From the IMG/VR virus record IMGVR_UViG_3300035698_005065: a DNA stretch of 64,000 bases. The stretch is one strand, 5' to 3'. Source of the stretch: an uncultured virus (IMG/VR IMGVR_UViG_3300035698_005065) (taxonomy: Duplodnaviria > Heunggongvirae > Uroviricota > Caudoviricetes). Below the pieces are notes generated by a model, which had not been told where the DNA came from, did not search any database, and saw nothing but the letters and a program-made list of their open reading frames with translations. A program made the translations under genes and the position numbers. Numbering within the stretch: the first letter of the stretch is position 1; each line of letters begins with the position of its first letter. This document shows positions 1 to 64,000 of the stretch, piece by piece.

Positions 1-113
1 ACGTTTAAGACCTTGATTACTATGGACTTACGTAAATGCAACAGCCGTTGCTTCACCAATAACGCGGTTTTGCGTTGTGCAACGATCGCCCCGGTTCGTT
101 CTTCTTTTAAACA

Positions 114-149
114 GAAACGCCGACTCGGTATTATCCAAGTCGGCGTTTC
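114..149. terminator. GC-rich hairpin, possible terminator
   Basis: GAAACGCCGACT..AGTCGGCGTTTC inverted repeat in non-coding leader. Confidence 0.45.
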
Positions 150-409
150 AAGGTGGGGTGAAGGTGGCGCGTGAAACCAAAAAGTTGTAACAAACCACTA
201 ACCAGTAAAGCGCTGCACCTTCTGGGCGGACTATAGTCCCGCGATCGACGACCGGTCAACAAGTAATGACACTTTGTGAGTTTTAGTTTGACGCTCCCCA
301 GTGGTGTGGATTAAGGATTACTCAGCAACATGATAAAAACCCGCGTGGGGTGCGTTCGTATCATGCTTTAGATTAACAAACCACGGGAGCTAACGCTCAA
401 ACACCAAAA

Positions 410-2194
410 ATGAAAAACAACCACAATCTCGACGCAGAGGCGTCGCTACTTTCCGAGCTTCTTCTCGTCCATTCGGCGTTAGGGCGTGGGTATGTATCAC
501 CGTTCCCGGCTGCGCGGGGTATGGTTTTCACGTCCGCTTTACCGTCCAGCTCGATGGGCACATTCAAAGAGGCCGAGTCTAAGTTTCGACTTGCTCACAA
601 CGAGCAAAACGCTCAGATAAAAGAGCAACTTGCGTCGATGGAGGCCAAGCTCAAGGGGTTTCTTAAGAGCAACCCTTTCGACTCCCCGGACCCAACTCTT
701 GTTAAGTCGATCAATGAGTTGAAGGAGTCTGCGGGTAGTTTTCAAAGCGTGACGTGGAAAGCCGAGAACACTAGTAAATCCACGCTAGTTGAGCTGCTGA
801 AGAGATCGACTTACGGTGCCTTTACTTACGTGGATCAAGTCGGCAGTCGACTTTCTGCGTCCATGTGCGCGAGCGCTCGGCTAGCGGACGATTTTTCTTG
901 GGTCACACTCACCGAGGGGACGACCGACGAGGCACTCATACGATCAAATAATACCGGTGGTGCGTTAATTTACACCCTCAACGGGGAGTCGTCCGCTTTC
1001 AACCACTTCTGCAGCTGCCATCACAGCACTGCGGAAAAGCTAATAGATCGCGTAAATACGACGACGTCGGGGAGCGTGATAGCAGGCAGCGCCGTGATTA
1101 TCCCGACGCGGAAGGTTCGTAAAGCTTACGTGACCGAGCCCCGCAAGATCCTGTCACTGATGGACCGCGTCTTCGTGCGGGGTAAGGATCCCGTTGAGGA
1201 CCGCATCAAGGTGACGATACACCCGGACTGCCGGGAGGAGTGGGACAGCATGATGTCGTGGGGAGTCGAGGATCTGGCGGACCGCGAGGGCGGCCTAACC
1301 GATAACCAAGTATTTTCATGCGAGGACGCACCGGCGTCAGCTGAGGTCTGCGTACTGTTTGGCAGTCGCGCCGCTATGACGCTGGCGTTCCTTGAGCTAA
1401 TGACGGGTGACACGTGCCCCCCGTCTATTGAGCTGAACAAGTATCACCTCGAGGCGGCCAAGAAGTTCGCCCGTGTGATCTTCGAACTCTCCAGCGGGTT
1501 GCACCTCCTAGAGAATAGGGCGGCCAACGCCGTGAAAGCCACGGAGGCCTTCTGGAGCGAAGCCAAAATGGAGGGCGCATTGGCTGCGGCGCTTAAACTT
1601 GCTGGGGACCGCGGAGGTAAGTTTTCAAGGGGCGCTATCCGAGCGACGCCCGGTCTGACTAATGGGTTGGTCGACAGGTTGGTAGAGCGAGGACAATTGG
1701 TGGAGATGGTAGGAGTGGCTCAGTGCCAGATCGGTAACGCCACGCGCGCTTACAGTGTGGCTACGGAGCCGGAGCCGCTCAGCGCCGAGGAGGCCGTGAG
1801 CGAGTATGAGGAGGCAGCAGAGTCTCACGCGGAAGCGCCGAGTCTTATCTCTCCGACGGACGCCTACAAGGTCTACTGCGTGATCAAGGAAAAGGCTGAG
1901 CAGTTCGACTCCGATGGATCCTATCTGCCGCTAATACCGCTGCACATGCTCACGCCCGAGGAGATTAAACACGTCCCTAGACTCATGGAGACGCACGGCG
2001 AAGAACTTGAGCTTCGCGGGGGGCCCTTTGCGGATGAGATTGAGAGCATCACCAGCGACCCGGACTGTCCGGCGAATCATGGAGGTATAAACCTTTGGGT
2101 GCGCAGGCGCAGAGACGGATCAGAAGCTAGGAACTGGGTAAACGCCGACGCGCTCGGCTTCGCAAACACGTGGGGCGAAACCTGCAAACACTGA
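410..2194 (+). CDS. hypothetical protein (594 aa), faint resemblance to DUF3987-type replication proteins
   Basis: long ORF with A-rich leader upstream of primase; no clear catalytic motif. Confidence 0.7.
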   Translation: MKNNHNLDAEASLLSELLLVHSALGRGYVSPFPAARGMVFTSALPSSSMGTFKEAESKFRLAHNEQNAQIKEQLASMEAKLKGFLKSNPFDSPDPTLVKSINELKESAGSFQSVTWKAENTSKSTLVELLKRSTYGAFTYVDQVGSRLSASMCASARLADDFSWVTLTEGTTDEALIRSNNTGGALIYTLNGESSAFNHFCSCHHSTAEKLIDRVNTTTSGSVIAGSAVIIPTRKVRKAYVTEPRKILSLMDRVFVRGKDPVEDRIKVTIHPDCREEWDSMMSWGVEDLADREGGLTDNQVFSCEDAPASAEVCVLFGSRAAMTLAFLELMTGDTCPPSIELNKYHLEAAKKFARVIFELSSGLHLLENRAANAVKATEAFWSEAKMEGALAAALKLAGDRGGKFSRGAIRATPGLTNGLVDRLVERGQLVEMVGVAQCQIGNATRAYSVATEPEPLSAEEAVSEYEEAAESHAEAPSLISPTDAYKVYCVIKEKAEQFDSDGSYLPLIPLHMLTPEEIKHVPRLMETHGEELELRGGPFADEIESITSDPDCPANHGGINLWVRRRRDGSEARNWVNADALGFANTWGETCKH

Positions 2195-2198
2195 AAAC

Positions 2199-2513
2199 AT
2201 GAAAGAAATAAAAATAGGCGACTACGTTATCGCCACAAAATACAGAGACGGAAACCCGCAGGACCACTGGGCCGTGGGATTCTACGCAGGCGTAACAGCC
2301 CCGCACTACGACCCGCCGAGATACGACGTGGTAGACACGGAGGGTAAAAACTTTCGCGGTAACGGATTCCGAAGAATAAAAACCATAAGCGCGAGGCGCG
2401 GCAGGTGGATCCTAGCACGCACGCAGGGGGCGGAGCGCGCGGATTACTACAGGCGCAGCATCTGGGGATATGTCAGGGAAAAAATGAGCGACAAAACCCC
2501 CGAGGCACCATGA
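2199..2513 (+). CDS. hypothetical phage protein
   Basis: ORF with A-rich leader; ATGA overlap with primase start. Confidence 0.7.
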   Translation: MKEIKIGDYVIATKYRDGNPQDHWAVGFYAGVTAPHYDPPRYDVVDTEGKNFRGNGFRRIKTISARRGRWILARTQGAERADYYRRSIWGYVREKMSDKTPEAP

Positions 2514-3964
2514 GCGACGAAGTAGGAGTAAAAACAAACGAAAGCGCGTTGCACGCCCCGCCCGAAATTAAGTCATGGGCCAAGAGAATAACAGAAGCGC
2601 AGGGGTGCGCTGGAGTTCTGTCGCGGGAGGCGAACGGTTACCACCTGGCCATCCCGTGCCCGGAATGCCTGCACACCCACAAGCAGAGAGAGGTAGACGA
2701 ACCTAAGTATTCTATCAATCTCAGTATGCTCGCCGGTGTCGGTGAGCAGTTCCAGAAGGTCAAAAAGAACATATTCTTACCGACGACGATCATGGACGCC
2801 CTGAATCAAGGCAAGAAGAACGAGTATGGGTCGTCGATCTGTATGCGAACCAGGTCCAGCCGGTCGCCGCACCGGTTCCCGATACAAGATCTTCTGAACA
2901 TGAGCACGGTCGAATCTAGGCACCCAGATATTCGAACCAACGCCGGAGTCTCAGGTAAGGTAGGCGGGGCTGATCGAGAATCTTTTTGGATAGAGGACGA
3001 AAAGACCGGAGTGATGTGCCCGCCACCTCCCGGAGAAGGCATCAAGTTGTCGGACCTTCCCGACGACCACCCCGCTATCGATTATTTGAGGCGTCGAAAC
3101 TACGACATCAAGGACCTGGAGAAACAGTTTCGTTGCATATTTTGCACTAAGGAATTTCCGCACGGCGAGAAGAATATCTTTTATCGCAGGATGCCGGGTG
3201 GGTGGAGAGACACGCCGCAGAACCGGGTCATCTTCTACAGCATCATAGATGGGGTACCTATGACCTGGCAGGCCCGAGTCATAGAAAAAGAGAACGATTA
3301 CATCAAATACATGCTGCACCCTTACGCGGGAGGTTACTTCCCCACCAAGGACGCCGCGCGAGTCGAGAGGGACACCAGGCGCGGGGGTTTATCGGGAGAA
3401 TTCCAGTGCATACCGGACGGGGAAGGATCGTGGGGATACCTGTGGAGCCGGACGCACACGCGTGCTAATCCATCTTCTCCGTGGATGCCTATCGCCCCGT
3501 TCGACGAGCTTACATCCACGGGAGGTGCTAAATTTAAACCCTCCAAATACCGGACGGCTAAACACTCAGCCCGTAGCATCATGGGGTGGGACGCCGCGAT
3601 GCAGAAAACTGTAAGTTCGGGGGAAGATCACCCTTGGGTTGTCCTTTGCGAGGGACCGCTCGACGCCGCACGCGTAGGACCCGGGGGGTTAGCAATCCTA
3701 GGCTCATCCCTTAGCCAAGACAACGCCGCAAAGATCGCGTCAAACTTCCACATTGTCTTTTCCGCGTTCGACTCGGATAGGGCGGGACGGGAGGCTACCG
3801 CCAAGATTAATAAGACTCTTATGGAAGCAAAGCATCGCGCCCCAGTTCTCCTGGGAGTGCTGCAGCTTCAAATACCCGCGGGTAAAGACCTGGGGTCAAT
3901 GACTCCGGCGCAATTTCAAATAACCCTTTCCCGCGCAAAGAAAGCATTCTTGCGCGGATCATAA
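2510..3964 (+). CDS. DnaG-like DNA primase (Zn finger + TOPRIM)
   Basis: CPEC near N-terminus; TOPRIM motifs VLCEGPLDA, AILGSSLS, AFDSDRAG, GKDLG; start chosen at ATGA overlap 2510. Confidence 0.8.
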   Translation: MSDEVGVKTNESALHAPPEIKSWAKRITEAQGCAGVLSREANGYHLAIPCPECLHTHKQREVDEPKYSINLSMLAGVGEQFQKVKKNIFLPTTIMDALNQGKKNEYGSSICMRTRSSRSPHRFPIQDLLNMSTVESRHPDIRTNAGVSGKVGGADRESFWIEDEKTGVMCPPPPGEGIKLSDLPDDHPAIDYLRRRNYDIKDLEKQFRCIFCTKEFPHGEKNIFYRRMPGGWRDTPQNRVIFYSIIDGVPMTWQARVIEKENDYIKYMLHPYAGGYFPTKDAARVERDTRRGGLSGEFQCIPDGEGSWGYLWSRTHTRANPSSPWMPIAPFDELTSTGGAKFKPSKYRTAKHSARSIMGWDAAMQKTVSSGEDHPWVVLCEGPLDAARVGPGGLAILGSSLSQDNAAKIASNFHIVFSAFDSDRAGREATAKINKTLMEAKHRAPVLLGVLQLQIPAGKDLGSMTPAQFQITLSRAKKAFLRGS

Positions 3965-3977
3965 AAACAAAAATACC

Positions 3978-4775
3978 ATGTCAAATCCATTCAACAAACT
4001 AAACCTCCCAGAAATCAAACCTACTGATCCTGAGAACCTCTATTTTAACCTGAAGAACGCTAAGCTCATCAAGAGCAACACGGCGGCCTTCTCCCTCCCC
4101 GCCGGCTACACGTGCCCCGGGGCTTGCGACTGCCTGGCGCACTTCGACCGCGACGCAAATAAACTCGTCGACGGTCCTAAGGCCAAGTTCAGATGCTTCG
4201 CAGCTTCCCTAGAGGCCGCGTTCCCCGGCGTTCGAAGATCGGTCGACCTTAACCTGGCCCGACTAAAGAAGGCCAAAACCACCGTGGGCATGGCCGCGCT
4301 TATTAGCAAATCCCTACCGAAGGAAAAGTTCAAGAACATCCGCATTCACGCGGACGGGGACTTCTACAGCCAAGCTTATTTCCTAGCCTGGGTAAGAGCA
4401 GCCGAGATGAATCCGACGCGTCTGTTCTACGCCTATACCAAGAACCTTCCCGTGTGGGTCAAGAACCGGGACGTTGTTCCTGAGAACCTCATTCTAACGG
4501 CATCCCTCGGAGGAAAGTGGGACGCCATGATCGAGGGGAACAACCTCAGAAGCGCTAAAGTCGTCTACCACCCGGATGAGGCCGACGCTCTCGGACTGGA
4601 GATTGATCACGACGACTCTCTCGCTCGCGGTAACGGTCGATCTTTCGCTCTTTTGATTCACGGAATGCAGCCTAAGGGGTCCGAGGGGAGCTCCGCCATG
4701 AAGAGGATGCGAGAAGAAGGAGTCAAGCACACCTATGGAAAAGTAGGATCGAAACACACAGTCATTACAAAATAA
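3978..4775 (+). CDS. GP88-like phage protein (Cys cluster, radical-SAM-like)
   Basis: FSLPAGYTCPGACDC, RCFAA, IRIHADGDFYS, YAYTK motifs. Confidence 0.7.
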   Translation: MSNPFNKLNLPEIKPTDPENLYFNLKNAKLIKSNTAAFSLPAGYTCPGACDCLAHFDRDANKLVDGPKAKFRCFAASLEAAFPGVRRSVDLNLARLKKAKTTVGMAALISKSLPKEKFKNIRIHADGDFYSQAYFLAWVRAAEMNPTRLFYAYTKNLPVWVKNRDVVPENLILTASLGGKWDAMIEGNNLRSAKVVYHPDEADALGLEIDHDDSLARGNGRSFALLIHGMQPKGSEGSSAMKRMREEGVKHTYGKVGSKHTVITK

Positions 4776-4776
4776 C

Positions 4777-6417
4777 ATGAGCCCAGAAGTAAAAAAATTC
4801 CTTGATAGCCAGCGTGATGCTGGTTCATCAGGCGCAGCAAGAGAAAAGACCCGCGTCAACGTATCGACACCGGAGTTAGAGAACAGGCTCAAGGCCTACG
4901 GATCCCAGACCGAGGACTTTGAGATAACCGATGAGCACCGAGACGCGATGATTCGAATATTCCAGAATCACGAAAACGTGTTTATTACCGGAGGAGCCGG
5001 GACCGGTAAGACGGCACTTATCAACAACGTCATCATACCTGAGCTTGACCACCGAGGTCTGATGTTTGGGGTCTGCGCCACCACCGGCATCGCCGGTAGT
5101 CACATGGGAGGTCGGACAGTGCACTCATACCTCGGAATCTTCCCCTCGACGATTCGGTTTTCTCCGATGGAGCCGCACCCGCAAGATCTGACACCGGAGA
5201 GAATACTCAAAGTCTACGAGACTTCCTACGATAGCTGGGCGGACAATCTGGCGACTAAGCCGAGAATCAGAACGCCGCTCTTTAAGCGTCTCCGTAGTCT
5301 GGAGGTTCTGATCCTAGACGAAGTATCTCAGGCTGCCGGCGTTGGCCTACTCGGCTACATCGACTTCATGCTTCGTCGAGTTCGAGAAAAGGACCTTCCT
5401 TACGGCGGCGTGCAGCTAATCCATGTGGGCGACTTTTGTCAGGCGCCTCCCGTGGAAAAGGGCGAACCGCGCCACGCCCCAGACTGGGCCTTCCTCGCTC
5501 CGGTGTGGTCTGACGCCAACGTGCAAACCATAGAGCTCACGAAGATATTCCGACAAGCCGACAGGGAGTTTGCGGAGTTTCTCAACAAGGTGCGCATGGG
5601 CGATCCGGTCGATCCTGCCTACGTTCAGAGCTTTGTGCGGACACTAACGATGGAGGAGGTCCCGGACTACTCTTTCCTGGTTTCCCACAACGCGCAGTGC
5701 AAGGATCTTAACGCGCAGGCCCTGGGGAGGTTCCCGGCACCGACCAAGTCCTTCCCTCCGAATTTCGTTGTCTTAGAGCAGCAGATGAGGTGGGCGGACG
5801 ATACGGTCTCAAAGGCTAGAAGCAAGCTGGTCGGTAGTCGTTCCCACCTATGGGACAGTTTAGACCTTCGAATCGGGACCCCAGTGCTCTTCACTGTCAA
5901 CCATAGCAAGGGATTGTATTTCAACGGAACCCGAGGCGTCATCAAGGGCTACGGGCCGCCACCAGACAGCTCGCCGCAGGAAGGTCCGCCAGCGGCGATG
6001 CGAGAGGACGACGACAAATACTGCGTCTATGTTGAGGTGCCGGACAAAGATAAACCAAGCGGGACGCGCCTGATCTACCTCCCAAGGTTCGTATACACTC
6101 GAAACGACAAGGAAGACCGGGACGAAATGATGTCTGTGGTTATCGACGGCAAGCAATCCCTGACGCACCGCTACCCGGTGCTGAAGCAGTTCCCATTAAT
6201 ACCAGCGAGTTCTATCACCCTCCACAAGTCTCAAGGTATGTCGCTGGACAGGGCGATCGTGCACCTAGATTCTGTTTTTGCAGCTGGTCAGGCTTACGTC
6301 GGCATGTCTAGGCTGCGAACGGCTCGGGGACTTGTCCTTACGAGCTCTAACTTTGAAGTGAAAACAGATCCGCACGCTGTCGATTTCTATCGGAAAGTGC
6401 GCCAACAAAAAAAATAA
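4777..6417 (+). CDS. PIF1/RecD-like SF1B DNA helicase
   Basis: GGAGTGKT Walker A, ILDEVS Walker B, GDFCQAPPV, LTKIFRQ, TLHKSQGMSLD, QAYVGMSR. Confidence 0.9.
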   Translation: MSPEVKKFLDSQRDAGSSGAAREKTRVNVSTPELENRLKAYGSQTEDFEITDEHRDAMIRIFQNHENVFITGGAGTGKTALINNVIIPELDHRGLMFGVCATTGIAGSHMGGRTVHSYLGIFPSTIRFSPMEPHPQDLTPERILKVYETSYDSWADNLATKPRIRTPLFKRLRSLEVLILDEVSQAAGVGLLGYIDFMLRRVREKDLPYGGVQLIHVGDFCQAPPVEKGEPRHAPDWAFLAPVWSDANVQTIELTKIFRQADREFAEFLNKVRMGDPVDPAYVQSFVRTLTMEEVPDYSFLVSHNAQCKDLNAQALGRFPAPTKSFPPNFVVLEQQMRWADDTVSKARSKLVGSRSHLWDSLDLRIGTPVLFTVNHSKGLYFNGTRGVIKGYGPPPDSSPQEGPPAAMREDDDKYCVYVEVPDKDKPSGTRLIYLPRFVYTRNDKEDRDEMMSVVIDGKQSLTHRYPVLKQFPLIPASSITLHKSQGMSLDRAIVHLDSVFAAGQAYVGMSRLRTARGLVLTSSNFEVKTDPHAVDFYRKVRQQKK

Positions 6418-6421
6418 TATA

Positions 6422-7066
6422 ATGAACAAAGAACAAATTAAGTCAGCGTCAGAAGACGTCATCTTCCAGGCATTCATCGACCACCGCCGCGCTGTACAAA
6501 AGCGGTTAGAGCAGGCCAAGAGCCGCGAAATTAAAGCCATTTTCGATTCTTGCTCGCATCCGCCCTCGTCGAAATTAGCTGATGAGAATGTCCAAAAGGT
6601 CGCCCCGGAAGAATACGGGGAGTGCGCGCCCTCCTCGGAAACGCCCCAGCATTACGGGAGCGGCGTAGGAGTTCCTTGGGACGCCCAGAAGAAAATGGAG
6701 TCGAGCGGCAACGCCTTCGTTGATGCCAGGCGATGCGACGGTATGAAATATGCCTTCCGCGTCAAGTCTGACCTAGAGGGCGACCTTCGAAAGGGCGCTC
6801 ACTGCTTGTTGGCTGCCGCGGACGAGCTGCGACGGCTTAACAACTCAGTGGTGGAGGACGAGCTGCAACGGCTTAACAACTCAGAGGCGGAGAACGACGT
6901 GGCGAAGTTCGACTTCTCATCATTTGAGGAGGAGGAGCTTGAATACTTGCGCGCGGGGTGCCCGCCCCCTCGTAATTTTATGAGCGCGTATGTGCGGGCT
7001 AGAAACGAGGAACTCCCCAAGTCGGAAAACGTCATGCGGGATAATTCGAGTAAGACTGAATCATGA
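6422..7066 (+). CDS. DUF3310-like domain protein
   Basis: PQHY...MKYAFR...DLRKGAHCL pattern; short internal duplication DELRRLNNSVVE/DELQRLNNSEAE. Confidence 0.45.
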   Translation: MNKEQIKSASEDVIFQAFIDHRRAVQKRLEQAKSREIKAIFDSCSHPPSSKLADENVQKVAPEEYGECAPSSETPQHYGSGVGVPWDAQKKMESSGNAFVDARRCDGMKYAFRVKSDLEGDLRKGAHCLLAAADELRRLNNSVVEDELQRLNNSEAENDVAKFDFSSFEEEELEYLRAGCPPPRNFMSAYVRARNEELPKSENVMRDNSSKTES

Positions 7067-9486
7067 GCGACAGACGAAGGGGGTTCGCGCAGGACGAAGT
7101 CGAACCCCCGTATGACGACGGTGCGCCCCCGAAGACACTGAAGGTAAGCCGCCACATCGATGACGTGTTTTACGTCGCCGGTCGGTCCCCCGTATTGGGG
7201 CAGGAGCAATACGACGTCATGTTCGTGACGGCCTCCGTGGAGGACGACGAAGCGACTAATCAAGCCGAGACCAAATTCGGGTTTCGCATTAACCAGCCGG
7301 CGGAATACTTGAAAGGGTCCACCGGGCTTATCCGGGACGTAGCCTTACGCGCCGGGATTGACATGGACACGTGCTACTTCACTGCCGTGTGCAAGTGGCT
7401 CCTCCCTAAGGCCAGGAGAGCAAAGCCAGCCACCAAGATACTGAAGTGGGGCCTCCCCGTCCTAGAGGACGAAATCCGACGCGTTAAGCCGAAGATTATC
7501 GTCTGCATGGGCAAGCCGGCTTACGACATGGTGTCGGATCAAAAGATCGGATTCAAAGACGGTCACGGTTGCTGGTTCTGGTCCGAAGACCATCAAGCGC
7601 ACGTCTATTTGATGCACGCGCCGTTCACGCTGGTCACTAAGCCAGACTTCTACGAGACGTTCCGGGTGGACTTTAAGGAGATTGCTCGGCGCGTAGACAT
7701 CCTGAGGACCGGAGTCATACCAAACGACCAGGTCAACTACGAGGTCCTGCGTAACGAGCAAGACCTCGAGGACTGGATCGCGCGCATCGAGGACCTTGCC
7801 AACGGTTGCCCCGAGTCCCAGGGTGCCGACGAGTGGCCCGGTATAAGGTCGGACGATGGCTGCCCTCTGCTCGCCGTTGACTGCGAGTGGCACGGCCGCA
7901 CGCACATCGACGGGCAGCTGCGAACAATACAGTTCGCCTGGTCTGAAAGGGACGCGGTCGTAATTGAGTTCCGTAACGAGAAGAACGAGTGGAGCTTCGA
8001 CCACCCGGACGCGCCGCCGGATCTACCGCCGGACCTGTCACCTCCCTTTCCTAAAAATGTCGAACCTTCAATCTCGAAAGCGATAATCGAGAATTGGGCC
8101 GACGGCGACCCTCCGGAGGGCGAGGAGGGGTGGGTGAGACGAGACGAGCATAGTTGGACTAGAGAAACGCCGGCACCTCAGCTTCTGGAGACGGGTGACT
8201 TTTTCAGTCGTATGATAGACAAGCACTCGGAAAACGCCGATGACTGTTCTCCCGCCGAGCACGTCCGGCGTGCCATGTCGCGCACGGACGCTCTAGTGCG
8301 CGCGGTTCGAGGGAGAAACGAGAGTCGCCACGAGGTAGAGGCCAAAGCTTACAAGGCTGTAGGGGCTCCTCTCGCGGACATGCTCTCTCGTATCAACGCC
8401 AAGTACATCGGGCACCACTACGCTGCCGACTCCCCGTGGATGCATCACAAGCTAGGCATCACGGTGTATCAGCGCTGCGAGATGGACACCGAGTTCGCCC
8501 AGCAGACGTGTGACGAATCGAGCGAGTTAGGGTTAGAGCGCGGCATCGGGATGAAATACACGACCCTCGGTCGGTATGATCAAGCGCTCGTGATGTGGAA
8601 GCGTAAGAACAAAGACCTCGTAAAAGGCGGCTACGGCTTCGTCCCTAGCGCGATCCTGCACCCTTACGGGGCTCGGGACGTCATCGCCCCCCTTCGGGCC
8701 TACCCGCTTATCAGGCGCCAACTAGAGGCGCAAACGCTATGGGACTACTACGTGAACCTGTTTAACCCGTTCGTGACTGACGTCTTCACAGACTTCACGA
8801 TGCTGGGTCTACCAGTGGACGTCCCCATGCTGGACGACCTGAGGGTTCTGTTTGCCTTCGCAAGAGATAAGCTTGAGGTCAAACTACAGAGGCGAATCCA
8901 CGAGGAGGCCGCCAACAAGCTACAGAACCGCATTGTTCGAGAGTTGGGCTTCAAGGCGCTGCAGAACATGAAGGGAGACATCACCAGAAAAGATGAGAAT
9001 GCCATCGCTCAGAAAGTAAAGGAGCTCCTGTTCGCAGGGGGAGACTCCAAAGGTATGTCCAGTTGGTTGTCTTTGCTGCGGCATTTCGTGGACTCTCAGA
9101 AGTTCAACATCCGAAGTCCGGACCAGATGCGCAGGTGGTTGTTTACCGTCGAAGGTCTCGAACCCATCAAGTCGACGAACCAGAAAGCGGCGGGCCTGCC
9201 AAGTATGGCGTGGGACAAGGTGCTGGAGCTTCCCCCAGAACGTCAGAAGGTCTACACCCCCGCGGTAGACAAGCAGACGCTGTCGATCCTATCGGAGCAG
9301 TTGTCGGCGCTGGATCAACTGCTGGACCTCAACGCCGTCGGTAACATCGCTAAGGCCTTCCTGAAGGAGGCGTCGAGCCACGAGGACCCGGAGACGGGAG
9401 ATACGACAACAGAGGAGCACGGACTGCACTCGTGGCTTGCCAGTGACGGCAGGATACACGGTCAGCTATCAACAACGGAAACGGGT
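7063..9486 (+). CDS. polA: family A DNA polymerase, exon 1 (UDG-like domain, 3'-5' exonuclease, thumb)
   Basis: UDG4-like CYFTAVCK..EIRRVKPKIIVCMGK; Exo motifs VDCEW, GHHYAAD, YGARD; FNIRSPDQ; ends DGRIHGQLSTTETG. Confidence 0.85.
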
Positions 9487-10175
9487 GAAAATTTTCGTAG
9501 ACAAACAAAAGCATCCGCTTAGGGTGCTGTAATGGAAGTATTAGAGAAAGATTGTGAGATGTGCGGCAACACATTCACAGAAGTAAGTGCCGCTGTCATG
9601 CGGCAGAAGCGCTATTGCGGGGTGTGCACGCCCGCAGAGCGGGGTAAGGTGAATAACCTAAACTTAGAGGACTGCTAGGCGCGTCCGAGCGCCTACCTCT
9701 ACGCTACGACTTCTACATCGCAGGTTGTCAAACCTTGGTAGAGGCAGACGGGGAGCAGCATTACCAAGAAGGACCTGACACATACTTCGACACTAAGAAC
9801 TTGAAAGAGCACGACCGAAGAAAGAATGAATACGCCAAGGAGAACGGCTTAAAACTTATCCGAATCCGTTATCGCGCCACCTTTGCCGAGGTCCGCGAAT
9901 TAGTTTGTCTAAAACTCGCCCCTTTAATCAGTAATGATTAAAGCAAACCTATTTAATTCAGGGGAACCCTTTTCGAAGGCAATCCTGAGCGAAGCCGCCG
10001 CATGGCGGAACGTGCAACGACTATCCCGAAAGGGAGTAGAACCAAGTGGTTCGAAATAGTAGGGACCCGGCACGCGTCGGGTCATGATATAGTCTGGTCT
10101 GCAGACATAATAAATAAACTGCAGCTGTCACCAAACGTGGCGGGCTTAGCTTAACGAGCTAGGCTGAACACAACG
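9487..10175 (+). ncRNA. group I self-splicing intron (IA-like) in DNA polymerase gene
   Basis: 5' exon ends in U9486, intron ends in G10175; splicing restores TETG|RTRSWMPNTLNWP; P1 GGGU|GA pairs with UCGCCC 9916-9921; P2 hairpin with GUAA loop 9922-9943; core GCAATCCTGAGC, GCAACGACTA, GATATAGTC (P7 10019-10023/10090-10094). Confidence 0.9.
9532..9941 (+). pseudogene. degenerate intron-encoded homing endonuclease (Zn finger + Vsr/DUF559-like nuclease)
   Basis: 9532-9678 encodes CEMC..YCGVC then stops; a different frame encodes LPLRYDFYI..LVEADGEQHY..DRRKNEYAKENGLKLIRIRY. Confidence 0.7.
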
Positions 10176-11858
10176 AGAACCCGGTCATGGATGCCTAACA
10201 CGCTGAACTGGCCCGCATATGTAAACAAGAGAATATCAAAGTCTATAGGAGCAGTTATAAAAGAAGCACACGAGGAGGGTGACCTCCCAGAAGACCTACT
10301 ACAATGGGTGGATAAAGATCCTGAGGATTTACCTTCTATACGGTCCGTTGTTACGGCACCGGATGGTATGGTCTTTGTGGAGAGCGACTACAGCGCTGCG
10401 GAGAGCTTCGCGCTCGCTATCATATCTGGTGACGCGGATTTGATGCGCATCCTGTATGAGCCTGACCCGGACTGGGCTTACCTGAACAGCGACAACCCTT
10501 ACGGCGCGTCGTCGGTACGCGTGGGGTTTTCTGAAAAGTCTCCCGTTCCCGTCGAGGCGCGGGACCCAGACTTCATCATGAACGTCTGGAAAGACGGGGA
10601 GAAGCTGGGACCTGTCACTGAAGACATGCTGGCTCGCGACTCACTTGGCAATCTGAAGAAAGCCAAGTATGACACCCACTGGTCTCTTGCCGAAGCGACT
10701 TTCGATAAAGGTCGCGAGATGATGAACGAGAAGGTGCAGAGGACCGGGGCCAAGGCTATTGGGTTTTGCGTCGCGGAGGACTCTGAAGTCCTGACCCGCG
10801 ACCGTGGCGTCGTAGCTTTGCAGTCGGTCTCTCTTGACGATCTGTTATGGGACGGCGTCGAGTGGGTAAGTCATGGGGGCGTCGTCAATACAGGAGTCAA
10901 AGAAATCATCAAGTATCAAGGACTTCGAGCAACAAGGCTGCACGAAGTCTGGACGGAAGAAATCGGTAAGTGCAGGCTAGAAGAGGCTTGCGCCAGATCG
11001 CTTACGCTTGTCAGGTCCGCTGGCCCGCTCAGCATCTTGCCCGATGTTTCCAGAAATTCCAAAAAGGCGCAGGTTGTCGGGCGCGGAGACCTTGACGCGG
11101 CGTGTCGCGCGTTCATCTGCGGGAAAGCGCAAACGTATGATATCCTAGATGCTGGACCGCGACACAGGTTTACGTGTTCCGGAGTTCTTGTTTCGAACAG
11201 CGCCGCTTACGGCGCGTCGGCCGGGTCTATCGAAAGAAAGATCGAGTCCGACACGGGCATCAAACCTGAACCAGGAACTGGCGATAAGGGGCTCGACATG
11301 ATTGAGGCCCGGCAGCCTAGGGCTACGGAGTTCATGCAAGAGATGGCAGCCATACCTAAGACGCACGGAATGTATCGTGCGAAGTCGGGACGCATACGCC
11401 ACTGCCTCACGCATAGCGCTGGGTCTGGTGTTAACTGGAGGGTGAGAAACTCACTAGAGTCGTCGATGGGTCGCGAGCTCCGTAACTACCCTTTGCAGGA
11501 GTCAGTTGGAGCTACCGCCGCTAGGGCCTGCCGCATGCTGGGGGAGGCTTACCGGCGTCTTGGTCTACAAGCGCGCGGCATGACGTGCCTGTATGACTCT
11601 GTGGTTACGATGTGCCCGCCGGAAGAGCGCTTTCTAGTAGCCAGGCTGCACCAGGTTTACATGTGCGATCACAACACGTGGGACTACGATGGGCGGCTAT
11701 TGAAGTTCTCCATCGACACGGACATCGTCTACAAATGGTCCACCCCACCAAAGGGCGCAGAGAAGAAAGAACTCGAGTCCCGGGATTACCGCCCGGCGTC
11801 GGCTAAGCACAACATGCTGGAGAACTGCGCGGACATCACGATGTTCGCCGGAAGGTAG
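10176..11858 (+). CDS. polA: family A DNA polymerase, exon 2 (polymerase domain, intein-containing)
   Basis: motif A ESDYSAAE, motif B RTGAKAIGF/SAAYG split by intein, RNYPLQ, motif C-like CLYDSVV. Confidence 0.85.
   Translation, partial: RTRSWMPNTLNWPAYVNKRISKSIGAVIKEAHEEGDLPEDLLQWVDKDPEDLPSIRSVVTAPDGMVFVESDYSAAESFALAIISGDADLMRILYEPDPDWAYLNSDNPYGASSVRVGFSEKSPVPVEARDPDFIMNVWKDGEKLGPVTEDMLARDSLGNLKKAKYDTHWSLAEATFDKGREMMNEKVQRTGAKAIGFCVAEDSEVLTRDRGVVALQSVSLDDLLWDGVEWVSHGGVVNTGVKEIIKYQGLRATRLHEVWTEEIGKCRLEEACARSLTLVRSAGPLSILPDVSRNSKKAQVVGRGDLDAACRAFICGKAQTYDILDAGPRHRFTCSGVLVSNSAAYGASAGSIERKIESDTGIKPEPGTGDKGLDMIEARQPRATEFMQEMAAIPKTHGMYRAKSGRIRHCLTHSAGSGVNWRVRNSLESSMGRELRNYPLQESVGATAARACRMLGEAYRRLGLQARGMTCLYDSVVTMCPPEERFLVARLHQVYMCDHNTWDYDGRLLKFSIDTDIVYKWSTPPKGAEKKELESRDYRPASAKHNMLENCADITMFAGR
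10767..11198 (+). mobile_element. mini-intein (144 aa, no endonuclease) in polymerase motif B
   Basis: starts CVAEDSEVLT, block B ATRLHEVWT, ends TYDILDAGPRHRFTCSGVLVSN followed by +1 Ser. Confidence 0.9.
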
Positions 11859-11861
11859 ACG

Positions 11862-11901
11862 TGCAATTACGACTACGACTGCGTCATAATAATTTGATAT
11901 G
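11862..11901 (+). promoter_or_regulatory. bipartite phage promoter-like motif, copy 1
   Basis: TGCAATTA-N9-CTGCGTCATAATAATTTGATATG, near-identical to 34272-34311. Confidence 0.65.
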
Positions 11902-12096
11902 GACATTCTTATGATGCTCGTCTGTGCGCTCTCGGCGGTTGCTTTTGCGGCCTTCCTTGTATGCGCAGTCTCCTTCGCGGCCACCGCCGTCGCCGCCTCT
12001 CTTGGCGGTATCGCTTCCGTGGCCGTATCCTGGCTACCAACCATTGCGTGTCTCGGAGGCGTTGCCTTCGTAGCGAGCCTGACTGGTTACAGTTAG
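11899..12096 (+). CDS. small hydrophobic membrane protein
   Basis: 65 aa, almost entirely hydrophobic; starts at the shared promoter motif. Confidence 0.6.
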   Translation: MDILMMLVCALSAVAFAAFLVCAVSFAATAVAASLGGIASVAVSWLPTIACLGGVAFVASLTGYS

Positions 12097-12157
12097 GCGC
12101 AACCAACCAACCAACCAAATATATCCAACATCGGGAGAGCTTACAACTCTCCCGCTG

Positions 12158-12196
12158 TTGACTTCTTTACCTAGCGCGAATTAAGGTGCACGCATG
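12158..12196 (+). promoter_or_regulatory. sigma70-like promoter, likely leaderless
   Basis: TTGACT-N18-TAAGGT-6 nt-ATG; contains TCTTTACCTAGCGC shared with 35550. Confidence 0.5.
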
Positions 12197-12688
12197 GACC
12201 TCCCCGCAGTAACGCCCGAGATGCTTAAGCAGCTGAGCACCCCCCAGAATAACCTGTCTAGCTACTCTTCGTGCTTGTGCGGTAAGCAGCTGAACGTGAC
12301 CGAGAGCACTAGGCCTTGGTACAGCGGGATCGTGAACTACCCGGAGCTCATGTGCTTGGAATGCCGAGTCGAGTTTGAGAACATGCCTCGCATAGTGTGC
12401 GTTGGGTGCAAGTCTCTCATGGGTTTCATGACCCCCGGCAGGCAGAAAACTGGCTTCGTGTTTGAGAGAATGCGTCACTACCACATAGCAGACTGCCCGA
12501 AGTGCAACTCGGCCGCAGTGTCTACTCCTATCCTTGAGCATGAGAGGTTTTGTCGGGATGGTCGCATACCCACTCGTCGTAACTTAGATTTAGTTGAGGA
12601 AATTCAACAAAAACACTTGAATGCTTCTAAGGAAGCTGACAATCTACGATCCGAGTTCGAAAAGGACTCTCATCGTAATGATCATTAA
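12194..12688 (+). CDS. Cys-rich zinc-binding protein
   Basis: CLC, CLEC, CVGC, CPKC pairs. Confidence 0.7.
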   Translation: MDLPAVTPEMLKQLSTPQNNLSSYSSCLCGKQLNVTESTRPWYSGIVNYPELMCLECRVEFENMPRIVCVGCKSLMGFMTPGRQKTGFVFERMRHYHIADCPKCNSAAVSTPILEHERFCRDGRIPTRRNLDLVEEIQQKHLNASKEADNLRSEFEKDSHRNDH

Positions 12689-13304
12689 ACCAAGAAAGAC
12701 AGCGCAGCGCATGCTAGCTCAGCGCATCACCGCTCCTGAATTCAGAGAGAATCGCAAAACCGGAGCTGTGACCCTGCTCCTGTCTTTTGCGAACGTTCGA
12801 AGCGACCAGTGTCACTACCCGACTACAAAAGAGCTCTTCTTGTATGCGGCGGGTAGTGCTGAAGAAGGGGAGGCCCCCGACGGTCTGGACATTTTGCTGA
12901 AGCACCAGTTTAACGTGCACCTCAACAACAACGACAACGATAAAGCCAGGGCCATCGGTATCGATATCATACCCAAGAATGTCCTAGCGCACAAAATGGT
13001 GGCCTTGTCGCAGGTCGAAAACAAGACCGTAGTCGTCGAGTGGCTCTTAGACGGTGCGGTCTGTCGCATCACTAAAACCCCACCTAACACGACCGCGTCT
13101 TTACTGCAAAAGCTCGTGTTAGACCTGGACGCTTTGATCAACGCCGAGACCGAATTCGCGGCCGGAACAAAGATCGGATCATCCGGAACTGTCGTAAGCG
13201 TAGGCGTGAACACAATGGAGGTTCGCATAAAGCCCGGAGCTAAGGCTGCTTCGGTCTCTTCGCAGGCAGTCGACGCCCAGGCAATCGCTTCAGAATCAGA
13301 CTAA
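12678..13304 (+). CDS. hypothetical protein
   Basis: ORF overlapping the upstream stop, followed by hairpin. Confidence 0.7.
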   Translation: MIIKPRKTAQRMLAQRITAPEFRENRKTGAVTLLLSFANVRSDQCHYPTTKELFLYAAGSAEEGEAPDGLDILLKHQFNVHLNNNDNDKARAIGIDIIPKNVLAHKMVALSQVENKTVVVEWLLDGAVCRITKTPPNTTASLLQKLVLDLDALINAETEFAAGTKIGSSGTVVSVGVNTMEVRIKPGAKAASVSSQAVDAQAIASESD

Positions 13305-13314
13305 CAAAACAACC

Positions 13315-13346
13315 GGAAAGGGCGGACATTCACGTCTGCCCTTTCC
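13315..13346 (+). terminator. intergenic hairpin / terminator
   Basis: GGAAAGGGCGGAC-loop-GTCTGCCCTTTCC. Confidence 0.55.
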
Positions 13347-13365
13347 ATCTAAAAAAAATACTACT

Positions 13366-14979
13366 ATGGCTAAATTTATTCCAATCACCGACGAAACTAA
13401 GATCTGGGGAGAGGGCGACTATCGCCCGCTGCTCTCAAAGAAACTTCGTGGACTCGGCTACAGCATCGAGATGATCGGCGCCGGCTCCGTAAAGGAACAG
13501 CTTGACACTATCATCCTCCCTTCGCACGACTACTACAACCTAGACACCGAGGACCAGGCCTTCCCTACATCCGTCGCTCCGTGCTGGACTGATGTCACCG
13601 ATGCGCACGACGGCAGGCACTTCGCTCCGTCTTCTTGGGCGGTCCCCCTCATCGTCTACCCGTTCTTGGGTGAGAAAAAGGAGCACTGGCTGTCCCCTCA
13701 GAACCGAGGAAACATGATCGGCGGAGGCGAATGCGGTCGCGATCAGTTGGCGGACGCATTCGACGATCTCAAAACCTGGGTCAGGTTTCACAAAGAGTTC
13801 ACCAAAGACCAGAAAGATTTCTTCTTGTCCAAGCCTGACGCTCGCACCGACGCTCTCGTTCCCAACCGATCGTCGCGATACGTTTCTCTCGGTTACGGGA
13901 GCGACAACAAGAACAAGGAAAAGCGTATGCAGGTCCTTCTCTACACCGGCACGGCGCACTCCTACGTCGTGGAGCAGCTCAGATGGCTTCACGAGGGTAA
14001 CGCGCAGCCTCGTGATCCGAACTACCCGCGCTATCTCATCGGAGACCCCACCAACCCTAAGAAGGCGCTTCCGTTTCACGTCTCCAAATTCAAGGTTGAC
14101 GCCAAGGATAACACGGAGACAAACGTGCTGTGCCTGACCGAGTCTCGGGGATACCTCGACGATCGTCCAAAGGAGACGACCATCACGGATGATGTCCTCG
14201 CGAAGCGTTTCCCGCTGTGCGACCCGAACAACTGGAACTTCCCCACCTACGAGGAACAAGTGGAATACATGGTGAACAGCTACGCGGAGGAGGTCACTAC
14301 GGAGATGATCCGAGAGGCGTGCGGGCATCGCTGTGAAATTCCTGAGCGCCGCAAGCGCTCGTTGATCTCTAACTCTCCCGCGGCGTCTAAGCCCGCGGCG
14401 AGCTTCGTGGATCCGCTTTCCGCTGTTACAGGCGGGGCGTCCGAATCCTTCGTCCCCGCGCAAGGGGCCCCCGTGGACAAAGCGCCTGCGTCAGCTCCTG
14501 TAGAGAGATCCCCAGATCCTGGCCCGGCTAAGGAAAGCGGCGAAAAGTATTGGTCCGGCGTTAAAGGTGAGGCCCCCAAGAAGCGCACCTGCGCTGAGCT
14601 ACAGCAAGTCTACGAATCCGGGAAAGCCGACAACTACAAAGTTTGCGTCGACGGGTCCACTTGGGTAGGTATCGCTGTGTGTGGTCTGTTTGAGATCGCA
14701 CGCCCTACGGAGGATGCACCGCCGCCCATGGAGGACACGCCACCTGCTATGGAGGACACACCGCCGCCTATGGGCGGGTCCGACCAGGAAAGCCCGGAGG
14801 ATGCTATCCTTAAGATCCGCCGCAACCCGTTTGACGACGACGCTTACGCCGCACTCTCCGAGGACGTGAAGGCGTCCGTTGATAGCTGGGCACGCCGTGT
14901 CTACGAAGTAACCGGAGGAGACGCATCCGTCCAAGTCCCGCAGCCTCTCCTTGATGAGGTGATCCTACTCCTGGACTAA
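13366..14979 (+). CDS. hypothetical protein, possible ssDNA-binding/recombination protein
   Basis: 537 aa beside RecA; acidic Pro-rich C-terminus with MEDTPP tandem repeats; function is a positional guess. Confidence 0.7.
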   Translation: MAKFIPITDETKIWGEGDYRPLLSKKLRGLGYSIEMIGAGSVKEQLDTIILPSHDYYNLDTEDQAFPTSVAPCWTDVTDAHDGRHFAPSSWAVPLIVYPFLGEKKEHWLSPQNRGNMIGGGECGRDQLADAFDDLKTWVRFHKEFTKDQKDFFLSKPDARTDALVPNRSSRYVSLGYGSDNKNKEKRMQVLLYTGTAHSYVVEQLRWLHEGNAQPRDPNYPRYLIGDPTNPKKALPFHVSKFKVDAKDNTETNVLCLTESRGYLDDRPKETTITDDVLAKRFPLCDPNNWNFPTYEEQVEYMVNSYAEEVTTEMIREACGHRCEIPERRKRSLISNSPAASKPAASFVDPLSAVTGGASESFVPAQGAPVDKAPASAPVERSPDPGPAKESGEKYWSGVKGEAPKKRTCAELQQVYESGKADNYKVCVDGSTWVGIAVCGLFEIARPTEDAPPPMEDTPPAMEDTPPPMGGSDQESPEDAILKIRRNPFDDDAYAALSEDVKASVDSWARRVYEVTGGDASVQVPQPLLDEVILLLD

Positions 14980-15009
14980 CACAAGAGAGCGCACACGCAC
15001 TCTACTACC

Positions 15010-15041
15010 AAAGGCCGAGCAGCCCCGCTGCTCGGCCTTTT
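15010..15041 (+). terminator. rho-independent terminator
   Basis: AAAGGCCGAGCAGC-CCC-GCTGCTCGGCCTTTT. Confidence 0.7.
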
Positions 15042-15067
15042 CTAACTTTTACCCATCTCAAATTACT

Positions 15068-16705
15068 ATGAACGAAAACGAAAAGACTTCAGAAAAGGAG
15101 CCGGAGGAAAATAAAACCACCGCCACATCAGCGGAAATCTCATTGAAGATATACGAAACCATTAAGGCAGCCAACGATAAGACAGCCAACGATAAGGTAG
15201 CCAAGAGGGTGCCCGCCAAGAAAGCCGCTAAGAAAGCCGCTAAAAAGGTCGCAGCCAAGAAGGTCGCTAAAAAGGCAGCCAAAAAGGCAGCCAAGAAAAG
15301 ACCGTCCTACAAACCCGACCTTTTGAGTTCCAAGAATCAAACCATCAAGCGTCGCATAACGTCCGATAACCAAGGAAAAGTTCTGCACAGCATGGCGGAG
15401 AACGTGAACAAAACGATGGACATCTTGAACGAGAGGTCCGCCAAGCGGCCCGTCCGCTTATACACGCCCTCAATGCTACGTAAGACACTTTTTCCGTTCG
15501 AGGAGATCGGCATGCAGAACGTCATCGGATGCATCGGTCTGCGCACGCCTACCGCCATCGAGATGGTAGCCCCAGACTCCGTAGGGAAGACCACATGGAT
15601 ATTCGACTTCTTGGGGAGGGCGTCCATGATGGGCTGCTACTCCCTCTATATCGAGTGCGAGAACAAACAGATGAAGCCGGAGCACATCTCCAGGATCCTG
15701 CACAAAAACAAGAAGACGGCCGCGCTTCTCCTGAATACTATCGAGTTCTCCAGCGCCCGACAGCTTGTCGAGTGTGACAACACGATCAAGCAAACCGTTC
15801 CCGAGCTTCGCAAGAGATGCGACGAGAACCCGGAGACGAAGGGCAACCCCATATTCGTGGTGGTCGACCCTTGGTCCAGCCTTAAGTCTTCCGCGGAGGC
15901 CGTGGGTCGATCAAGCTGGGGCTTACCGGCGAACGCTAAGAAAGAGGCGCCGAAAGACGCCCTCTCTGGGTCCAATATGGGGCACTCAAAACACGCTCAG
16001 GTCACTAAGCGAGAGATGGGAGAGTTCATGGATGAGTATAACTGCGTCATGATCTACGTAAACCACCAGAACGAGCGCGTCGATATGAAGAAATCCCTAC
16101 CTTCATTCATGACACCTTCCGAGACTAAAAACGACACGCGCATCGGCGGGCGGGCGTTCCGTCAGTTCTGCGCCTACAGGTTCACGCTGATGGGCGTCGG
16201 GGACATTAAGGAAAAGTCAGGAGATAAACTCACATACGGGCAGAACGTCCGCCTGACGATGATCAAGAATAGCTACGGGGCAAAGCTCCGACAGTGCGAC
16301 TTCGCGCTTTACTATGACAAATACGAAGACACCAAGGAAACCTACGGGCGCCCGTTGTCCTACGCCCCCGGGTTTGCCTCGTTTATGGTCAAGCGCGGAC
16401 TTCTCGGGACGACCGTCAACACCGCCAACATGTCCGCAGGTCCCCGCTACACGTGCGACGTGCTTGGATGCGTAGCCGTCACCGACGAGGCGTTGTACGC
16501 CGCTCTATACGCAAACCCGAACGAGTTGGAATTCGTCGGTGCAGCGCTCGGCATTGAAGGCTACGAGGAGCCGGTAGACGAGGAAAAGCCACCGGATGAA
16601 GATGACGACGATCTCGACGAGATTGCCGGTATGGTCGAGGGGCTAGTTGAGGCGACCGCAGACGAGCAGGGAGAGGCAGAGGAGAAGCCACCAACAATAC
16701 AGTAA
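15068..16705 (+). CDS. RecA/UvsX-like recombinase with N-terminal histone-like KKAAKK repeats
   Basis: APDSVGKTT Walker A, YIECE, VVVDPWS Walker B, YVNHQ, GGRAFRQF, IKNSYG. Confidence 0.8.
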   Translation: MNENEKTSEKEPEENKTTATSAEISLKIYETIKAANDKTANDKVAKRVPAKKAAKKAAKKVAAKKVAKKAAKKAAKKRPSYKPDLLSSKNQTIKRRITSDNQGKVLHSMAENVNKTMDILNERSAKRPVRLYTPSMLRKTLFPFEEIGMQNVIGCIGLRTPTAIEMVAPDSVGKTTWIFDFLGRASMMGCYSLYIECENKQMKPEHISRILHKNKKTAALLLNTIEFSSARQLVECDNTIKQTVPELRKRCDENPETKGNPIFVVVDPWSSLKSSAEAVGRSSWGLPANAKKEAPKDALSGSNMGHSKHAQVTKREMGEFMDEYNCVMIYVNHQNERVDMKKSLPSFMTPSETKNDTRIGGRAFRQFCAYRFTLMGVGDIKEKSGDKLTYGQNVRLTMIKNSYGAKLRQCDFALYYDKYEDTKETYGRPLSYAPGFASFMVKRGLLGTTVNTANMSAGPRYTCDVLGCVAVTDEALYAALYANPNELEFVGAALGIEGYEEPVDEEKPPDEDDDDLDEIAGMVEGLVEATADEQGEAEEKPPTIQ

Positions 16706-17184
16706 TGCCACCACGTAAGAAAATAACACCCAAGGTAGTGAAGGCCTCCGGAACCGGAGTAGCCCGCACTCTAGCCTCCATACTCGGCGTGTCCCCTCTA
16801 GAGACCGTTGAAGAAGTATGCGAGCGCTACTCAGAAATGGACGGAATTCCCCCGTATCAAAGTATGCTCGTGTCCGAAGTTGTCGGCCTGTATGCCTGGG
16901 AAGTGGATGTCGCCAACAGCATCATGAACTCTAAGCCGGGAATGGTTTCCGAGTTCGTTGACGAGATGCTGTGCTCGTCCGGGGAAGTGTGGGTCGTAAA
17001 AGACACGCAGCGAAGCGGCAAAGACGCCATATGGCTCGTTGCCGCTTCGAGCCAACGAGACACACCGTTCATCAGGTCGGTGTGGAATCTCCCCATACGC
17101 GGGATATTCCACACCGTAGTCACCGAAGACGGAAGAACTAGCGTCGTAACCGCAGTCCAATTATCATCATGCCACCAGCTGTAA
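16705..17184 (+). CDS. hypothetical protein
   Basis: ORF coupled between RecA-like and RecQ genes. Confidence 0.65.
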   Translation: MPPRKKITPKVVKASGTGVARTLASILGVSPLETVEEVCERYSEMDGIPPYQSMLVSEVVGLYAWEVDVANSIMNSKPGMVSEFVDEMLCSSGEVWVVKDTQRSGKDAIWLVAASSQRDTPFIRSVWNLPIRGIFHTVVTEDGRTSVVTAVQLSSCHQL

Positions 17185-18887
17185 AAAAAACATCGTCGAA
17201 AGACATCAAGATCGAATCTAGAAAAGAAGTCGCTACCATGGGTCAAGTGAAAGCATATGCAGAGGGTATGAAGAAGATGCCCTACGTCCTGAATCAACTC
17301 GGGTTCGAAAGCCTCCGACCAGGTCAGGACCGCGCGGTCAAATCCATCATGACGGGCCGAGATTCCGTGGTGATACTGCCGACTTCCTTAGGTAAGTCCG
17401 CATGCTTCGTGGTCCCCACGTTGTGCATGGGGTGGAAGACTATCATCATATACCCGCTTATCGCCCTGATGAGGGATCAGTCAACCTCGATGCAGCGCAA
17501 AGGACTGGCCGCTGCGACGATATCCAGCGCCGAGACTGACGGGCACAACGCTTCGGTCCTCCGGGATTGGGCGGCGGGCGACCTGCAGTTTATGCTCGTC
17601 TCCCCGGAGCGATTCGCCAACCCGGAGTGGGCTAACGTGGTGCGACAGTATCCTCCTGATTTCGTAGCCCTCGACGAGTGCCACACATTCGCGGACTGGG
17701 CCGACACCTTCCGTCCCGGCTATAAGTCCGCGGGCCTCATGATTCAGGACGTCGCTCCCAAAGTTGTCGCAGCTTTCTCAGCTACGCTCTCGTCCGACGC
17801 TGAGGCTGAATGCCGAGCCGGTCTTGGTATCGAGGGGGCGGAGTTAATCTACCACTACCCGAGACGGACTAACCTGCACCTGTCGTCCCTATTCACCGAA
17901 AATCAATCCGACCAGTATCAATGGTTGCTTGAGAACTGCCCGGGGGCGACGATTGTTTACGCGTCCACTACAAAGCGCGTGGAGCTCTACGCGTCCACCC
18001 TGCAGTCTTACACAGATCGGGACATCCTGTTCTACCACGGAAAGATGTCCACGAAAGATCGAACTTACCAGCAGGACAAGTTCATGGCGTCTCCGGACGC
18101 TATCATCGTAGCCACGTGCGCCTTCGGTATGGGCGTAGACAAGGGCGACATTAGGTCCGTAGTCCACTTCGACATACCAGGGACGCTAGTGGCTTACACG
18201 CAAGAGTTCGGGCGCGCAGGTCGGGACGGTGCGGATTCTTTCTGCACGATTATTCCGACCAAGGAGGGCGTTCGCACGCAGCGACACTTCATCCGATGCG
18301 GTAGTCCGTCCCAGGAAGACATACGGAAATTCTGGGCCGCAGCCAAGAGTATGCGCGAGGGATCCAGCGGTATTATTACGGCGAAGCGTGACGACATAGC
18401 CCGACAAGCTGGCGTCGATACATTCGCGGTGCAGTCGATAATGGCTTTCTGCCACGGCGAACGCATGTTCATTAATGACGAGAGTGCCGCACGCAAGTCA
18501 CGCGTCCGTTTCGCTGAGAACATTCCGTCCCTCACTCCTACGGACAAGAAAGCGCGAGACGCCATTTATGATATCGGATTGGAAGGGGATGACGGGTGGG
18601 TTCAGATAAACTTGGACGAGCTGGCCGAGCAACTCAGTCGGGCGCCCCAGACGGTAGCCGGCCATCTGCGTAAGATGAGCAGCGACGGTAAGATCGAGTG
18701 GGTTAGGCCGTCGACTTCAAAGCCCCTCAGGCTGGGCCTGTCACCCGATGACATCCCGGCGGAGGCATTCCGACGGCTCGACGACAAGGCTAGGTCCGCC
18801 GAGGCCGATCTGCAGCTGGTTTTGACTTACGCGAACCAGTCAGACGACATGAAGCACACGTTTCTGGAACAACACTTGAATCGATGA
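17169..18887 (+). CDS. recQ: RecQ-family DNA helicase
   Basis: LRPGQ, LPTSLGKS, SPERF, DECH, FRPGY, SAT, ATCAFGMGVDK, QEFGRAGRDG. Confidence 0.9.
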   Translation: MPPAVKKTSSKDIKIESRKEVATMGQVKAYAEGMKKMPYVLNQLGFESLRPGQDRAVKSIMTGRDSVVILPTSLGKSACFVVPTLCMGWKTIIIYPLIALMRDQSTSMQRKGLAAATISSAETDGHNASVLRDWAAGDLQFMLVSPERFANPEWANVVRQYPPDFVALDECHTFADWADTFRPGYKSAGLMIQDVAPKVVAAFSATLSSDAEAECRAGLGIEGAELIYHYPRRTNLHLSSLFTENQSDQYQWLLENCPGATIVYASTTKRVELYASTLQSYTDRDILFYHGKMSTKDRTYQQDKFMASPDAIIVATCAFGMGVDKGDIRSVVHFDIPGTLVAYTQEFGRAGRDGADSFCTIIPTKEGVRTQRHFIRCGSPSQEDIRKFWAAAKSMREGSSGIITAKRDDIARQAGVDTFAVQSIMAFCHGERMFINDESAARKSRVRFAENIPSLTPTDKKARDAIYDIGLEGDDGWVQINLDELAEQLSRAPQTVAGHLRKMSSDGKIEWVRPSTSKPLRLGLSPDDIPAEAFRRLDDKARSAEADLQLVLTYANQSDDMKHTFLEQHLNR

Positions 18888-19114
18888 ACACGCAAGAATC
18901 ACCACCAACTACCGCCACGCCCCAAAAGTTCCAACGATTAAGGGCGTATCATCATCGCCTTGTTCGCTCCGTCCGTTGGCTTTTAGTGAGGAGGCTGGCG
19001 ATTAAACCCCACCCAGTTTACGCAAAAGACCCAGCATACCGGCCAAGCGGTTGTGCGGCAAAGCAAATGAGATTTGAATGGCAAACGATGCCTCAAAACT
19101 GGCGCTGGTTCTAA
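18884..19114 (+). CDS. small hypothetical protein
   Basis: ATGA overlap with recQ; contains attC-like half site CTTGTTCG. Confidence 0.5.
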   Translation: MNTQESPPTTATPQKFQRLRAYHHRLVRSVRWLLVRRLAIKPHPVYAKDPAYRPSGCAAKQMRFEWQTMPQNWRWF

Positions 19115-19136
19115 GCGCGAACGCTTAAATCCTACC

Positions 19137-19532
19137 ATGAATACCGCGCAAAATAACTCCGAAATCGCCAATAACTCCGACGCGGTAGTCATTGGCAGCG
19201 ATGCCTTGTTCTCTGGTTTCTGGACAGTTTCGAACGCTGACGGCAGGGATTACGACGGCGAGCAACCAATAGAGATATATGATCACCCCGAGCGCGGTCT
19301 GTGCGTTTGGTTTGATGATTACGCACCCGGGGACTCGACGCTATTTTCGGGCAACGGTCACGTTCCGGTCTTGATGTCAGGTCTTTTATTTTCCCCAGAG
19401 AACGTCCAAGGTGTGGCACCGCTACCAGCGGGAGCCGACTCCGAAAACAGGGTTGAGGTTGTGGCTACGCAGGATCATGTAAACAGTGGGGCTGGTGGCG
19501 GTTGTCCACCACCGTCTTGTTCTCCTTCTTAA
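19137..19532 (+). CDS. hypothetical protein, C-terminus encoded by attC-like palindrome
   Basis: ORF runs through palindrome 19398-19524. Confidence 0.55.
   Translation: MNTAQNNSEIANNSDAVVIGSDALFSGFWTVSNADGRDYDGEQPIEIYDHPERGLCVWFDDYAPGDSTLFSGNGHVPVLMSGLLFSPENVQGVAPLPAGADSENRVEVVATQDHVNSGAGGGCPPPSCSPS
19398..19524 (-). repeat. attC-like imperfect palindrome A
   Basis: GAGAAC..GTTCTC ends; inner arms CCGCTACCAGC/GCTGGTGGCGG; on - strand reads GAACAAGACGG...CTTGGACGTTCTC. Confidence 0.65.
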
Positions 19533-19594
19533 TTTTCTTAGGCGTCACCTGCCTTTGAGTGGTGAGTTCGGAATGCAAGACCGCTAAAAACAAA

Positions 19595-19828
19595 ATGAAT
19601 ATTAAAACTAGAATATCTGTTCGGATCGAGACAGTGGATGTCGAGACAGGCGAGGTCATGTCAGCCGAAAATCACCCGCATGAGTTTCCGTGCCCATCAC
19701 TCGACGGTCGAGTTGGTGATAAAATAGACATAACAACTCTTGGTCGTGTGGTCGCCGCCACCGCCGCCGCCCTTGCAGCCGAGCTTCAACATGGCGGCCT
19801 CGACAGCTCTGGCGTCAGTGTCTGTTGA
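19595..19828 (+). CDS. small hypothetical protein overlapping the - strand cassette gene
   Basis: phage-typical leader AAAAACAAAATG; 3' half is antisense to 19697-19993. Confidence 0.4.
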   Translation: MNIKTRISVRIETVDVETGEVMSAENHPHEFPCPSLDGRVGDKIDITTLGRVVAATAAALAAELQHGGLDSSGVSVC

Positions 19829-19993
19829 GCATGTATCGAACGCCCACTGACCATTCGTTTCATTAACATTATGATCGCTGAACAATCTGTCCCGTGGATC
19901 GGCTGCAATTCCTGCATACCAGGAACTCGCTGGTTCGGTGAACTTGTTCATGTATGCCACGAGGGCGTCGTAGACTTCTTGGGTGGTTTTCAT
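19697..19993 (-). CDS. conserved-looking bacterial hypothetical protein (GIY-YIG-like), putative integron cassette gene
   Basis: WYAGIAADPRDRLFSDHNV..ARAVE..GGGGGGD..YVY; only convincing - strand gene; starts about 16 nt after attC-like site B. Confidence 0.65.
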   Translation of the reverse strand: MKTTQEVYDALVAYMNKFTEPASSWYAGIAADPRDRLFSDHNVNETNGQWAFDTCSTDTDARAVEAAMLKLGCKGGGGGGDHTTKSCYVYFITNSTVE

Positions 19994-20008
19994 TGTGTTA
20001 TTTCTATG

Positions 20009-20107
20009 GAGAACGTCCAAGGTCTGGCGCAGATACCAGCGGGAGCCGACTCCGATTCCTAACCAAACTTCACCGCTGGCATCTGTTGCCAGCGCCGACT
20101 TGTTCGC
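20009..20107 (-). repeat. attC-like imperfect palindrome B
   Basis: shares GAGAACGTCCAAGGT..TACCAGCGGGAGCCGACTCCGA with site A; arms CTGGCGCAGATACCAGCGG/CCGCTGGCATCTGTTGCCAG; ends CTTGTTCGC. Confidence 0.65.
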
Positions 20108-20133
20108 ATTCTTCCGAATTACCTAAACCCTTT

Positions 20134-20616
20134 ATGATACCAATAACCAAATCCGCCACCGCAGACACACGGACCTGCGACTACGCCAACACCACCAAGG
20201 AAACGCTTTTAGCTTCCAGTCGCACCCATATCGGCGACGTAGTAAAAGCCATGGCGTTCTTCATCGGCAAACTCACCGAGGCCGCTGGGGAGCACGACTA
20301 CGACAAGCTAACGGCAATCGACTGGTTCCATGATGACTTCATCACAGGATTCGAGAAAACTGGATGGTGGGACAATCATAGAAAGATTCACCGACACCAT
20401 CTCGGACAAGAGGACGGAGTGCCAGAGGATGTGAATCTTCTCGACGTGATCGAATACATATCGGACTGCGTGATGGCAGGGATGGCGCGGAGCGGTAGCG
20501 TCTATGATTTGGAGATGACGCCAGAGATGTTGGAGCGCGCATTCAGGAACACGGTCGAGCTACTCAAGGCGGAGGTCGTTGTTTCTGATGCGAACTCCCC
20601 TGACCTTCGGCCCTAA
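20134..20616 (+). CDS. DUF5662-like HD-related protein
   Basis: HIGDV..HDYDK..HRKIHRHH..LLDVIEYISDC. Confidence 0.55.
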   Translation: MIPITKSATADTRTCDYANTTKETLLASSRTHIGDVVKAMAFFIGKLTEAAGEHDYDKLTAIDWFHDDFITGFEKTGWWDNHRKIHRHHLGQEDGVPEDVNLLDVIEYISDCVMAGMARSGSVYDLEMTPEMLERAFRNTVELLKAEVVVSDANSPDLRP

Positions 20617-20644
20617 GAGGGTCCGTAGCGTCGGACAGTTACAA

Positions 20645-20686
20645 CCGCCCGGACCATTGAATTGGACGGGCATTGCTGGCGAAATG
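20645..20686 (+). repeat. hairpin leader repeat, copy 1 of 3
   Basis: CCGCCCGGACCATTGAATTGGACGGGCATTGCTGGCGAAATG. Confidence 0.7.
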
Positions 20687-20893
20687 ACAACATATTACTA
20701 CGTCTTGCGCGAAGGGGGGACATCGCCACAAGTCCGCCACCAAACGATTATTAGTGCTCGGATCGAGGCTGAACGATTAGCTTCAGCTCATGAAGGAGAG
20801 GTTTTTTCAATCCTGATGTGTGTCGGGTTTTCCCAGGTATCTAAAGCGAGAACCTTTTGGGTAGATGGAATTGACCCTAACGTCATGACTTAA
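20684..20893 (+). CDS. small hypothetical phage protein
   Basis: ATG ends the leader repeat; PQVRH..ARIEAERLA..FSIL. Confidence 0.6.
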   Translation: MTTYYYVLREGGTSPQVRHQTIISARIEAERLASAHEGEVFSILMCVGFSQVSKARTFWVDGIDPNVMT

Positions 20894-20913
20894 TTTAAGG
20901 AAACACCACCAAC

Positions 20914-20955
20914 CCGCCCGGACCATTGACTTGGCCGGGCATTGCTGGTGAAATG
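20914..20955 (+). repeat. hairpin leader repeat, copy 2 of 3
   Basis: CCGCCCGGACCATTGACTTGGCCGGGCATTGCTGGTGAAATG. Confidence 0.7.
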
Positions 20956-21270
20956 AAACCGACTATAGGAAAAAAATATCTAATAACCACAGACGAATGG
21001 TTTATCGCCCCCGACGGGGAAAGCTACCGAGCCGTATTTGGAACCATAAAAGCGGTCATGTCTGATGAGCAAACCCTCGGAATAAAAACTAACCGCGGGT
21101 CAACAAATTGGTATGTTCAAATCGGATCCATGTTCATAGCGGGGTGCCAGATCCATTACGCCGTAGAGACGCTCAAAGTCAGCCCAACCCCACCGATGCG
21201 GGAGCTGGACCATGAGGGAAGAATTCACCCCAATCAATGCTTGGCATCTGCTATATTCCACGCTGATTAA
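20953..21270 (+). CDS. hypothetical phage protein
   Basis: KYLITTDEWFIAPDG..NWYVQIG..IAGCQIHYA; start follows repeat. Confidence 0.7.
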   Translation: MKPTIGKKYLITTDEWFIAPDGESYRAVFGTIKAVMSDEQTLGIKTNRGSTNWYVQIGSMFIAGCQIHYAVETLKVSPTPPMRELDHEGRIHPNQCLASAIFHAD

Positions 21271-21324
21271 TAAGCGCGAGCCTGAAGAATTACAAATTGA
21301 CTTTATCGAAAAAATTAACAAATC

Positions 21325-21858
21325 ATGAACATGAAAACCACGACTACATCAAGCGATCTCTTCATTGACGAGGATGACTTATCTGAGGCACTCCAAGACG
21401 CTTGGACTGACCACTGCACAGACACGGGGCACATTCCCGGCTTTCTCTCGTTTACCATGGGAGAGAATGGAGAAGAGATTCAAGCTGACTTTTTAGGGTC
21501 ACATTTCTCGACTATGGTAGCCGCGCTCCTCAATTCTAGGAATGAAGAGAAAAGCGTTGCAATCGAAGCAGATAGGAAGCCGCTTGAATGGCGTAAAGGA
21601 CCAGCGCACGAAGACTTCGATTCTGAAAGCTACTTCTGGGGCGACGGCGAAAGGATCTTAGTAATCGTAAAATACAGCGACGGAGAGAAAACAATCCTCG
21701 TCGATACGTCATGCGATGAACACTACTCGGTCCTGAATCTACTTGATGGCACGTTTGACGATTCCGGCGTGTGCCCCGAAGAAGTAATCTGGTGGGCTGC
21801 TGTGAATCCCGACAACTGGCCATCTTTGATGAACAACCAAGATCAAACATCGCCATGA
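21325..21858 (+). CDS. hypothetical acidic protein
   Basis: 177-aa ORF with A-rich leader. Confidence 0.65.
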   Translation: MNMKTTTTSSDLFIDEDDLSEALQDAWTDHCTDTGHIPGFLSFTMGENGEEIQADFLGSHFSTMVAALLNSRNEEKSVAIEADRKPLEWRKGPAHEDFDSESYFWGDGERILVIVKYSDGEKTILVDTSCDEHYSVLNLLDGTFDDSGVCPEEVIWWAAVNPDNWPSLMNNQDQTSP

Positions 21859-21951
21859 GTGACTTCGATCCACATAAAGACTGCCCCACACCCTCCGCGT
21901 GTGGATCACATAGCGTTTGCCTTGGCGATTGTTTTGCATCGTCTTGTTCTC
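21829..21951 (-). repeat. attC-like imperfect palindrome C
   Basis: GAACAACCAAGATCAAACATCGCCA..TGGCGATTGTTTTGCATCGTCTTGTTC. Confidence 0.55.
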
Positions 21952-22139
21952 TCCTGCCGTGTCCGTTTTGCGGTGGGGAGGCAAAAATTGAACGCTTGGG
22001 AAACCGTCGCACCAGTTGCATCGTTGGATGCACGAAATGCCACTGCACCTTAGAAACCAATGAACAAGGAGCGGGGCACTTCTGGAATCTTAGAGAGAAC
22101 TCCTCCATCCTGCCACCGAAAGATAAAAATAAACCATGA
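21855..22139 (+). CDS. Lar-like (restriction alleviation) zinc-ribbon protein
   Basis: LLPCPFCGGEA..CTKC..WN motif. Confidence 0.6.
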   Translation: MSDFDPHKDCPTPSACGSHSVCLGDCFASSCSLLPCPFCGGEAKIERLGNRRTSCIVGCTKCHCTLETNEQGAGHFWNLRENSSILPPKDKNKP

Positions 22140-22483
22140 GTAAAACAAAATTGGATTCATCTCCTTGTGACGCACTTACTCCGAATATCATTTCGGACAT
22201 GATTCAAAAAATCGCCGACATCCCCCAACGTAAAGGAATTTACTTCTTAAGTTCTTCAGCGATGAATGTCGTGAGATATGAATCAATAACAACAACCGAA
22301 ACATCACCAGTTATTTCAACTCTGCTCGGGCTCCCATTAATGGTGATGCCAGATCAGAAGTCAGATTGCATAATCGTCGGGGACGCTAAGATTTCCGAGG
22401 CGTATCGAGACGGAGTGATTTCCGAGAATCTATTGCTCTCAATTATGGAGCAGATTGTCCCCGACTCTGACGGGGGACTGTAG
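22136..22483 (+). CDS. hypothetical protein
   Basis: ATGA-coupled ORF, lower GC. Confidence 0.55.
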   Translation: MSKTKLDSSPCDALTPNIISDMIQKIADIPQRKGIYFLSSSAMNVVRYESITTTETSPVISTLLGLPLMVMPDQKSDCIIVGDAKISEAYRDGVISENLLLSIMEQIVPDSDGGL

Positions 22484-22500
22484 CCAATACCAACCCAAGC

Positions 22501-22542
22501 CCGCTCGGACCATTGAATTGGCCGGGCTTTCTGGGTTAAGTG
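22501..22542 (+). repeat. hairpin leader repeat, copy 3 of 3 (diverged)
   Basis: CCGCTCGGACCATTGAATTGGCCGGGCTTTCTGGGTTAAGTG. Confidence 0.6.
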
Positions 22543-22793
22543 ACCGGAGAAAAACGACCTAAAAAAGCATTCCGTATCGCCCAAATCTTGCTCTCTTTCT
22601 TCATTTCTTGGGCGGTGTTGGTTCTGTTGGCTCTGTGCCTACTGTCGTCGCCGGTGGGGGAATATGTGGCGGGGGTGGTGTTGGCTTGGTCTCTTGGATT
22701 CTCTCAGGGGGCGGCGCCGGTGACCTTTTTAAGAAAATGCTCGCATGACGCATCGGTGTTGCCAACCCCTCGGGGTCGCGGTATACATTGGGT

Positions 22794-24278
22794 GTGATAC
22801 CGGAAGACGAACCATCAGCGCCCCCGGGGGTGACTCTACGTGACCCAGAGGACTCGACCGCCACGCGGAGGGCCTTAGAGTCTGGCATAATGAAATCCAT
22901 GGACCGTTACGCAAACGGGTTTTCCTACGGCGGAGTGCGTCTAGAATTGGTCGACCTCAAGTATACCGACAAGGAGGAGTATTCCCTGAAAGATCAGGCA
23001 GAGGCCAAGGCGTCTGACAGCCTGTTGCATCGCCGACTCCGCGGGACCGTCAGGTTGGTGGACGAGGAGACCAACAAGGTCCTCGACACGAAGAAGAACA
23101 TGACCTTGGCCCGCGTGCCCTACTTAACGGAGCGTAACACCTTCATCAACAACGGGAGCGAGTTTAGTCCGGTGTCGCAGTCTAGACTTCTCCCGGGGAC
23201 CTACGCCAGGAGGCGCGCCAACGGGGAACTCGAGAATCACTTCAATACGAGACCGGGGACGGGCTCCGCGATGCGAGTGTCCTTCGAACCCACCACCGCG
23301 CAATACAGATTAAAGATAGGATCCTCAGACCTGCACGCCTACTCCATCTTTCGAGACTTGGGAGTGACCGACGAGGAGCTCTCTCGAAGGTGGGGACCGG
23401 AGATACTTGCGTCCAACAAGTCGAAATATTCAAAGCACGCACTCGCGCGGGCCTACCGCAAGTCTGTTCCCAAGTGGGAGCGTGACGAAGGACTTCCTTT
23501 TGACGAAAAGGTAGCAGCCATTCGAGCGGCTATGGACAGGGCGCAGGTGTCCGACGCGATCATGCGAAGGAACCTACCCAACCTGTATAGCCAGGAGAAG
23601 GCCGCCAGTTGGCGGAGGGCCGGAGCCGTCATACAAATAGCGCAGGACATGATTAAGAGATCGTCCGCGACATTCGCCCCGGACATGTCTCCCGACGAGG
23701 TATCCGACGACTGGGTGGGGTTTTTTGATGGTGTCGAAAAAGCTGCGGGATTCGAGCCCGATATTGAGCCGAACGGGATGCGCGAGGTGTACAACTCAAT
23801 CTACGGCAACCACGGACCTCAGCTCGCCTCGATGCGCGAGTGGCCCAAGCACTGGCTAGACGACGAAAACCAGAAGGGTTGGCTGCAATGGTATGAGAAA
23901 TACCACGACGGGCAGCGCGGGGAGACGGACGAACATCAGAAGAAGAGGTGGAAGTCCTTTAAGGCGCGGCATGGTGCCCAATTCGTAGCGAAGCCAACGC
24001 CCCGACGGGCTTTCGCGCTACGTAATTGGGGCATTGACCCTCTGAAGATGCTACCGGGAGACAAAGCCCTGCAGGTGGAAGAAGAGATGGAGAAGTATCG
24101 CCGAGGGGAGTTCGTGAAGTGGTTCATGAACCGTCACGACTTCGACGACGACGCCGCCATCAATCTATCCCTAAAAGCGGGCAAGAGAGGCGCCGAGATG
24201 CAGGAGGGCGTCCCTACACCCCGGGCACTCATGGCGATGGCGCTAGACGGATACATACAGCCCGAAGATTTAAAATGA
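22794..24278 (+). CDS. RNA polymerase beta-like N-terminal fragment fused to a Trp-rich C-terminal domain
   Basis: LRGTVRLVD..ARVPYLTERNTFINNGSEFSPVSQSRLLPGTY resembles RpoB IPxMTxxGtFIINGxERVIVSQLxRSPGVY; start at GTG 22794 inferred from promoter geometry. Confidence 0.8.
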   Translation: MIPEDEPSAPPGVTLRDPEDSTATRRALESGIMKSMDRYANGFSYGGVRLELVDLKYTDKEEYSLKDQAEAKASDSLLHRRLRGTVRLVDEETNKVLDTKKNMTLARVPYLTERNTFINNGSEFSPVSQSRLLPGTYARRRANGELENHFNTRPGTGSAMRVSFEPTTAQYRLKIGSSDLHAYSIFRDLGVTDEELSRRWGPEILASNKSKYSKHALARAYRKSVPKWERDEGLPFDEKVAAIRAAMDRAQVSDAIMRRNLPNLYSQEKAASWRRAGAVIQIAQDMIKRSSATFAPDMSPDEVSDDWVGFFDGVEKAAGFEPDIEPNGMREVYNSIYGNHGPQLASMREWPKHWLDDENQKGWLQWYEKYHDGQRGETDEHQKKRWKSFKARHGAQFVAKPTPRRAFALRNWGIDPLKMLPGDKALQVEEEMEKYRRGEFVKWFMNRHDFDDDAAINLSLKAGKRGAEMQEGVPTPRALMAMALDGYIQPEDLK

Positions 24279-25360
24279 CCACCAAATCAAAACAGAGACA
24301 TCAGTATATCGCCGACGACGACGAGTTTGAAACATACTCGTCTATCGGCGTGGACGGTCTACTTGCCGCGTCGGAGAAGCTACTAGCGGTCAACCGGGGA
24401 CTGGCGGAGACTGATGACCGAGACTCGCTACCCAACGATCGCATCTACATGGTGGATCAACTGATGTCCGAGAGGGTTAAGTTGGATCACGGAAAGGTCC
24501 TACGAAAGATGATGGGGCGCGTGGCTCGCGCGAAGAACCTGAATCCGATGGGTCCGGACACCTTCGGAGAATACACGACCGGCTACATCACAAGTAACCC
24601 CCTGGTCCCAGCGCTGGAGGAGATTAACCCGATGCACATCTTGGAGCAGCAACGTCGAATTACTAAAATGGGCCCCGGAGGCATCGGGGATCCCAACGCT
24701 ATTACGGGTGACATGCAGGCTGTTAGCGCTTCGCAGTTTGGGTTCATCGATACCATTGCCGGACCGGAGTGTCTGACAGGGGAGAGTGAGGTATTCACTG
24801 AGCGTGGGTGGGTTCCCTGGTGCGACGTTGAGGACTCGGAAGTATTCGCGTGCGGGAGCAGCGATAAGATCGAGTGGCACCGCGCGGAGCGTGTCGTGCG
24901 AGAGCACTACACCGGAGAGCTTCTGGTGGTCGAGAACAGCGAGGTCCGCATGGCCGTGACGCCTAATCACAGGGTCATAGGAAATTTATATCGAAACGAC
25001 GGAGAGGAGCTGGTCCTAGCGGCAAGCAAACTATACGGACTGCCCGTGTGGCTGCCTCGCCTATCGGGCGTGTCGCACGTCGGAGTGTCGGGCGACGACT
25101 GGCACACTGAGCATCACGACGGTCTAGTTTACTGCGCTTCAGTCCCGGGGGGTCGTTTGGTTGTCAGGGACAGCTGCGAGTCGGCATGCTACTGGACTGG
25201 CAACTCTGAGAAGGCCGGTATCGATGTTCGACTGGCTTACGGGACTCGTATCGGGTCCGATGGTAAAATTTATCAGTTGCTTCTCGACCGTCGCACGGGT
25301 AAGAAATCTTGGGTAAGCCCTACCGACCTACAGGGCAAAACACTAAAATTACCAGATTAG
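24275..25360 (+). CDS. RNA polymerase beta-like middle fragment (fork/Rif region), intein-containing
   Basis: DDRDSLPNDR, EEINPMHILEQQRRITKMGPGG, FGFIDTIAGPE/SEKAG match RpoB [37 protein letters not shown]. Confidence 0.85.
   Translation: MTTKSKQRHQYIADDDEFETYSSIGVDGLLAASEKLLAVNRGLAETDDRDSLPNDRIYMVDQLMSERVKLDHGKVLRKMMGRVARAKNLNPMGPDTFGEYTTGYITSNPLVPALEEINPMHILEQQRRITKMGPGGIGDPNAITGDMQAVSASQFGFIDTIAGPECLTGESEVFTERGWVPWCDVEDSEVFACGSSDKIEWHRAERVVREHYTGELLVVENSEVRMAVTPNHRVIGNLYRNDGEELVLAASKLYGLPVWLPRLSGVSHVGVSGDDWHTEHHDGLVYCASVPGGRLVVRDSCESACYWTGNSEKAGIDVRLAYGTRIGSDGKIYQLLLDRRTGKKSWVSPTDLQGKTLKLPD
24770..25204 (+). mobile_element. mini-intein (145 aa) in RNAP beta fragment
   Basis: starts CLTGESEVFTERGW, block B VTPNHRV, VYCASVPGG, ends WTGN followed by +1 Ser. 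Confidence 0.9.
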
Positions 25361-25363
25361 ATC

Positions 25364-25552
25364 ATGTCCAAAGAGAACACCGCACCCACCGCAGAACAAA
25401 TCATATCCGCACGCGCTCGCGGCGTCGGTGACTCCGTCGCCTACATGCCGGAGGCTCGTCGTAATAAGATCATCAAGAGCCACAGCGTCCAGTCTGGGCG
25501 CCGTGACAAGAACGTGTCGGGATTTCGCTCGGCCATTCGCGGGGGGTCCTAG
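25364..25552 (+). CDS. small basic hypothetical protein
   Basis: 62-aa ORF filling gap in operon. Confidence 0.55.
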   Translation: MSKENTAPTAEQIISARARGVGDSVAYMPEARRNKIIKSHSVQSGRRDKNVSGFRSAIRGGS

Positions 25553-25555
25553 TGT

Positions 25556-26263
25556 GTGGGTATGTCCGCATCAGTTAGGCGTCCCAGACACTACAAGTCT
25601 AAGATGGCCACGGCGTCTCAGTCGGCGGCCGCCGTTCGAGAGCTTCTCGCTTCGTTAAGGGGTAAAACCAAAAAGAGAAGCGAGATAGCGTCCGTGCTGG
25701 GGTGCTCCCCTCGCACAGCAACGCGCATACTGCGAGGCGACGACGTTCCCTACACGGCACGCATATCCCTTGAGTGGGTTCGTCGCATATGCACCTACAC
25801 CCAGATACCCCTGGAGCAGGTCTTCGGACTCAATACGCGGCAGATGGGTCAAGGCCTCGTGTCGTGGATAGGAGAGGATTTCTTTCCGAGGGCCTTGGAG
25901 AACGCGTCGCGTTTAGGAGTTTACGTCGTCGCAAGGTCCCACGTAGGTTACGGCCTTAGCGGGGCTTTCTCGGTCGAGCACCACGACGGGCGCGTCAAGA
26001 AGGTGAGTATAGGCTTGCGCCACCCGGCAGCTTCTTATGTGATGAGTGCCGCCGACCCTCCGACACACAGACTTACTGTCCGCGAGCAGGGCGACGCCTT
26101 ATGGCTAGAGCACATGCACCCGCTCAAGGGTAAGGTATCGAACTTGGCAATGACGGAATACAACCTAAAAAAAACCCTAGAAAATGTCTTCAAATTCTAC
26201 AACTCTATCGCTCAAGGACTTAGTCGAAAAAGAAACGCACGGCGGCGCCCGAACGCCGGGTGA
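25556..26263 (+). CDS. XRE-like helix-turn-helix protein (start uncertain)
   Basis: KRSEIASVLGCSPRTATRILRG..SLEWVRRIC. Confidence 0.6.
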   Translation: MGMSASVRRPRHYKSKMATASQSAAAVRELLASLRGKTKKRSEIASVLGCSPRTATRILRGDDVPYTARISLEWVRRICTYTQIPLEQVFGLNTRQMGQGLVSWIGEDFFPRALENASRLGVYVVARSHVGYGLSGAFSVEHHDGRVKKVSIGLRHPAASYVMSAADPPTHRLTVREQGDALWLEHMHPLKGKVSNLAMTEYNLKKTLENVFKFYNSIAQGLSRKRNARRRPNAG

Positions 26264-26897
26264 CGCTACGTCTGATTTTATACGAAACCTAGCCAACTCG
26301 GACGACGCCACCTTAGACGAGGATGACGCCGCCGACACCCCCGACTACGCACCTACCTCCTCTTATCAAGCGGCCCCATCGGTCATCTCCCGTGTCCTCG
26401 CGTCGCCGGCTAGAGGGGAGTTGCTGGCCATAGCTTCTTTGCTGGACCCCGACAACATAAAGCGGCACACCATCGTGTTCCACACCCCTATCGGGGAAGT
26501 TCGATGCGCCGTAGACTGGGTGGGCAACGAGCCGTCTAAAATACTGGTAGCGGAGGGGTTAATCATCGTGAAGGTTCGAACGTCAGATGTGACGTTCCGC
26601 CCATCCCCTGGCGCAACATGCAAGATTAGCTTCTTGGGCTACGCCGGAAGTATACAGGTCACTTGCCTAGAGGCACCTCTGACCATGTACCCCGGAGTTG
26701 ACTTGCTTTGCTTTCTACCTCACACTAGCCGCATGGAAAAATCTGGCGTGCTGAATGAGAGAACCCCCTCCGCCGTGTCTGGCTCTACCAGCGATCGAGT
26801 CGATGAGAACGGCGAGGCCGTGGTGGGACTAGAGAAATCGGCCGGTGTCGAGGACTTCGACAGGGCGCGCGCCGAGGCAGAAAAGGAACAGGTATAA
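26184..26897 (+). CDS. hypothetical protein
   Basis: 237-aa ORF upstream of portal-like gene; EKSG/EKSA motifs. Confidence 0.65.
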   Translation: MSSNSTTLSLKDLVEKETHGGARTPGDATSDFIRNLANSDDATLDEDDAADTPDYAPTSSYQAAPSVISRVLASPARGELLAIASLLDPDNIKRHTIVFHTPIGEVRCAVDWVGNEPSKILVAEGLIIVKVRTSDVTFRPSPGATCKISFLGYAGSIQVTCLEAPLTMYPGVDLLCFLPHTSRMEKSGVLNERTPSAVSGSTSDRVDENGEAVVGLEKSAGVEDFDRARAEAEKEQV

Positions 26898-26909
26898 TTC
26901 AAATTAGAC

Positions 26910-28760
26910 ATGTCTATTGTAAGTTCCGCATTCATGAAGGGGCCCGATAAATACGGGGACCCTTTCATGTTACCGTCCACGGCCACTTTCCCTTCGGACA
27001 TAAAGTCTACGTTGGATCTGTGCCTATACCTGTATCGCGTAAATCGCCTTTACGGAGCTATTTGTAGTCGTGTGGTTTCTTACTTTGTTACGGACATTGA
27101 GTTTGAGGAAGCCGGGGATAAGGACGAGCAAGATAAACTTAAGAAGTGCCTAACCGAGACGATAGGAATCTTCTCTAAGATGCAGCAGGCAGGGATGGAG
27201 TGGGCCATCTACGGTAACGGATTCGTCAGATGCGTAGAGCCCTTCGACCGCTGGTTGTGGGACACTCGGGACGGGCAACTCAAAGTCTACAACCTCAGCA
27301 TGTTTCCGGAGCATCTAGTCAAATATGACTGGAAAGCAATGACTTATAATGTCCCCGACATGCGTGCCATCTCGAAGCTCGAAAAGGGCGCACGAACCCC
27401 TGATGCACTCCGAGGCGCCCCCACAGTGGATCTTGGTTTTCGCGACAAGCCTTCAGCCTCCCCGGATAGATTCTCCGTTATATTTTTGGATCCTCGGTAT
27501 TGCGAGCTTGATAAGGCGCACCACTCAGAGTCCGTGCAATACATTTACCGCATACCGCCGGACATGGAGTCTCGCATTAAGCGAGGTCATCTGCACGAGG
27601 TGAACAATACTCCTCGAGGTCTCTTGGCTGCTGTCTCCCAGTCGAAAGACTTTAGGTTCCACGGCGGTGAGATATTTCACTTCAGGGCCCCGTCCCCTAC
27701 CGGTGTTTCCGATAGTGGCTGGGCCGTCCCCGAGATACTGTGGAATTACGACTCTCTCTACCAGTTACAGGTATATCGGAAGGCAGACTTCGCTGTCGCC
27801 CAGGAGTTTCTACACCCCATGCGGTTTTTCACGCCCAGCTTCGGGGACAAGATGGGAGACTCGGTGATGACCACGGTCATGTCTAAGTGGCACGGCACGA
27901 TGAAGAGCGCCATCGCCGCGCACCGTAAAGATCCCACGTCTATCCAAGCGCTACCATTTGAGGCTAAGTATCAAGAGAGTGGGGGGAATGGTAAGACGAT
28001 GGTGATGCACGACGTCGTCGAGGTCTACCTGGACACGCTCTTTGACGGCCTTGGGTTTCCGAGAGAGTTATACCGCGGGGCTCTCACGGTGGAAGCTATC
28101 CCGAACGCTATCCGAATGTTCGAGCGTCACTACGATTGGATGTATCAGCAGTTGAACGGCCTTCTCCAGTTTGTATCCAATACTTTTCAACGCTCTTTTA
28201 ACGCAGACACGATCAGCGTAAGGCTAAAAAGACCTGCCATGGCGCATAACGCCGAGTGGATGCAGCTGCGTATGCAGCTTGCCGCCAACGGTGAAATTCC
28301 TCGCGGTGACGTCTATCCTGACGTCGGAATAAATGATCCCACTAGCGCCGCCGTTAGGGCCGCCGAGGAGCAGCAAAACATCGCCCGAGACATCGGCGAG
28401 ATATCGGCAGCCTTCGAGAAAGAGAAGGCGCAAGGGTCCATGGCCGACGTGGCTATGATGTCCGCCGAGCAGAGCATCGCTGGAGCGCCAGAGGGCGGCG
28501 GCGGTGGCGGTGGTGGTGGTCTAGACTACTCTGTCGATTCTCAGGCAGATCCTACAATGATCCAGCAACGTGCGCAGGAAATAGCCGTAGAGTGGCAGAC
28601 CATGCACGAGCAGCAGCCGAATTCGCATCGCGAAGAGATGAGGATGGCTGAGGCTACGAATTCCACGTTGTATGCTGCGGCGAAGCAGGAACTGGAGAAG
28701 TTGCGATCAGCTGGCGGCGCGGCAGGTCGCAACCAAGCCACGCAAGTGCTTGCGGGTTAA
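26910..28760 (+). CDS. putative portal protein
   Basis: 616 aa; WAIYGNGFV, IFHFRAP..GWAVPEIL, GLGFPREL segments resemble large-phage portals. Confidence 0.6.
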   Translation: MSIVSSAFMKGPDKYGDPFMLPSTATFPSDIKSTLDLCLYLYRVNRLYGAICSRVVSYFVTDIEFEEAGDKDEQDKLKKCLTETIGIFSKMQQAGMEWAIYGNGFVRCVEPFDRWLWDTRDGQLKVYNLSMFPEHLVKYDWKAMTYNVPDMRAISKLEKGARTPDALRGAPTVDLGFRDKPSASPDRFSVIFLDPRYCELDKAHHSESVQYIYRIPPDMESRIKRGHLHEVNNTPRGLLAAVSQSKDFRFHGGEIFHFRAPSPTGVSDSGWAVPEILWNYDSLYQLQVYRKADFAVAQEFLHPMRFFTPSFGDKMGDSVMTTVMSKWHGTMKSAIAAHRKDPTSIQALPFEAKYQESGGNGKTMVMHDVVEVYLDTLFDGLGFPRELYRGALTVEAIPNAIRMFERHYDWMYQQLNGLLQFVSNTFQRSFNADTISVRLKRPAMAHNAEWMQLRMQLAANGEIPRGDVYPDVGINDPTSAAVRAAEEQQNIARDIGEISAAFEKEKAQGSMADVAMMSAEQSIAGAPEGGGGGGGGGLDYSVDSQADPTMIQQRAQEIAVEWQTMHEQQPNSHREEMRMAEATNSTLYAAAKQELEKLRSAGGAAGRNQATQVLAG

Positions 28761-28787
28761 GCTTAAAAAAGGTAGCATTCGCGCGTG
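28750..28787 (+). promoter_or_regulatory. sigma70-like promoter, likely leaderless
   Basis: TTGCGG-N17-TAGCAT-6 nt-GTG. Confidence 0.5.
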
Positions 28788-29024
28788 AGCACTCTTCGAC
28801 CAGGCGTAGTTAGTCCGGAAATTAAAAAACTTAGGGAGTCCGCGATCGCTGAGATGGACGCCAAACCTTCTGGCGAGTCCAAGGCTCCGGAGTTAAAATT
28901 TGACGCCCACCACGGCTCGACTCCAGCCCCTGACGACGGGGGTAGTGAGTCGGATAATTGGGTGGCAAGATACCCGGGAATGAACAGCGAGCACGTCGGT
29001 AACGGGTCAGGAGGTCCCCAGTGA
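28785..29024 (+). CDS. small hypothetical protein
   Basis: GTGA overlap with next gene. Confidence 0.55.
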   Translation: MSTLRPGVVSPEIKKLRESAIAEMDAKPSGESKAPELKFDAHHGSTPAPDDGGSESDNWVARYPGMNSEHVGNGSGGPQ

Positions 29025-29830
29025 TCCCGGGGCAGCTTGACCCTTACATCCCCCGCCACCTAGAGGGGGACGTCTCGGACTTCAGATCCGAACCGGGCGG
29101 TTCTGTGTCTTTCGACCACCCAGATGGCTACCTCGGACTAGCACCAGACCGCTCCCGAGTCACGCTGGGGGCTAAACAATACAAGCAGACTTTCGACAAA
29201 GACTACCGCATCAATAACATGGCTGAAGCTATGGCGGGGCAGTATCGGCGCAAGCGTCCGGTCTCCGGTCTCCGGCAGATTCAGGACTCGGTCGTGGGAA
29301 GTCTGAACGACGCCTACGACTGGGGGACTTCGTCTCAAGGTAAAGCTACAGGTACGGTTGCTCTACTGTCCGCCCTCGCTGCTGGGGGTCTGGGTGCGTG
29401 GTCTGGCCGCCGCGCCGGGGGGAGCGGGACTGGTAGGGGTCTGCTGTTCGCGCTCCTCGGAGGCGGACTCGGAGCTGCGGCGACGCTCTATGGTCAGCAC
29501 AAGTTCAACCAGAGGACGATGAACAAGAAGGCATCGGCTGAGGTCACTGAGGCTCTAATTCGGGCGGTGCAGAACGACTTCATGCTCTCGCAGCAAGAGC
29601 GCACCGCCATGTTGCGGGGTATGGCGGCGATGCAGTCCCAGGACCGAGACGCCCTGTATCGCATGATACGGACGTCGATCGGAGCTGGGGCTGGCGCGAT
29701 CATAGGGCGCGTCCTTAAGTCCAAAGGCTTGCTGCCAGCAATCGCCGGTGGTATCGTAGGATTCTTGATGGGAGGAGGATCCTCAGGGCCCCGCCCATCT
29801 TATAATCGTATGGGGCAACTCTACCGTTAA
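29021..29830 (+). CDS. Gly-rich hydrophobic-helix protein, probable virion/ejection protein
   Basis: several GxxxG-type helices; KKAS motif. Confidence 0.65.
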   Translation: MIPGQLDPYIPRHLEGDVSDFRSEPGGSVSFDHPDGYLGLAPDRSRVTLGAKQYKQTFDKDYRINNMAEAMAGQYRRKRPVSGLRQIQDSVVGSLNDAYDWGTSSQGKATGTVALLSALAAGGLGAWSGRRAGGSGTGRGLLFALLGGGLGAAATLYGQHKFNQRTMNKKASAEVTEALIRAVQNDFMLSQQERTAMLRGMAAMQSQDRDALYRMIRTSIGAGAGAIIGRVLKSKGLLPAIAGGIVGFLMGGGSSGPRPSYNRMGQLYR

Positions 29831-29834
29831 AGAC

Positions 29835-30389
29835 ATGAATAATAACGATCCATTTTTCAAATTAGGAACAGCCCTGGGCTTTGTAGTAAACGAGAGGGAC
29901 ACCGCGGACGTTCAGGCGTCCGTGTCGCAAGCGGCTATCATGCAGAGTGTGGAAGCCGCCCCGTTCAACCGGGAGCTGTGTAAGATCGCAGCGGCCGCCT
30001 TCGACGCGTCCGGCACGGGTAACTCACCGGAGGCCCTCCTGTTCAAGAATCTAGCGACCACCCCGGAGTGGAGCACCGGATACAACGCTTTCACGGACTG
30101 CGTTAAGCGGGCCCTAGCCAAACAAGCGGGAGCCGTCCCGCTCATGGCGCTCGCCCACGACAAGGTCGGAGGCGGAATGATGAAGAACGTCATGACCGCC
30201 GGTGTTCTCGGGGGTGGAACTCTTGGAGCTCTCGCGTTCCTCTTGGCCCGCAACGCGAAACAATCTTCCGCTAGCAATGAGCAGATGCTTGAAAAGATCA
30301 GAGCTTACAAAGAACTGAGCCGAGACATAAGAGAGGACATGGGCAACGAAAAAATCATGGAGCAGGGAGGGGAGGTTTATGACGTCTAG
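29835..30389 (+). CDS. probable virion protein with Gly-rich helix
   Basis: KIAA, KQAG motifs; GVLGGGTLGALAFL. Confidence 0.65.
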   Translation: MNNNDPFFKLGTALGFVVNERDTADVQASVSQAAIMQSVEAAPFNRELCKIAAAAFDASGTGNSPEALLFKNLATTPEWSTGYNAFTDCVKRALAKQAGAVPLMALAHDKVGGGMMKNVMTAGVLGGGTLGALAFLLARNAKQSSASNEQMLEKIRAYKELSRDIREDMGNEKIMEQGGEVYDV

Positions 30390-30840
30390 TGTCGTAGCGC
30401 AGAATCAGGAAGAGGAATTTATGAATTCCTTCGACGAGCATGAGGCGGCCGCGTCTGTAATCGATAAAAAAAAGGAGTTGTCAGCGGGAGATTCTTCCGT
30501 TGCTGCCACCATGAACCGCCTAGAGGAAAGAGCGGAGGAAGATCCCGTCGATAAGGAAGATTCGATCGTAGATGTCCCCGCCGCTAACAGCACGTGGGGA
30601 AACGAGCCATCCTTCCCGGGTCAGTCCTCAAAATACCCAGAATCACTTCGCGGGGTTGAACCGACCACTGTCGTTCTTAATCTAGGAGACGGTGAAGATC
30701 TCGCGAAGCTAAACGTGATCCAGAAAAAATCCGCACTGCTAGACCCTCAGGTCTCTATAATCACACACGAGCGCCAGCAATTCAACGGCGGGTGGTCGGT
30801 GTATCTCACATACGAGAAAATCCAATACCAGAAACTGTAA
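30379..30840 (+). CDS. hypothetical acidic protein
   Basis: 153-aa ORF in operon. Confidence 0.65.
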   Translation: MTSSVVAQNQEEEFMNSFDEHEAAASVIDKKKELSAGDSSVAATMNRLEERAEEDPVDKEDSIVDVPAANSTWGNEPSFPGQSSKYPESLRGVEPTTVVLNLGDGEDLAKLNVIQKKSALLDPQVSIITHERQQFNGGWSVYLTYEKIQYQKL

Positions 30841-30842
30841 TC

Positions 30843-32153
30843 ATGCCCTCTTTTATCGATCAAGCCGCCGACAGCCTAAAGAAAACTTTTACGCCTGCTA
30901 CGCCCCCTGACCGGGGCGACGAGCTCATAAGTCAGTTGGCCACCGGCGGTCTTATGCTTGGGGGTGGAGTAAGTGCTGCTGTCGCTCTGGTCAACTACCT
31001 CAAGTCCCTTAAAAAAGAGGAGGAGTTGAATGACGAGTCTCGACTCAATGACGACACCCTCTACATTCAAGCCCCGCCGTCAGGTAAGGAGAAGTCTGCT
31101 ACAGCCAAAGATTGGCTGGCGCCCGGTGTTGGCCTAACTGCAGGCGTCGTGGGAGCAGGCGGTGCGTATGCTCTGACGCAGATGGTTTATAATTTCGCGA
31201 TGAAGAAGCGTAGGCAGCGTATGCTCGACGAGGCCCAGAACGAGACCATCGCGCTTTCTGACGCTGAGATAGAAAAGTCGGCGGATACTAAGATGACGTT
31301 CTCGGATCTGGTGCTCGCCTTCCCCGTGGCCGTTCCGTTGTTGGCTGCTATGGCTTCCGGGGGCGTAGCTTACGCAGCCCTCAACAAGACCTTCCCGACA
31401 ATCAAGAGGCCCGGACTTAAAGGACCAAGGCGGATACGGCAAGTGTCAGGGCCTGGGGAGATCGAGGACGTCACCGACGAATACTTACCCAAGTCCGCCG
31501 CGGCCAAGAAAGACTTCGAAGAATGCGGCGACGAGTTTCTTCTACTCGTGACAGATCAGATGGCCACAGAAAAGCGCGCCAGCATCAGTCTGACGTCCGA
31601 CTTACTCAACGCGGCAGCGAAGCACGGAACTGGCGGTATGGCGCATGCCTACGAAGCCGGAGGCCTAGAGGCCCTCATTGAGATCGTAAAGGGGGCGTCC
31701 GATAGCCCCGCCGACCTGCCAGGGAGAGTGGTAGCGGCCGCTCTGATATGCAAGTCGGCCAAGCTTCGACCTGTCGCGTCGGTCTTGGCGTCGTCCGAGT
31801 ATCAGGACATGGCCCCCGATATCTACGACACCGTATCCCGGCAGGACCCCGATGCTATAGAGAAGCTCGCCAGTGTTGGCGCTCTTATGCACGCGGTTAT
31901 GTTCAGGCCTCATCTCGTGAAGGCCGGTGCGTCTTACTCTGTGGCGTCCGATCAGCTCCGGGACACCTTAAAGTCGCAGCAACCCAAAGAAATTGAGGAG
32001 GCGCTACAGACGGACGCGGGAGGAGTGCTGGCATCCGAGTCGGAAGAGTCTGGCGGTGCGGGAGATGGCGAGATAAACAAAGGCGCCGAAGACGACCCAG
32101 TGGACGAGTTTATGGCATTCGATAATCCGAACCCAACCCTGGAGTCCGATTAG
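30843..32153 (+). CDS. probable virion protein with repeated Gly-rich helices and K-x-A motifs
   Basis: EKSA x2, KSAA, KRAS, EKLA; three hydrophobic helices. Confidence 0.7.
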   Translation: MPSFIDQAADSLKKTFTPATPPDRGDELISQLATGGLMLGGGVSAAVALVNYLKSLKKEEELNDESRLNDDTLYIQAPPSGKEKSATAKDWLAPGVGLTAGVVGAGGAYALTQMVYNFAMKKRRQRMLDEAQNETIALSDAEIEKSADTKMTFSDLVLAFPVAVPLLAAMASGGVAYAALNKTFPTIKRPGLKGPRRIRQVSGPGEIEDVTDEYLPKSAAAKKDFEECGDEFLLLVTDQMATEKRASISLTSDLLNAAAKHGTGGMAHAYEAGGLEALIEIVKGASDSPADLPGRVVAAALICKSAKLRPVASVLASSEYQDMAPDIYDTVSRQDPDAIEKLASVGALMHAVMFRPHLVKAGASYSVASDQLRDTLKSQQPKEIEEALQTDAGGVLASESEESGGAGDGEINKGAEDDPVDEFMAFDNPNPTLESD

Positions 32154-32169
32154 ATAAACAATTTACCTT

Positions 32170-32202
32170 AAGCCGAGGGAGTTAGCGCTCCCTCGGCTTT
32201 TT
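32170..32202 (+). terminator. rho-independent terminator
   Basis: AAGCCGAGGGAG-loop-CTCCCTCGGCTTTTTT. Confidence 0.75.
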
Positions 32203-32213
32203 TATCCAAAAAT

Positions 32214-32738
32214 ATGAAAACAATAAAAGACATCCTAGTAAACGCAGAGAAGCTCACACCAGGTCGAAAATTTATCGTGAGGGGCTACGTCAGCTCCGCG
32301 GGGTTGACGATCAACTACGAAAGCCTGCTTTTACTGGGACCCTCAGGATACCACGAGATGCAGCAGGAGGACCTCGTAATACTACGGGCGTTCTCGGTTA
32401 CCGAAGACATCGAGGGGGTGTCGTCCCCCGACCTTGAGCTTGCTCTCCGGCAGCTCATTACGGCACGAGAGAAAGTCAAAGAAGCGAACCCTTCTTACGC
32501 CGGCTACACCGAAGTCGGGGATGCGGAGTCTTCTCTAAAATACCTAGAGTCGTCTCCTGACAGCGTGTATATTCTGCGCGCTAAGAATCTGGGAGACGTC
32601 AGGGACCCGTCCCCAGCCAAGGGATCCGTTCCGAGAGCGAAGCAGATACTGGCGCGCCACTTGAAGCTGCCGTCAAGGCGCTACGTGCATTCTCTAAAAC
32701 TCACCAACGGAAGATTCGATGAGATCTCCGAGGCGTAG
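32214..32738 (+). CDS. hypothetical protein
   Basis: 174-aa ORF, A-rich leader. Confidence 0.7.
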   Translation: MKTIKDILVNAEKLTPGRKFIVRGYVSSAGLTINYESLLLLGPSGYHEMQQEDLVILRAFSVTEDIEGVSSPDLELALRQLITAREKVKEANPSYAGYTEVGDAESSLKYLESSPDSVYILRAKNLGDVRDPSPAKGSVPRAKQILARHLKLPSRRYVHSLKLTNGRFDEISEA

Positions 32739-32959
32739 ACAAAGTTTGCTTACCTAGCGTCATTATTGTCTACCCCGATTACAAACGAAAAAGACACTAT
32801 TTGTCCTCCCTGGGCACGTCGTAATCCTAAGCGCCATATGGCATCGAGCTATCCAAGGGTAGACAGGGACCGTCAAAGGAGATGACTTCGCGCTGTCTAC
32901 ACTTCGCAAGGACGAAAAGATACTGTTGACTGGCGCGCCGCGCCTGAGAGTCTGCACGC

Positions 32960-33517
32960 ATGGTAAACAATGAAGCGCGAGGTAAAAAGAGGGTTCAGAT
33001 GTATAGCGACAAGGGGGTGCCGATCTCCGGCAAGCATCCGGCGATCCTGAGCGCATCCTATTTGCGAAGACTGCACCACTTGGGCAAGACAGACGAAGGG
33101 GATCGCCTAGTGAGGGCCCACACATGTTGGTGCGTTATACTTCTGAAGTATGGTAGTAAGTTTGATATCGTGCCTGTTCAGCGTGAGTATTTTGTCCACG
33201 CGCCTATGGACCCGGGTAAAGCTGCCCACCGAGCTATGAAGATGTGGCGTCGATGGGAGCAGGGGCCAATGCCGGACGTCATGAAAGGGGAGGAGCCGAT
33301 CGACTTACGTGATGCCTACCCTAAGCTGGACGACGGAGCGGTCGCGATTCCCATGGCGGACGAAGACTACGACGCGCACTGGCGGGACGCGAAACGATCC
33401 AGCAAAACCTCGATACTCGGAGATCCCGACGATCCTTTCGCCTTTACATGCTTCAATCAAGATATCATGCTATTTAAGACGTCAGACTTTCAAGAGGGTC
33501 TGCATATAACCATTTAA
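32960..33517 (+). CDS. hypothetical protein
   Basis: 185-aa ORF; upstream CTGTTGACT..TGCACGCATG matches 12194 leader. Confidence 0.7.
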   Translation: MVNNEARGKKRVQMYSDKGVPISGKHPAILSASYLRRLHHLGKTDEGDRLVRAHTCWCVILLKYGSKFDIVPVQREYFVHAPMDPGKAAHRAMKMWRRWEQGPMPDVMKGEEPIDLRDAYPKLDDGAVAIPMADEDYDAHWRDAKRSSKTSILGDPDDPFAFTCFNQDIMLFKTSDFQEGLHITI

Positions 33518-33527
33518 AACAACCGAC

Positions 33528-33929
33528 ATGTCCAGTAATAAGAATAGCCGATCCAAAAAGTCCGCAAGACCTAAAACCGCTGAGGCCGCTCCGGCTCCCG
33601 CTGAGGCCGCTCCGGCTAAGGTCGCTAAGGTCGCTGAGTCCGAGAAGACATCTTTGAGTGACGCAGCTCAGAACCACCTCAAGAGGACACTCGAGTCCTA
33701 CTTCGGAATCGGAGGCGTCAAGAAGCGAGTCATGGAAAAATCCGAGGAGACCCTGACAAGCGGCAACCAGCTCCTCCTGAACAGAGGCACAGGTAACGAG
33801 AGATTCGCCCTAGGGTTTACCGACACCGAATTCCTACCCACTGACGCGTCCGCCGACCTCGCCGGGAGAGACGTTATCATCAACCTATCGAGACTTCTGG
33901 TAGATGCTAAAGTCTACTCAGGATCCTAG
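33528..33929 (+). CDS. hypothetical protein with AEAAPA repeats
   Basis: tandem GCTGAGGCCGCTCCGGCT x2 and AAGGTCGCT x2. Confidence 0.7.
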   Translation: MSSNKNSRSKKSARPKTAEAAPAPAEAAPAKVAKVAESEKTSLSDAAQNHLKRTLESYFGIGGVKKRVMEKSEETLTSGNQLLLNRGTGNERFALGFTDTEFLPTDASADLAGRDVIINLSRLLVDAKVYSGS

Positions 33930-34299
33930 CGGACCGCCAGAGGTCGTAAAGATACCATTCTACGGAGTAGGTAGAAAACTACGCGCTCGACAGATCGCCG
34001 CACTCTTAATTGGGGCCGGCTGCCTGCCGAGCGTTGTTTTCTCCGTCGACTACAAGATCGATCGCGTATTCGCGGCCGTGGACATATTGACTAAGGTCAC
34101 GTTCTACGTTCGCATACTCAACTGGAAGTCGGACCCGTTAGGAGCGGAATGGACGACGGAGCCTGAGGTCATGCACCGCAAGCTTAGAAGTCGGGCGGAC
34201 AAGGCCCTTCTGCACCACCTGACCGACGCGGGAAGCAGGCCGCTAACCCTAGAATTACCGACAGAAATCTATGCAAGTAGGCTCTCTTCTGCGTCATAA
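33904..34299 (+). CDS. hypothetical protein
   Basis: 131-aa ORF. Confidence 0.55.
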   Translation: MLKSTQDPSGPPEVVKIPFYGVGRKLRARQIAALLIGAGCLPSVVFSVDYKIDRVFAAVDILTKVTFYVRILNWKSDPLGAEWTTEPEVMHRKLRSRADKALLHHLTDAGSRPLTLELPTEIYASRLSSAS

Positions 34300-34311
34300 T
34301 AATTTGCTATG
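34272..34311 (+). promoter_or_regulatory. bipartite phage promoter-like motif, copy 2
   Basis: TGCAAGTA-N9-CTGCGTCATAATAATTTGCTATG. Confidence 0.65.
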
Positions 34312-35493
34312 GACAACATATTAAATGTAGACGAAAAGTGTGCTGAGGTCAAAACAACAACCTCAGCCCCCGATTCAGTCCGCGAGGACGTCGGGAACCA
34401 TGTCGGCACAGCTGAGCATGACAATAAAGGACCCGCAAGCGCGGGATTGAGCATTAACCCAGGGTCCCGGTATCATGCGCTGCATCTGTCGCGCACGTCT
34501 GGGTTCCTTCTCGTCCGCTACGACGCGGATAGTAAAATCGTCGCCTTCGTCGGCGGCGCGATGCGCGTGCTGGAGAACCGGGAAGACCGGGAGGTGCGGC
34601 CAGGCTACACGAACTCCACGATCTACAGCATGAGCCCGGAGCGCTTATTCAAAGAGGGCGTCATGAAGGGTATTCAGCCCGACGTCGAGGTGGAGCACAT
34701 ATCGGAAAAAGACGGGGACCCCCGTAACGACCCAAGGTTCGTGATCCGTGAGATTCCGTATTACAGCGCGTATGTCCGCGCAGCGTCTGGTATCTCGGAC
34801 GAAGAGTGGGACAAAGGGTGCTACGGCGTCATCACATTCGGACCTAACCGTTCGGGGCGATTTATCCACAAGGGTAACCTCAACACGGAGAACACTGAGA
34901 AATATGTCCTCAGCTCCACGTGGGGTCCGCGCTTTGATGTCGCAAACGTACCGGGGTCTGGGTCTGGGGATTTCGGCGCTAGACTCTCCGATACCGCTGT
35001 GAAAGTTGCGCAGGCTGTCCCCACCGCTTGGCCTTTGGCGGTGGCGGCCTTGAACCTCCTCGGGGGGCGCAACAAGAACGTCCCTAGAACTCCAGAACTC
35101 CGCGCTCCCGCAGAGGTCATGGCGTTCGTGGTGCGAGAACTCAAGACTCGCGAGACCAAGAAGAAGGAGCGCGTAAATCGTCGACGTCAGGTTCGCTCGG
35201 TCCCAGCTAGGGACCACGGGGCTCCTCGCGTCGTTTCGCAGGAGTCTCCGCAACCTGATCCGGCAGCGGAGCAGCGGGTCACCCCCGCAGCGCCGCACGT
35301 CAATCCTCAGGGATCCCCCGAAGTTACGCCGACAGCGGCAAGACGCGTTACCCCCGCAGCTCCTCGCCGTAAGCTCGGTAAGCCGGAGCCACAACCCGAC
35401 CCTGAAGTGGTCGAAAAAATAGACGCCGTAATCTCGGCCACTCAAACACCCGAGATGCAGGAGGCGACTCCCGCATCTGGACCGGAAAAATAG
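34309..35493 (+). CDS. hypothetical protein with Pro-rich C-terminal repeats
   Basis: 394 aa; RVTPAAP/VTPTAA repeats. Confidence 0.7.
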   Translation: MDNILNVDEKCAEVKTTTSAPDSVREDVGNHVGTAEHDNKGPASAGLSINPGSRYHALHLSRTSGFLLVRYDADSKIVAFVGGAMRVLENREDREVRPGYTNSTIYSMSPERLFKEGVMKGIQPDVEVEHISEKDGDPRNDPRFVIREIPYYSAYVRAASGISDEEWDKGCYGVITFGPNRSGRFIHKGNLNTENTEKYVLSSTWGPRFDVANVPGSGSGDFGARLSDTAVKVAQAVPTAWPLAVAALNLLGGRNKNVPRTPELRAPAEVMAFVVRELKTRETKKKERVNRRRQVRSVPARDHGAPRVVSQESPQPDPAAEQRVTPAAPHVNPQGSPEVTPTAARRVTPAAPRRKLGKPEPQPDPEVVEKIDAVISATQTPEMQEATPASGPEK

Positions 35494-35585
35494 TCAAAGC
35501 AGGAGTTTTCACCGCCGCCGTCAGAATACCTGACGGCGGCTGGTGTTCCTCTTTACCTAGCGCAAGTAAAGTGCTAAACGTATGC

Positions 35586-37568
35586 ATGTTCAAGAAGGCT
35601 AGCAGCTCGGAAGATCTCTCAACTACGGAGAGTATTATGGGTAGGATTTACCGAGAAGAGCCGTCTTACTGGCCCTACGGACTTGCGAGGGATCAGTTCG
35701 ATCCGGGCGGTCTCTACCTGATATCTAAGGCGGCAGGCGCGGAGCCCGTAGGCTTCGTCGGGTGGCAGTCCCGACAAGAGGGGGATAGAAAAGTGGGGTA
35801 TTACGCCATCGGAGTTCTGCCGGAACACCGAGAGCAGGGCTTCGCTAAGCAGGCCGTGGCGCAAGTCCTACGCTGCAAGTCGGGCGAGGTCGACGAGGTC
35901 CGCGCGCTGATCGCGGCGCACAACGCCCCGAGCAAGAGTCTGGCCGCCTCCCTATCGATCCCGGTGATCGAGAAGGTGGCCATGACGGGGGGCGCCGCCA
36001 AAGCCTTGAAAGGGTGGGCGCGCACCCGGCATAACGCGGGGACAGCAGGGGCGCTCGGGTTAGGCGCCGCCGGTACCGTCGCATTCTACGATCAAGCCAA
36101 CGACGCCAGTCGGACTGTTGATAGCACCTTGGACCCTTCTGGGTGGGATAAAGAGAGATCTTTGATTGGAGGCCTGAACGCCGCGATCGGCGCAAGCGCG
36201 GGATACGCAGCTGCGCGGCACGGCAAGGCCGGTATTTTGTCGAGCTTGGGAGCATTCGCCCTCGCACCAGCTAAAGACGCTCTGATAAAAGGGCAGTCCA
36301 CGATGCACAAGATCGATAACGTGTCTGAGTCTCTCGTCGACTACATAGACGCTAGAAAAAAAGATGAAGCGAACGCCGCGCCTGCCTTGCCTGAATCCAA
36401 CCTGTGGGACAAAATCCCTAAGGGTCTTCTTCTCGGTGCGGGCGGCCTAGGCCTGGGAGCTCTCGCCATCGCAGCCTACAAGGCCAAGAAGAATTCTGAT
36501 AACCAGGAGAAGGCGATCGCCGAGAGCGGTAAAGGTAGAGTCCGCGTGACCCTCCCAACCAAGAACCCGGGGGACGTCGAGACTCAGCTGGAAATACCTA
36601 TTGAGGAGATCAACCTGTCCAACGCACTTCGCGGGCGCATCGGCCGCGACACTCGACGACGCTTGCTTTCGGAAACCAAGGCCCGCACAAAAACCCGAAA
36701 ACCCGAGGACCCCGACAACCCTAACGAGAGGGAAGAGGAGGACCTGGACATTGACCGAGAGCACCAACAACTCTCCAAGGTCGCGTCCTTCAAAAACGGC
36801 GTCGAGACGATCTACGCCGAGAAGGCGGGAATGGCTCCCCCTCCTCCCCCGAACACCGGCGTCCCCACTCCTCCCATACCGGGACAGAACCCTGCTATGC
36901 GCCAAGCAACAGCCAACTCCATGCCTCCTTCGACGGGCGCTAATCCGCAGATCATGAAAGCCGAGCAGGCAGCTACGGAAGCTCAGCAACAGGGGGCGCA
37001 GCAGGCGGCCGCCATGGAGCAGCAGTCTCAGCAGGCGCAAATGGAGCAACAGCAGAAGTTCCAAATGGAGCTCGGAAAAAAGACGCAGGAAAACGAGATC
37101 CTGAAGATCCAGATGGAGCGACAGAAGGCCGAGGCCGACCTAGCCAAGCAGAAGGGAGAGCTGAGTGCTGAGGCGTCAGGGGGCGAAGCGACAGCTGTCC
37201 AGCGTCTGACTAGTTCGCGCCTAGACAGGCTGCACAAGCGCGTCAAGTCGGCGAGTCCTGCCGCGCCCGCGCCAGGACTCGCGCCAACCCCAGGCATAAA
37301 GGTTCTTAAGCCAGGCGCTGGTCAGCGGGTCAACGATAGCCCGATGGTTACGAAGTTATTCGCGTCGCCGGGCGCCTACCGGACCTCTTACGGGAAGATG
37401 GGAGACTGGATATACGACACGCTGTTTCGCACGGGCGCCATGGCTCCCAAGGCGCAGCCTTCCACGTTACCCCGGGGTCCAGGTATGATGGGAAGTGCGA
37501 TGACCGCCGTCGACGTCATGAATTCTCCCGATCAGCTTCGAGCTTTGTCGTCCCTTTACGCACGATAA
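35586..37568 (+). CDS. GNAT acetyltransferase domain fused to Gly-rich helices and Gln-rich coiled coil
   Basis: IGVLPEHREQGFAKQAV acetyl-CoA motif A and HNAPSKSLA; modules separated by KKAS, EKVA, KVAS, KSAS. Confidence 0.7.
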   Translation: MFKKASSSEDLSTTESIMGRIYREEPSYWPYGLARDQFDPGGLYLISKAAGAEPVGFVGWQSRQEGDRKVGYYAIGVLPEHREQGFAKQAVAQVLRCKSGEVDEVRALIAAHNAPSKSLAASLSIPVIEKVAMTGGAAKALKGWARTRHNAGTAGALGLGAAGTVAFYDQANDASRTVDSTLDPSGWDKERSLIGGLNAAIGASAGYAAARHGKAGILSSLGAFALAPAKDALIKGQSTMHKIDNVSESLVDYIDARKKDEANAAPALPESNLWDKIPKGLLLGAGGLGLGALAIAAYKAKKNSDNQEKAIAESGKGRVRVTLPTKNPGDVETQLEIPIEEINLSNALRGRIGRDTRRRLLSETKARTKTRKPEDPDNPNEREEEDLDIDREHQQLSKVASFKNGVETIYAEKAGMAPPPPPNTGVPTPPIPGQNPAMRQATANSMPPSTGANPQIMKAEQAATEAQQQGAQQAAAMEQQSQQAQMEQQQKFQMELGKKTQENEILKIQMERQKAEADLAKQKGELSAEASGGEATAVQRLTSSRLDRLHKRVKSASPAAPAPGLAPTPGIKVLKPGAGQRVNDSPMVTKLFASPGAYRTSYGKMGDWIYDTLFRTGAMAPKAQPSTLPRGPGMMGSAMTAVDVMNSPDQLRALSSLYAR

Positions 37569-37569
37569 C

Positions 37570-39483
37570 ATGCACGTAGTAAGGAACAACAGACTCGAGG
37601 AAATCCCCGACGACGACGAAGATGTCGACTACGAGTTGGAAGACCCGTCTCGTCAGTATGGGACGCACACCAACAGTATCCCGCTTCAGTCCGCTGTGCA
37701 GGCTCCCCGCTTGTTTTACGGAGGGAGATTCGCGAACCAGGCTCATGCTATCGAGGGAGGGGAGGCACCGCTCGTGCAGAACCTTGACCCCAGCGACCCA
37801 GAAGGTCGGAGCTTCGATGACATACTCGGGGAAAAGATGGGAATTCAGCGCGCCAAGCGAGCTGGTAGGATCACCGCGGTGTCTCCTGACAGCGTGTCGG
37901 TGCAATACGATGACGGGGAGGCGGGAGAGTTGGGCCTATACAACAATTTCTCGTTCAACCAAAAATCGGGCATCACTTCTCGAGTGCTTCTCAAGGAGGG
38001 TGACAGCTTCGAACCTGGGCAGATGATCGCCGCGTCTAGCTACACCGACGACAACGGCACCATGAACATGGGACTGAACGCGCGCATCGGCCTCGTTCCT
38101 TGGAAGGGTTTTAGCATGGACGACGCCATCCCCATCTCGGAGAGCTTCGCCAAGCGCATGGCTGGGGTGCACTACAAGGTGATGAAGCAGGACTTTTCGG
38201 ACAACCTCAAGACTGGGCTAACCCACTACCGGGGACTTTTCGCGTCTAGGTTTACGAAGGACAAGCTCACCAACTTCGATGAGGATGGACTCGTAAAGCC
38301 TGGCACGATCCTGGACCCCGGGGACCCAGTCATGTTAGCCACCATGCCCCGGACTATGTCCAGCGCTGGAGCGAACGTCGGCAAGCTTAACCGGGCGCAG
38401 CGTCAGTCTAGGCGTGACGCTTCTCAGACGTGGGACGGGCATCAACCCGCAGAGGTTGTTTCCGCGCGAAAAACCAAGAACGGCCTCAAGGTGGTCCTGC
38501 GATACGTGAAGCCGACGGAGGTTGGTGACAAGCTGGTCCTGCGGCAGGGCGCTAAGTCGACCGTGTCTCGCATTATACCAGACGCCCAGATGCCGCACAC
38601 TGAGGACGGGAAGCCTCTAGACGCCCTCCTAAACCCGCTCTCTTTGGTTTCGAGGGCCAACCCAGCGTCGCAGCACGAGATACGCCTCGGTAAAATCGCG
38701 GCGCTGCTTGGTAAGCCTTTGAAGATCCCGTCCTACTTACCGAAGGGTCAGTCTTGGAACGATTACATTTCCCAGCTCGAAGACCAGCACGGTGTCACTT
38801 CAAAAGAGCGCGTGTTTGACCCAGAGTCGCAGCGCTTTTTGGCTAACCCCGTGACCGTCGGTAACGCCTTCATCAACAAGCTTCACCACACTTCCGCAGG
38901 TAAGTTGAGTATGCGGGGTTCCGGGAGTTACGACGCGAACGAGCAACCTTCACGCGGCGGCGGTGAGAACGCAGGAGCTAAGAGATTCTCCGGACTGGAG
39001 AACTTTGCGGCACTGTCGTCTGGAGCTTACGCACTCCTGAGAGAGAACTCCACCCTTCGAGGGCAGCGCAATGACCAGTATTGGCGAGACCTTAGATCCG
39101 GCAAGCCCACGAAGGCACCGGGGTCTCCTTTCGTGTGGGACAAATTCCAGGCGATTCTATCTGGGGCTGGCATAAACCCCCGGGAGGTCAGCAAGGGCCG
39201 CTTTCGCCTGGCACCCTTTACCGACAAAGACCTCGACGCGCACAATCCTATCGAAGTAAAGAACGGGGAACTCGTGGACCTCAAGACTTTGGGATCAGTG
39301 GACGGCGGACTCTTCGATAAGCGCATCGTAAGCGGCGAGAGTTGGGGTCGTATAAAGCTCCCCCGACCGGTGATCAACCCGGCAATGGAAGACGCCGTGC
39401 GTAACTTGCTAGGCCTGACTAAGAATCAGCTCGGCGATGTCCTCGCTGGTAGGTTAGGGCTGGCTGAGGCTACTCAAAAATAG
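37570..39483 (+). CDS. RNA polymerase beta C-terminal half fused to beta-prime N-terminal segment
   Basis: VPWKGFSMDDAI, VGDKL..GAKSTVS..MP..DGKPLDALLNPL..SR, KLHH..QPSRGG..KRFSGLE; then beta-prime-like EVKNGE..DGGLFD..GRIKLPRPV. Confidence 0.9.
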   Translation: MHVVRNNRLEEIPDDDEDVDYELEDPSRQYGTHTNSIPLQSAVQAPRLFYGGRFANQAHAIEGGEAPLVQNLDPSDPEGRSFDDILGEKMGIQRAKRAGRITAVSPDSVSVQYDDGEAGELGLYNNFSFNQKSGITSRVLLKEGDSFEPGQMIAASSYTDDNGTMNMGLNARIGLVPWKGFSMDDAIPISESFAKRMAGVHYKVMKQDFSDNLKTGLTHYRGLFASRFTKDKLTNFDEDGLVKPGTILDPGDPVMLATMPRTMSSAGANVGKLNRAQRQSRRDASQTWDGHQPAEVVSARKTKNGLKVVLRYVKPTEVGDKLVLRQGAKSTVSRIIPDAQMPHTEDGKPLDALLNPLSLVSRANPASQHEIRLGKIAALLGKPLKIPSYLPKGQSWNDYISQLEDQHGVTSKERVFDPESQRFLANPVTVGNAFINKLHHTSAGKLSMRGSGSYDANEQPSRGGGENAGAKRFSGLENFAALSSGAYALLRENSTLRGQRNDQYWRDLRSGKPTKAPGSPFVWDKFQAILSGAGINPREVSKGRFRLAPFTDKDLDAHNPIEVKNGELVDLKTLGSVDGGLFDKRIVSGESWGRIKLPRPVINPAMEDAVRNLLGLTKNQLGDVLAGRLGLAEATQK

Positions 39484-39485
39484 AC

Positions 39486-39522
39486 TTGCCTGGTTCGCGC
39501 ATCCTGCTAACCTCACGACATG
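39486..39522 (+). promoter_or_regulatory. sigma70-like promoter, likely leaderless
   Basis: TTGCCT-N16-TAACCT (with extended TG)-6 nt-ATG. Confidence 0.5.
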
Positions 39523-39726
39523 ACAGACTCTGATTTTCAAGCCATCGTTGGCGCCACCGTCCGCTCTGGAATCGCCGTCTTTGAGAAGTCGGCCAGCGCT
39601 AACGCTGAGCAATCCGACATTCTCGGAAAGACTTGGCCCTCCGAAGGGGAAAATCTTACGAAGAAGGCGCAGCTCAGCCGCATCCTCGCTACCGGACACA
39701 TGGTCGAGGAATCCTCCAACGGATAA
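39520..39726 (+). CDS. small protein with EKSA/KKA motifs
   Basis: own promoter and downstream terminator. Confidence 0.6.
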   Translation: MTDSDFQAIVGATVRSGIAVFEKSASANAEQSDILGKTWPSEGENLTKKAQLSRILATGHMVEESSNG

Positions 39727-39750
39727 ACTCGCTCATAATCAAATTCAAGC

Positions 39751-39782
39751 AAAGGCGGCTCTCCAAGTGGGGGCCGCTTTTT
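39751..39782 (+). terminator. rho-independent terminator
   Basis: GCGGCTCTCC-AAGT-GGGGGCCGCTTTTT. Confidence 0.65.
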
Positions 39783-39802
39783 GCGTTAAAAATAATAATA
39801 AA

Positions 39803-40372
39803 ATGGAAGAATATTACTACATCGGCGTGGACAACGGCGTGTCCGGATCCATCGCGGTCGTCGACTCTAGAGGTCGCATGATCTTCTACGGGCCGACTCC
39901 CGTGGAGCCGCGACAGACTTACACCAAGTCGACTGACTCCATCAGGCGCCTCATGCCCCATAAGTTTGCCGAGATTCTACGACCTTACGTCGGTAACGCG
40001 GTATTGGTGCTGGAGAGGCCTGCGACCGGCCCGCACATGGGGTGGAAGGCTATCCAGAGTAGTGTTCGGTGCGACGAGGCTCAGAACGTCGTAATGGAGG
40101 TTCTGGGAATTAAGTTCGAGTATGTGGACTCCAAGACGTGGCAGAAAGTTATGCTCCCACCTCCTAAATCTGTCCCTCGAGCTAGCAAGGGGGCCACGCC
40201 AGCAGAGAAGAAGGCCTTAGACGCGAGGCGTAAGGATGTTAAGAAGCAGACCAAGATCTCGTCTCTAGAGATCGGACGCCGACTGTTCCCTAAGCAGGAC
40301 TTCGGAAACACCAAGGCGTCAGACGCTGATGCAGCCCTTATCGCCGAATGGGCCCGACTCAACAAACGATAA
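39803..40372 (+). CDS. RuvC-like Holliday junction resolvase
   Basis: YIGVDNGVSGSIA, LVLER, WQK, DADAALIA. Confidence 0.75.
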   Translation: MEEYYYIGVDNGVSGSIAVVDSRGRMIFYGPTPVEPRQTYTKSTDSIRRLMPHKFAEILRPYVGNAVLVLERPATGPHMGWKAIQSSVRCDEAQNVVMEVLGIKFEYVDSKTWQKVMLPPPKSVPRASKGATPAEKKALDARRKDVKKQTKISSLEIGRRLFPKQDFGNTKASDADAALIAEWARLNKR

Positions 40373-40381
40373 TTACCAACC

Positions 40382-40723
40382 ATGAAAACTCCCACATCGA
40401 TCAACCCCAACGCAGCAGACATCATAGCGCAGCTGGAGGCTATTGTTGGACCTTCCCGTATTCGCGCGGCAGCTATGAACGCGCACGAGTTTCTCGCCGA
40501 CCTTCTTCAGGGCAGCGTTCATTATCAGGAAGAGGTCTTGTCCAGATTCACGATACCGTTCATCGCCCAGCTAGATCTGGACGACGACGCGCACCTAGCG
40601 GCCGGCGTCGCCGCCGCCTCGCATATTCAAGATATGCGCGAAACGCAGGAACGACGAACGGCTTCGGAGCACGTCACGGCCATCAATGAGCACCTGTCTG
40701 CCTTGTATCAGGCTGACTGGTAA
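40382..40723 (+). CDS. hypothetical protein
   Basis: 113-aa ORF followed by terminator. Confidence 0.65.
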   Translation: MKTPTSINPNAADIIAQLEAIVGPSRIRAAAMNAHEFLADLLQGSVHYQEEVLSRFTIPFIAQLDLDDDAHLAAGVAAASHIQDMRETQERRTASEHVTAINEHLSALYQADW

Positions 40724-40746
40724 ACGGCGCAGGCCACACAAACACC

Positions 40747-40780
40747 AAGGGTGCCGGGAGCGAGTCTCCCGGCACCCTTT
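40747..40780 (+). terminator. rho-independent terminator
   Basis: AAGGGTGCCGGGAG-loop-CTCCCGGCACCCTTT. Confidence 0.7.
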
Positions 40781-40798
40781 CTATTTCGACGAAAAAAT

Positions 40799-41290
40799 AT
40801 GAAAATCTTAAAGTTACACTCAAAATCAACTCCAGGGAACCTCCTCCATGAGGATTTCACGGGTATTAAATCCTCCCACGCGTCGCTGAAATTATACGCC
40901 GAGCAGCTGGATATCATCTGCGCAATTCACGGCGGCGTCGGTATCGCCGCTAACCAGTTAGGTATGCGCGAGAATTTCTTCTTCGTGGTGAAGGGGTCCA
41001 ATTTCAAATACAAGGCCCAGAGCAAGCCAAGTGCTCATTTCTTCATAAACCCGACGTGGGAGGCCCTCCCTAAGACGGAGATGGTCGAGGAGATTGAAGG
41101 GTGCCTATCCTTGCCGGGCCGCCGGTTCTACGTGAAGCGTCCCTACCGCATCGTCGCAAGCTGGACCAACGTGGTAGGTCACAGAATATCAGGCGCTGTC
41201 CTGCACGGGGCATCTGCTCGAATCTTTCAGCATGAGCATGACCATTTACGGGGGGTCACTCTCGAACAATCCAGCACAAAAGAAATATGA
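40799..41290 (+). CDS. def: peptide deformylase
   Basis: GVGIAANQLG, EGCLSLP, QHEHDHLRG. Confidence 0.95.
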   Translation: MKILKLHSKSTPGNLLHEDFTGIKSSHASLKLYAEQLDIICAIHGGVGIAANQLGMRENFFFVVKGSNFKYKAQSKPSAHFFINPTWEALPKTEMVEEIEGCLSLPGRRFYVKRPYRIVASWTNVVGHRISGAVLHGASARIFQHEHDHLRGVTLEQSSTKEI

Positions 41291-41670
41291 AAATCGACCA
41301 AATAAGTTTTTCGGGTTATCTCTCGCACCTCGCTGGAGAGGCGGGAGCGACCGAACCGATAATCCGCGAGCAATTACCCGCGGGTGTGATTTTATTCGTC
41401 GACCCCCGCACGGGACGGAGGTGGACCTTAGATCTAGCGATGCACCTTACATCTTGCGAGGATACACCAGACGATGACGCTTTCGATCAAGGCCTCGCGC
41501 TGGAGGAGGGTTGGTGTATCATGAGTTCCGAGGACGGCAAGCAAATCGAGAGGGATGACGAAGCCACCCATTTCAGGTGCGACTCCGACGCCGAGGACCA
41601 CGTCAATCGCGTCGCTCGTGCTGGGTCTTACTATCACCAACAAGCACTGCGCATCGCAAACCATGATTAA
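41287..41670 (+). CDS. hypothetical protein
   Basis: ATGA-coupled ORF. Confidence 0.65.
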   Translation: MKIDQISFSGYLSHLAGEAGATEPIIREQLPAGVILFVDPRTGRRWTLDLAMHLTSCEDTPDDDAFDQGLALEEGWCIMSSEDGKQIERDDEATHFRCDSDAEDHVNRVARAGSYYHQQALRIANHD

Positions 41671-42283
41671 AGTCACCATATCCGAGTGGGAGGGCGGCGT
41701 AGAGACGGTCATACAGAAAGTCGACATGCACCAAGTCCCCGCCGTTGGTCAGCGAGTATCGTTGCACCCGATTGCAGGACCGTCCGCGCCGGAAAAGTTC
41801 TTTTTCGAAGTCGTCTCGGTCGAGCACCAAGTGGGCACACTCCTGCCTGACCACTCTGCTGTGGTCTACGTGAGGGAGGTAATGCCGATGCTGACACTGC
41901 CGCGAAAAATCTACCCCGTGATGCTTTGGTTCAATGGGGTCAGTGCTGATACCAACATGCTGTATGGATACGTCGACGACGACGCGAGTTTCCTACTTCT
42001 GCGCGAAGTCGCGGCGGAATACGAGTCGCGCGTGGGTTTGCAAGATCCCATACCTTTTTCGAGAGCGCAGGAAACGATAGAGTCGCACGAGGGACGCGTC
42101 GTCTTGGGGTATTGGACACCCCTTCAGGTGTCGGCGCGCTACCTACCCATTACGCACTTCTACTCCTCTATGGACGCAGGGACGCGCGAAGCCCTCCTCA
42201 ATTCCGTGCGGCCGGCATGGCTTGACGTCGGGGAGATTCTCAAAAACGCCGACGAACGAACACTACCCCAAATAAACGAATGA
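41663..42283 (+). CDS. hypothetical protein
   Basis: overlapping coupled ORF. Confidence 0.6.
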   Translation: MIKVTISEWEGGVETVIQKVDMHQVPAVGQRVSLHPIAGPSAPEKFFFEVVSVEHQVGTLLPDHSAVVYVREVMPMLTLPRKIYPVMLWFNGVSADTNMLYGYVDDDASFLLLREVAAEYESRVGLQDPIPFSRAQETIESHEGRVVLGYWTPLQVSARYLPITHFYSSMDAGTREALLNSVRPAWLDVGEILKNADERTLPQINE

Positions 42284-42810
42284 GTAGAATTATAGAATAC
42301 CACCCAGACCTGAAAGTAGGCGGAGTCACCGTAAAAAAGAGAGCCGCCCGCGCCAATCTACTCCTGAGCGCCTACGCCCGGGAGGTAGGCGTTGATACGC
42401 TGCGTGCTTGCATTACGGACTTACTAACCGACGTAATCCACCTAAGCCGATCCACCGGAGTGTCTGAAATCCTAGGGATTGCGAGGGCGGCAGTAGGACA
42501 CGCGCGGTATGAGTCCGACTTGCGTAACCACGAAGGTGATACTCCCCCGCCGCCTTTCGTCGTGAATCCCGAGGCGTTCCCCATTAAGACGCGCTACTAC
42601 GTGGTGAGTGGGCACTTACCTCATGAAGACGATTACACGTGCGTCGTGGAGCTCGACGAGGACGAAGAGCGTGACGCTTGGAGTTACTTCGTAGAAGAGG
42701 TCCTGTTCGGGGGAGGCCCGCCGCATGGGTGGGCGGACGAGTCAGACCCTCCCGCGGTAGTCCACTCCTGCGTCATCGAAATCCCGGGCCCTCCCTTATC
42801 TTATGAGTGA
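42280..42810 (+). CDS. hypothetical protein
   Basis: ATGA-coupled ORF; ITDLLTDVIH helix. Confidence 0.65.
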   Translation: MSRIIEYHPDLKVGGVTVKKRAARANLLLSAYAREVGVDTLRACITDLLTDVIHLSRSTGVSEILGIARAAVGHARYESDLRNHEGDTPPPPFVVNPEAFPIKTRYYVVSGHLPHEDDYTCVVELDEDEERDAWSYFVEEVLFGGGPPHGWADESDPPAVVHSCVIEIPGPPLSYE

Positions 42811-42909
42811 GAGACGCGCAGCGCCCTTAGGGACGAAAGTTCCCCACCTACCTACCTAAAAAATCGACGACCCAATCAGACTAGTAAGACAATTAAACCT
42901 ATAATCAAT

Positions 42910-43158
42910 ATGAACGAACAATTATCACAACGCGAGTATTCTCGCCTCAAGTCTCGACTAACCCGAGCTAAGAACGCACTTGCCAGATCGCCCCAAGAGC
43001 ACAAAGCGACGCAGGCTGCCAAGGTGGTCGCCGAAGTCGACTACGCCCTCACCGTCTTCGACGCGCGAGGATACCCTGACCAATGGCATGACTGGGAGCG
43101 CAGCAAAGAAGATGCTCAGCTGACTGAACGCCGCGCTAAATCCGGACTACCTGTTTAA
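42910..43158 (+). CDS. hypothetical protein
   Basis: RLKSRLTRAK..GYPDQWHDWER. Confidence 0.65.
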   Translation: MNEQLSQREYSRLKSRLTRAKNALARSPQEHKATQAAKVVAEVDYALTVFDARGYPDQWHDWERSKEDAQLTERRAKSGLPV

Positions 43159-43159
43159 C

Positions 43160-43912
43160 GTGATCCGCAAGAATATGGAAATAGTGAAAAGAGGGGACTC
43201 CCGAATGACACTTGATTTCGGAGATGAGCCGGCGGCCTACATACTTTGGGACTCCGGAGTTTTAGAGGCCTTCGATTCCGATGAAGACGTCGCGGACAGC
43301 CTCGAGGAGGTGGAGACGCACGGCGGCAGCGGGGTAGTTCACGACCTCAAGAGCGCCCTGCTATCTCTGGGAGATCGGCTCGGCATTAAGATAGCCCCGG
43401 GCAGATCGGACCGAAAGGTCCCCGCGCAAGTGCAAGGGGTGGTGTCGATGTGCGTCAGCACTGGGGAGTGGCCTGCGGACGTCAAAGGTGGCAGCCAGGA
43501 GTGGGTTGCTGAGTTCGCTGGGTCCTCCGTCTACATGTGGCTCCACAGGGGTAAGTTCTTCACCGTCTCCGGTAAGGACGCGCACGAAATCGACATCTCC
43601 GACATTTCAGGATACCTGCGGGATTACTCGATCGCAGCAACCCGACCGGCGAGCGTCTATCGAGCTGAGATGCGCCTCAACATGGGCGACGTTGAGATTT
43701 ACTACGACGGTTACTTCTGGGAAAAATCTGCAGCCGAGGAATACATTAAGGAGTCCGCCCGCAAGGCCTGGGCACGCGTGAGTCCCCACGATCCGGCGTT
43801 TCCTCGCGACGACAAATCCTTTGAGGTATTCTGGAGAGCCGCAGGAGACGCCTTCCTAAAACACCACGGTGCGTCGATATCGCGCCAATTAAGAACCATC
43901 ACACCATTGTAA
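43160..43912 (+). CDS. hypothetical protein (start uncertain)
   Basis: 250-aa ORF in operon. Confidence 0.6.
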   Translation: MIRKNMEIVKRGDSRMTLDFGDEPAAYILWDSGVLEAFDSDEDVADSLEEVETHGGSGVVHDLKSALLSLGDRLGIKIAPGRSDRKVPAQVQGVVSMCVSTGEWPADVKGGSQEWVAEFAGSSVYMWLHRGKFFTVSGKDAHEIDISDISGYLRDYSIAATRPASVYRAEMRLNMGDVEIYYDGYFWEKSAAEEYIKESARKAWARVSPHDPAFPRDDKSFEVFWRAAGDAFLKHHGASISRQLRTITPL

Positions 43913-43914
43913 AT

Positions 43915-45885
43915 ATGATTCCGGATAATTTAGTATTACTAGACCAACCAAGGAGTGGCGTTCCTGACACGCTTGTGGATTTATTTTGTGGAGCGGGCGG
44001 CTCCGGTGGCGGCCTCCTAGAGGCTAACAAAATCCTGAATAGGGACGTCGCCGGGACGTTCGTGAACCATTGGGACGCCGCGATCGACATCCACACCGCG
44101 AATCACCCGGAGCACAGGCACATGCGCGAGGACCTTTTCAAGCTGGACCCGAAGTCTGTGTCGCCACCGTCCCCCGGGTGCTCTCTGATGTGGGCGTCTC
44201 CTAGCTGCCAGCATTTCAGCGTAGCTAAGGGGGCTGCCTGCGTCTCTGAGCAGGAGCGCTCGCACGGCCACTCCGTTTTAGACTGGGTCGACCACGTGCG
44301 TCCAGATTGCCTTATCGTAGAGAACGTCCCCGAGTGGCTCTCGTGGGGACCTACATTACAGAAGCGTCGGAAAGTCCGCCGCGGTAAGGGGGAGCTGATG
44401 TGGGCTAAAAGTAGCAAGCCGGTTCGGCTCCTCCCAAAAGGACACGCCCGTCGCCGGACTCCTAGAGAGGCGGAAGCCTCCTGGTCTTCCCGTATGGAGG
44501 GCTTAGGGTATGCGCCCTACATGGTCCCCGATAAAAGCCGCGCGGGGGAATACTTCTCCGCGTGGGTGTCTGCCCTCACAGAAAAGGGATACACGCTGGA
44601 GTGGCGCATCCTCCGATCGTGCGACTACGGCGACCCGACAATCCGAAGACGTTTGTTTGTGCAGGCCGTCCGAGACGCCTGCGGAAAGACCGCCGTCTGG
44701 CCAGACCCTACGCACGACAAAGGCGGGGAAGTCCCCGGTAAGGTGTGGGCGTGGCCTAGCGCGCGTGACCACGTCATTGACTGGTCGCACCGAGGTCAGA
44801 GCGTATTTACGAGGAAGCGTCCCTTAGCCGACAATACGTTCCGACGCCTTGCGATCGGGTTAGTCAAGTATGGGCTCAAGGAGTTTCTGTCGCCTAACTT
44901 CGGTGAGCGCCCCACGCAGCAGCCTCGCACGCATTCGCTAGAGGCGCCTCTACCTACGGTAACTTCTCATGGAGCTGGAGGGCTGGCGGCCCCTGAGGCC
45001 TACATCCTTCCGAAGGACGCCGGCCACCAGGTTGACTACACTCGCAGCGTCCATATGCCCCTGCAAACACTCACTACAAAATCCCACGAGGTGCTCGTAG
45101 AACCCGCTGTCATACAGCTAAAAGGTGCGTCGACGGCGCAGAGTGTTGACGGACCTCTCACCGCGGTGACGTCGAACCCGGCGCATTACGTCATGCAGCC
45201 CCTGGTTGACCATCTGCGAGGGACTGGAGTGGCCAAGCCAGTTAGTGAGCCGATACCCACCGTAACGTCTTCAGGAAGCCACCAGGCCCTCGCCGAGGCG
45301 TTTATGATGGCTATCGATCAAACGGGAGGAGGTAAAAATCATGGGCGCTACGGAGTTGACTCGCCTGTGCGCACGCTTGTAACGAAAGCGAACGCTTCGT
45401 GCATTGAGCTCGAACTTGATGAACTCCGCGATCGGTTTATGAAGGCTTGCACCCACAAGGGGGTGGACATTTCAAGGGCGTCCACTTTCCTGAGGTTCCT
45501 AATTGCGGAGTTGCACAAGACCGGACGCGTGGATGCTAAGCCCTACATCTACGTTTACTATTCTTCGGGATCGGAAGGATCCGACATCGACCGTCCGCTC
45601 CCGACGTGCCGAACCAAGGCTGGGCACGCCCTGGTCTACCCAGCTATAGAACTCGACGGGAGGCTTATCAGGATAGACCTTTTCTACCGCATGCTGACTA
45701 ATGTGGAGCTTCAAAAAGCAATGGGGTTCCCGGTCGATATGAAGTGGGCCGGAAAGAACAAGACGGAGATCACAAAGGCGATCGGAAACTCCGTCACACA
45801 CGGACTAGCTAGGGCGCTAGGTCTCGCCTGGTATAGTCAAGAATCGAACATCAGACCATTCGTAGAACACATTTACGGAAAGTAA
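43915..45885 (+). CDS. C5 cytosine DNA methyltransferase (orphan, long repeat-containing variable region)
   Basis: DLFCGAGG, SPSCQHFS, VENVPE, RRRLF, AIGNSV; repeated PLxTVT units. Confidence 0.9.
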   Translation: MIPDNLVLLDQPRSGVPDTLVDLFCGAGGSGGGLLEANKILNRDVAGTFVNHWDAAIDIHTANHPEHRHMREDLFKLDPKSVSPPSPGCSLMWASPSCQHFSVAKGAACVSEQERSHGHSVLDWVDHVRPDCLIVENVPEWLSWGPTLQKRRKVRRGKGELMWAKSSKPVRLLPKGHARRRTPREAEASWSSRMEGLGYAPYMVPDKSRAGEYFSAWVSALTEKGYTLEWRILRSCDYGDPTIRRRLFVQAVRDACGKTAVWPDPTHDKGGEVPGKVWAWPSARDHVIDWSHRGQSVFTRKRPLADNTFRRLAIGLVKYGLKEFLSPNFGERPTQQPRTHSLEAPLPTVTSHGAGGLAAPEAYILPKDAGHQVDYTRSVHMPLQTLTTKSHEVLVEPAVIQLKGASTAQSVDGPLTAVTSNPAHYVMQPLVDHLRGTGVAKPVSEPIPTVTSSGSHQALAEAFMMAIDQTGGGKNHGRYGVDSPVRTLVTKANASCIELELDELRDRFMKACTHKGVDISRASTFLRFLIAELHKTGRVDAKPYIYVYYSSGSEGSDIDRPLPTCRTKAGHALVYPAIELDGRLIRIDLFYRMLTNVELQKAMGFPVDMKWAGKNKTEITKAIGNSVTHGLARALGLAWYSQESNIRPFVEHIYGK

Positions 45886-45997
45886 TAATATGCAAAAAGA
45901 AAAAATATCTGAATGGCCCGGGACGCTCGCTCCGGGTCTGAGGCGTATAACGACGCCTTCAAAGAGTTCGGCGAACGCTACAAGTGGGAGGGGGCGC

Positions 45998-46756
45998 ATG
46001 AGTAATCAACGAAGAATATTCTTCACTTCAGACACCCACTTTCTACACGGCAACATCATCAAGACGCGGCCGCGATACGAGACTCTGGAGGCTATGACCG
46101 AGACCTACATTGATCGGTGGAACTCGCAGGTGCGACCCCAGGACTTTGTCTACCACCTCGGGGATTTTGCTTTGTCTTGGGGTAAGAAGAAAAGCGCCGA
46201 TCCTATCTCTAGAATACTGGGACGCCTAGCTGGACATAAACACCTCATCAAAGGTAATCACGATCGCGATGAGGTAACCAAGAATGACGCGTGGGTGTGG
46301 GTCAAAGACTACCACGAACTCAAGATCGACATCGGGGGAGAGCATAAGCAGCGCATCGTGCTGTGTCACTACCCCATCAGGTCCTGGAACCAACTCGCCC
46401 GAGGCGCCTGGATGCTCCACGGGCACTGCCACAACAACCTCCCAGACACGGGCGGTAAGATACTGGATATCGGCGTTGACCGCTGGGGAGGACCTATACC
46501 ACTGCACATCGTGAAGTGGTACATGGAAGAACGACCGATCGCATTCGAAGATCATCACACCCCGGCGACCGATGAGATTAAGATCGAAAGTTCCGACCAG
46601 GGTATGCGAGAGGCAACAGACGCCCTCATAAGCGAGATTGGATTTTTCGGAAATCACCCGCTTTACACGAGGCCTGATTGGGTGGCGGAGGCTGTCGCCG
46701 GAGACACGGCCCTGGGCTACTGGCAGTGGGTAGTCCACCAAGCCGAGGCTGAATAG
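45998..46756 (+). CDS. calcineurin-like metallophosphoesterase with extra C-terminal domain
   Basis: FTSDTHF, HLGDF, KGNHD, LCHYP, LHGHCH. Confidence 0.85.
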   Translation: MSNQRRIFFTSDTHFLHGNIIKTRPRYETLEAMTETYIDRWNSQVRPQDFVYHLGDFALSWGKKKSADPISRILGRLAGHKHLIKGNHDRDEVTKNDAWVWVKDYHELKIDIGGEHKQRIVLCHYPIRSWNQLARGAWMLHGHCHNNLPDTGGKILDIGVDRWGGPIPLHIVKWYMEERPIAFEDHHTPATDEIKIESSDQGMREATDALISEIGFFGNHPLYTRPDWVAEAVAGDTALGYWQWVVHQAEAE

Positions 46757-46762
46757 AAAATC

Positions 46763-46794
46763 AAGAGGGCCGACTAAGACGTCGGCTCTCTTTT
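46763..46794 (+). terminator. rho-independent terminator
   Basis: AAGAGGGCCGAC-loop-GTCGGCTCTCTTTT. Confidence 0.7.
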
Positions 46795-46799
46795 ACAAA

Positions 46800-47162
46800 A
46801 TGAAAACCAAAGTTTATCAAGCGACGGCAGACATCGGATACGTCGCCCCTCACTTTGCAGATACGGACAGGGCTTCCATCGAGGTCGCGATCGCTACGCT
46901 GTGCCGAGACGACTGGACGTCCGCAGTCTGGGAAGACGGCGAGCCGCCGCCTAAGATGCCGGAGTCCGACAGGGACGTGATACGCACCTACTTCGATCCC
47001 AGAGAATCCTCGAGGACTCTCACGTGGCACATTACCGAGCTGGAGATACCAGACCTTACGAAGATGATAAGTCTGGTTAAGGATTACCTCAAAAACAACG
47101 ACGCCAGATCTCGCGAAGCAGTGATCCGGAAAATACAAGAAATCGAAACAAAATCAAAATGA
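46800..47162 (+). CDS. hypothetical protein
   Basis: 120-aa ORF. Confidence 0.65.
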   Translation: MKTKVYQATADIGYVAPHFADTDRASIEVAIATLCRDDWTSAVWEDGEPPPKMPESDRDVIRTYFDPRESSRTLTWHITELEIPDLTKMISLVKDYLKNNDARSREAVIRKIQEIETKSK

Positions 47163-47443
47163 ACTTAATTGAAATTCAACAAGGCTGCGCGAAGCGCGGA
47201 TTGTCATTCCAACACCTCGCCGTGGTTTCTGCCCTAAGAGAACACGGCCCTTTAGCGATGGCCGGAATCGCCGCGAAGATCCTCATAACATCGGCCGGGG
47301 CCACGAGCCTGGTCGACACCATGGAGAGTCTAGGACTCGTCAAGCGAAAGGTCGACGCCCATGATCGCCGCAAAGTTAACGTGACCGCGACCAAGAAGGC
47401 CCTGAGGCATCTGGATTACATCCTCAACTGTAAAAAGAAATGA
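47159..47443 (+). CDS. MarR-family winged-helix regulator
   Basis: ATSLVDTMESLGLVKRKVDAHDRR. Confidence 0.8.
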   Translation: MNLIEIQQGCAKRGLSFQHLAVVSALREHGPLAMAGIAAKILITSAGATSLVDTMESLGLVKRKVDAHDRRKVNVTATKKALRHLDYILNCKKK

Positions 47444-47859
47444 AGAGATTTAAACCGCTTCAAGACGTCGCCGGGAAAAGTTACGCTTACTGCGATCCCA
47501 GAGCCAAGAACCTCCTACACCGGAGAGCCAGATCTTTCCTTAAGGAACTCGCGGACGAGCTACGACTCGACCCTTACGACATCAGTAGTAACAAGGCGGG
47601 CGTAGCGTGCTCCGGGGAGATTACTCTGAGAGCCCCGACTCTCCATGTGTGGGTCCAAGAAGCGTGCACATCTCCGGATGACCTCATTATCGTCATCCGG
47701 GGCGTGCGAGGCCCTAAGGACTACGAAGGTCTTCAGAACCGACAGATGCGCGTTAGCCGAGCAGGCGCGCGGGCAATTGTCGCGGCGTGTCGCAACGCTA
47801 TCGAGCAATCTTTAGCGCACCAAGCTGCGGCGGACCCCTTATCTAGCACGGCCGGTTAG
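47440..47859 (+). CDS. hypothetical phage protein
   Basis: SNKAGVACSGEITL..KDYEGLQN. Confidence 0.65.
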   Translation: MKRFKPLQDVAGKSYAYCDPRAKNLLHRRARSFLKELADELRLDPYDISSNKAGVACSGEITLRAPTLHVWVQEACTSPDDLIIVIRGVRGPKDYEGLQNRQMRVSRAGARAIVAACRNAIEQSLAHQAAADPLSSTAG

Positions 47860-47886
47860 GCCGTTAAAAACTCTACCACCAACAAA

Positions 47887-48576
47887 ATGATAAATATTAA
47901 AGCAAACAAAAAAGTCAGAAGCCTGAAATCAAGAAGGCACGTCTTAGCGTGCCTCCTAGAAATAACGCCCGACGCCGCCGCTGGCGCAACAATTAAAATC
48001 GACGGACCGGGATACGATGTCGTCGCCGGATCGTGGGAGGTGCGGTTTCACCGCGCACCGCTGTCGGAGATGGGCGATTTTTTGAATTTGCGAAACTTTG
48101 AGTGTCCTCATTTAGAATTTCTCGCGGCCCGCCGCATCGTAAGAGACGAGGCCGAATGGGAGATCCAGACGCGACCCTTCACCGGCCTAGTTCGTGAGGT
48201 GGGTGATCCAGCCCAGTCGACCACGTTTGTGGAGGTCGTAAACGCCGCAGACGCCTACGAAGCTGCGTTTCTTCTGGCACAAAGGTGCGCGCATGCGTGG
48301 TCTATGGAACCGGAGGACGTCGAATGTTTCGGGGTTTTCGAGGGCGCATGCTCCGTGTCTATCTGGGACGACGAAGGCATCAGGCTACCGAAGCCCGAGC
48401 AGCCGAAACCCGCCACGCGAAAGGTCGTTGTGACTAGCCGCGTCGAGATAGAGGTCCCTTCTGAAATGTCGGACGAACTCGTCAACACTGATATCCTAGG
48501 CGAATTAGGCGACGCATACAACAAGATCGGGGCTCGTGTAATATCCTCAGACCTCGGCGGGGTGAGCACACCTTAG
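47887..48576 (+). CDS. hypothetical protein
   Basis: 229-aa ORF, A-rich leader. Confidence 0.65.
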   Translation: MINIKANKKVRSLKSRRHVLACLLEITPDAAAGATIKIDGPGYDVVAGSWEVRFHRAPLSEMGDFLNLRNFECPHLEFLAARRIVRDEAEWEIQTRPFTGLVREVGDPAQSTTFVEVVNAADAYEAAFLLAQRCAHAWSMEPEDVECFGVFEGACSVSIWDDEGIRLPKPEQPKPATRKVVVTSRVEIEVPSEMSDELVNTDILGELGDAYNKIGARVISSDLGGVSTP

Positions 48577-48580
48577 CAGC

Positions 48581-49246
48581 ATGATGAAAATACTTAAATA
48601 CGTCGTCAGAGGCGGCAAGAGAATCTACCCAGCCACTGGTGCGGGCTTCGGAGATTGGGACTCAAAGTGGACCGACGGGAAAGATCCGCATTACGATTAT
48701 CAATCCCCGGTGTGGTCGGGACCTTTTAAACATATGCGTTGCGACAGGCAGGCCAAGCATACCCTGAGAGTCCCCAGGACTCATGAGGTCATAGAAATAG
48801 GACTTGTCACGACTATCTTACCCTATCGGAGTAAAGGCGTCACTCGGTGTTACACGCTGACTCCGTCTCGTGGCCTCTCCATGAAACTCACCCCCTGTTT
48901 CGTCGACACGAAGTCGGGGTTGCACGGGAAAACGGAGAGGTCCTTGCGGGCGGCCATTAAGCGCCATCGTCTCGCCAATATTAGAGCGTGGGCGTGGTAT
49001 AGGTTTAAGAAGCTGACCACGGCAGAAGTTGAGGCAAAGCTCCGATCCAATACTCGGAGGGTGACCTTGAGTATGGCGTCAGCCTCCGTTGGTAATTGCG
49101 CGGCCGGGACGAAATCTTTTTGTGGTGATATCGGCCTGGACCCGAGCCGCAAGGCGCGTGCCGGTGCTGTATACCGCCTCGCTAAGATGAAAGGACTACA
49201 CAACAACACATACTTCAGACGCGCGGCCTTGGCGGCGCTTTATTAA
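48581..49246 (+). CDS. hypothetical basic protein
   Basis: GNCAAGTKSFC motif. Confidence 0.65.
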   Translation: MMKILKYVVRGGKRIYPATGAGFGDWDSKWTDGKDPHYDYQSPVWSGPFKHMRCDRQAKHTLRVPRTHEVIEIGLVTTILPYRSKGVTRCYTLTPSRGLSMKLTPCFVDTKSGLHGKTERSLRAAIKRHRLANIRAWAWYRFKKLTTAEVEAKLRSNTRRVTLSMASASVGNCAAGTKSFCGDIGLDPSRKARAGAVYRLAKMKGLHNNTYFRRAALAALY

Positions 49247-49276
49247 GATGAAAAATAAACGAAAACAACAACAACG

Positions 49277-51418
49277 ATGAAAGCTAAAATAATCAAAGAC
49301 AGAGAAGAACTCCTCACGAAGGCCGCCGCCGCCTACCACAACGGCGCATCAACCGACGGTATGACCGACGCGGTGTGGGACAAGCACTGGAGGGAGCACG
49401 CCGCCGCACGCGCAGAGAATCCAGACGACCCGGTGTGGGAGTGCACGATCCTAGATAAAGTAGGAGCAGTTTCGACATCCGGATCTAAGGTGCGCCACTC
49501 CGAGCCTATGCTGTCACTCGACAACGTATTCGTAGGGGAGAACGACAGCATCACCGAGCTGCTGGCGTGGCTACTATCCAAGCGTAATTCGCTCGGGATG
49601 TGCGCCATCGTGGCGGAGCCCAAGATCGACGGACTCAGCGTCCGTCTGACTTACGTGGACGGTCATCTAAAATTAGCAGCCACTAGGGGTGACGGGTTCT
49701 ACGGGGAAGACGTCACCGCCAACGTGCGCGCGGGCAAGCTGGTCCCCCTTCATATGAATGTGGCGCCGGCGTCGGGTAACACTACCGAGGTGGGCGGCGA
49801 GGTCTTTATGGCCTACGATGTACTCGCAGCGTTGAACAAGGTGCGGGTAGCCGCAGGCGATCCCCCATACGCCAACCCCCGAAACGCCGCCGCCGGCATC
49901 CTACGGCGCAGCGACCCCTCGGAGGCGCATCACTTGAGCTTCCTAGCACACGGAGTCGTAGACCTAGAGGGGGGATCATACTCGGCAGCAGCCCAGCGAC
50001 TCGACGGCATGAGGTTCGTCCCGCGTCGGAGATTTTTGGGTTCGCTGGAGGAGTTGGAGGGGCGCCTTGGATCTTCTCTGTTCGAGCACCTGTTCGGATC
50101 CTTTGGTTCATGGATCCCCACGGACGGTCTCGTGTTCAAGCTGGACGGCGCCGCCGAGCGCGCGCTGATGGGCGAGACGTCGCGCGCGCCGCGGTGGGCT
50201 GTCGCTCTCAAGTTCAAGCAAGAGCAGGTCGAGACGACACTAAACGCGATCACCGTGCAGGTCGGACGGACAGGAACGCTGACACCGGTTGGGGAACTCG
50301 ACCCGGTGGAGGTTGATGGGTCTGTCGTCTCGCGCGTCACGCTCCACAACGAGGACCAGGTCAACCGACTAAATCTCTGCGTGGGAGACCGCGTCGTCAT
50401 TCAGAAAGCTGGGGGTGTCATCCCGCAGTTGGTTGAGTCTGTGACTCACCGCGAGATCGAATCGAAGAAAGGCGAAATTCGCCCTCCGTTCTCGCTTCTC
50501 GGGCACGTCGGCGGAAAGTGTCCGCGTTGCGGGTCTGCTGACGTGGGACTGCGTATGAATGCGGATAAGAGTTCCGATAAGCGTGGGACACTCGCTTCCT
50601 ACGCGTGTTTGGATCCGTCGTGCTCAGCGCAGATGGCTGCGCGCATCGAGCACATGGCGTCACGCGCGTGCCTCGACCTCGACATGCTCGGAGGCGAGGC
50701 GGCCGTAGCGGTCGCCGCCTTACGCATCCCGCACCCATTCACCGTCCTCCTTTGGCCGGATACTCTCTTCGCTAGCCTTACCTGGCCGACGCAATCAGGG
50801 GGTAAGATGACGATGGGTAAGTCGCGTGGGCAGAAGGTGTATCAAGCCATACAGCGCGCCAGCGAACTGCCCCTGAGTCGGTGGCTGGCGTCTCTGGGAA
50901 TACCAGCGGTCGGTAAGAACACGTCGAAGGAGATTAGCCGATTATGCAGGACACGCGAGGACGTCATCCTGGCATGCGTATCTCCTACCGGGCTGTTCAA
51001 GGCTATGCTCGACGACGAAGCCACCTTCAGTGCAACCAAGGCGACGTTCGGTATCAGCCACCACCTAGGACCCGTCTCGGTCCGCAAGCTCGTGGAGTTC
51101 TGCGGTGACGTCGTCAACCGAGACTACATGCGCGCCATCCCGGATAGCGTCGTCTCTGACAACTACGACCCTTTACCGTCCGAACCTTCGGGAGCGCTGG
51201 CCGGAAAAACGTTTGTAGTCACCGGCACGCTCAGCGAGTCTAGGTCTGTGATTCAGAAGTGGATAACGGACGCGGGCGGCACGGCAGGAAGCAGCGTCTC
51301 CAAAAAGACTGACTACTTAGTGGCCGGTGAAAAGGCTGGGTCTAAACTGAAGAAGGCCAATGACCTTGGTGTAGCAGTCTTAACGGAGGACGACCTCAAA
51401 GCCCTGATAGGGTCATGA
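49277..51418 (+). CDS. ligA: NAD-dependent DNA ligase
   Basis: MLSLDN, EPKIDG, TRGDG..GEDVT, NPRNAAAG, QVGRTG, TLHN, Zn finger, BRCT (FVVTGTL..SVSKKTDYLVAG). Confidence 0.95.
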   Translation: MKAKIIKDREELLTKAAAAYHNGASTDGMTDAVWDKHWREHAAARAENPDDPVWECTILDKVGAVSTSGSKVRHSEPMLSLDNVFVGENDSITELLAWLLSKRNSLGMCAIVAEPKIDGLSVRLTYVDGHLKLAATRGDGFYGEDVTANVRAGKLVPLHMNVAPASGNTTEVGGEVFMAYDVLAALNKVRVAAGDPPYANPRNAAAGILRRSDPSEAHHLSFLAHGVVDLEGGSYSAAAQRLDGMRFVPRRRFLGSLEELEGRLGSSLFEHLFGSFGSWIPTDGLVFKLDGAAERALMGETSRAPRWAVALKFKQEQVETTLNAITVQVGRTGTLTPVGELDPVEVDGSVVSRVTLHNEDQVNRLNLCVGDRVVIQKAGGVIPQLVESVTHREIESKKGEIRPPFSLLGHVGGKCPRCGSADVGLRMNADKSSDKRGTLASYACLDPSCSAQMAARIEHMASRACLDLDMLGGEAAVAVAALRIPHPFTVLLWPDTLFASLTWPTQSGGKMTMGKSRGQKVYQAIQRASELPLSRWLASLGIPAVGKNTSKEISRLCRTREDVILACVSPTGLFKAMLDDEATFSATKATFGISHHLGPVSVRKLVEFCGDVVNRDYMRAIPDSVVSDNYDPLPSEPSGALAGKTFVVTGTLSESRSVIQKWITDAGGTAGSSVSKKTDYLVAGEKAGSKLKKANDLGVAVLTEDDLKALIGS

Positions 51419-51723
51419 AGTGCGCCGCCTGCGGAAGCCCCATCATCCTTGCGCCGTCCGCTACCGAGCGGGCGGCGCGTTATGGGGGGAAGGCCTCCGA
51501 CTACTCGAAACTTTTCACGACGTGCACGCCGTGCCATATAAAATCTTGGTATCCAACAAGAACGAGAGTGGAAGTCAGAGAACTCCCGCCTATAATGCAG
51601 AACCTAGAAATGTTGAGAATGCGCCAGCGCGTGTGCAAGGCTTACGGGGCGGAAGGAGGATCTAGAGAGGTGGCTGAAAGGGTCAACGGTATGACCGAAG
51701 AAGAGCTAGCATTGTGGCTTTAA
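51415..51723 (+). CDS. small zinc-finger protein
   Basis: CAAC..CTPC. Confidence 0.6.
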   Translation: MKCAACGSPIILAPSATERAARYGGKASDYSKLFTTCTPCHIKSWYPTRTRVEVRELPPIMQNLEMLRMRQRVCKAYGAEGGSREVAERVNGMTEEELALWL

Positions 51724-51782
51724 GACGCCCCTCCTGCTCTTGGGCAGCCGACGAATACGACAAATTAAATAAACGAACCAAC

Positions 51783-52109
51783 ATGAACATACAACGATTG
51801 AGAAACCTGACGACTGGCCGCCTCCACACCGAGATGCAGCACGTGTATAAAGATCTTGAAACCATTACGGGCGGTGAAGGTCTGATGACCCACATGCTGC
51901 CCCGCGTCATCGAAGCGGTCAGGCCATGGCTGCGCGATAACGTCACTGATCTACGCTTCTGGGACGCGGCGCATGACACGACGCACACAGGAGAGGTGGA
52001 CCTGCCAGTGTCAACCAAAGACGAGAGAGCCGCGATGCTGGAACGCTACGCGGCGTTAAGCGAAGGAACCGCGCAGAAGGCGCCCGCAACCGACAAAGAA
52101 ACAGAATGA
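51783..52109 (+). CDS. hypothetical phage protein
   Basis: TTGRLHT..LMTHMLPR. Confidence 0.65.
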   Translation: MNIQRLRNLTTGRLHTEMQHVYKDLETITGGEGLMTHMLPRVIEAVRPWLRDNVTDLRFWDAAHDTTHTGEVDLPVSTKDERAAMLERYAALSEGTAQKAPATDKETE

Positions 52110-52906
52110 AATCATTACACATAGTCACAACCTTAAACGGAGACCTGGAGAACGCTGCCACTTCTGCGCACTCAAGCTACCACGCAGCCATGGACGCCGT
52201 CCGCAGGGCCCTCACGCTAGACCCGGGCGACCCGCTGCCTGAAGTTTTCCGCGAACCTGACCGCGCGCAAGGGAGTCTGACCTACACCGGGGACCCTAGC
52301 GGCACCTGCGTCGTATACACCGTCACGCAGCCGCCCCCGGCGGTTACCGATCTTCCGTCGTTCGAGGACCTTAAGGGACTGTCGCCGTTGAATCGTAACA
52401 AGGAGGGCTTCATCGTATTGCAGCAGGCCTTGAAACATGGGCGCGTGTTGATGACTCCTACGACCCTCCGCGCTTCAGCGGAGGAGGTCTCAACTCTCTG
52501 TGTCATCACTGACGCGCCGGACGGTAAGGGCCAAGTGCACATCCCCATCGCTGTGATGCTGACGGGTGACCCATTCGTCCTAGTCGGAGCTACGAACGAC
52601 GATAAAGCGGAAAGCCCCGTCGAGCAGGGACACGGCACGCCGTGGCCCACGTTCTACTTCGCCGGGGATCTCTTTTCCGGCGAAGTGTCTGACGTCGAGA
52701 CATTGCGCGCGTGGGTTGACGCCTATGATCTGGCAAGCGAGGATGACTTGGTCCAGTTAATTTCAGGAGTCGGTAGGATTCCTGGGACGGACGCGCCCAA
52801 GTTTGGGGCGCGCTGGGGGGGAGACGCTGCTGCCACACTCCTTACTTACCTGAGGAAAGCTGGCGTTTATGAATTCCTCGTGCACTTCGTCACGAATCGC
52901 CCGTAA
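52106..52906 (+). CDS. hypothetical protein
   Basis: ATGA-coupled 266-aa ORF. Confidence 0.65.
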   Translation: MKSLHIVTTLNGDLENAATSAHSSYHAAMDAVRRALTLDPGDPLPEVFREPDRAQGSLTYTGDPSGTCVVYTVTQPPPAVTDLPSFEDLKGLSPLNRNKEGFIVLQQALKHGRVLMTPTTLRASAEEVSTLCVITDAPDGKGQVHIPIAVMLTGDPFVLVGATNDDKAESPVEQGHGTPWPTFYFAGDLFSGEVSDVETLRAWVDAYDLASEDDLVQLISGVGRIPGTDAPKFGARWGGDAAATLLTYLRKAGVYEFLVHFVTNRP

Positions 52907-52908
52907 CT

Positions 52909-53442
52909 ATGAGCGAATATTACGCACTAGAGATGGCGCCCGACCGTCCCGACGACCACTTCGAGAACGGGATTGGGTCGGTCGGCAGTTTCCGTGAGAT
53001 GATACGCTTACGGGACGCCTACCGTGCGCTCGGAGGTCTTTCGGACCCTGACTCTTGCCGCGTCGAAGCCATCACATCGTGCGGTCTGACTTTAGGTGCC
53101 GAGGACACGATGTTACTGCTGGAAATGGATCACGTCCTTCTCGAGGCGATGCTGGGCGTGGAAGATCGCACCCGCGGGCATAGCGCGAAGGATGAGCTGG
53201 CGTCCAAGCGTGCTTCCTTCTTTCGTAGCAAGGCGCGCGAGGCGCTGATCGCCTACGTTACGCAATGCGTGACGCCGGTGAGTCTACGAAGGTTGGATCG
53301 TCACGGTTACGTGCTGGTGGAATTCTACTTGAAGCGCTACGCGTTGTTCAACGCGGATCCGCTTGCGGCCCCGACCGAAGAAACCCTGTCTCCGGTCAAC
53401 CCGAAGTTGGCCGCCAAACTCAAAGAAATATGTCAAAAATAA
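52909..53442 (+). CDS. hypothetical protein
   Basis: 177-aa ORF. Confidence 0.6.
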   Translation: MSEYYALEMAPDRPDDHFENGIGSVGSFREMIRLRDAYRALGGLSDPDSCRVEAITSCGLTLGAEDTMLLLEMDHVLLEAMLGVEDRTRGHSAKDELASKRASFFRSKAREALIAYVTQCVTPVSLRRLDRHGYVLVEFYLKRYALFNADPLAAPTEETLSPVNPKLAAKLKEICQK

Positions 53443-53984
53443 CCATACCACCCGCCCTCTCTTCCGAAACCGTGATGCGAGAGGAAGGCTGGCTCACCCT
53501 GCGCGAGCTGCTCGACTCATCCCCTGCCATTGCTGACGCGATGCGATTAATCTCCGAGGAGGACTACCTATACCTCTACGAAGAGCTGGAGGGGTCCGGC
53601 GCGGAGTTCTTCAATCAGGAGCTGCGCGAGTTTAGCAACGCATCCGACTGGTCCGATCTTCACGAGCAATCAGGCGTCCCGTATTACCCTCTTGGCTGGG
53701 GCATACCCACCGAGGTGCCTGTTAGCGTTGCGGACATTCTACGTGGGTTGAGAAACCTCATGCATGCGCTACTCACCCGGTCCCATCAACCCCTGCCGGC
53801 CTACGGATTCAACCTGTTCGTCGGTGACGCTTCGTCCCGCCGTATCACGCTGCCGCAAGACTGCGCGTTAGTGCGAGAGTTCGTAGGCGACGGGAGACAC
53901 GCCGCCGACTTTAAGAATTACCTGTCTGACTCCCACGACGTCGTGCTCTACCAGCACAAGGTTATCCTTGTCCCAAACAGGTGA
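53430..53984 (+). CDS. hypothetical protein
   Basis: overlapping ORF with A-rich leader. Confidence 0.6.
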   Translation: MSKITIPPALSSETVMREEGWLTLRELLDSSPAIADAMRLISEEDYLYLYEELEGSGAEFFNQELREFSNASDWSDLHEQSGVPYYPLGWGIPTEVPVSVADILRGLRNLMHALLTRSHQPLPAYGFNLFVGDASSRRITLPQDCALVREFVGDGRHAADFKNYLSDSHDVVLYQHKVILVPNR

Positions 53985-54004
53985 ATCAATAACGTCGACC
54001 AGTC

Positions 54005-54640
54005 ATGAAAACTGTTATAATAATGGATACGGAAACTACGGGCAGGCTAGAGAGCGACCCGCACATCGTCCAGATCGCGCTGCAGACTATAGCCTACTCG
54101 AAGACGGATTCGCCGGTCCTCATCCAAGAGAGGATGGCGATTTTGCGATGCCCAATCCCAATACCGAGCGGGGCAATGCGTGTTCACGGCATCTCTGATG
54201 TTGCGGCGTCTCGGGGCTTCCCCGCCGCCGCTGTGCTTAAGTGGGTCGCCGGACAGGCCCAGCACGCTGACCTTCTGGTGTGTCACAACCTGAGATACGA
54301 CCAGCCCGTCGTGGACGCCAACTTAAAACGGCTCGACAATCACGGACCGTGCGAGTGGAAGTCCACCTACTGCACAATGCTGGGGTCGAAGGACCTCTGC
54401 AAACTACCAGGTAAGTATGACGATTACAAATGGCCCGGATTAGCCGAGGCGCTTAAGATCCTGTGCGGGCACGACCTCCAGGGCGCGCACGACGCGCTCG
54501 CTGACGTCCGCGGCACGCGTGTCTTACTGGACTACCTGGTGGACGCTGGCGCCGTCCCAGAGCTGAAAGGCTACATCGGAAGCACGCCTAGCGTTAAACC
54601 CCTAGAGGGCGAGGACTACGCGCCTCCCTTAGTCCCGTAG
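54005..54640 (+). CDS. DEDDh 3'-5' exonuclease (DnaQ-like)
   Basis: MDTETTG, CHNLRYD, AHDALADV. Confidence 0.9.
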   Translation: MKTVIIMDTETTGRLESDPHIVQIALQTIAYSKTDSPVLIQERMAILRCPIPIPSGAMRVHGISDVAASRGFPAAAVLKWVAGQAQHADLLVCHNLRYDQPVVDANLKRLDNHGPCEWKSTYCTMLGSKDLCKLPGKYDDYKWPGLAEALKILCGHDLQGAHDALADVRGTRVLLDYLVDAGAVPELKGYIGSTPSVKPLEGEDYAPPLVP

Positions 54641-54661
54641 CGGGACTTAGCAATTCGACGA

Positions 54662-54694
54662 GAAACAGGGCGTCCCGCTAGGTCGCCCTGTTTC
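54662..54694 (+). terminator. hairpin / terminator
   Basis: GAAACAGGGCG..CGCCCTGTTTC. Confidence 0.55.
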
Positions 54695-54862
54695 ATTTAA
54701 CGATAACAAAATGAATTCAAATAAACAATATAAACCAATCAAAGCCGCCGTGTCTCAGGGATACCTAACCAAGGTCGGGCGCTACTTCGACGGACTCAAG
54801 CGGGAAACTCTCGCGCCGACGTGGTGGGTGGAGTCTCGTCTTACCGTAGTCGGAGGTGCTAA

Positions 54863-55117
54863 ATGATGGGACAAGATAGCGAGTATCGTGCGTGGCTAGC
54901 TTACCAAGTGGGTCTCGTCTTGGGAGATTTACCGGATAGTCCCGAGGCGAGTCTCGCGCTAGGACGGGAGGTTAAGGTCGTCGCGGCGAAACTTGCGGAG
55001 GAGGTCTGCGAAAACGGGATCAAGTCAAAAATACAGTATCTGATGACGCACGGTTTATCCGGGGACGACATCATAGAACTAACCAACCAACCAAATGAAA
55101 ATACTCACACCGATTAA
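54863..55117 (+). CDS. hypothetical protein
   Basis: 84-aa ORF. Confidence 0.5.
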   Translation: MMGQDSEYRAWLAYQVGLVLGDLPDSPEASLALGREVKVVAAKLAEEVCENGIKSKIQYLMTHGLSGDDIIELTNQPNENTHTD

Positions 55118-55406
55118 ATTCGCGTTCCACGAGGGCCCGCTACACACCCCGGCAGACGTCCGGGCTGCTGCCTGCATCCTAGGCGATATAAACCCTGCTT
55201 GCGACGTCGTGCGATCCTTCACGCTGGAGAATGACGTGACGATGCGTGACGCTCTTAACCGAATATCGGTAGAGCTGGAGAACCTCCTGCGAGGGACTCA
55301 ACTAAAATCCAGCGACTTTTCAGTGCGCGCTGACGTGCAGGAGGGATCTGATAATCGCTTCTGGAGTCGGCCGCAGAGTAAAGGGCGCCCCTACCGCCTA
55401 ATTTGA
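55095..55406 (+). CDS. hypothetical protein
   Basis: 103-aa ORF with A/C-rich leader. Confidence 0.55.
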   Translation: MKILTPIKFAFHEGPLHTPADVRAAACILGDINPACDVVRSFTLENDVTMRDALNRISVELENLLRGTQLKSSDFSVRADVQEGSDNRFWSRPQSKGRPYRLI

Positions 55407-55437
55407 TAGGGGATCACAAAAACAAAAATAAAAAACA

Positions 55438-55947
55438 ATGAAAATTGAAGACATGTTTAATTACAAAAACTTATCAAAAAGGAAAGGAGCAGCGGTCGCT
55501 CAAATTCAGGAAATATGGGACGCCGGTTTCATGCATCGCGTGCAGGCCAAGACCACGGCTGAACTAATCTTAGGAGGCGGCGACGGCGACAGCTACATCG
55601 AGGTGATCGCTAAGGTGCACGCGGCCATCGCCGAGATGCCGACCGTGACCGACAAGGATGCGGACGAGCCAAGCGCGGCGCTGCACTACTTCCACCCCGC
55701 GGGGGACTGGTGGATCATCGCCAAAGACGTCCCCCTTACTAAGAAGGAGAAGTCCGCAGGAATGAGAGAGCAGTCTCAAGCATTAGGCTACGCTCGTCTG
55801 TCCGGGATGCCCGAGTGTGCCGAATACGGTTACATCGATTTGGGAGGTATACTCGCAGCTGGCGGGTCGTTTCACACGGAGATGGACTACCACTGGGACG
55901 CGTCCCAGACTATGAAATCCGTAATTGAGAAACTCTCCAAGTCATGA
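55438..55947 (+). CDS. DUF2958-like protein
   Basis: LHYFHPAGDWWI..ALGYARL..EYGYIDL..EMDYHW. Confidence 0.55.
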   Translation: MKIEDMFNYKNLSKRKGAAVAQIQEIWDAGFMHRVQAKTTAELILGGGDGDSYIEVIAKVHAAIAEMPTVTDKDADEPSAALHYFHPAGDWWIIAKDVPLTKKEKSAGMREQSQALGYARLSGMPECAEYGYIDLGGILAAGGSFHTEMDYHWDASQTMKSVIEKLSKS

Positions 55948-56002
55948 ATTACCAGCTGAAGGAGTGGGGATCGCCCCGCTTACAAAACAAACCTAGACGT
56001 AA

Positions 56003-56425
56003 ATGCGTAAAATAAGATTGTTACTAGTTGGCGGACGTCGCGGCCCCACGCTTGAAGCGGAGGATGGGAGCGACGCTGAAGTAAGAGCGCGCTACGTCGG
56101 CCTTCGCTCTATCGAAGATCGCAGGGTGAGCGGCGTCGTGTTCTACGACCGCGACCCCTACGTCGGCGTGGCGGACACATGGCCGAAGCCGGGGGACTGG
56201 GTTGCTTTCCTGTCCACTGGCGACGTGCTTGGGCACGTCGTAGACGTTACTGACGCGATCGTGACTTATCAAAAAGCGAACGATGTCGGTAAAGCCACTA
56301 ACACATTCATCTGGGTCCACGAAGGGGGCCAGCTGAATACGATGCACACTTGGAAGACCCGGCGAAACGCGGGTCGTGAATTCAATGAATATAAAGCTAC
56401 CACTCATATTACCAACAACCAATAA
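56003..56425 (+). CDS. hypothetical protein
   Basis: 140-aa ORF. Confidence 0.55.
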   Translation: MRKIRLLLVGGRRGPTLEAEDGSDAEVRARYVGLRSIEDRRVSGVVFYDRDPYVGVADTWPKPGDWVAFLSTGDVLGHVVDVTDAIVTYQKANDVGKATNTFIWVHEGGQLNTMHTWKTRRNAGREFNEYKATTHITNNQ

Positions 56426-56427
56426 AC

Positions 56428-56763
56428 ATGGAAGGATTAAACAAAAACATACCACAGGATCTGATCGACCGCATGAAATCTGCCGGGTGCGGACGCTTCA
56501 CATTTTACGCAAGCGGCGGATCGGACGAAGGTTACTTCGACGTCGTCGGGTGGGAGGAGAGGAGCAACGTGTCCGTATTCCTGGACGAGCTCGTCGAAGC
56601 TATCGCGTCTGATTACAGCGTCGACGCCGCCGAAGGCGACTACGGGACCGACATTGAGTTTGACTTGCACGCTATGACCGCGACCCATAAGGAGTGGCAT
56701 ATGGAGGCGTCCTACGCAGAGCCCAGCACTCAACAAATCGCACCAGCGACGGAAGCGCCATGA
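56428..56763 (+). CDS. DUF6878-like acidic protein
   Basis: ASGGSDEG motif; adjacent to DUF6915-like gene. Confidence 0.5.
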   Translation: MEGLNKNIPQDLIDRMKSAGCGRFTFYASGGSDEGYFDVVGWEERSNVSVFLDELVEAIASDYSVDAAEGDYGTDIEFDLHAMTATHKEWHMEASYAEPSTQQIAPATEAP

Positions 56764-57146
56764 CTCCGCTAAAACACGCTCAAAGTAGCGTTCGTAAATG
56801 GAAGGGGGAGGTGTTGGATTACCTGCCGATACATGAGTTTTTCGACGAGACTAAGCAATTCACCGGTGACTGGACGCACCGGGCCCTACGTCACCACTCC
56901 GCTGGCGTGCAGTGGGCTGTCGCCCTGTTCGGGCACGTTATCACCAACGCTGACGGCACCCTAGTTCCGGTGAAGATGGTGGCAGAGCAGCACGTCACTG
57001 AGGACTGCGGGTTCGTTCCCACGCCGCAGGATTGGCTGCGGGGATTGGCTGATAGGTCAGAGCCTTGGATGCTGCGTGTCGATACTAAGTTGGTGACTGA
57101 GAGAATCCAGCCCGAGAATTCAAAGATGGGCAATCCATACGACTAA
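56760..57146 (+). CDS. DUF6915-like His-rich protein
   Basis: PLKHAQSS..DYLPIHEFFDETK..HRALRHHSAG..AEQHVTEDCG..PTPQDW. Confidence 0.65.
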   Translation: MTPLKHAQSSVRKWKGEVLDYLPIHEFFDETKQFTGDWTHRALRHHSAGVQWAVALFGHVITNADGTLVPVKMVAEQHVTEDCGFVPTPQDWLRGLADRSEPWMLRVDTKLVTERIQPENSKMGNPYD

Positions 57147-57150
57147 TATT

Positions 57151-57390
57151 ATGCCAACACCTAAAAACATACCACCCCCACCACCGGACCGCGCAGAGCG
57201 CATGCTAAAGTTCTTCGCGTGCGAGCACTTGCCTACGAGCGCCTCGCGTAAAGTCGCAGAGGAGTTTCGGGCACTCGCGCGCATTATTGATGCGCGCATC
57301 AAGCAGGGACCGGAGAGGACCGTGACTTTACGCAAGCTCCTCGAGGCTCGAGACGCCGCCGTGCGCGCAACCCTTAACCCAGGAGGATAA
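57151..57390 (+). CDS. small helical-hairpin phage protein, possibly Acb2/Tad1-related
   Basis: FFACEHLP..GPERTVTLRKLLEARDAAVRA. Confidence 0.55.
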   Translation: MPTPKNIPPPPPDRAERMLKFFACEHLPTSASRKVAEEFRALARIIDARIKQGPERTVTLRKLLEARDAAVRATLNPGG

Positions 57391-57620
57391 TGAGCGACTT
57401 ACCTTACGAGACGATCCCCCACCCGTTCAACAAAGGAGATAAGAGGCGCGTTTACGTGCTGCCGGTCATGACTCGCATAGAGTTAGAGGTCGACGACGAC
57501 CTCGACCAATGCGAGATCGACTCTCTAATCAAGCGACTGCAGTCTCAAGAGATGCACCTGAGTTTGATAAGCGGCCGCTACAGAGCGCGGAGCTTAAAAC
57601 CTACCAAAGACAACCAATGA
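57390..57620 (+). CDS. hypothetical protein
   Basis: coupled by ATGA to first array unit. Confidence 0.55.
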   Translation: MSDLPYETIPHPFNKGDKRRVYVLPVMTRIELEVDDDLDQCEIDSLIKRLQSQEMHLSLISGRYRARSLKPTKDNQ

Positions 57621-58078
57621 AATTAAAACAATCTGGGCCTCTTGCGCCCACCAATGAACCGTGGAATCTCATCCGCGATGCCATTTTCGATCTTGGACTT
57701 CAAGAGCAGCAGGAGGGCGTGGAGATCGAGATGGAAAGTCGGGGAACGATGAACGAGTGGCACGATCAACGCGACGGCGCGTGTCACCAGTGCCTCGCCG
57801 GGTCTGTCATGTCCCGGCGCCTTGGCGTTAATACTGACGCCTCCGCTTTCCCGTTCAACTTCCCCGACGACGTGAGAGACAGGCTCTGCGCGCTGGACGA
57901 TTTCCGCAACGGGGAGATTGGCTTCGCCTACCGCGAGCTGAAACTAGAACTCCCCTCCTCGATTCCTGAGCGCGTGTTTATCCCGGACTACCACCACGGC
58001 CACGCCGCCTTCAAGGCATCCATGCTAAAACTCGCCGACCAATTAGAGGCGGCACAACCAACCAAAACCAAGCTATGA
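57617..58078 (+). CDS. array paralog 1 (W-H/CxxC protein)
   Basis: QSGPLAPTNEPW..WH..CHQCLAGSVMSRRLG..FKASMLKLAD. Confidence 0.85.
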   Translation: MKLKQSGPLAPTNEPWNLIRDAIFDLGLQEQQEGVEIEMESRGTMNEWHDQRDGACHQCLAGSVMSRRLGVNTDASAFPFNFPDDVRDRLCALDDFRNGEIGFAYRELKLELPSSIPERVFIPDYHHGHAAFKASMLKLADQLEAAQPTKTKL

Positions 58079-58515
58079 TACTAGAACAATCCGGGGAACT
58101 CGCGCCCGCCAATGAACCGTGGACCCTCATCCGCGATGCGATCCACGACCTCGAACTTCAAGAGAAGCAGGAGGGCGTCGATGTCGATATGAGCGGCTGG
58201 CACGTTCCAATTATCAACGGCGCGTGTCACCAGTGCCTCGCCAGGTCTGTCATGTCCCGGCACCTTGGTATTGATACGGATAATCGCGCAGACCCGTTCG
58301 ACTACCCCGACGACGTAGCGGGCAGGCTCCGCGCGCTGAACTGGCTCAGCATCGGGGAGGTTAACGTTGCCTACCGCAGGCTGAAACTAGAGTTCCCCGA
58401 TACGCTTCCTGAGCGCGTGCACATCCCGGGCTACCGCCACAGCCCGCCCGCCTTCAAGTCCGCTATGCTCGACCTCGCCGACCGATTAGAGTCGGCACAA
58501 CCAGTCAACCAATGA
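58075..58515 (+). CDS. array paralog 2
   Basis: same motifs, ATGA overlap. Confidence 0.85.
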   Translation: MILEQSGELAPANEPWTLIRDAIHDLELQEKQEGVDVDMSGWHVPIINGACHQCLARSVMSRHLGIDTDNRADPFDYPDDVAGRLRALNWLSIGEVNVAYRRLKLEFPDTLPERVHIPGYRHSPPAFKSAMLDLADRLESAQPVNQ

Positions 58516-58955
58516 AATTGAAACAATCCGGGCCTCTTGCGCCCGTCAATGAACCGTGGACCTTGATCCGCGACGCCATCCACGACCTGACGCTTCAAGA
58601 AAAGCTGAAGGGCGTTAAGATTCGCATGTCTAATTGGCACTTACCAAGCGCCGGCGTGTGTCACCAATGTCTCGCCGGGTCTGTCATGTCGCGGCGCCTC
58701 GGCGTTGATACTAATGCTGACACGCGCCCACACGAATTACCAGACGTAGCGGCCAGGCTCCGCGCGCTGGAGGAGTTACGGTGCGGGGAGATTAGAGCCG
58801 CCTACCACAAGCTGAAACTAGAGCGCCCCGCTTCGCTTCCTGTGCGCGTGCCTATCCCGAACTACCACCGCCGCGGTCCCTCCGCCTTCAAGGCAGCCAT
58901 GCTAAAACTCGCCGACCGACTCGAGTTAGCGCAACCAGAACCAACCAAACCATGA
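58512..58955 (+). CDS. array paralog 3
   Basis: same motifs, ATGA overlap. Confidence 0.85.
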   Translation: MKLKQSGPLAPVNEPWTLIRDAIHDLTLQEKLKGVKIRMSNWHLPSAGVCHQCLAGSVMSRRLGVDTNADTRPHELPDVAARLRALEELRCGEIRAAYHKLKLERPASLPVRVPIPNYHRRGPSAFKAAMLKLADRLELAQPEPTKP

Positions 58956-59398
58956 TACTAGAACAATCCGGGCCACTAGCGCCCGCCAACGAACCGTGGA
59001 CCTTGATCCGCGACGCCATAAAAGACCTGGAACTGCAGGAGAAGCAGAAGGGCGTTAAGATCGAGATGGGCCGTTGGCACACCCCGTATCATTACGGCAA
59101 CGGCGTGTGTCACCAATGTCTCGCTGGGGCTGTCATGTCGCGGCGCCTCGGCGCTGATACTGACGCCTACATAGTTCCGACCAGCTTCCCCGCCGACGTT
59201 TTGGCCAGACTCGACGCGCTGGACGATTTACGCGGCGGGCATATTGGCGACGCCTACAGTTGGCTGGGACTAGAGCGTCCCTCCTCGATTCCTGAGCGCG
59301 TGTTTATCCCGCACTACCACTTCGGCCCAGCCGCCTTCAAGGCAGCCATGCTAAAACTCGCCGACCGATTAGAGGCGGCACAACCAACCAAACCATGA
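58952..59398 (+). CDS. array paralog 4
   Basis: same motifs, ATGA overlap. Confidence 0.85.
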   Translation: MILEQSGPLAPANEPWTLIRDAIKDLELQEKQKGVKIEMGRWHTPYHYGNGVCHQCLAGAVMSRRLGADTDAYIVPTSFPADVLARLDALDDLRGGHIGDAYSWLGLERPSSIPERVFIPHYHFGPAAFKAAMLKLADRLEAAQPTKP

Positions 59399-59826
59399 TA
59401 CTAGAACAATCAGGGACACTCGCTCCCGCCAATGAACCGTGGACCCTCATCCGCGACGCCATCCACGACCTGACGCTCCAAGAGAAGCAGAAGGGCGTTG
59501 CGATCGATATGTTCGACTGGCACTACCCTCACGATACCGGGTGTTACCAGTGCCTCGCAGGTGTGGTAATGTCGCGCAGGCTAGACGCTGATACTGATAA
59601 CACCGCAAGCCCGTGCGGCTACCCCGACGACGTGAGAGACAGGCTCTACGCGCTGAACTCACTCCGCGGCGGGGCGATTGGCATCGCCTACGATTATCTG
59701 GGGCTAAAGCGCCCCGCTTCTCTTACTGCGCGCGTAACTATCCCGGGCTACCACCGCGTCTCCCCAGCCGCCTTCAAGGCAGCCATGCTCAAACTCGCCG
59801 ACCAACTCGAGGCGGCACACCATTAG
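59395..59826 (+). CDS. array paralog 5 (C-terminus altered at RNAP junction)
   Basis: ends EAAHH instead of EAAQPTKP. Confidence 0.85.
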   Translation: MILEQSGTLAPANEPWTLIRDAIHDLTLQEKQKGVAIDMFDWHYPHDTGCYQCLAGVVMSRRLDADTDNTASPCGYPDDVRDRLYALNSLRGGAIGIAYDYLGLKRPASLTARVTIPGYHRVSPAAFKAAMLKLADQLEAAHH

Positions 59827-59828
59827 TC

Positions 59829-59865
59829 TCGCCTAAGCAGCGGCGCGGGGTAAAATAACCGCATG
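59829..59865 (+). promoter_or_regulatory. likely leaderless promoter of beta-prime fragment
   Basis: TAAAAT (59851-59856)-6 nt-ATG. Confidence 0.45.
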
Positions 59866-61074
59866 ACCGACGATATCCCGACCACCGGCCCAGAGGCTAT
59901 TATGCACGCGTTGCAGCGTATGGACTTAGACGCCATCGAGAAGGAGCAACGCCAAGTCATCACCGACCGCAAGAAGACGAAAAGACCGCGGGCTGTGCGT
60001 TTATTGAACATCATCGCGGGCCTACGTAAGAACGAGATGCAGCCATCCGAACTGATGGTGCACAGTGTACCGGTGATACCTCCGAAGTTCCGCCCGTTCT
60101 CGGTTACCGGGAACACCTTCCTGCCCGGAGACGCCAACGAACTCTACCGTGATCTGATGGAGTATCAGCGCCTCTACAACAAGACAGAGGAGGTCATGGG
60201 TCGCGGTGCGGCCGGTGAAGTCTACGAGGATTTAAATAAAGCAGTGCGGGCCGTTTACGGGTATGGGGAATCTCCCAATCCCAAGACTCGTGCGCGTAAG
60301 GTTAAGGGATTCTTCACGGCCGTGACTGGGACGAACCCTAAGACGAGCTGGTTGCAAAGTAAGATGCTGTCGAAGCCTGTCGATACGGTCGGTCGCGGCG
60401 TCATTGTCCCGGACGCAGATCTGGGTATGGACGAGATCGGAATCCCGGAAGAGATGGGATGGAAGCAGTTCGGTAACTACGTGCAGCGCCGCCTAGTGCG
60501 TAGCGGTATGTCAGCGCCCGACGCCCTGAGACACTTGGTGAATCGCACCCCGCAAGCTAGGAAGGCTTTGGAGATGGAGTTGCCGGAGCGTCCGATTGTT
60601 TTGACCCGCTCGCCGAGTTGGATAAAGACCGGGGTCATCGGCCAGATCGCTAGGCTTGTCCCAGGCGACGCGATACAGATCAATAACTTTGTTTCGGCAG
60701 GACTCGGAGCCGACTTCGACGGGGATACCGTTTCCATCCACACCCCGTCGTCTGACGAGACTGTCAAGAATGTGAGGGAGAAGCTGATGGCTTCCCACAT
60801 GCTTTGGTCTACGAAGGATCGGGACACCGCGAACGCAATACCTAAACACGAGAGTGTGCTTGGGCTCTCGCTCGGGCGCGACTCGGGAGGTAAGAAACGC
60901 TACTACGACACGGACGAGGATGCTATGGCCGCTATCGATAGCGGAGAGATGGATCTCAATGACGACGTCGAGATCGGCACTAACCCCAACCAACCAAACC
61001 ATGATACTAGAACAATCAGGGGCACTCGCGCCCGCCAACGAGCCGTGGACCCTCATCCGCGACGCTATCCATGA
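59863..61074 (+). CDS. RNA polymerase beta-prime-like catalytic fragment
   Basis: VPVIPPKFRP, DANELYR, KPVDTVGRGVIVP..IGIPEEM, LTRSPS, GADFDGD (60706-60726), SIHTP. Confidence 0.92.
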   Translation: MTDDIPTTGPEAIMHALQRMDLDAIEKEQRQVITDRKKTKRPRAVRLLNIIAGLRKNEMQPSELMVHSVPVIPPKFRPFSVTGNTFLPGDANELYRDLMEYQRLYNKTEEVMGRGAAGEVYEDLNKAVRAVYGYGESPNPKTRARKVKGFFTAVTGTNPKTSWLQSKMLSKPVDTVGRGVIVPDADLGMDEIGIPEEMGWKQFGNYVQRRLVRSGMSAPDALRHLVNRTPQARKALEMELPERPIVLTRSPSWIKTGVIGQIARLVPGDAIQINNFVSAGLGADFDGDTVSIHTPSSDETVKNVREKLMASHMLWSTKDRDTANAIPKHESVLGLSLGRDSGGKKRYYDTDEDAMAAIDSGEMDLNDDVEIGTNPNQPNHDTRTIRGTRARQRAVDPHPRRYP

Positions 61075-61438
61075 CCTGACGCTTCAAGAGAAGCAGAAGG
61101 GCGTTAGGATCGAGATGAGCGACTGGCACTTCCCACACGACGGCGTGTGTCACCAATGTCTCGCTGGGGCTGTCATGTCGCGGCGCCTCGGCGTTGATAC
61201 GAATGACAACAAGTTCCCGTTCGACTTCCCCAAAGACGTAGCGGCCAGGCTCCGCGCGCTGGACCATTTACGTTACGGGAGTATTGTCTTCGCCTACCGC
61301 AAGCTGGAACTAGTGCGCCCCGCTGAGCTTCCTTTTGATGTGACCGTCCCGGACTACCACCGCGGCCCAGCCGCCTTCAAGTCAGCCATGCTAAAACTCG
61401 CCGACCTACTCGAGTCGGCACAACCAACCAAACCATGA
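61001..61438 (+). CDS. array paralog 6
   Basis: same motifs; overlaps RNAP ORF tail. Confidence 0.85.
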   Translation: MILEQSGALAPANEPWTLIRDAIHDLTLQEKQKGVRIEMSDWHFPHDGVCHQCLAGAVMSRRLGVDTNDNKFPFDFPKDVAARLRALDHLRYGSIVFAYRKLELVRPAELPFDVTVPDYHRGPAAFKSAMLKLADLLESAQPTKP

Positions 61439-61881
61439 TACTAGAACAATCCGGGGCACTCGCTCCCGCCAATGAACCGTGGACCTTGATCCGCGACGCC
61501 ATAAAAGACCTCGAACTTCAAGAGAAGCAGGCGGGCGTTAAGATCGAGATGCGCGACTGGCACTTCCCACGCGGCGGTGGTGTGTGTCACCAGTGCCTCG
61601 CCGGGTCTGTCATGTCGCGGCGCCTCGGCGTTGATACTGATTACGACGCAGACCCGTTCGACTACCCCGAAGACGTAGCGGACAGGCTCCGCGCGCTGGA
61701 CGATTTACGCACCGGGGAGATTGGCTTCGCCTACCGCAAGCTGAAACTAGAGCGCCCTGATACGTTTCCTGCGCGCGTGCCTATCCCACGCTACGCAGAC
61801 GGCCCAGCCGCCTTCAAGTCAGCCATGCTAAAACTCGCCGACCAATTAGAGGCGGCACAACCAGAACCAACCAAGCCATGA
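61435..61881 (+). CDS. array paralog 7
   Basis: same motifs, ATGA overlap. Confidence 0.85.
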   Translation: MILEQSGALAPANEPWTLIRDAIKDLELQEKQAGVKIEMRDWHFPRGGGVCHQCLAGSVMSRRLGVDTDYDADPFDYPEDVADRLRALDDLRTGEIGFAYRKLKLERPDTFPARVPIPRYADGPAAFKSAMLKLADQLEAAQPEPTKP

Positions 61882-62324
61882 AATTGAAACAATCCGGGAC
61901 GCTCGCTCCCGCCAACGAACCGTGGACTCTCATCCGCGATGCCATTTTCGATCTTGAACTCCAAGAGAAGCAGAAGGGCGCGAAGATCGCGATGGGCGAC
62001 TGGCACTTACCACGCGACGGCGTGTGTTCGCAGTGCCTCGCCGGGTCTGTCATGTCGCGACGCCTCGGCGTTGATACGAATGACAACAAGTTCCCGTCCA
62101 CCTTCCCCGAAGACATAGCGGCCAGGCTCTACGCGCTGGACCATTTCCGCAACGGGGACATTGACGACGCCTACCGCAAGCTGGAACTAGAGTGTCCCGC
62201 TTCGCTTCCTTATAGCGTGCCTATCCCGGACTACGAAAACGGCCCACCCGCCTTCAAGGCGGCCATGCTAAAACTCGCCGACCTACTCGAGTCGGCACAA
62301 CCAAAACCAACCGCACGTCAATGA
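61878..62324 (+). CDS. array paralog 8
   Basis: same motifs, ATGA overlap. Confidence 0.85.
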   Translation: MKLKQSGTLAPANEPWTLIRDAIFDLELQEKQKGAKIAMGDWHLPRDGVCSQCLAGSVMSRRLGVDTNDNKFPSTFPEDIAARLYALDHFRNGDIDDAYRKLELECPASLPYSVPIPDYENGPPAFKAAMLKLADLLESAQPKPTARQ

Positions 62325-62686
62325 AACTGAGAAGATTATTCGCGACCTTATACGCCGCGATACTGCGCGCCGGCACTCCAGCGTCGGCCGAGCCTCCCAA
62401 GACAAACGATGCCCGACGCACCCTACGTCTCAGGGATTACGTCAGAGACATGGAGGCCGCTGGGTATGTGTGCTCCTTCTGTCAGCCCATCCCCGTCCCA
62501 GAGCTGATGACCGACCGGGAGGGAACGATAAGAATAAGCAGGGAGTCGTATGCTAACCACCTTGATTTATACCAAGAGGTGATGGTTCCTGCTGAAGATG
62601 TCGCGATTCATATCGTGATGGGTCTGCACTTCTGGTATTTCGATTCTGTATCTGCGGACGCCCCGAATATTGGAGATTATTTTTAA
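62321..62686 (+). CDS. hypothetical protein
   Basis: ATGA-coupled to paralog 8. Confidence 0.55.
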   Translation: MKLRRLFATLYAAILRAGTPASAEPPKTNDARRTLRLRDYVRDMEAAGYVCSFCQPIPVPELMTDREGTIRISRESYANHLDLYQEVMVPAEDVAIHIVMGLHFWYFDSVSADAPNIGDYF

Positions 62687-62693
62687 ACTTTAA

Positions 62694-62770
62694 GCGCGCG
62701 TAGCTTAGCGGTTCAAAGCAGCCGTCTCATAAACGGAAGATCGCGGGTTCAAATCCCGCCACGCGTACCA
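62694..62770 (+). tRNA. tRNA with CAT anticodon (elongator Met or lysidine Ile2), encoded CCA
   Basis: acceptor GCGCGCG/CACGCGT with one mismatch, D arm TAGCTTAGCGGTTCAAAGC, loop CTCATAA, T arm GCGGG-TTCAAAT-CCCGC, ACCA end. Confidence 0.9.
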
Positions 62771-62774
62771 ACTT

Positions 62775-62804
62775 AACACCCGCCCGGACAACCGGGCGGG
62801 TGTT
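62775..62804 (+). terminator. hairpin after tRNA
   Basis: AACACCCGCCCGG-ACAA-CCGGGCGGGTGTT perfect 13-bp stem. Confidence 0.7.
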
Positions 62805-62935
62805 CTAATTTACCATGAAAACAAAAAACGAAAAATGCTACTGGGACTTCAGCGCCGAGGCACCGGCGTATTCCTCCCAATATACGAGCGGCGGTCGCTC
62901 GTCCATCTTTAAGGTTAGCGCGTTCGCCGTCGAAG

Positions 62936-63205
62936 ATGCTACCACCCCCGACCGTCATGCGTGAAGTATTCTGCAGCCCTAGCCAGGGGCCAACCAAGGA
63001 AGCCCCCAAAGGCGTCTTCGCGGAGGCCTACTCCGTGACTGTGACCTACCTGACAGAGTTCGGAAAGTTGATACAAGGGGCCGAGGTCACCGTGTATGTG
63101 GACGTGCTCGCAGGAGGGGAGGAGAAGGTCAGCCACGAGAGAGCTGCCGACGTCGTGCGGGGAGCCCACCCCGGGTGCGACGTAACCAAAGTGACCTACT
63201 GGTAG
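62936..63205 (+). CDS. hypothetical protein (start uncertain)
   Basis: 89-aa ORF abutting next gene. Confidence 0.4.
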   Translation: MLPPPTVMREVFCSPSQGPTKEAPKGVFAEAYSVTVTYLTEFGKLIQGAEVTVYVDVLAGGEEKVSHERAADVVRGAHPGCDVTKVTYW

Positions 63206-63206
63206 C

Positions 63207-63458
63207 ATGAACAACAACCATTTGCGGCCCGCGTTTGCGGCCTACCAGCATTCCGTCCCAGGGTTTCCGCATGTCATACTCAAGTGGCACGAGGACAAAG
63301 GAATCGTCGTTTCGCAATACGTCACGATTAAAGGAAAAATACACCCGTGGACGTTTGAGACGGGCCACGGCATGTCCGTAAATTTCGACCGTGTCATTCC
63401 TCACTTCGAAGCGTGGGTGCGCGCGGTCTATTGGGACGACGTCACCGTGCAAGGATGA
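63207..63458 (+). CDS. hypothetical protein
   Basis: 83-aa ORF. Confidence 0.55.
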   Translation: MNNNHLRPAFAAYQHSVPGFPHVILKWHEDKGIVVSQYVTIKGKIHPWTFETGHGMSVNFDRVIPHFEAWVRAVYWDDVTVQG

Positions 63459-63476
63459 ACAAAAATCAACCAACCA

Positions 63477-63917
63477 ATGAAATTAAAACAATCCGGGCCT
63501 CTTGCGCCCGCCAATGAACCGTGGACCTTGATCCGCGACGCCATCCACGACCTGACGCTTCAAGAAAAGCTGAAGGGTGTTATGATCAATATGAGTAATT
63601 GGCACTTACCAAGCGCCGGCGTGTGTCACCAATGTCTCGGCGGGTCTGTCATGTCGAGGCGTCTCGGCGTTGATACTAATGCTTGCGCAAACCCGATCAA
63701 CTACCCCAAAGACGTAGCGGCCAGACTCCACGCGCTGGACGATTTCCGCATCGGGGATATTTACGCCGCCTACGACAGACTGGACCTAGATCGTCCCGCT
63801 TCGCTTCCTCTTGATGTGACCGTCCCGAGCTACCACCGCCCACCCGCCTTCAAGGCAGCCATGCTCGCAATCGCCGACCTACTCGAGGCGGCACAACCAA
63901 CCAAAACCAAGCTATGA
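63477..63917 (+). CDS. array paralog 9
   Basis: same motifs; 5' half nearly identical to paralog 3. Confidence 0.85.
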   Translation: MKLKQSGPLAPANEPWTLIRDAIHDLTLQEKLKGVMINMSNWHLPSAGVCHQCLGGSVMSRRLGVDTNACANPINYPKDVAARLHALDDFRIGDIYAAYDRLDLDRPASLPLDVTVPSYHRPPAFKAAMLAIADLLEAAQPTKTKL

Positions 63918-64000
63918 TACTAGAACAATCCGGGGCACTCGCGCCCGCCAATGAACCGTGGACCCTCATCCGCGATGCGATCCACGACCTCGAACTTCAA
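63914..64000 (+). CDS. array paralog 10 (truncated by window end)
   Basis: MILEQSGALAPANEPWTLIRDAIHDLELQ; nearly identical to paralog 2 start. Confidence 0.8.
   Translation, partial: MILEQSGALAPANEPWTLIRDAIHDLELQ

Follow-up and report, generated by a model that had tools for sequence, protein, structure and literature searches.

The 64-kb window analysed here, a stretch of the genome of an uncultured salt-lake jumbo phage, contains an accessory region in which genuine attC sites stand in reversed polarity to most of the genes between them. The region is probably an integrase-less attC cluster (CALIN) of a Verrucomicrobiales phage, whose units are moved and duplicated by an integron integrase (IntI) acting in trans. 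Integrons have been treated as bacterial devices, and lately as stores of anti-phage defences; the arrangement suggests that this phage uses bacterial attC sites backwards and that phages run their own version of the bacterial gene-capture system.

A geometric scan of the whole 64 kb (AAC, 5 nt, an 8-nt L'' with one extra base, then a 7-nt L', 6 nt and GTT, plus an inner stem) reveals five complete sites, all on the minus strand within 19116-21952, and no sixth outside these bounds. The sites, D (19116-19214, 99 bp), A (19397-19525, 129 bp, Akkermansiaceae-type), B (20008-20108, 101 bp), F (20589-20644, 56 bp) and C (21828-21952, 125 bp), share the canonical R''-5-L''(extra base)...L'-6-R' anatomy. 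The extra base occupies L'' position 4 in all five, as G on the top strand and C on its complement. Across 40 bacterial sites this G hardly varies, and passages of Bouvier 2009 (PMC2727003) describe the identity of the extrahelical base on the R''-L'' arm as not essential. With five sites in 2.8 kb on one strand and no integron integrase nearby, the array is a CALIN, described in passages of Cury 2016 (PMC4889954) as several attC sites less than 4 kb apart on one strand with no integron integrase nearby. It is not a complete integron (intI with an adjacent attI), as no intI lies at either array end. The initial annotation had reported palindromes A, B and C, whose positions hold with the limits given above, and the ~40 nt that it saw shared by A and B extends to 47 nt at 91%. 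It had also listed four half-site remnants: those near 18960 (site E) and 22097 (site G) are truly incomplete, but those near 19206 and 20592 are the R'' end of complete site D and the R' end of complete site F.

A home-built covariance model (CM), trained on 40 bacterial sites after exclusion of 10 of the 50 listed, matches four of the five complete sites, A (80.7 bits), B (57.5), D (42.1) and C (40.8), with scores that are partly circular because a pattern taken from the window's own sites served to seed the training set; F is missed because the model was trained without short sites. Across 82 CM hits from 18 phage sources, 94.5% of cells pair, against 32-44% in slid controls, in an alignment fitted to the model, and two-sided changes occur at all 16 pairs. 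Applied to 300 approximate dinucleotide shuffles of the 3.5-kb region, the geometric scan found a single site in 2 and never more, and an Rfam search returned nothing in the region. The constrained recombinogenic bottom-strand fold, the pfold criterion of folding into a recombinogenic hairpin outlined in parts of Loot 2017 (PMC5371416), has a probability of 0.09 (D), 0.12 (B), 0.13 (C), 0.39 (A) and 0.68 (F). Folding without that constraint gives only modest z-scores (0.02 to -2.5), which would suit chance palindromes, terminators or REP-like repeats, but box geometry, covariation and the crossover-bounded exchange described below refute such origins, leaving them a vanishingly small probability. 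The attC-like character first proposed thus becomes genuine attC identity: the extrahelical base is present, and CM support and counterparts in bona fide bacterial integrons, whose joint absence had been named as grounds for dropping the proposal, were both found.

The array is bordered on the left by a RecQ-like helicase gene (17169-18887, plus strand; Pfam DEAD and Helicase_C), whose stop codon shares bases with two further elements, the start codon (ATG) of the first cassette ORF and a crossover-like AAC triplet. Site E (18884-18968, minus strand; CM 17.3 bits, E 0.017), absent from the geometric scan, is an incomplete or chimeric attC with an intact R''/L'' arm (18945-18968) and an opposite arm that fails to pair. 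It encodes the N-terminus of a 76-aa ORF (18884-19114, plus; cassette E>D) that stops just before the D crossover, and a homologue search with this ORF found none. The 131-aa ORF of D>A (19137-19532, plus) starts inside D and reads through the whole of A; two homologues of its ~60-aa core occur elsewhere, and the ends of one of them are attC-like but different. Cassette A>B (19401-20011, 611 bp) holds a conserved bacterial-type 98-aa gene (19697-19993, minus), whose 3' end is overlapped by a predicted 77-aa ORF (19595-19828, plus) lying behind a leader that sequence comparison shows to be conserved (19525-19597, plus). The DUF5662-like (HD-like) phage gene of B>F (20134-20616, plus) takes its final 8 codons from site F. 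Three small ORFs (69, 105 and 177 aa) span F to C (20684-21858, plus), the last reading in frame into C; a cultured phage collection gave only four short matches, to the 105-aa ORF, and none to the sites. In C>G, a Lar-like restriction-alleviation ORF (21855-22139, plus) has its start codon and first 32 aa within C, with a bare Lar domain between the sites. Site G (22094-22120, minus) is a truncated attC with only the R'/L' arm (CM 7.8 bits, not significant), and an unrelated 115-aa ORF marks the end of the array.

Each R'' was compared with the 5' end of its own unit, as expected for a circularised cassette. The complement extends over 7-9 bp in D>A, A>B, B>F and C>G and is weaker elsewhere (6 bp followed by a mismatch in E>D, 3 bp in F>C). 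R'' agrees more closely with the opposite end of its unit than with the R' of the same site, with 19 of 24 flanking bases matching, a score equalled in 2 of 720 permutations. F>C, lacking the R''/R' complement, is not a matched cassette; because of this, and of the broken sites E and G, rearrangement other than by IntI also shapes the region.

Genes are inverted relative to attC in E>D, D>A, B>F and C>G, in line with the earlier view that inverted ORFs are read along the phage operon; only the 98-aa gene is canonical. Three matched cassettes carry phage-type inverted genes, each of which opens within a site or directly behind it and runs in frame into the following site, where it ends. Orientation, assigned by longest-ORF coverage, is inverted for 23 of the 27 viral cassettes in related contigs (three of the 27 being duplicates between L094 and L106), while bacterial genomes have 28 of 36 in the canonical direction. 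All 14 PHROG matches among 114 ORFs of six viral loci fall on the strand antisense to attC. At 45 of 52 phage sites, against 12 of 46 bacterial ones, the longest frame on the bottom strand keeps the crossover AAC in phase. The polarity has exceptions: TJE1, a published array, is canonical. In the window, the strand that is sense for the phage is also the recombinogenic bottom strand of every attC, and each small gene begins within or shortly behind one hairpin and ends at, or in frame through, the next AAC crossover; this placement would leave the operon unbroken, and presumably expressed, after cassette excision or insertion.

The sites belong to the attC family of Verrucomicrobiales (Akkermansiaceae), whose genomes encode IntI. 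Among 24 attC-shaped hits in 80 GTDB loci, 17 are labelled Verrucomicrobiota; IntI exceeds the TIGR02249 cut-off in all five such genomes tested and adjoins the array in one. The window sites are matched in 73 of 401 genomes of an Akkermansiaceae-level family. The host group of this uncultured jumbo phage can be predicted from its attC family, a use foreseen when comparison with bacterial integrons was first proposed. Sedentary integrons of Verrucomicrobiales, such as the L112 array beside intI L203, share with the phage array the attC family, geometry, L'' extra G and circular R''/R' match. Unlike them, the phage array has no intI, attI or Pc, and its genes are mostly antisense to attC and overlap the sites, whereas most of the bacterial genes are canonical and stop short of R'' or at it.

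Because the attC family is common to phage and host group, the phage could simply sample the host's ordinary pool and keep rare inverted cassettes read from phage promoters. The A-cassette gene, the only host-type gene here, belongs to a bacterial family and forms a canonical cassette in L320 and L321, and one inverted phage-like cassette lies inside bacterial array L112, both as such sampling would predict. The inverted genes, however, are of viral families (DUF5662-like, Lar), and the matches listed in the 401 host-family genomes are to attC sites and the leader, not to inverted gene bodies; the leader recurs after attC in two of the family's genomes, always ahead of an inverted ORF. Together with the nesting of attC-headed DUF5662 genes among attC-free phage homologues, this makes host-pool sampling quite improbable. 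The initial proposal of gene gain through a host integron stands as regards real attC sites and inverted genes, but the inverted cassettes are unlike the host's mostly canonical pool and look like phage genes packaged as cassettes and moving between phages.

The DUF5662-like cassette reveals this exchange. Phage L004 shares site B and the gene at 85.7% over a 587-bp stretch bounded by AAC on both sides, and the sequences of four phages (the window, L002, L004 and L005) part immediately past the AAC located at the gene's 3' end. Homologue clusters are 87-100% viral, and attC-headed genes form the small nested group mentioned above in a quick tree of weak support (85 for the attC-rich group, whose member L006 has no site). 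The tree agrees with derivation from attC-free genes, short of proof. The family bears on how cassettes originate, as an ordinary phage gene is traceable here from attC-free to attC-bounded forms. The coincidence of exchange and duplication boundaries with AAC is an indirect sign of IntI cutting at the bottom-strand G/TT. There is an even chance that Verrucomicrobia phages keep a mirror-image cassette pool of their own genes, with attC flanking an ordinary gene or bare domain (DUF5662, Lar) and units traded and amplified by an IntI of host or phage. Phage genomes would then be the birthplace of new cassettes, with this jumbo phage caught amplifying one. In such a pool, attC hairpins would supply a start codon and a tail in fixed frame.

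The 611-bp cassette A>B is duplicated in tandem in other assemblies. The overlapping record G001 holds two copies, and L318 has the order gene-A-gene-B, with B intact and the junction within the 15 nt holding the crossover. Depth of the unit is ~2x that of its surroundings in all four runs (X10, 13.6 vs 5-7; X3, 173 vs 72; X16, 8 vs 4-6; X19, 7.9 vs ~5), and contigs for both junctions are present in X10. Read mapping gave no formal joints; the evidence for duplication comes from depth together with contig pieces. Part of the doubled depth could stem from other replicons or from circles that have been excised. G001, X3 and X19 have a third, hybrid site in which an A-type arm sits on the B body, a sign of homologous recombination within the 21 nt identical between A and B, or of assembly, and not of IntI. 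This hybrid, broken sites E and G and unmatched F>C are what a relic would leave, in which cassettes captured in the past have become inert, and variation arises from homologous recombination or slippage of the A/B arms, or from assembly. Such a relic is unlikely, given the exact crossover-bounded duplication with intact B in L318 and X10, the high folding probability kept by all five sites and the 7-9 bp R''/R' match in four of six units. Movement by a trans-acting IntI, cutting the AAC/GTT crossover, would account for both transfer between phages and duplication, and would probably continue today; the duplication offers a natural population for testing this activity.

The duplicated 98-aa protein, whose gene is also present on a 160-kb contig, has a weak GIY-YIG-like lead. 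Its Pfam GIY-YIG match has an E of 0.16, 9 of 35 family members match weakly, and its atlas neighbours contain 14-30% GIY-YIG members. Tyr, Gly, Arg, His and Glu are invariant in the family, and on these conserved residues the protein may be a circularly permuted GIY-YIG candidate. A profile search gave no clear match, nor did comparison of the predicted fold (pLDDT 95.5) with the PDB by Foldseek and VIA-align (best Z 4.0).

Pfam searches of 72 of the 342 ORFs of at least 50 aa found no tyrosine recombinase in the window, in keeping with the integrase-free window noted earlier, nor did six-frame searches of the overlapping records G001 (77.8 kb, ~42% complete; PF00589 and TIGR02249) and G007 (38.5 kb). 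As none is present in the sequenced part of the phage, the integrase likely acts in trans, supplied by the host or by a co-infecting IntI-bearing phage. A host origin seems plausible; related phages encode their own IntI-like genes. Three of 18 viral records with such arrays have one (247, 255 and 330 bits; cut-off 265), in each case abutting the array on the downstream side of the inverted genes and pointing the same way as they do. These phage-encoded integrons, G009, G013 and G418 (L020), share the attC family and inverted in-frame genes with the window phage, and G418 also has a DUF5662-like cassette, but they carry the IntI-like gene right after the last crossover, where the window phage has none. 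These cases, and the incompleteness of G001, allow for an IntI-like or Xer-like recombinase of the phage's own elsewhere in its genome, a phage integron with a distant array. This is improbable, since elsewhere the integrase abuts the array and here the 115-aa ORF stands in that place. All four array-bearing viral records at least 90% complete also lack an IntI-like gene; integrase-less arrays therefore exist in complete phages.

CALINs in virulent phages have been published (Qi 2023, PMC9892861) and, as described in parts of that paper, resemble this one in same-strand attC, absence of integrase, small accessory genes and bacterial-type sites; those parts hold no discussion of inverted genes, in-frame sites, phage-phage exchange or duplication. 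Of three Qi 2023 arrays inspected, TJE1 is canonical and MW202573 and P12002L are inverted, P12002L contrary to the strand in Table S3, so the polarity is present in those data. A literature search, covering neither preprint supplements nor the Qi 2023 Dryad annotation, found no description of inverted in-frame polarity. IntI can also insert cassettes at short GWT sites (attG) in any genome and excise them imprecisely, according to portions of a preprint (Loot, bioRxiv 10.1101/2022.09.11.507474), a possible route by which attC sites reach a phage genome and come to border one of its genes; those portions concern E. coli chromosomes and canonical cassettes, here replaced by a phage and inverted cassettes. 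If the preferred reading is true, a reversed in-frame integron would be a site-specific route to phage mosaicism and counter-defence, with relevant cargo in the Lar-like anti-restriction gene here and methyltransferases in relatives.

The closest Lar relative stands at 65%, and a site of this attC family occurs at 1 of 80 Lar loci, so the Lar cassette has no comparative support. The only RecQ relative among viral contigs is the same phage, so no empty-site comparison is possible; the exact A/B arm pattern has two matches among viral contigs, both already known. A promoter scan was at chance level (4 vs 3.4). A hairpin leader repeat (20645-20687, plus) recurs at 20914-20956 and 22501-22543, with only these three copies in G001 and no exact match in other viral contigs, and each copy sits directly ahead of a small phage ORF.

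The window array is a real CALIN (an attC cluster without an integrase) of Verrucomicrobial-type sites; lacking intI and attI, it is not a complete integron, and it works like an integron array with its polarity reversed. The cluster occupies a run of small ORFs between a RecQ gene (ending at 18887) and an RNA polymerase-like gene (starting at 22788). Scanning both strands for attC geometry revealed five sites in all 64 kb, named D, A, B, F and C in window order, all on the minus strand within 19116-21952 and each with an unpaired G at L'' position 4; the same scan of the shuffled region returned no site in 298 of 300 trials and one site in two. Sites A (19398-19524), B (20009-20107) and C (21829-21951) lie where the initial annotation placed three palindromes, with A and B sharing 47 nt at 91% identity, as it had noted. 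Two of its supposed half-site remnants are whole sites, D (19116-19214) and the short F (20589-20644), while E (near 18960) and G (22097) are indeed incomplete. L-box sequences vary between sites, yet six or seven of seven positions pair, and the bottom (plus) strand folds into the recombinogenic form with a probability of 0.09-0.68 across the five sites, measured as in Loot 2017 (PMC5371416). Because polarity is set by extrahelical bases on the R''-L'' arm, with the identity of the first base not essential (Bouvier 2009, PMC2727003), assignment of the attC top strand to the minus strand is secure. In metagenome run X16, site D carries 11 substitutions and two indels confined to the loop (window 19150-19173), the remaining cassette being identical.

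A two-ended pattern search of GTDB yielded 92 stretches; among the 80 fetched, 24 are attC-shaped, 17 of these labelled Verrucomicrobiota. Similar sites thus occur in bona fide integrons: IntI scores above the TIGR02249 cut-off in five of five such genomes with attC-shaped stretches, and one bacterial array starts adjoining its own intI. A covariance model built from 40 of the 50 listed bacterial sites, leaving out short and most non-Verrucomicrobial ones, supports A (80.7 bits), B (57.5), D (42.1), C (40.8) and E (17.3), scores that are partly circular since the pattern that seeded the training set came from the window itself; on the window it missed F and gave nothing else below E 0.5. Its 82 matches in 18 phage sources, in an alignment fitted to the model, retain pairing in 94.5% of cells, and 16 of 16 pairs show two-sided changes. 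Furthermore, the region is matched by 73 of 401 genomes in the family of an Akkermansiaceae-labelled locus, at 70-87% identity and almost always at site A. From these family-wide and Verrucomicrobiota matches, we infer that the phage probably infects a Verrucomicrobiales bacterium.

Cassette ORFs mostly run antisense to attC and are read in the direction of the phage operon, as initially proposed: four units are inverted, the exception being A>B (between sites A and B), whose 98-aa gene is the array's only canonical one. The inverted ORFs begin within or just past a hairpin and end no earlier than the next crossover, and the four window ORFs that cross one all read its AAC in frame as Asn; in a Lar-like ORF, site C encodes the start and 32 residues, and the bare domain lies between sites. 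Inverted polarity is general in phages carrying this attC family. Across eight viral loci, 23 of 27 adjacent-site units (three being duplicates) are inverted, and 14 of 14 PHROG matches among 114 ORFs of six viral loci, from a comparison to which 150 of 175 ORFs were submitted, are antisense to attC. In bacterial genomes, 28 of 36 units are canonical, and five of the eight exceptions are among phage genes. The longest bottom-strand frame runs in phase with the crossover at 45 of 52 phage sites (including two prophage-like MAG loci) versus 12 of 46 bacterial sites. One inverted phage-like cassette (L112:1692-1979) sits within an otherwise canonical bacterial integron array, which suggests flow from the phage pool into a host array.

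No integrase was found in the window, as initially reported, nor in the overlapping virus records G001 (42% complete) and G007. IntI-like genes occur in three of 18 viral records with such arrays, G009 (247 bits), G013 (255 bits) and G418 (330 bits), in each case after the array and in the direction of the inverted genes, ~30-50 nt beyond an AAC in G009 and G418. G009, where about nine inverted attC sites directly precede the integrase (L311:1200-6880; same layout in the other two), also has terminase, portal-like and major head genes; G418 gave no terminase match. Should intI be transcribed along with the phage operon, standard intI/attI geometry would leave the top strand of the cassettes antisense and restrict expression to inverted genes; the inverted polarity would then stem from this intI layout. 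Among the viral records searched, none of four near-complete ones has an IntI-like gene; thus many phages, the window phage included, likely rely on an integrase supplied in trans.

A true cassette has an R'' that matches the opposite end of the same unit. This match spans 9 bp in D>A, 7 bp in A>B, 8 bp in both B>F and C>G, 6 bp in E>D and only the 3-bp core in F>C, with 4-6 bp for each site matched with itself; the observed flanking match (19/24) was reached by 2 of 720 permutations. Of 29 phage units, 90% carry the circular R''/R' match through to an eighth base, versus 53% of 30 bacterial units. Site B and its gene recur in another phage (L004) over 587 bp at 85.7%, with AAC at both start and end, and the 3' end of the B>F gene is alike in the window and three other loci (L002, L004, L005) up to AAC, diverging straight after. 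Judged from sequence, such AAC-bounded sharing and divergence is the footprint expected of IntI crossover.

The A>B unit (19401-20011, 611 bp) is duplicated in the population. G001, the nearest record, reads A-gene-A-gene followed by a hybrid site, and locus L318 reads gene-A-gene-B with B intact and a junction within 15 nt containing the crossover. The unit stands at roughly twice flanking depth in four of four runs examined (from a list of 24; two are marked as possible sources), and run X10 holds both junction contigs at depths of 7.8 and 5.7, the window's single copy probably being a collapsed or minority form. Hybrid sites in G001 and runs X3 and X19 argue for an additional contribution from homologous recombination or assembly. 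The 98-aa gene (19697-19993) belongs to a bacterial family with 39 matches, is an ordinary cassette in loci L320 and L321, and gave a weak GIY-YIG lead and no fold match; its invariant Tyr-x-Gly, Arg, His and Glu and C-terminal Tyr-x-Tyr strand may denote a circularly permuted GIY-YIG nuclease. The unit is amplified though this gene runs antisense to the operon; its conserved leader and its second ORF, on the plus strand, may be the part under selection. This 70-90-nt leader after the attC R'' end (window 19525-19597) is 86-87% identical in two bacterial arrays (L333:1501-1593; L334:1501-1587), each copy lying ahead of an inverted ORF converging on another ORF, and may act as a promoter or as an RNA element in two-faced cassettes.

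The gene in B>F is viral and resembles DUF5662. Among 80 viral loci carrying a relative, six contain window-family sites, four of these loci having a site directly upstream, and all 21 site matches are antisense. The attC-headed copies cluster (0/500 shuffles as low), with weak support, within a wider set of attC-free phage genes, a pattern consistent with the conversion of an ordinary phage gene into a cassette. By analogy with off-site insertion at attG and imprecise cassette excision (Loot preprint, bioRxiv 10.1101/2022.09.11.507474), these two steps could have produced it. Phage attC clusters and their recombination by IntI1 are already published (Qi 2023, PMC9892861); the window adds a cassette whose sharing with another phage is crossover-exact, a phage gene family that can be traced, and a duplication observed at population level. 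The available portion of that paper leaves gene polarity relative to attC untreated beyond divergent sites in one phage; on our inspection, its phage TJE1 is canonical, whereas MW202573 and P12002L are inverted. Phage cassettes that are both inverted and in frame were not found described in the accessible parts of the literature searched, which included PMC4889954, PMC5371416, PMC8352920 and PMC2727003 and covered few subscription papers.

The window comes from a jumbo phage whose genes, nearly all on the plus strand, include multi-subunit RNA polymerase subunits, family A polymerase pieces, RecA, RecQ and NAD ligase; a tRNA and a group I intron are also present. G001 (77.8 kb; completeness by CheckV) has 92% of its words in common with the window, and the phage sequence occurs in salt-lake metagenomes. 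The intron (9896-10114) separates two family A DNA polymerase ORFs (7063-9522 and 10191-11858). The RNA polymerase is split over several ORFs (22788, 24119, 37570, 59863), one of which (24119-25360) contains an inserted segment, presumably intein-like by residue pattern, with a PHROG match to an intein-bearing family region. Runs of near-equal-length ORFs (143-148 aa; 58075-59826 and 61435-62324) gave no Pfam match and are possibly tandem paralogues. A GC-rich hairpin with a short leader, possibly a regulatory element, has no further copies in G001 and none in other viral contigs; its three window copies (20645-20687, 20914-20956 and 22501-22543) each lie directly ahead of a small ORF.

Follow-up and report, generated by a model that had tools for sequence, protein, structure and literature searches.

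A tandem array of 27 diversified paralogs in a salt-lake phage genome, a candidate repertoire of binding-specificity variants

The 64,000-nucleotide stretch of DNA analysed here (the window) ends inside a tandem array of small paralogous genes, and a near-identical public contig (1 mismatch in 6,384 nt) carries 27 intact copies of this gene in five blocks over 19 kb. The array belongs to a large uncultured salt-lake phage whose genome measures at least 160 kb and codes for an RNA polymerase of its own. In window-equivalent coordinates it ends at about 76762, and the coding sequence of the 27 copies amounts to ~12 kb, roughly 7% of the genome. Judged from the sequences, the copies may form a long-standing multigene family, expressed together, whose members differ in binding specificity and target variable host proteins, a reading that we hold at slightly less than even chances. 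Each copy would then recognise another version of a variable host protein, and the role would be early anti-defence or host takeover.

The initial annotation of the window had described nine complete ORFs of 143–153 aa and a tenth cut at the window edge, all of them intact. These ORFs are present on the plus strand with unbroken reading frames, and they are grouped in three blocks (5+3+2) as follows.

57390..57620, plus strand: ORF of unknown function, 76 aa; ATGA joins its stop to the copy 1 start; no Pfam or PHROG match
57617..58078, plus strand: paralog copy 1, 153 aa; a 6-aa insertion precedes the WH motif
58075..58515, plus strand: paralog copy 2, 146 aa
58512..58955, plus strand: paralog copy 3, 147 aa
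58952..59398, plus strand: paralog copy 4, 148 aa
59395..59826, plus strand: paralog copy 5, 143 aa; tail shortened to ..AAHH at the boundary with the inserted segment
59863..61074, plus strand: RNA polymerase beta' fragment gene (multisubunit type), 403 aa; DFDGD motif
61001..61438, plus strand: paralog copy 6, 145 aa; preceded by what is left of the usual tail/leader (..ccaaccaaccaaacc ATGA)
61435..61881, plus strand: paralog copy 7, 148 aa; the copy used for the structure model
61878..62324, plus strand: paralog copy 8, 148 aa
62321..62686, plus strand: unrelated ORF, 121 aa; hydrophobic, signal-peptide-like N-terminus; joined to copy 8 by ATGA
62936–63205 and 63207–63458, plus strand: unrelated small ORFs, 89 aa and 83 aa, between the second and third blocks
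63477..63917, plus strand: paralog copy 9, 146 aa; opens the third block
63914..64000, plus strand: paralog copy 10, truncated by the window end; complete in the near-identical contig (148 aa)

Protein identity of the window copies to copy 1 is 61–76%, and Tandem Repeats Finder periods in the array are 437–443 nt. Each of the conserved blocks named earlier (QSGxLAPxNEPWxLIRDAI, WH, CxQCL, VMSRxL, RLxAL and FKxxMLxxADxLE) was found. The estimate of at least 10 copies was correct but too low, as the near-identical contig contains 27, and the description of the genes as chained by ATGA holds for 7/7 within-block junctions of the window but not for a single chain, the copies being split into three separated blocks. 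Across the contig with its 27 closely packed copies, the 4-nt ATGA overlap occurs at 22/22 within-block junctions, which is the stop/start overlap of a translationally coupled operon. A Shine-Dalgarno-like 4-mer was detected upstream of 1/27 copies, compared with 10/53 other window genes, and the leaders ahead of the copies are A/C-rich. Each copy would carry the translation start of the next: its A/C-rich C-terminal tail codons (..AQPTKP, gcacaaccaaccaaacc) would form the unstructured leader of the following gene, with the stop overlapping the next start. Because each gene would hold its successor's leader and start, each block is probably a single polycistronic message.

The beta' fragment gene, which splits the array after copy 5 and whose final 74 nt overlap copy 6 in a different frame, matches Pfam RNA_pol_Rpb1_2 (E 1.4e-16) and positions 171–549 of the 1216 in phrog_25354 (E 1.2e-39). 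This polymerase gene, interrupting the array blocks, looks essential. The three ORFs between copies 8 and 9 gave no Pfam or PHROG match. A YAcAr SLOG domain lies beside or between family members at three loci (the array's own gap, L020 and L044), and other neighbours of family members include DUF3085, a Tad2-like domain, DUF932, an Imm5-like protein and a pair formed by an N6/N4 methylase and a pentapeptide-repeat protein; the majority are small ORFs without any Pfam match. These neighbour genes give weak support to a counter-defence role.

The physical reality of the array was evaluated by comparing assemblies and read depth. Short-read assemblies stop within the array, where G001 and several contigs end, and Logan contigs are fragmentary across it, as would be expected if the assembly had joined variants of different strains. 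However, three further assemblies (L006, L009 and L011) agree with the 27-copy contig at 99.98–100% over 11.2, 18.3 and 3.2 kb, and copy order and content are identical in all four assemblies. Moreover, unique single-copy pieces showed 0.6–1.2x the depth of flanking phage DNA in two runs: for unique pieces of copies 2, 5, 6, 7 and 9, depth was 8.5–17.9 in run X1 (flank 14.7) and 47.6–73.1 in run X4 (flank 71.4). In addition, a protein-database contig of 160,313 bases holds at least 17 distinct copy clusters. With other assemblies in agreement and depth at the single-copy level, the strain-variant artefact against which the annotation had warned is extremely improbable.

The copies are strongly diverged from one another. 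Pairwise DNA identity is 72–87% (median 78%), at 0.782 for adjacent copies vs. 0.782 for distant ones, and net charge spans −13 to +9. Pairs that are only 78% identical overall share exact runs of up to 105 nt, and the closest-matching copy switches between segments. Furthermore, a PHI-like neighbour-incompatibility test gave 0.563 against 0.595 ± 0.011, with 0/1000 permutations as low. These sequence patterns indicate that the copies are mosaics whose segments are reshuffled by gene conversion between copies. The earlier proposal of a gene accordion, that is, a recent copy-number expansion, was not borne out, as the maximum pair identity is 87%, adjacency has no effect and several assemblies contain the same array. 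A recent adaptive accordion was accordingly rejected, neither near-identical copies nor strain differences in copy number being seen in the four assemblies. The multigene family at this locus is old and has been stably kept.

Variation among the copies is unevenly distributed. About 84 of the 142 codons are strongly conserved, with a pairwise dN/dS of 0.10 vs. 0.6–0.7 overall, and about 17–20 codons change faster than synonymous sites; both findings uphold the description of a fixed scaffold with variable segments. Selection at single codons was assessed with home-made tests, which are not standard site models. Parsimony counts on segment-wise trees were compared with the gene-wide synonymous rate, and 6/142 codons (residues 71, 75, 93, 98, 113 and 119) lay above neutral after Bonferroni correction, with 13 codons at p<0.01 and 22 significantly purified; these counts are inflated by recombination, and the trees carry many synonymous changes (3.24 per synonymous site). 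In a tree-free check, 17/142 second codon positions were more diverse than the 95th percentile of 51 four-fold sites (binomial p 8e-4), where ~7 would be expected if all sites were neutral, and 8 exceeded the four-fold maximum, although the four-fold sites all came from codons with a conserved amino acid, and their diversity may be lowered by codon bias. Both results favour the diversifying selection proposed in the initial annotation. The fast positions lie around the WH/CxxC centre, in loop 66–78, on a stripe of helix 79–92, in helix 96–102 and in segment 107–125. The most variable ones (40, 41, 44, 46–50 and 52) flank the conserved WH/CxxC residues, and the spacing of variable residues 82, 86, 90 and 93 fits a single helix face. 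The positions that vary in the array are also the ones free to vary in the family as a whole, so that some of this variation may simply reflect a lack of constraint.

The AlphaFold model of copy 7 (pLDDT 96.8, pTM 0.91) predicts a compact ~145-aa alpha/beta domain. Its fixed core consists of helix 15–30, the W42-H43 strand, a C51-x-x-C54 knuckle that starts helix 55–63, R92, Y120 and F127-K128. The W, the H, both cysteines, D25, E30, Y120, F127 and K128 are kept in 27/27 copies. All 136 relatives have C51, and retention of H43 and C54 among them is at least 90%; in the array, these three residues are present in every copy. In the model, C54 sits at a helix N-terminus and H43 on the adjoining strand; a CxxC + His zinc site is putative, with D25 or E30 as a possible fourth ligand. 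The first repeat of a fused relative, P0213, has lost both cysteines. No match was found among solved structures: the model had 0 Foldseek matches in the PDB at E≤1e-3, a VIA-align comparison with 48,161 chains reached a best Z of 4.4 with none ≥5, and profile searches against PDB sequences yielded nothing better than E 1.5. The best BFVD match of the model was an unnamed viral protein (TM 0.63).

The family, which the annotation did not recognise, has no name, but it is not an orphan: it comprises 5,889 representative clusters, mainly viral. At the 22 viral loci where the ORF caller found the family, one to three copies are present per locus (one at 17 loci, two at 4 and three at 1), and no informative domain fusion was found among family members. 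At best, the family is distantly DUF6197-like. With the DUF6197 model (PF19698; gathering score 24.6 bits), 0/9 window copies matched at E≤0.01 and 5/136 distant members matched, all sub-threshold (best E 0.002); P0078, in addition to these five, reached 23.4 bits, below the cut-off. Alignment by hhalign of the family profile A3 to two true DUF6197 proteins of locus L051, as single sequences, gave probabilities of 0.3% and 0.1%; a homologue search for building a DUF6197 alignment recovered nothing beyond the query. Immediately upstream of a family member, L051 carries the genes for these two proteins (35.3 and 50.3 bits), a tandem neighbourhood that hints at kinship, and an Atlas look-alike cluster contains 20% DUF6197 members. 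Like the array family, DUF6197 is of similar size and mostly phage-borne, and a local W ... C-x-x-G-A-(L/V) pattern is common to both. In contrast, judged from the two L051 sequences only, neither the WH nor the first Cys occurs in DUF6197, whose C-terminal HEEVL motif has no counterpart in the array family. A phage genome announcement was the sole paper listed for the term DUF6197.

Several other functions would be compatible with part of these data. The domain could be an enzyme, metal-dependent or Cys/His-based, with its centre at H43, C51, C54, D25, E30, R92 and Y120; variable residues near the centre would tune substrate choice, and the array would therefore be a panel of enzyme specificities and not of passive binders. 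These seven polar residues are kept across the 136 distant members and in 26–27 of the 27 copies, which is beyond the need of a purely structural site, and the placement of a Cys at a helix N-terminus with a His on the adjacent strand is a common layout in thiol and metal enzymes; moreover, the most variable positions directly flank the proposed centre. However, the structure and profile searches returned no similar solved structure or enzyme family, and the P0213 repeat without either cysteine also argues against catalysis, making an enzyme unlikely overall. Placement on the virion, as decoration, internal or ejected proteins whose variable surfaces would serve particle or host-envelope interactions, is considerably less probable. 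It would be consistent with a pectate-lyase-fold, tail-like gene ~5 kb downstream of the last copy (L010 16796–18331), and phage T4, whose varied internal proteins are encoded at one locus, provides a known precedent. The array is nonetheless set among replication, recombination and small early-type genes, the family in other phages neighbours SNF2 helicase, PD-(D/E)XK nuclease, AAA_24, sliding-clamp and DsbA-type genes, and neither a signal peptide nor structural-protein similarity was found (Pfam, PHROG and BFVD).

The copies might also be redundant, kept for dosage or by chance, their differences being long neutral drift at unconstrained surface positions. The coincidence of variable columns with family-wide free columns points this way, as do the overall dN/dS and the survival of only six sites after multiple-test correction by a method that recombination can bias. 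Nevertheless, all 27 copies are intact with every core residue kept, the number of second codon positions above the neutral 95th percentile is more than twice that expected, and in a dosage array the copies should be nearly identical or homogenised, whereas even the closest pair here is 87% identical despite active gene conversion. We therefore consider redundancy unlikely. Extending the preferred reading of binding variants against variable host proteins, the array may be a repertoire of 27 or more co-expressed variants of a recognition module of previously unseen fold, kept different by gene conversion and positive selection and neutralising polymorphic host defence or toxin proteins; this fuller version is possible but doubtful.

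A frozen core, fast-changing positions and shuffled segments are the pattern expected from a molecular arms race, and with these properties the array offers a natural variant series for finding the family's target. To our knowledge, large paralog families are rarely kept by phages, and the array is a clean case of a virus keeping many copies different despite ongoing gene conversion. Moreover, a domain with a confident predicted fold and no solved-structure match is placed by these data in a very large, unnamed and mostly viral family.

The poxvirus K3L accordion and the multigene families (MGFs) of African swine fever virus are tandem expansions of single genes tied to host antagonism and copy diversification, and the array resembles them in the tandem expansion of one viral gene. 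In contrast to accordions, which are recent and near-identical and vary in copy number, the array copies are 72–87% identical and the same across samples, and the host is a bacterium, unlike those of the eukaryotic DNA viruses that carry the K3L accordion or MGFs. Polyimmunity loci (SUKH/Imm) encode tandem, diversified small immunity proteins against polymorphic toxins and are thought to neutralise many attacker variants. Unlike these loci, the array shows no Pfam Imm or SUKH match and no adjacent toxin gene, and its setting is a lytic-type large phage; what the two have in common is a series of small paralogs that keep one fold while their binding surfaces, candidate ones in the array, vary. 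If the repertoire reading is true, the array would be a viral equivalent of the multigene families that encode immune receptors or variant surfaces, and would provide a handle on the function of the 5,889-cluster family.

From position 57617 on, one protein family occupies the end of the window: nine ORFs (143-153 aa) are complete and a tenth is truncated at 64000. At every within-block junction of the window the stop of one copy and the start of the next form an ATGA overlap. The layout was as follows.

57617-59826, + strand: copies 1-5
59863-61074, + strand: gene for the middle part of RNA polymerase beta', 403 aa, with DFDGD (RNA_pol_Rpb1_2, E 1.4e-16; phrog_25354 positions 171-549 of 1216)
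61001-62324, + strand: copies 6-8
62321-63458, + strand: three unrelated small ORFs between copy 8 and copy 9
from 63477, + strand: copies 9-10, copy 10 cut at the window end

The array was followed further on a reference contig, merged from the metagenome loci L005 and L010 via their overlap, which showed 1 mismatch to the window in the 6,384 nt of the array and 1 in the 10 kb upstream. On this contig there are 27 copies, grouped in blocks of 5, 3, 6, 9 and 4 over 19.1 kb (window-equivalent 57617-76762). All 27 are intact and have an ATGA start, and 4-nt overlaps join them at 22 of 22 within-block junctions. The array is therefore interrupted and much larger than the initial annotation stated: its copies are real and intact, whereas the single chain gives way to separate blocks and "at least 10" was too low a count. 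Between blocks lie the beta' fragment, a protein with a YAcAr SLOG domain (PF10686, E 8e-13), a DUF3085 protein and small unassigned ORFs; the last copy is followed by a HAD_SAK_2 protein and a tail-like gene of pectate-lyase fold. The N-terminal (~170 aa) and C-terminal (~650 aa) parts of beta' expected from phrog_25354 were absent from the window and the other array gaps; the remaining gaps were rejected as their location, being made up of YAcAr, DUF3085 and unassigned ORFs.

Several local irregularities were also recorded. The beta' fragment ORF overlaps copy 6 by 74 nt in a different frame, and a 121-aa ORF (62321-62686) without a family match is ATGA-joined to copy 8 and has a hydrophobic, signal-peptide-like start. 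Copy 14 (L010 694-1299) has 201 aa, owing to an in-frame C-terminal extension of 55 aa. Copy 20 (L010 7192-7653) lacks 4 aa in helix 1 and has 9 aa duplicated in tandem (..YHLFGPPAYHLFGPPA..) ahead of the FK motif, yet stays in frame.

The possibility that the array is an assembly artefact, a chain built from strain variants, was evaluated by comparing assemblies and read depth. Three other contigs agreed with the reference: L006 (99.99% identity over 11.2 kb), L009 (99.98% over 18.3 kb) and L011 (100% over 3.2 kb). The array stretch was present in 24 public runs labelled salt lake metagenome, none recorded as RNA. The runs are not entirely independent of one another, as they probably derive from a single sampling campaign and the source sample may be among them. 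Contigs of four runs were mapped to the window, and pieces unique to copies 2, 5, 6, 7 and 9 were compared with the flanks. Flank depth was 14.7 in run X1 and 71.4 in run X4, and the unique pieces ranged over 8.5-17.9 and 47.6-73.1, respectively. The depth of pieces unique to a single copy thus approximates that of the flanking phage DNA, indicating that the copies reside together in one genome, because a strain-variant chain would show fractions of the flank depth. With three assemblies in agreement, the artefact was not borne out and is extremely improbable.

Every long ORF of the window is on the + strand, and PHROG and Pfam scans of its genes identified a large phage, with the following genes named.

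7063-9522 and 10191-11858, + strand: family-A DNA polymerase in two ORFs (PHROG/Pfam)
21771-22139: Lar-like restriction-alleviation match, weak (E 2.1e-5)
37570-39483, + strand: C-terminal half of the RNA polymerase beta subunit (Rpb2_6, E 8.8e-43)
43915-45885, + strand: large DNA methyltransferase (PHROG/Pfam)
56760-57146: DUF6915 protein (E 4e-39)
57151-57390: small phrog_1761-type protein (PHROG)
in the window, + strand: primase; Dda-like helicase; UvsX/RecA-like recombinase; NAD-dependent ligase; peptide deformylase (PHROG/Pfam)

The first DNA polymerase ORF (7063-9522) also bears a uracil-DNA-glycosylase-superfamily match, and the two polymerase ORFs are about 670 nt apart, with no long ORF in between. 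The beta half is preceded by an ORF of 665 aa whose N-terminal part gave a GNAT acetyltransferase-like match (35571-39483 together). The DUF6915, phrog_1761-type, Lar-like and methyltransferase genes, accessory genes upstream of the array, are possible candidates for anti-restriction functions elsewhere in the window. The genome is at least 160,313 bases long, because one contig of that length in the protein database bears at least 17 copy clusters; the copies account for about 12 kb.

A Shine-Dalgarno-like 4-mer was found upstream of only 1 of the 27 copies and 10 of the 53 other window genes, and gene leaders are A- or A/C-rich, which suggests a host with Shine-Dalgarno-independent initiation. 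Bacteroidota initiate translation in this way. The last codons of a copy (..AAQPTKP, gcacaaccaaccaaacc) serve as the leader of the next, and for this reason the C-terminal tail is conserved in DNA yet has the lowest confidence of any part of the structural model (mean pLDDT 84, last block). The A/C-rich string persists before copy 6, within the 3' end of the beta' ORF, where the third frame reads PQPTKP-stop, and a CAAC repeat run of about seven units (L010 4946-4985) forms the leader of copy 15, the first of the fourth block. Such junctions look like points of foreign-segment entry or block breakage. Neither sigma-70 promoter-like sites (3 vs. 4.2 ± 2.1 in shuffles) nor terminator-like sites (11 vs. 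9.6 ± 3.6) exceeded chance.

Copy-to-copy DNA identity among the 27 was 72-87% (median 78%), and adjacent and distant copies were equally alike (0.782 vs. 0.782). These values rule out a recent accordion, and the gene accordion proposed initially was accordingly dropped. The copies are instead mosaic: exact runs of 84-105 nt occur in pairs only 78-83% identical overall, and the best-matching partner of a copy switches between successive 90-nt segments. Moreover, 59.5% of informative-site pairs failed the four-gamete test, and incompatibility of neighbouring sites was 0.563 vs. 0.595 ± 0.011 after permutation, with 0 of 1000 permutations as low, a signature of recombination or gene conversion. 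A diversity-generating retroelement was rejected, as the ORFs scanned (53 + 30 in the window and 22 on L010) included no reverse transcriptase; a homing-endonuclease or mobile-gene reading was likewise discarded, as neither a nuclease motif nor a family match turned up.

Contigs L008, L013 and L014-L017, from the same kind of sample, bear additional copies, none of them more than 81% identical to any of the 27, and L007 carries a 90% variant of copy 1 in another upstream context. None of these seven contigs overlaps the window outside the array; they come either from elsewhere in this genome or from related phages that have their own arrays. A GC-rich conserved hairpin motif (CCCCTCCTCGC, loop, GCGGGG), with aaacaga..ATG after it, borders single gene cassettes, among them isolated paralog copies and copies that open a block. 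It lies at L010 8990-9011 and 9962-9983 and L007 764-785, and on L014 (n = 5), L015 (n = 5), L016 (n = 4) and L017 (n = 3); none was found within the window. The stem-loop and promoter cassettes of T4-type phages resemble these.

Constraint was evaluated by residue, in the numbering of copy 7. All 27 copies retain W42, H43, C51, C54, D25, E30, Y120, F127 and K128, and 26 retain R92. Pairwise Nei-Gojobori dN/dS over 142 columns was 0.10 for conserved (n = 84), about 0.9 for intermediate (n = 21) and 1.7 for the most variable columns (n = 37), the last value being circular because the columns were picked by amino-acid variability; over all columns (n = 142) it was 0.6. Two home-made checks that are less circular were added, both affected by high synonymous change. 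With separate neighbour-joining trees for five segments, per-codon nonsynonymous parsimony counts, which recombination inflates, were compared with the gene-wide synonymous rate: 6 of 142 codons (71, 75, 93, 98, 113 and 119) exceeded it after Bonferroni correction (omega 2.5-3.1), 13 did so at p<0.01, and 22 were significantly purified. In the tree-free check, diversity at 51 four-fold sites, which were drawn from conserved codons and may be depressed by codon bias, had a mean of 0.23, a 95th percentile of 0.57 and a maximum of 0.66. Seventeen of 142 second codon positions exceeded that percentile, with ~7 expected if all were neutral (binomial p 8e-4), and 8 of the 17 also exceeded the maximum. 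Within the limits of these tests, the proposed fixed scaffold with variable sites and diversifying selection on the latter both found support.

An AlphaFold2 model from a 40-sequence alignment (pLDDT 96.8, pTM 0.91) predicts helix 15-30, short strands 35-37, 43-46 and 50-53, helices 55-63, 79-92 and 96-102, a long extended segment and helix 124-141. In this model H43 opens the second strand, C51 lies within the third and C54 caps the following helix. Fast positions form five groups: 40, 41, 44, 46-50 and 52, interleaved with W42, H43, P45, C51 and C54; loop 66-78; 82, 86, 90 and 93, whose spacing suggests one helix face; 97, 98, 101 and 102; and 107-125. The net charge of the copies runs from -13 to +9, with copies 3, 7 and 11 furthest apart in charge, and this spread speaks against a uniform role in DNA binding or DNA mimicry. 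Foldseek gave zero PDB matches at E≤1e-3, and VIA-align against 48,161 chains reached a best Z of 4.4, with no solved relative. In the viral model library, a protein without a name scored best (TM 0.63, probability 1.0), along with a Cellulophaga phage protein that is likewise uncharacterised (TM 0.48). Zincin-like matches low in the rankings (ArdC, SprT, IrrE and selecase; TM 0.15-0.2) were set aside as noise, and a homodimer prediction (score 0.28, mark 0.42) counts neither for nor against a dimer.

No Pfam, PHROGs or NCBIfam model matched the copies, two profiles searched against PDB sequences gave a best E of 1.5, and tblastn found no match for copy 7 in GenBank phages or for the distant member P0163 in GenBank phages and PLSDB plasmids. 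In contrast, when 1.84 billion representative proteins were searched with a profile, 5,889 clusters passed E≤1e-3 and 4,191 passed E≤1e-10; most are 132-160 aa long, and they share the consensus LPDKPSELIRLAL-DL--E---Y-I-M--WH-P---C-VCLAGAVMA. Ten distant representatives were all unnamed or "hypothetical protein", and ESM Atlas look-alikes were hypothetical-protein clusters, 71-95% viral. Sub-threshold DUF6197 matches occurred in 5 of 136 members and in P0078, and two tandem bona fide DUF6197 genes lie directly upstream of a family member at L051 3831-4635; profile-to-sequence comparison gave no support for a link, and the part of the DUF6197 literature available held one genome announcement. 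A NUMOD3 homing-endonuclease-like gene and a gp5-like gene are close by on L051. Of 27 viral loci, 22 yielded the gene on ORF calling (17 single-copy, 4 two-copy and 1 three-copy within ~5 kb), and the other 5 had a tblastn match yet no called ORF. This low copy number marks the 27-copy array as an extreme, lineage-specific expansion. Fused duplicates also occur (P0078 and P0126), as do just two longer fused forms, both without a Pfam domain, P0212 (342 aa, unassigned C-terminal part) and P0213 (a fused duplicate).

Most neighbours of family members had no Pfam hit, and those that could be named were of two sorts. One comprises replication and recombination genes: SNF2 helicase, PD-(D/E)XK nucleases including DUF3799, AAA_24, DUF669, sliding clamp and a DsbA-type regulator. 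The other comprises genes of the kind that phages and conjugative elements carry in their early, conflict-related regions: YAcAr (the array's own gap, L020 and L044), a weak SLOG match (L052), a Tad2-like domain (L018), an N6/N4 methylase and a pentapeptide-repeat protein (L022), DUF932 and a Mg-chelatase-type ATPase (L004), an Imm5-like protein (L044) and an integrase (L026). YAcAr and similar domains are tied to counter-defence in the polyvalent-protein literature, and the neighbourhood offers a hint in that direction.

The array's variable positions are those unconstrained across the wider family, so relaxed constraint accounts for part of the pattern and lends something to the view that the copies are neutral and redundant. 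However, it does not account for sites that outpace silent sites, nor for copies that never become alike, and neutral redundancy is rather unlikely. We tentatively favour, at slightly under even chances, a panel of specificity variants. That the copies are instead a panel of enzymes is unlikely, though a little less so than neutrality, and a role in the virion is improbable.

In the available part of the literature on phage paralog arrays, including PMC12028318, nothing relevant was found. What is new here is the size of the array, its pattern of mosaicism and selection, and a large viral family for whose predicted fold no match was found. The genome that carries it has split RNA polymerase genes, as do other jumbo phages.
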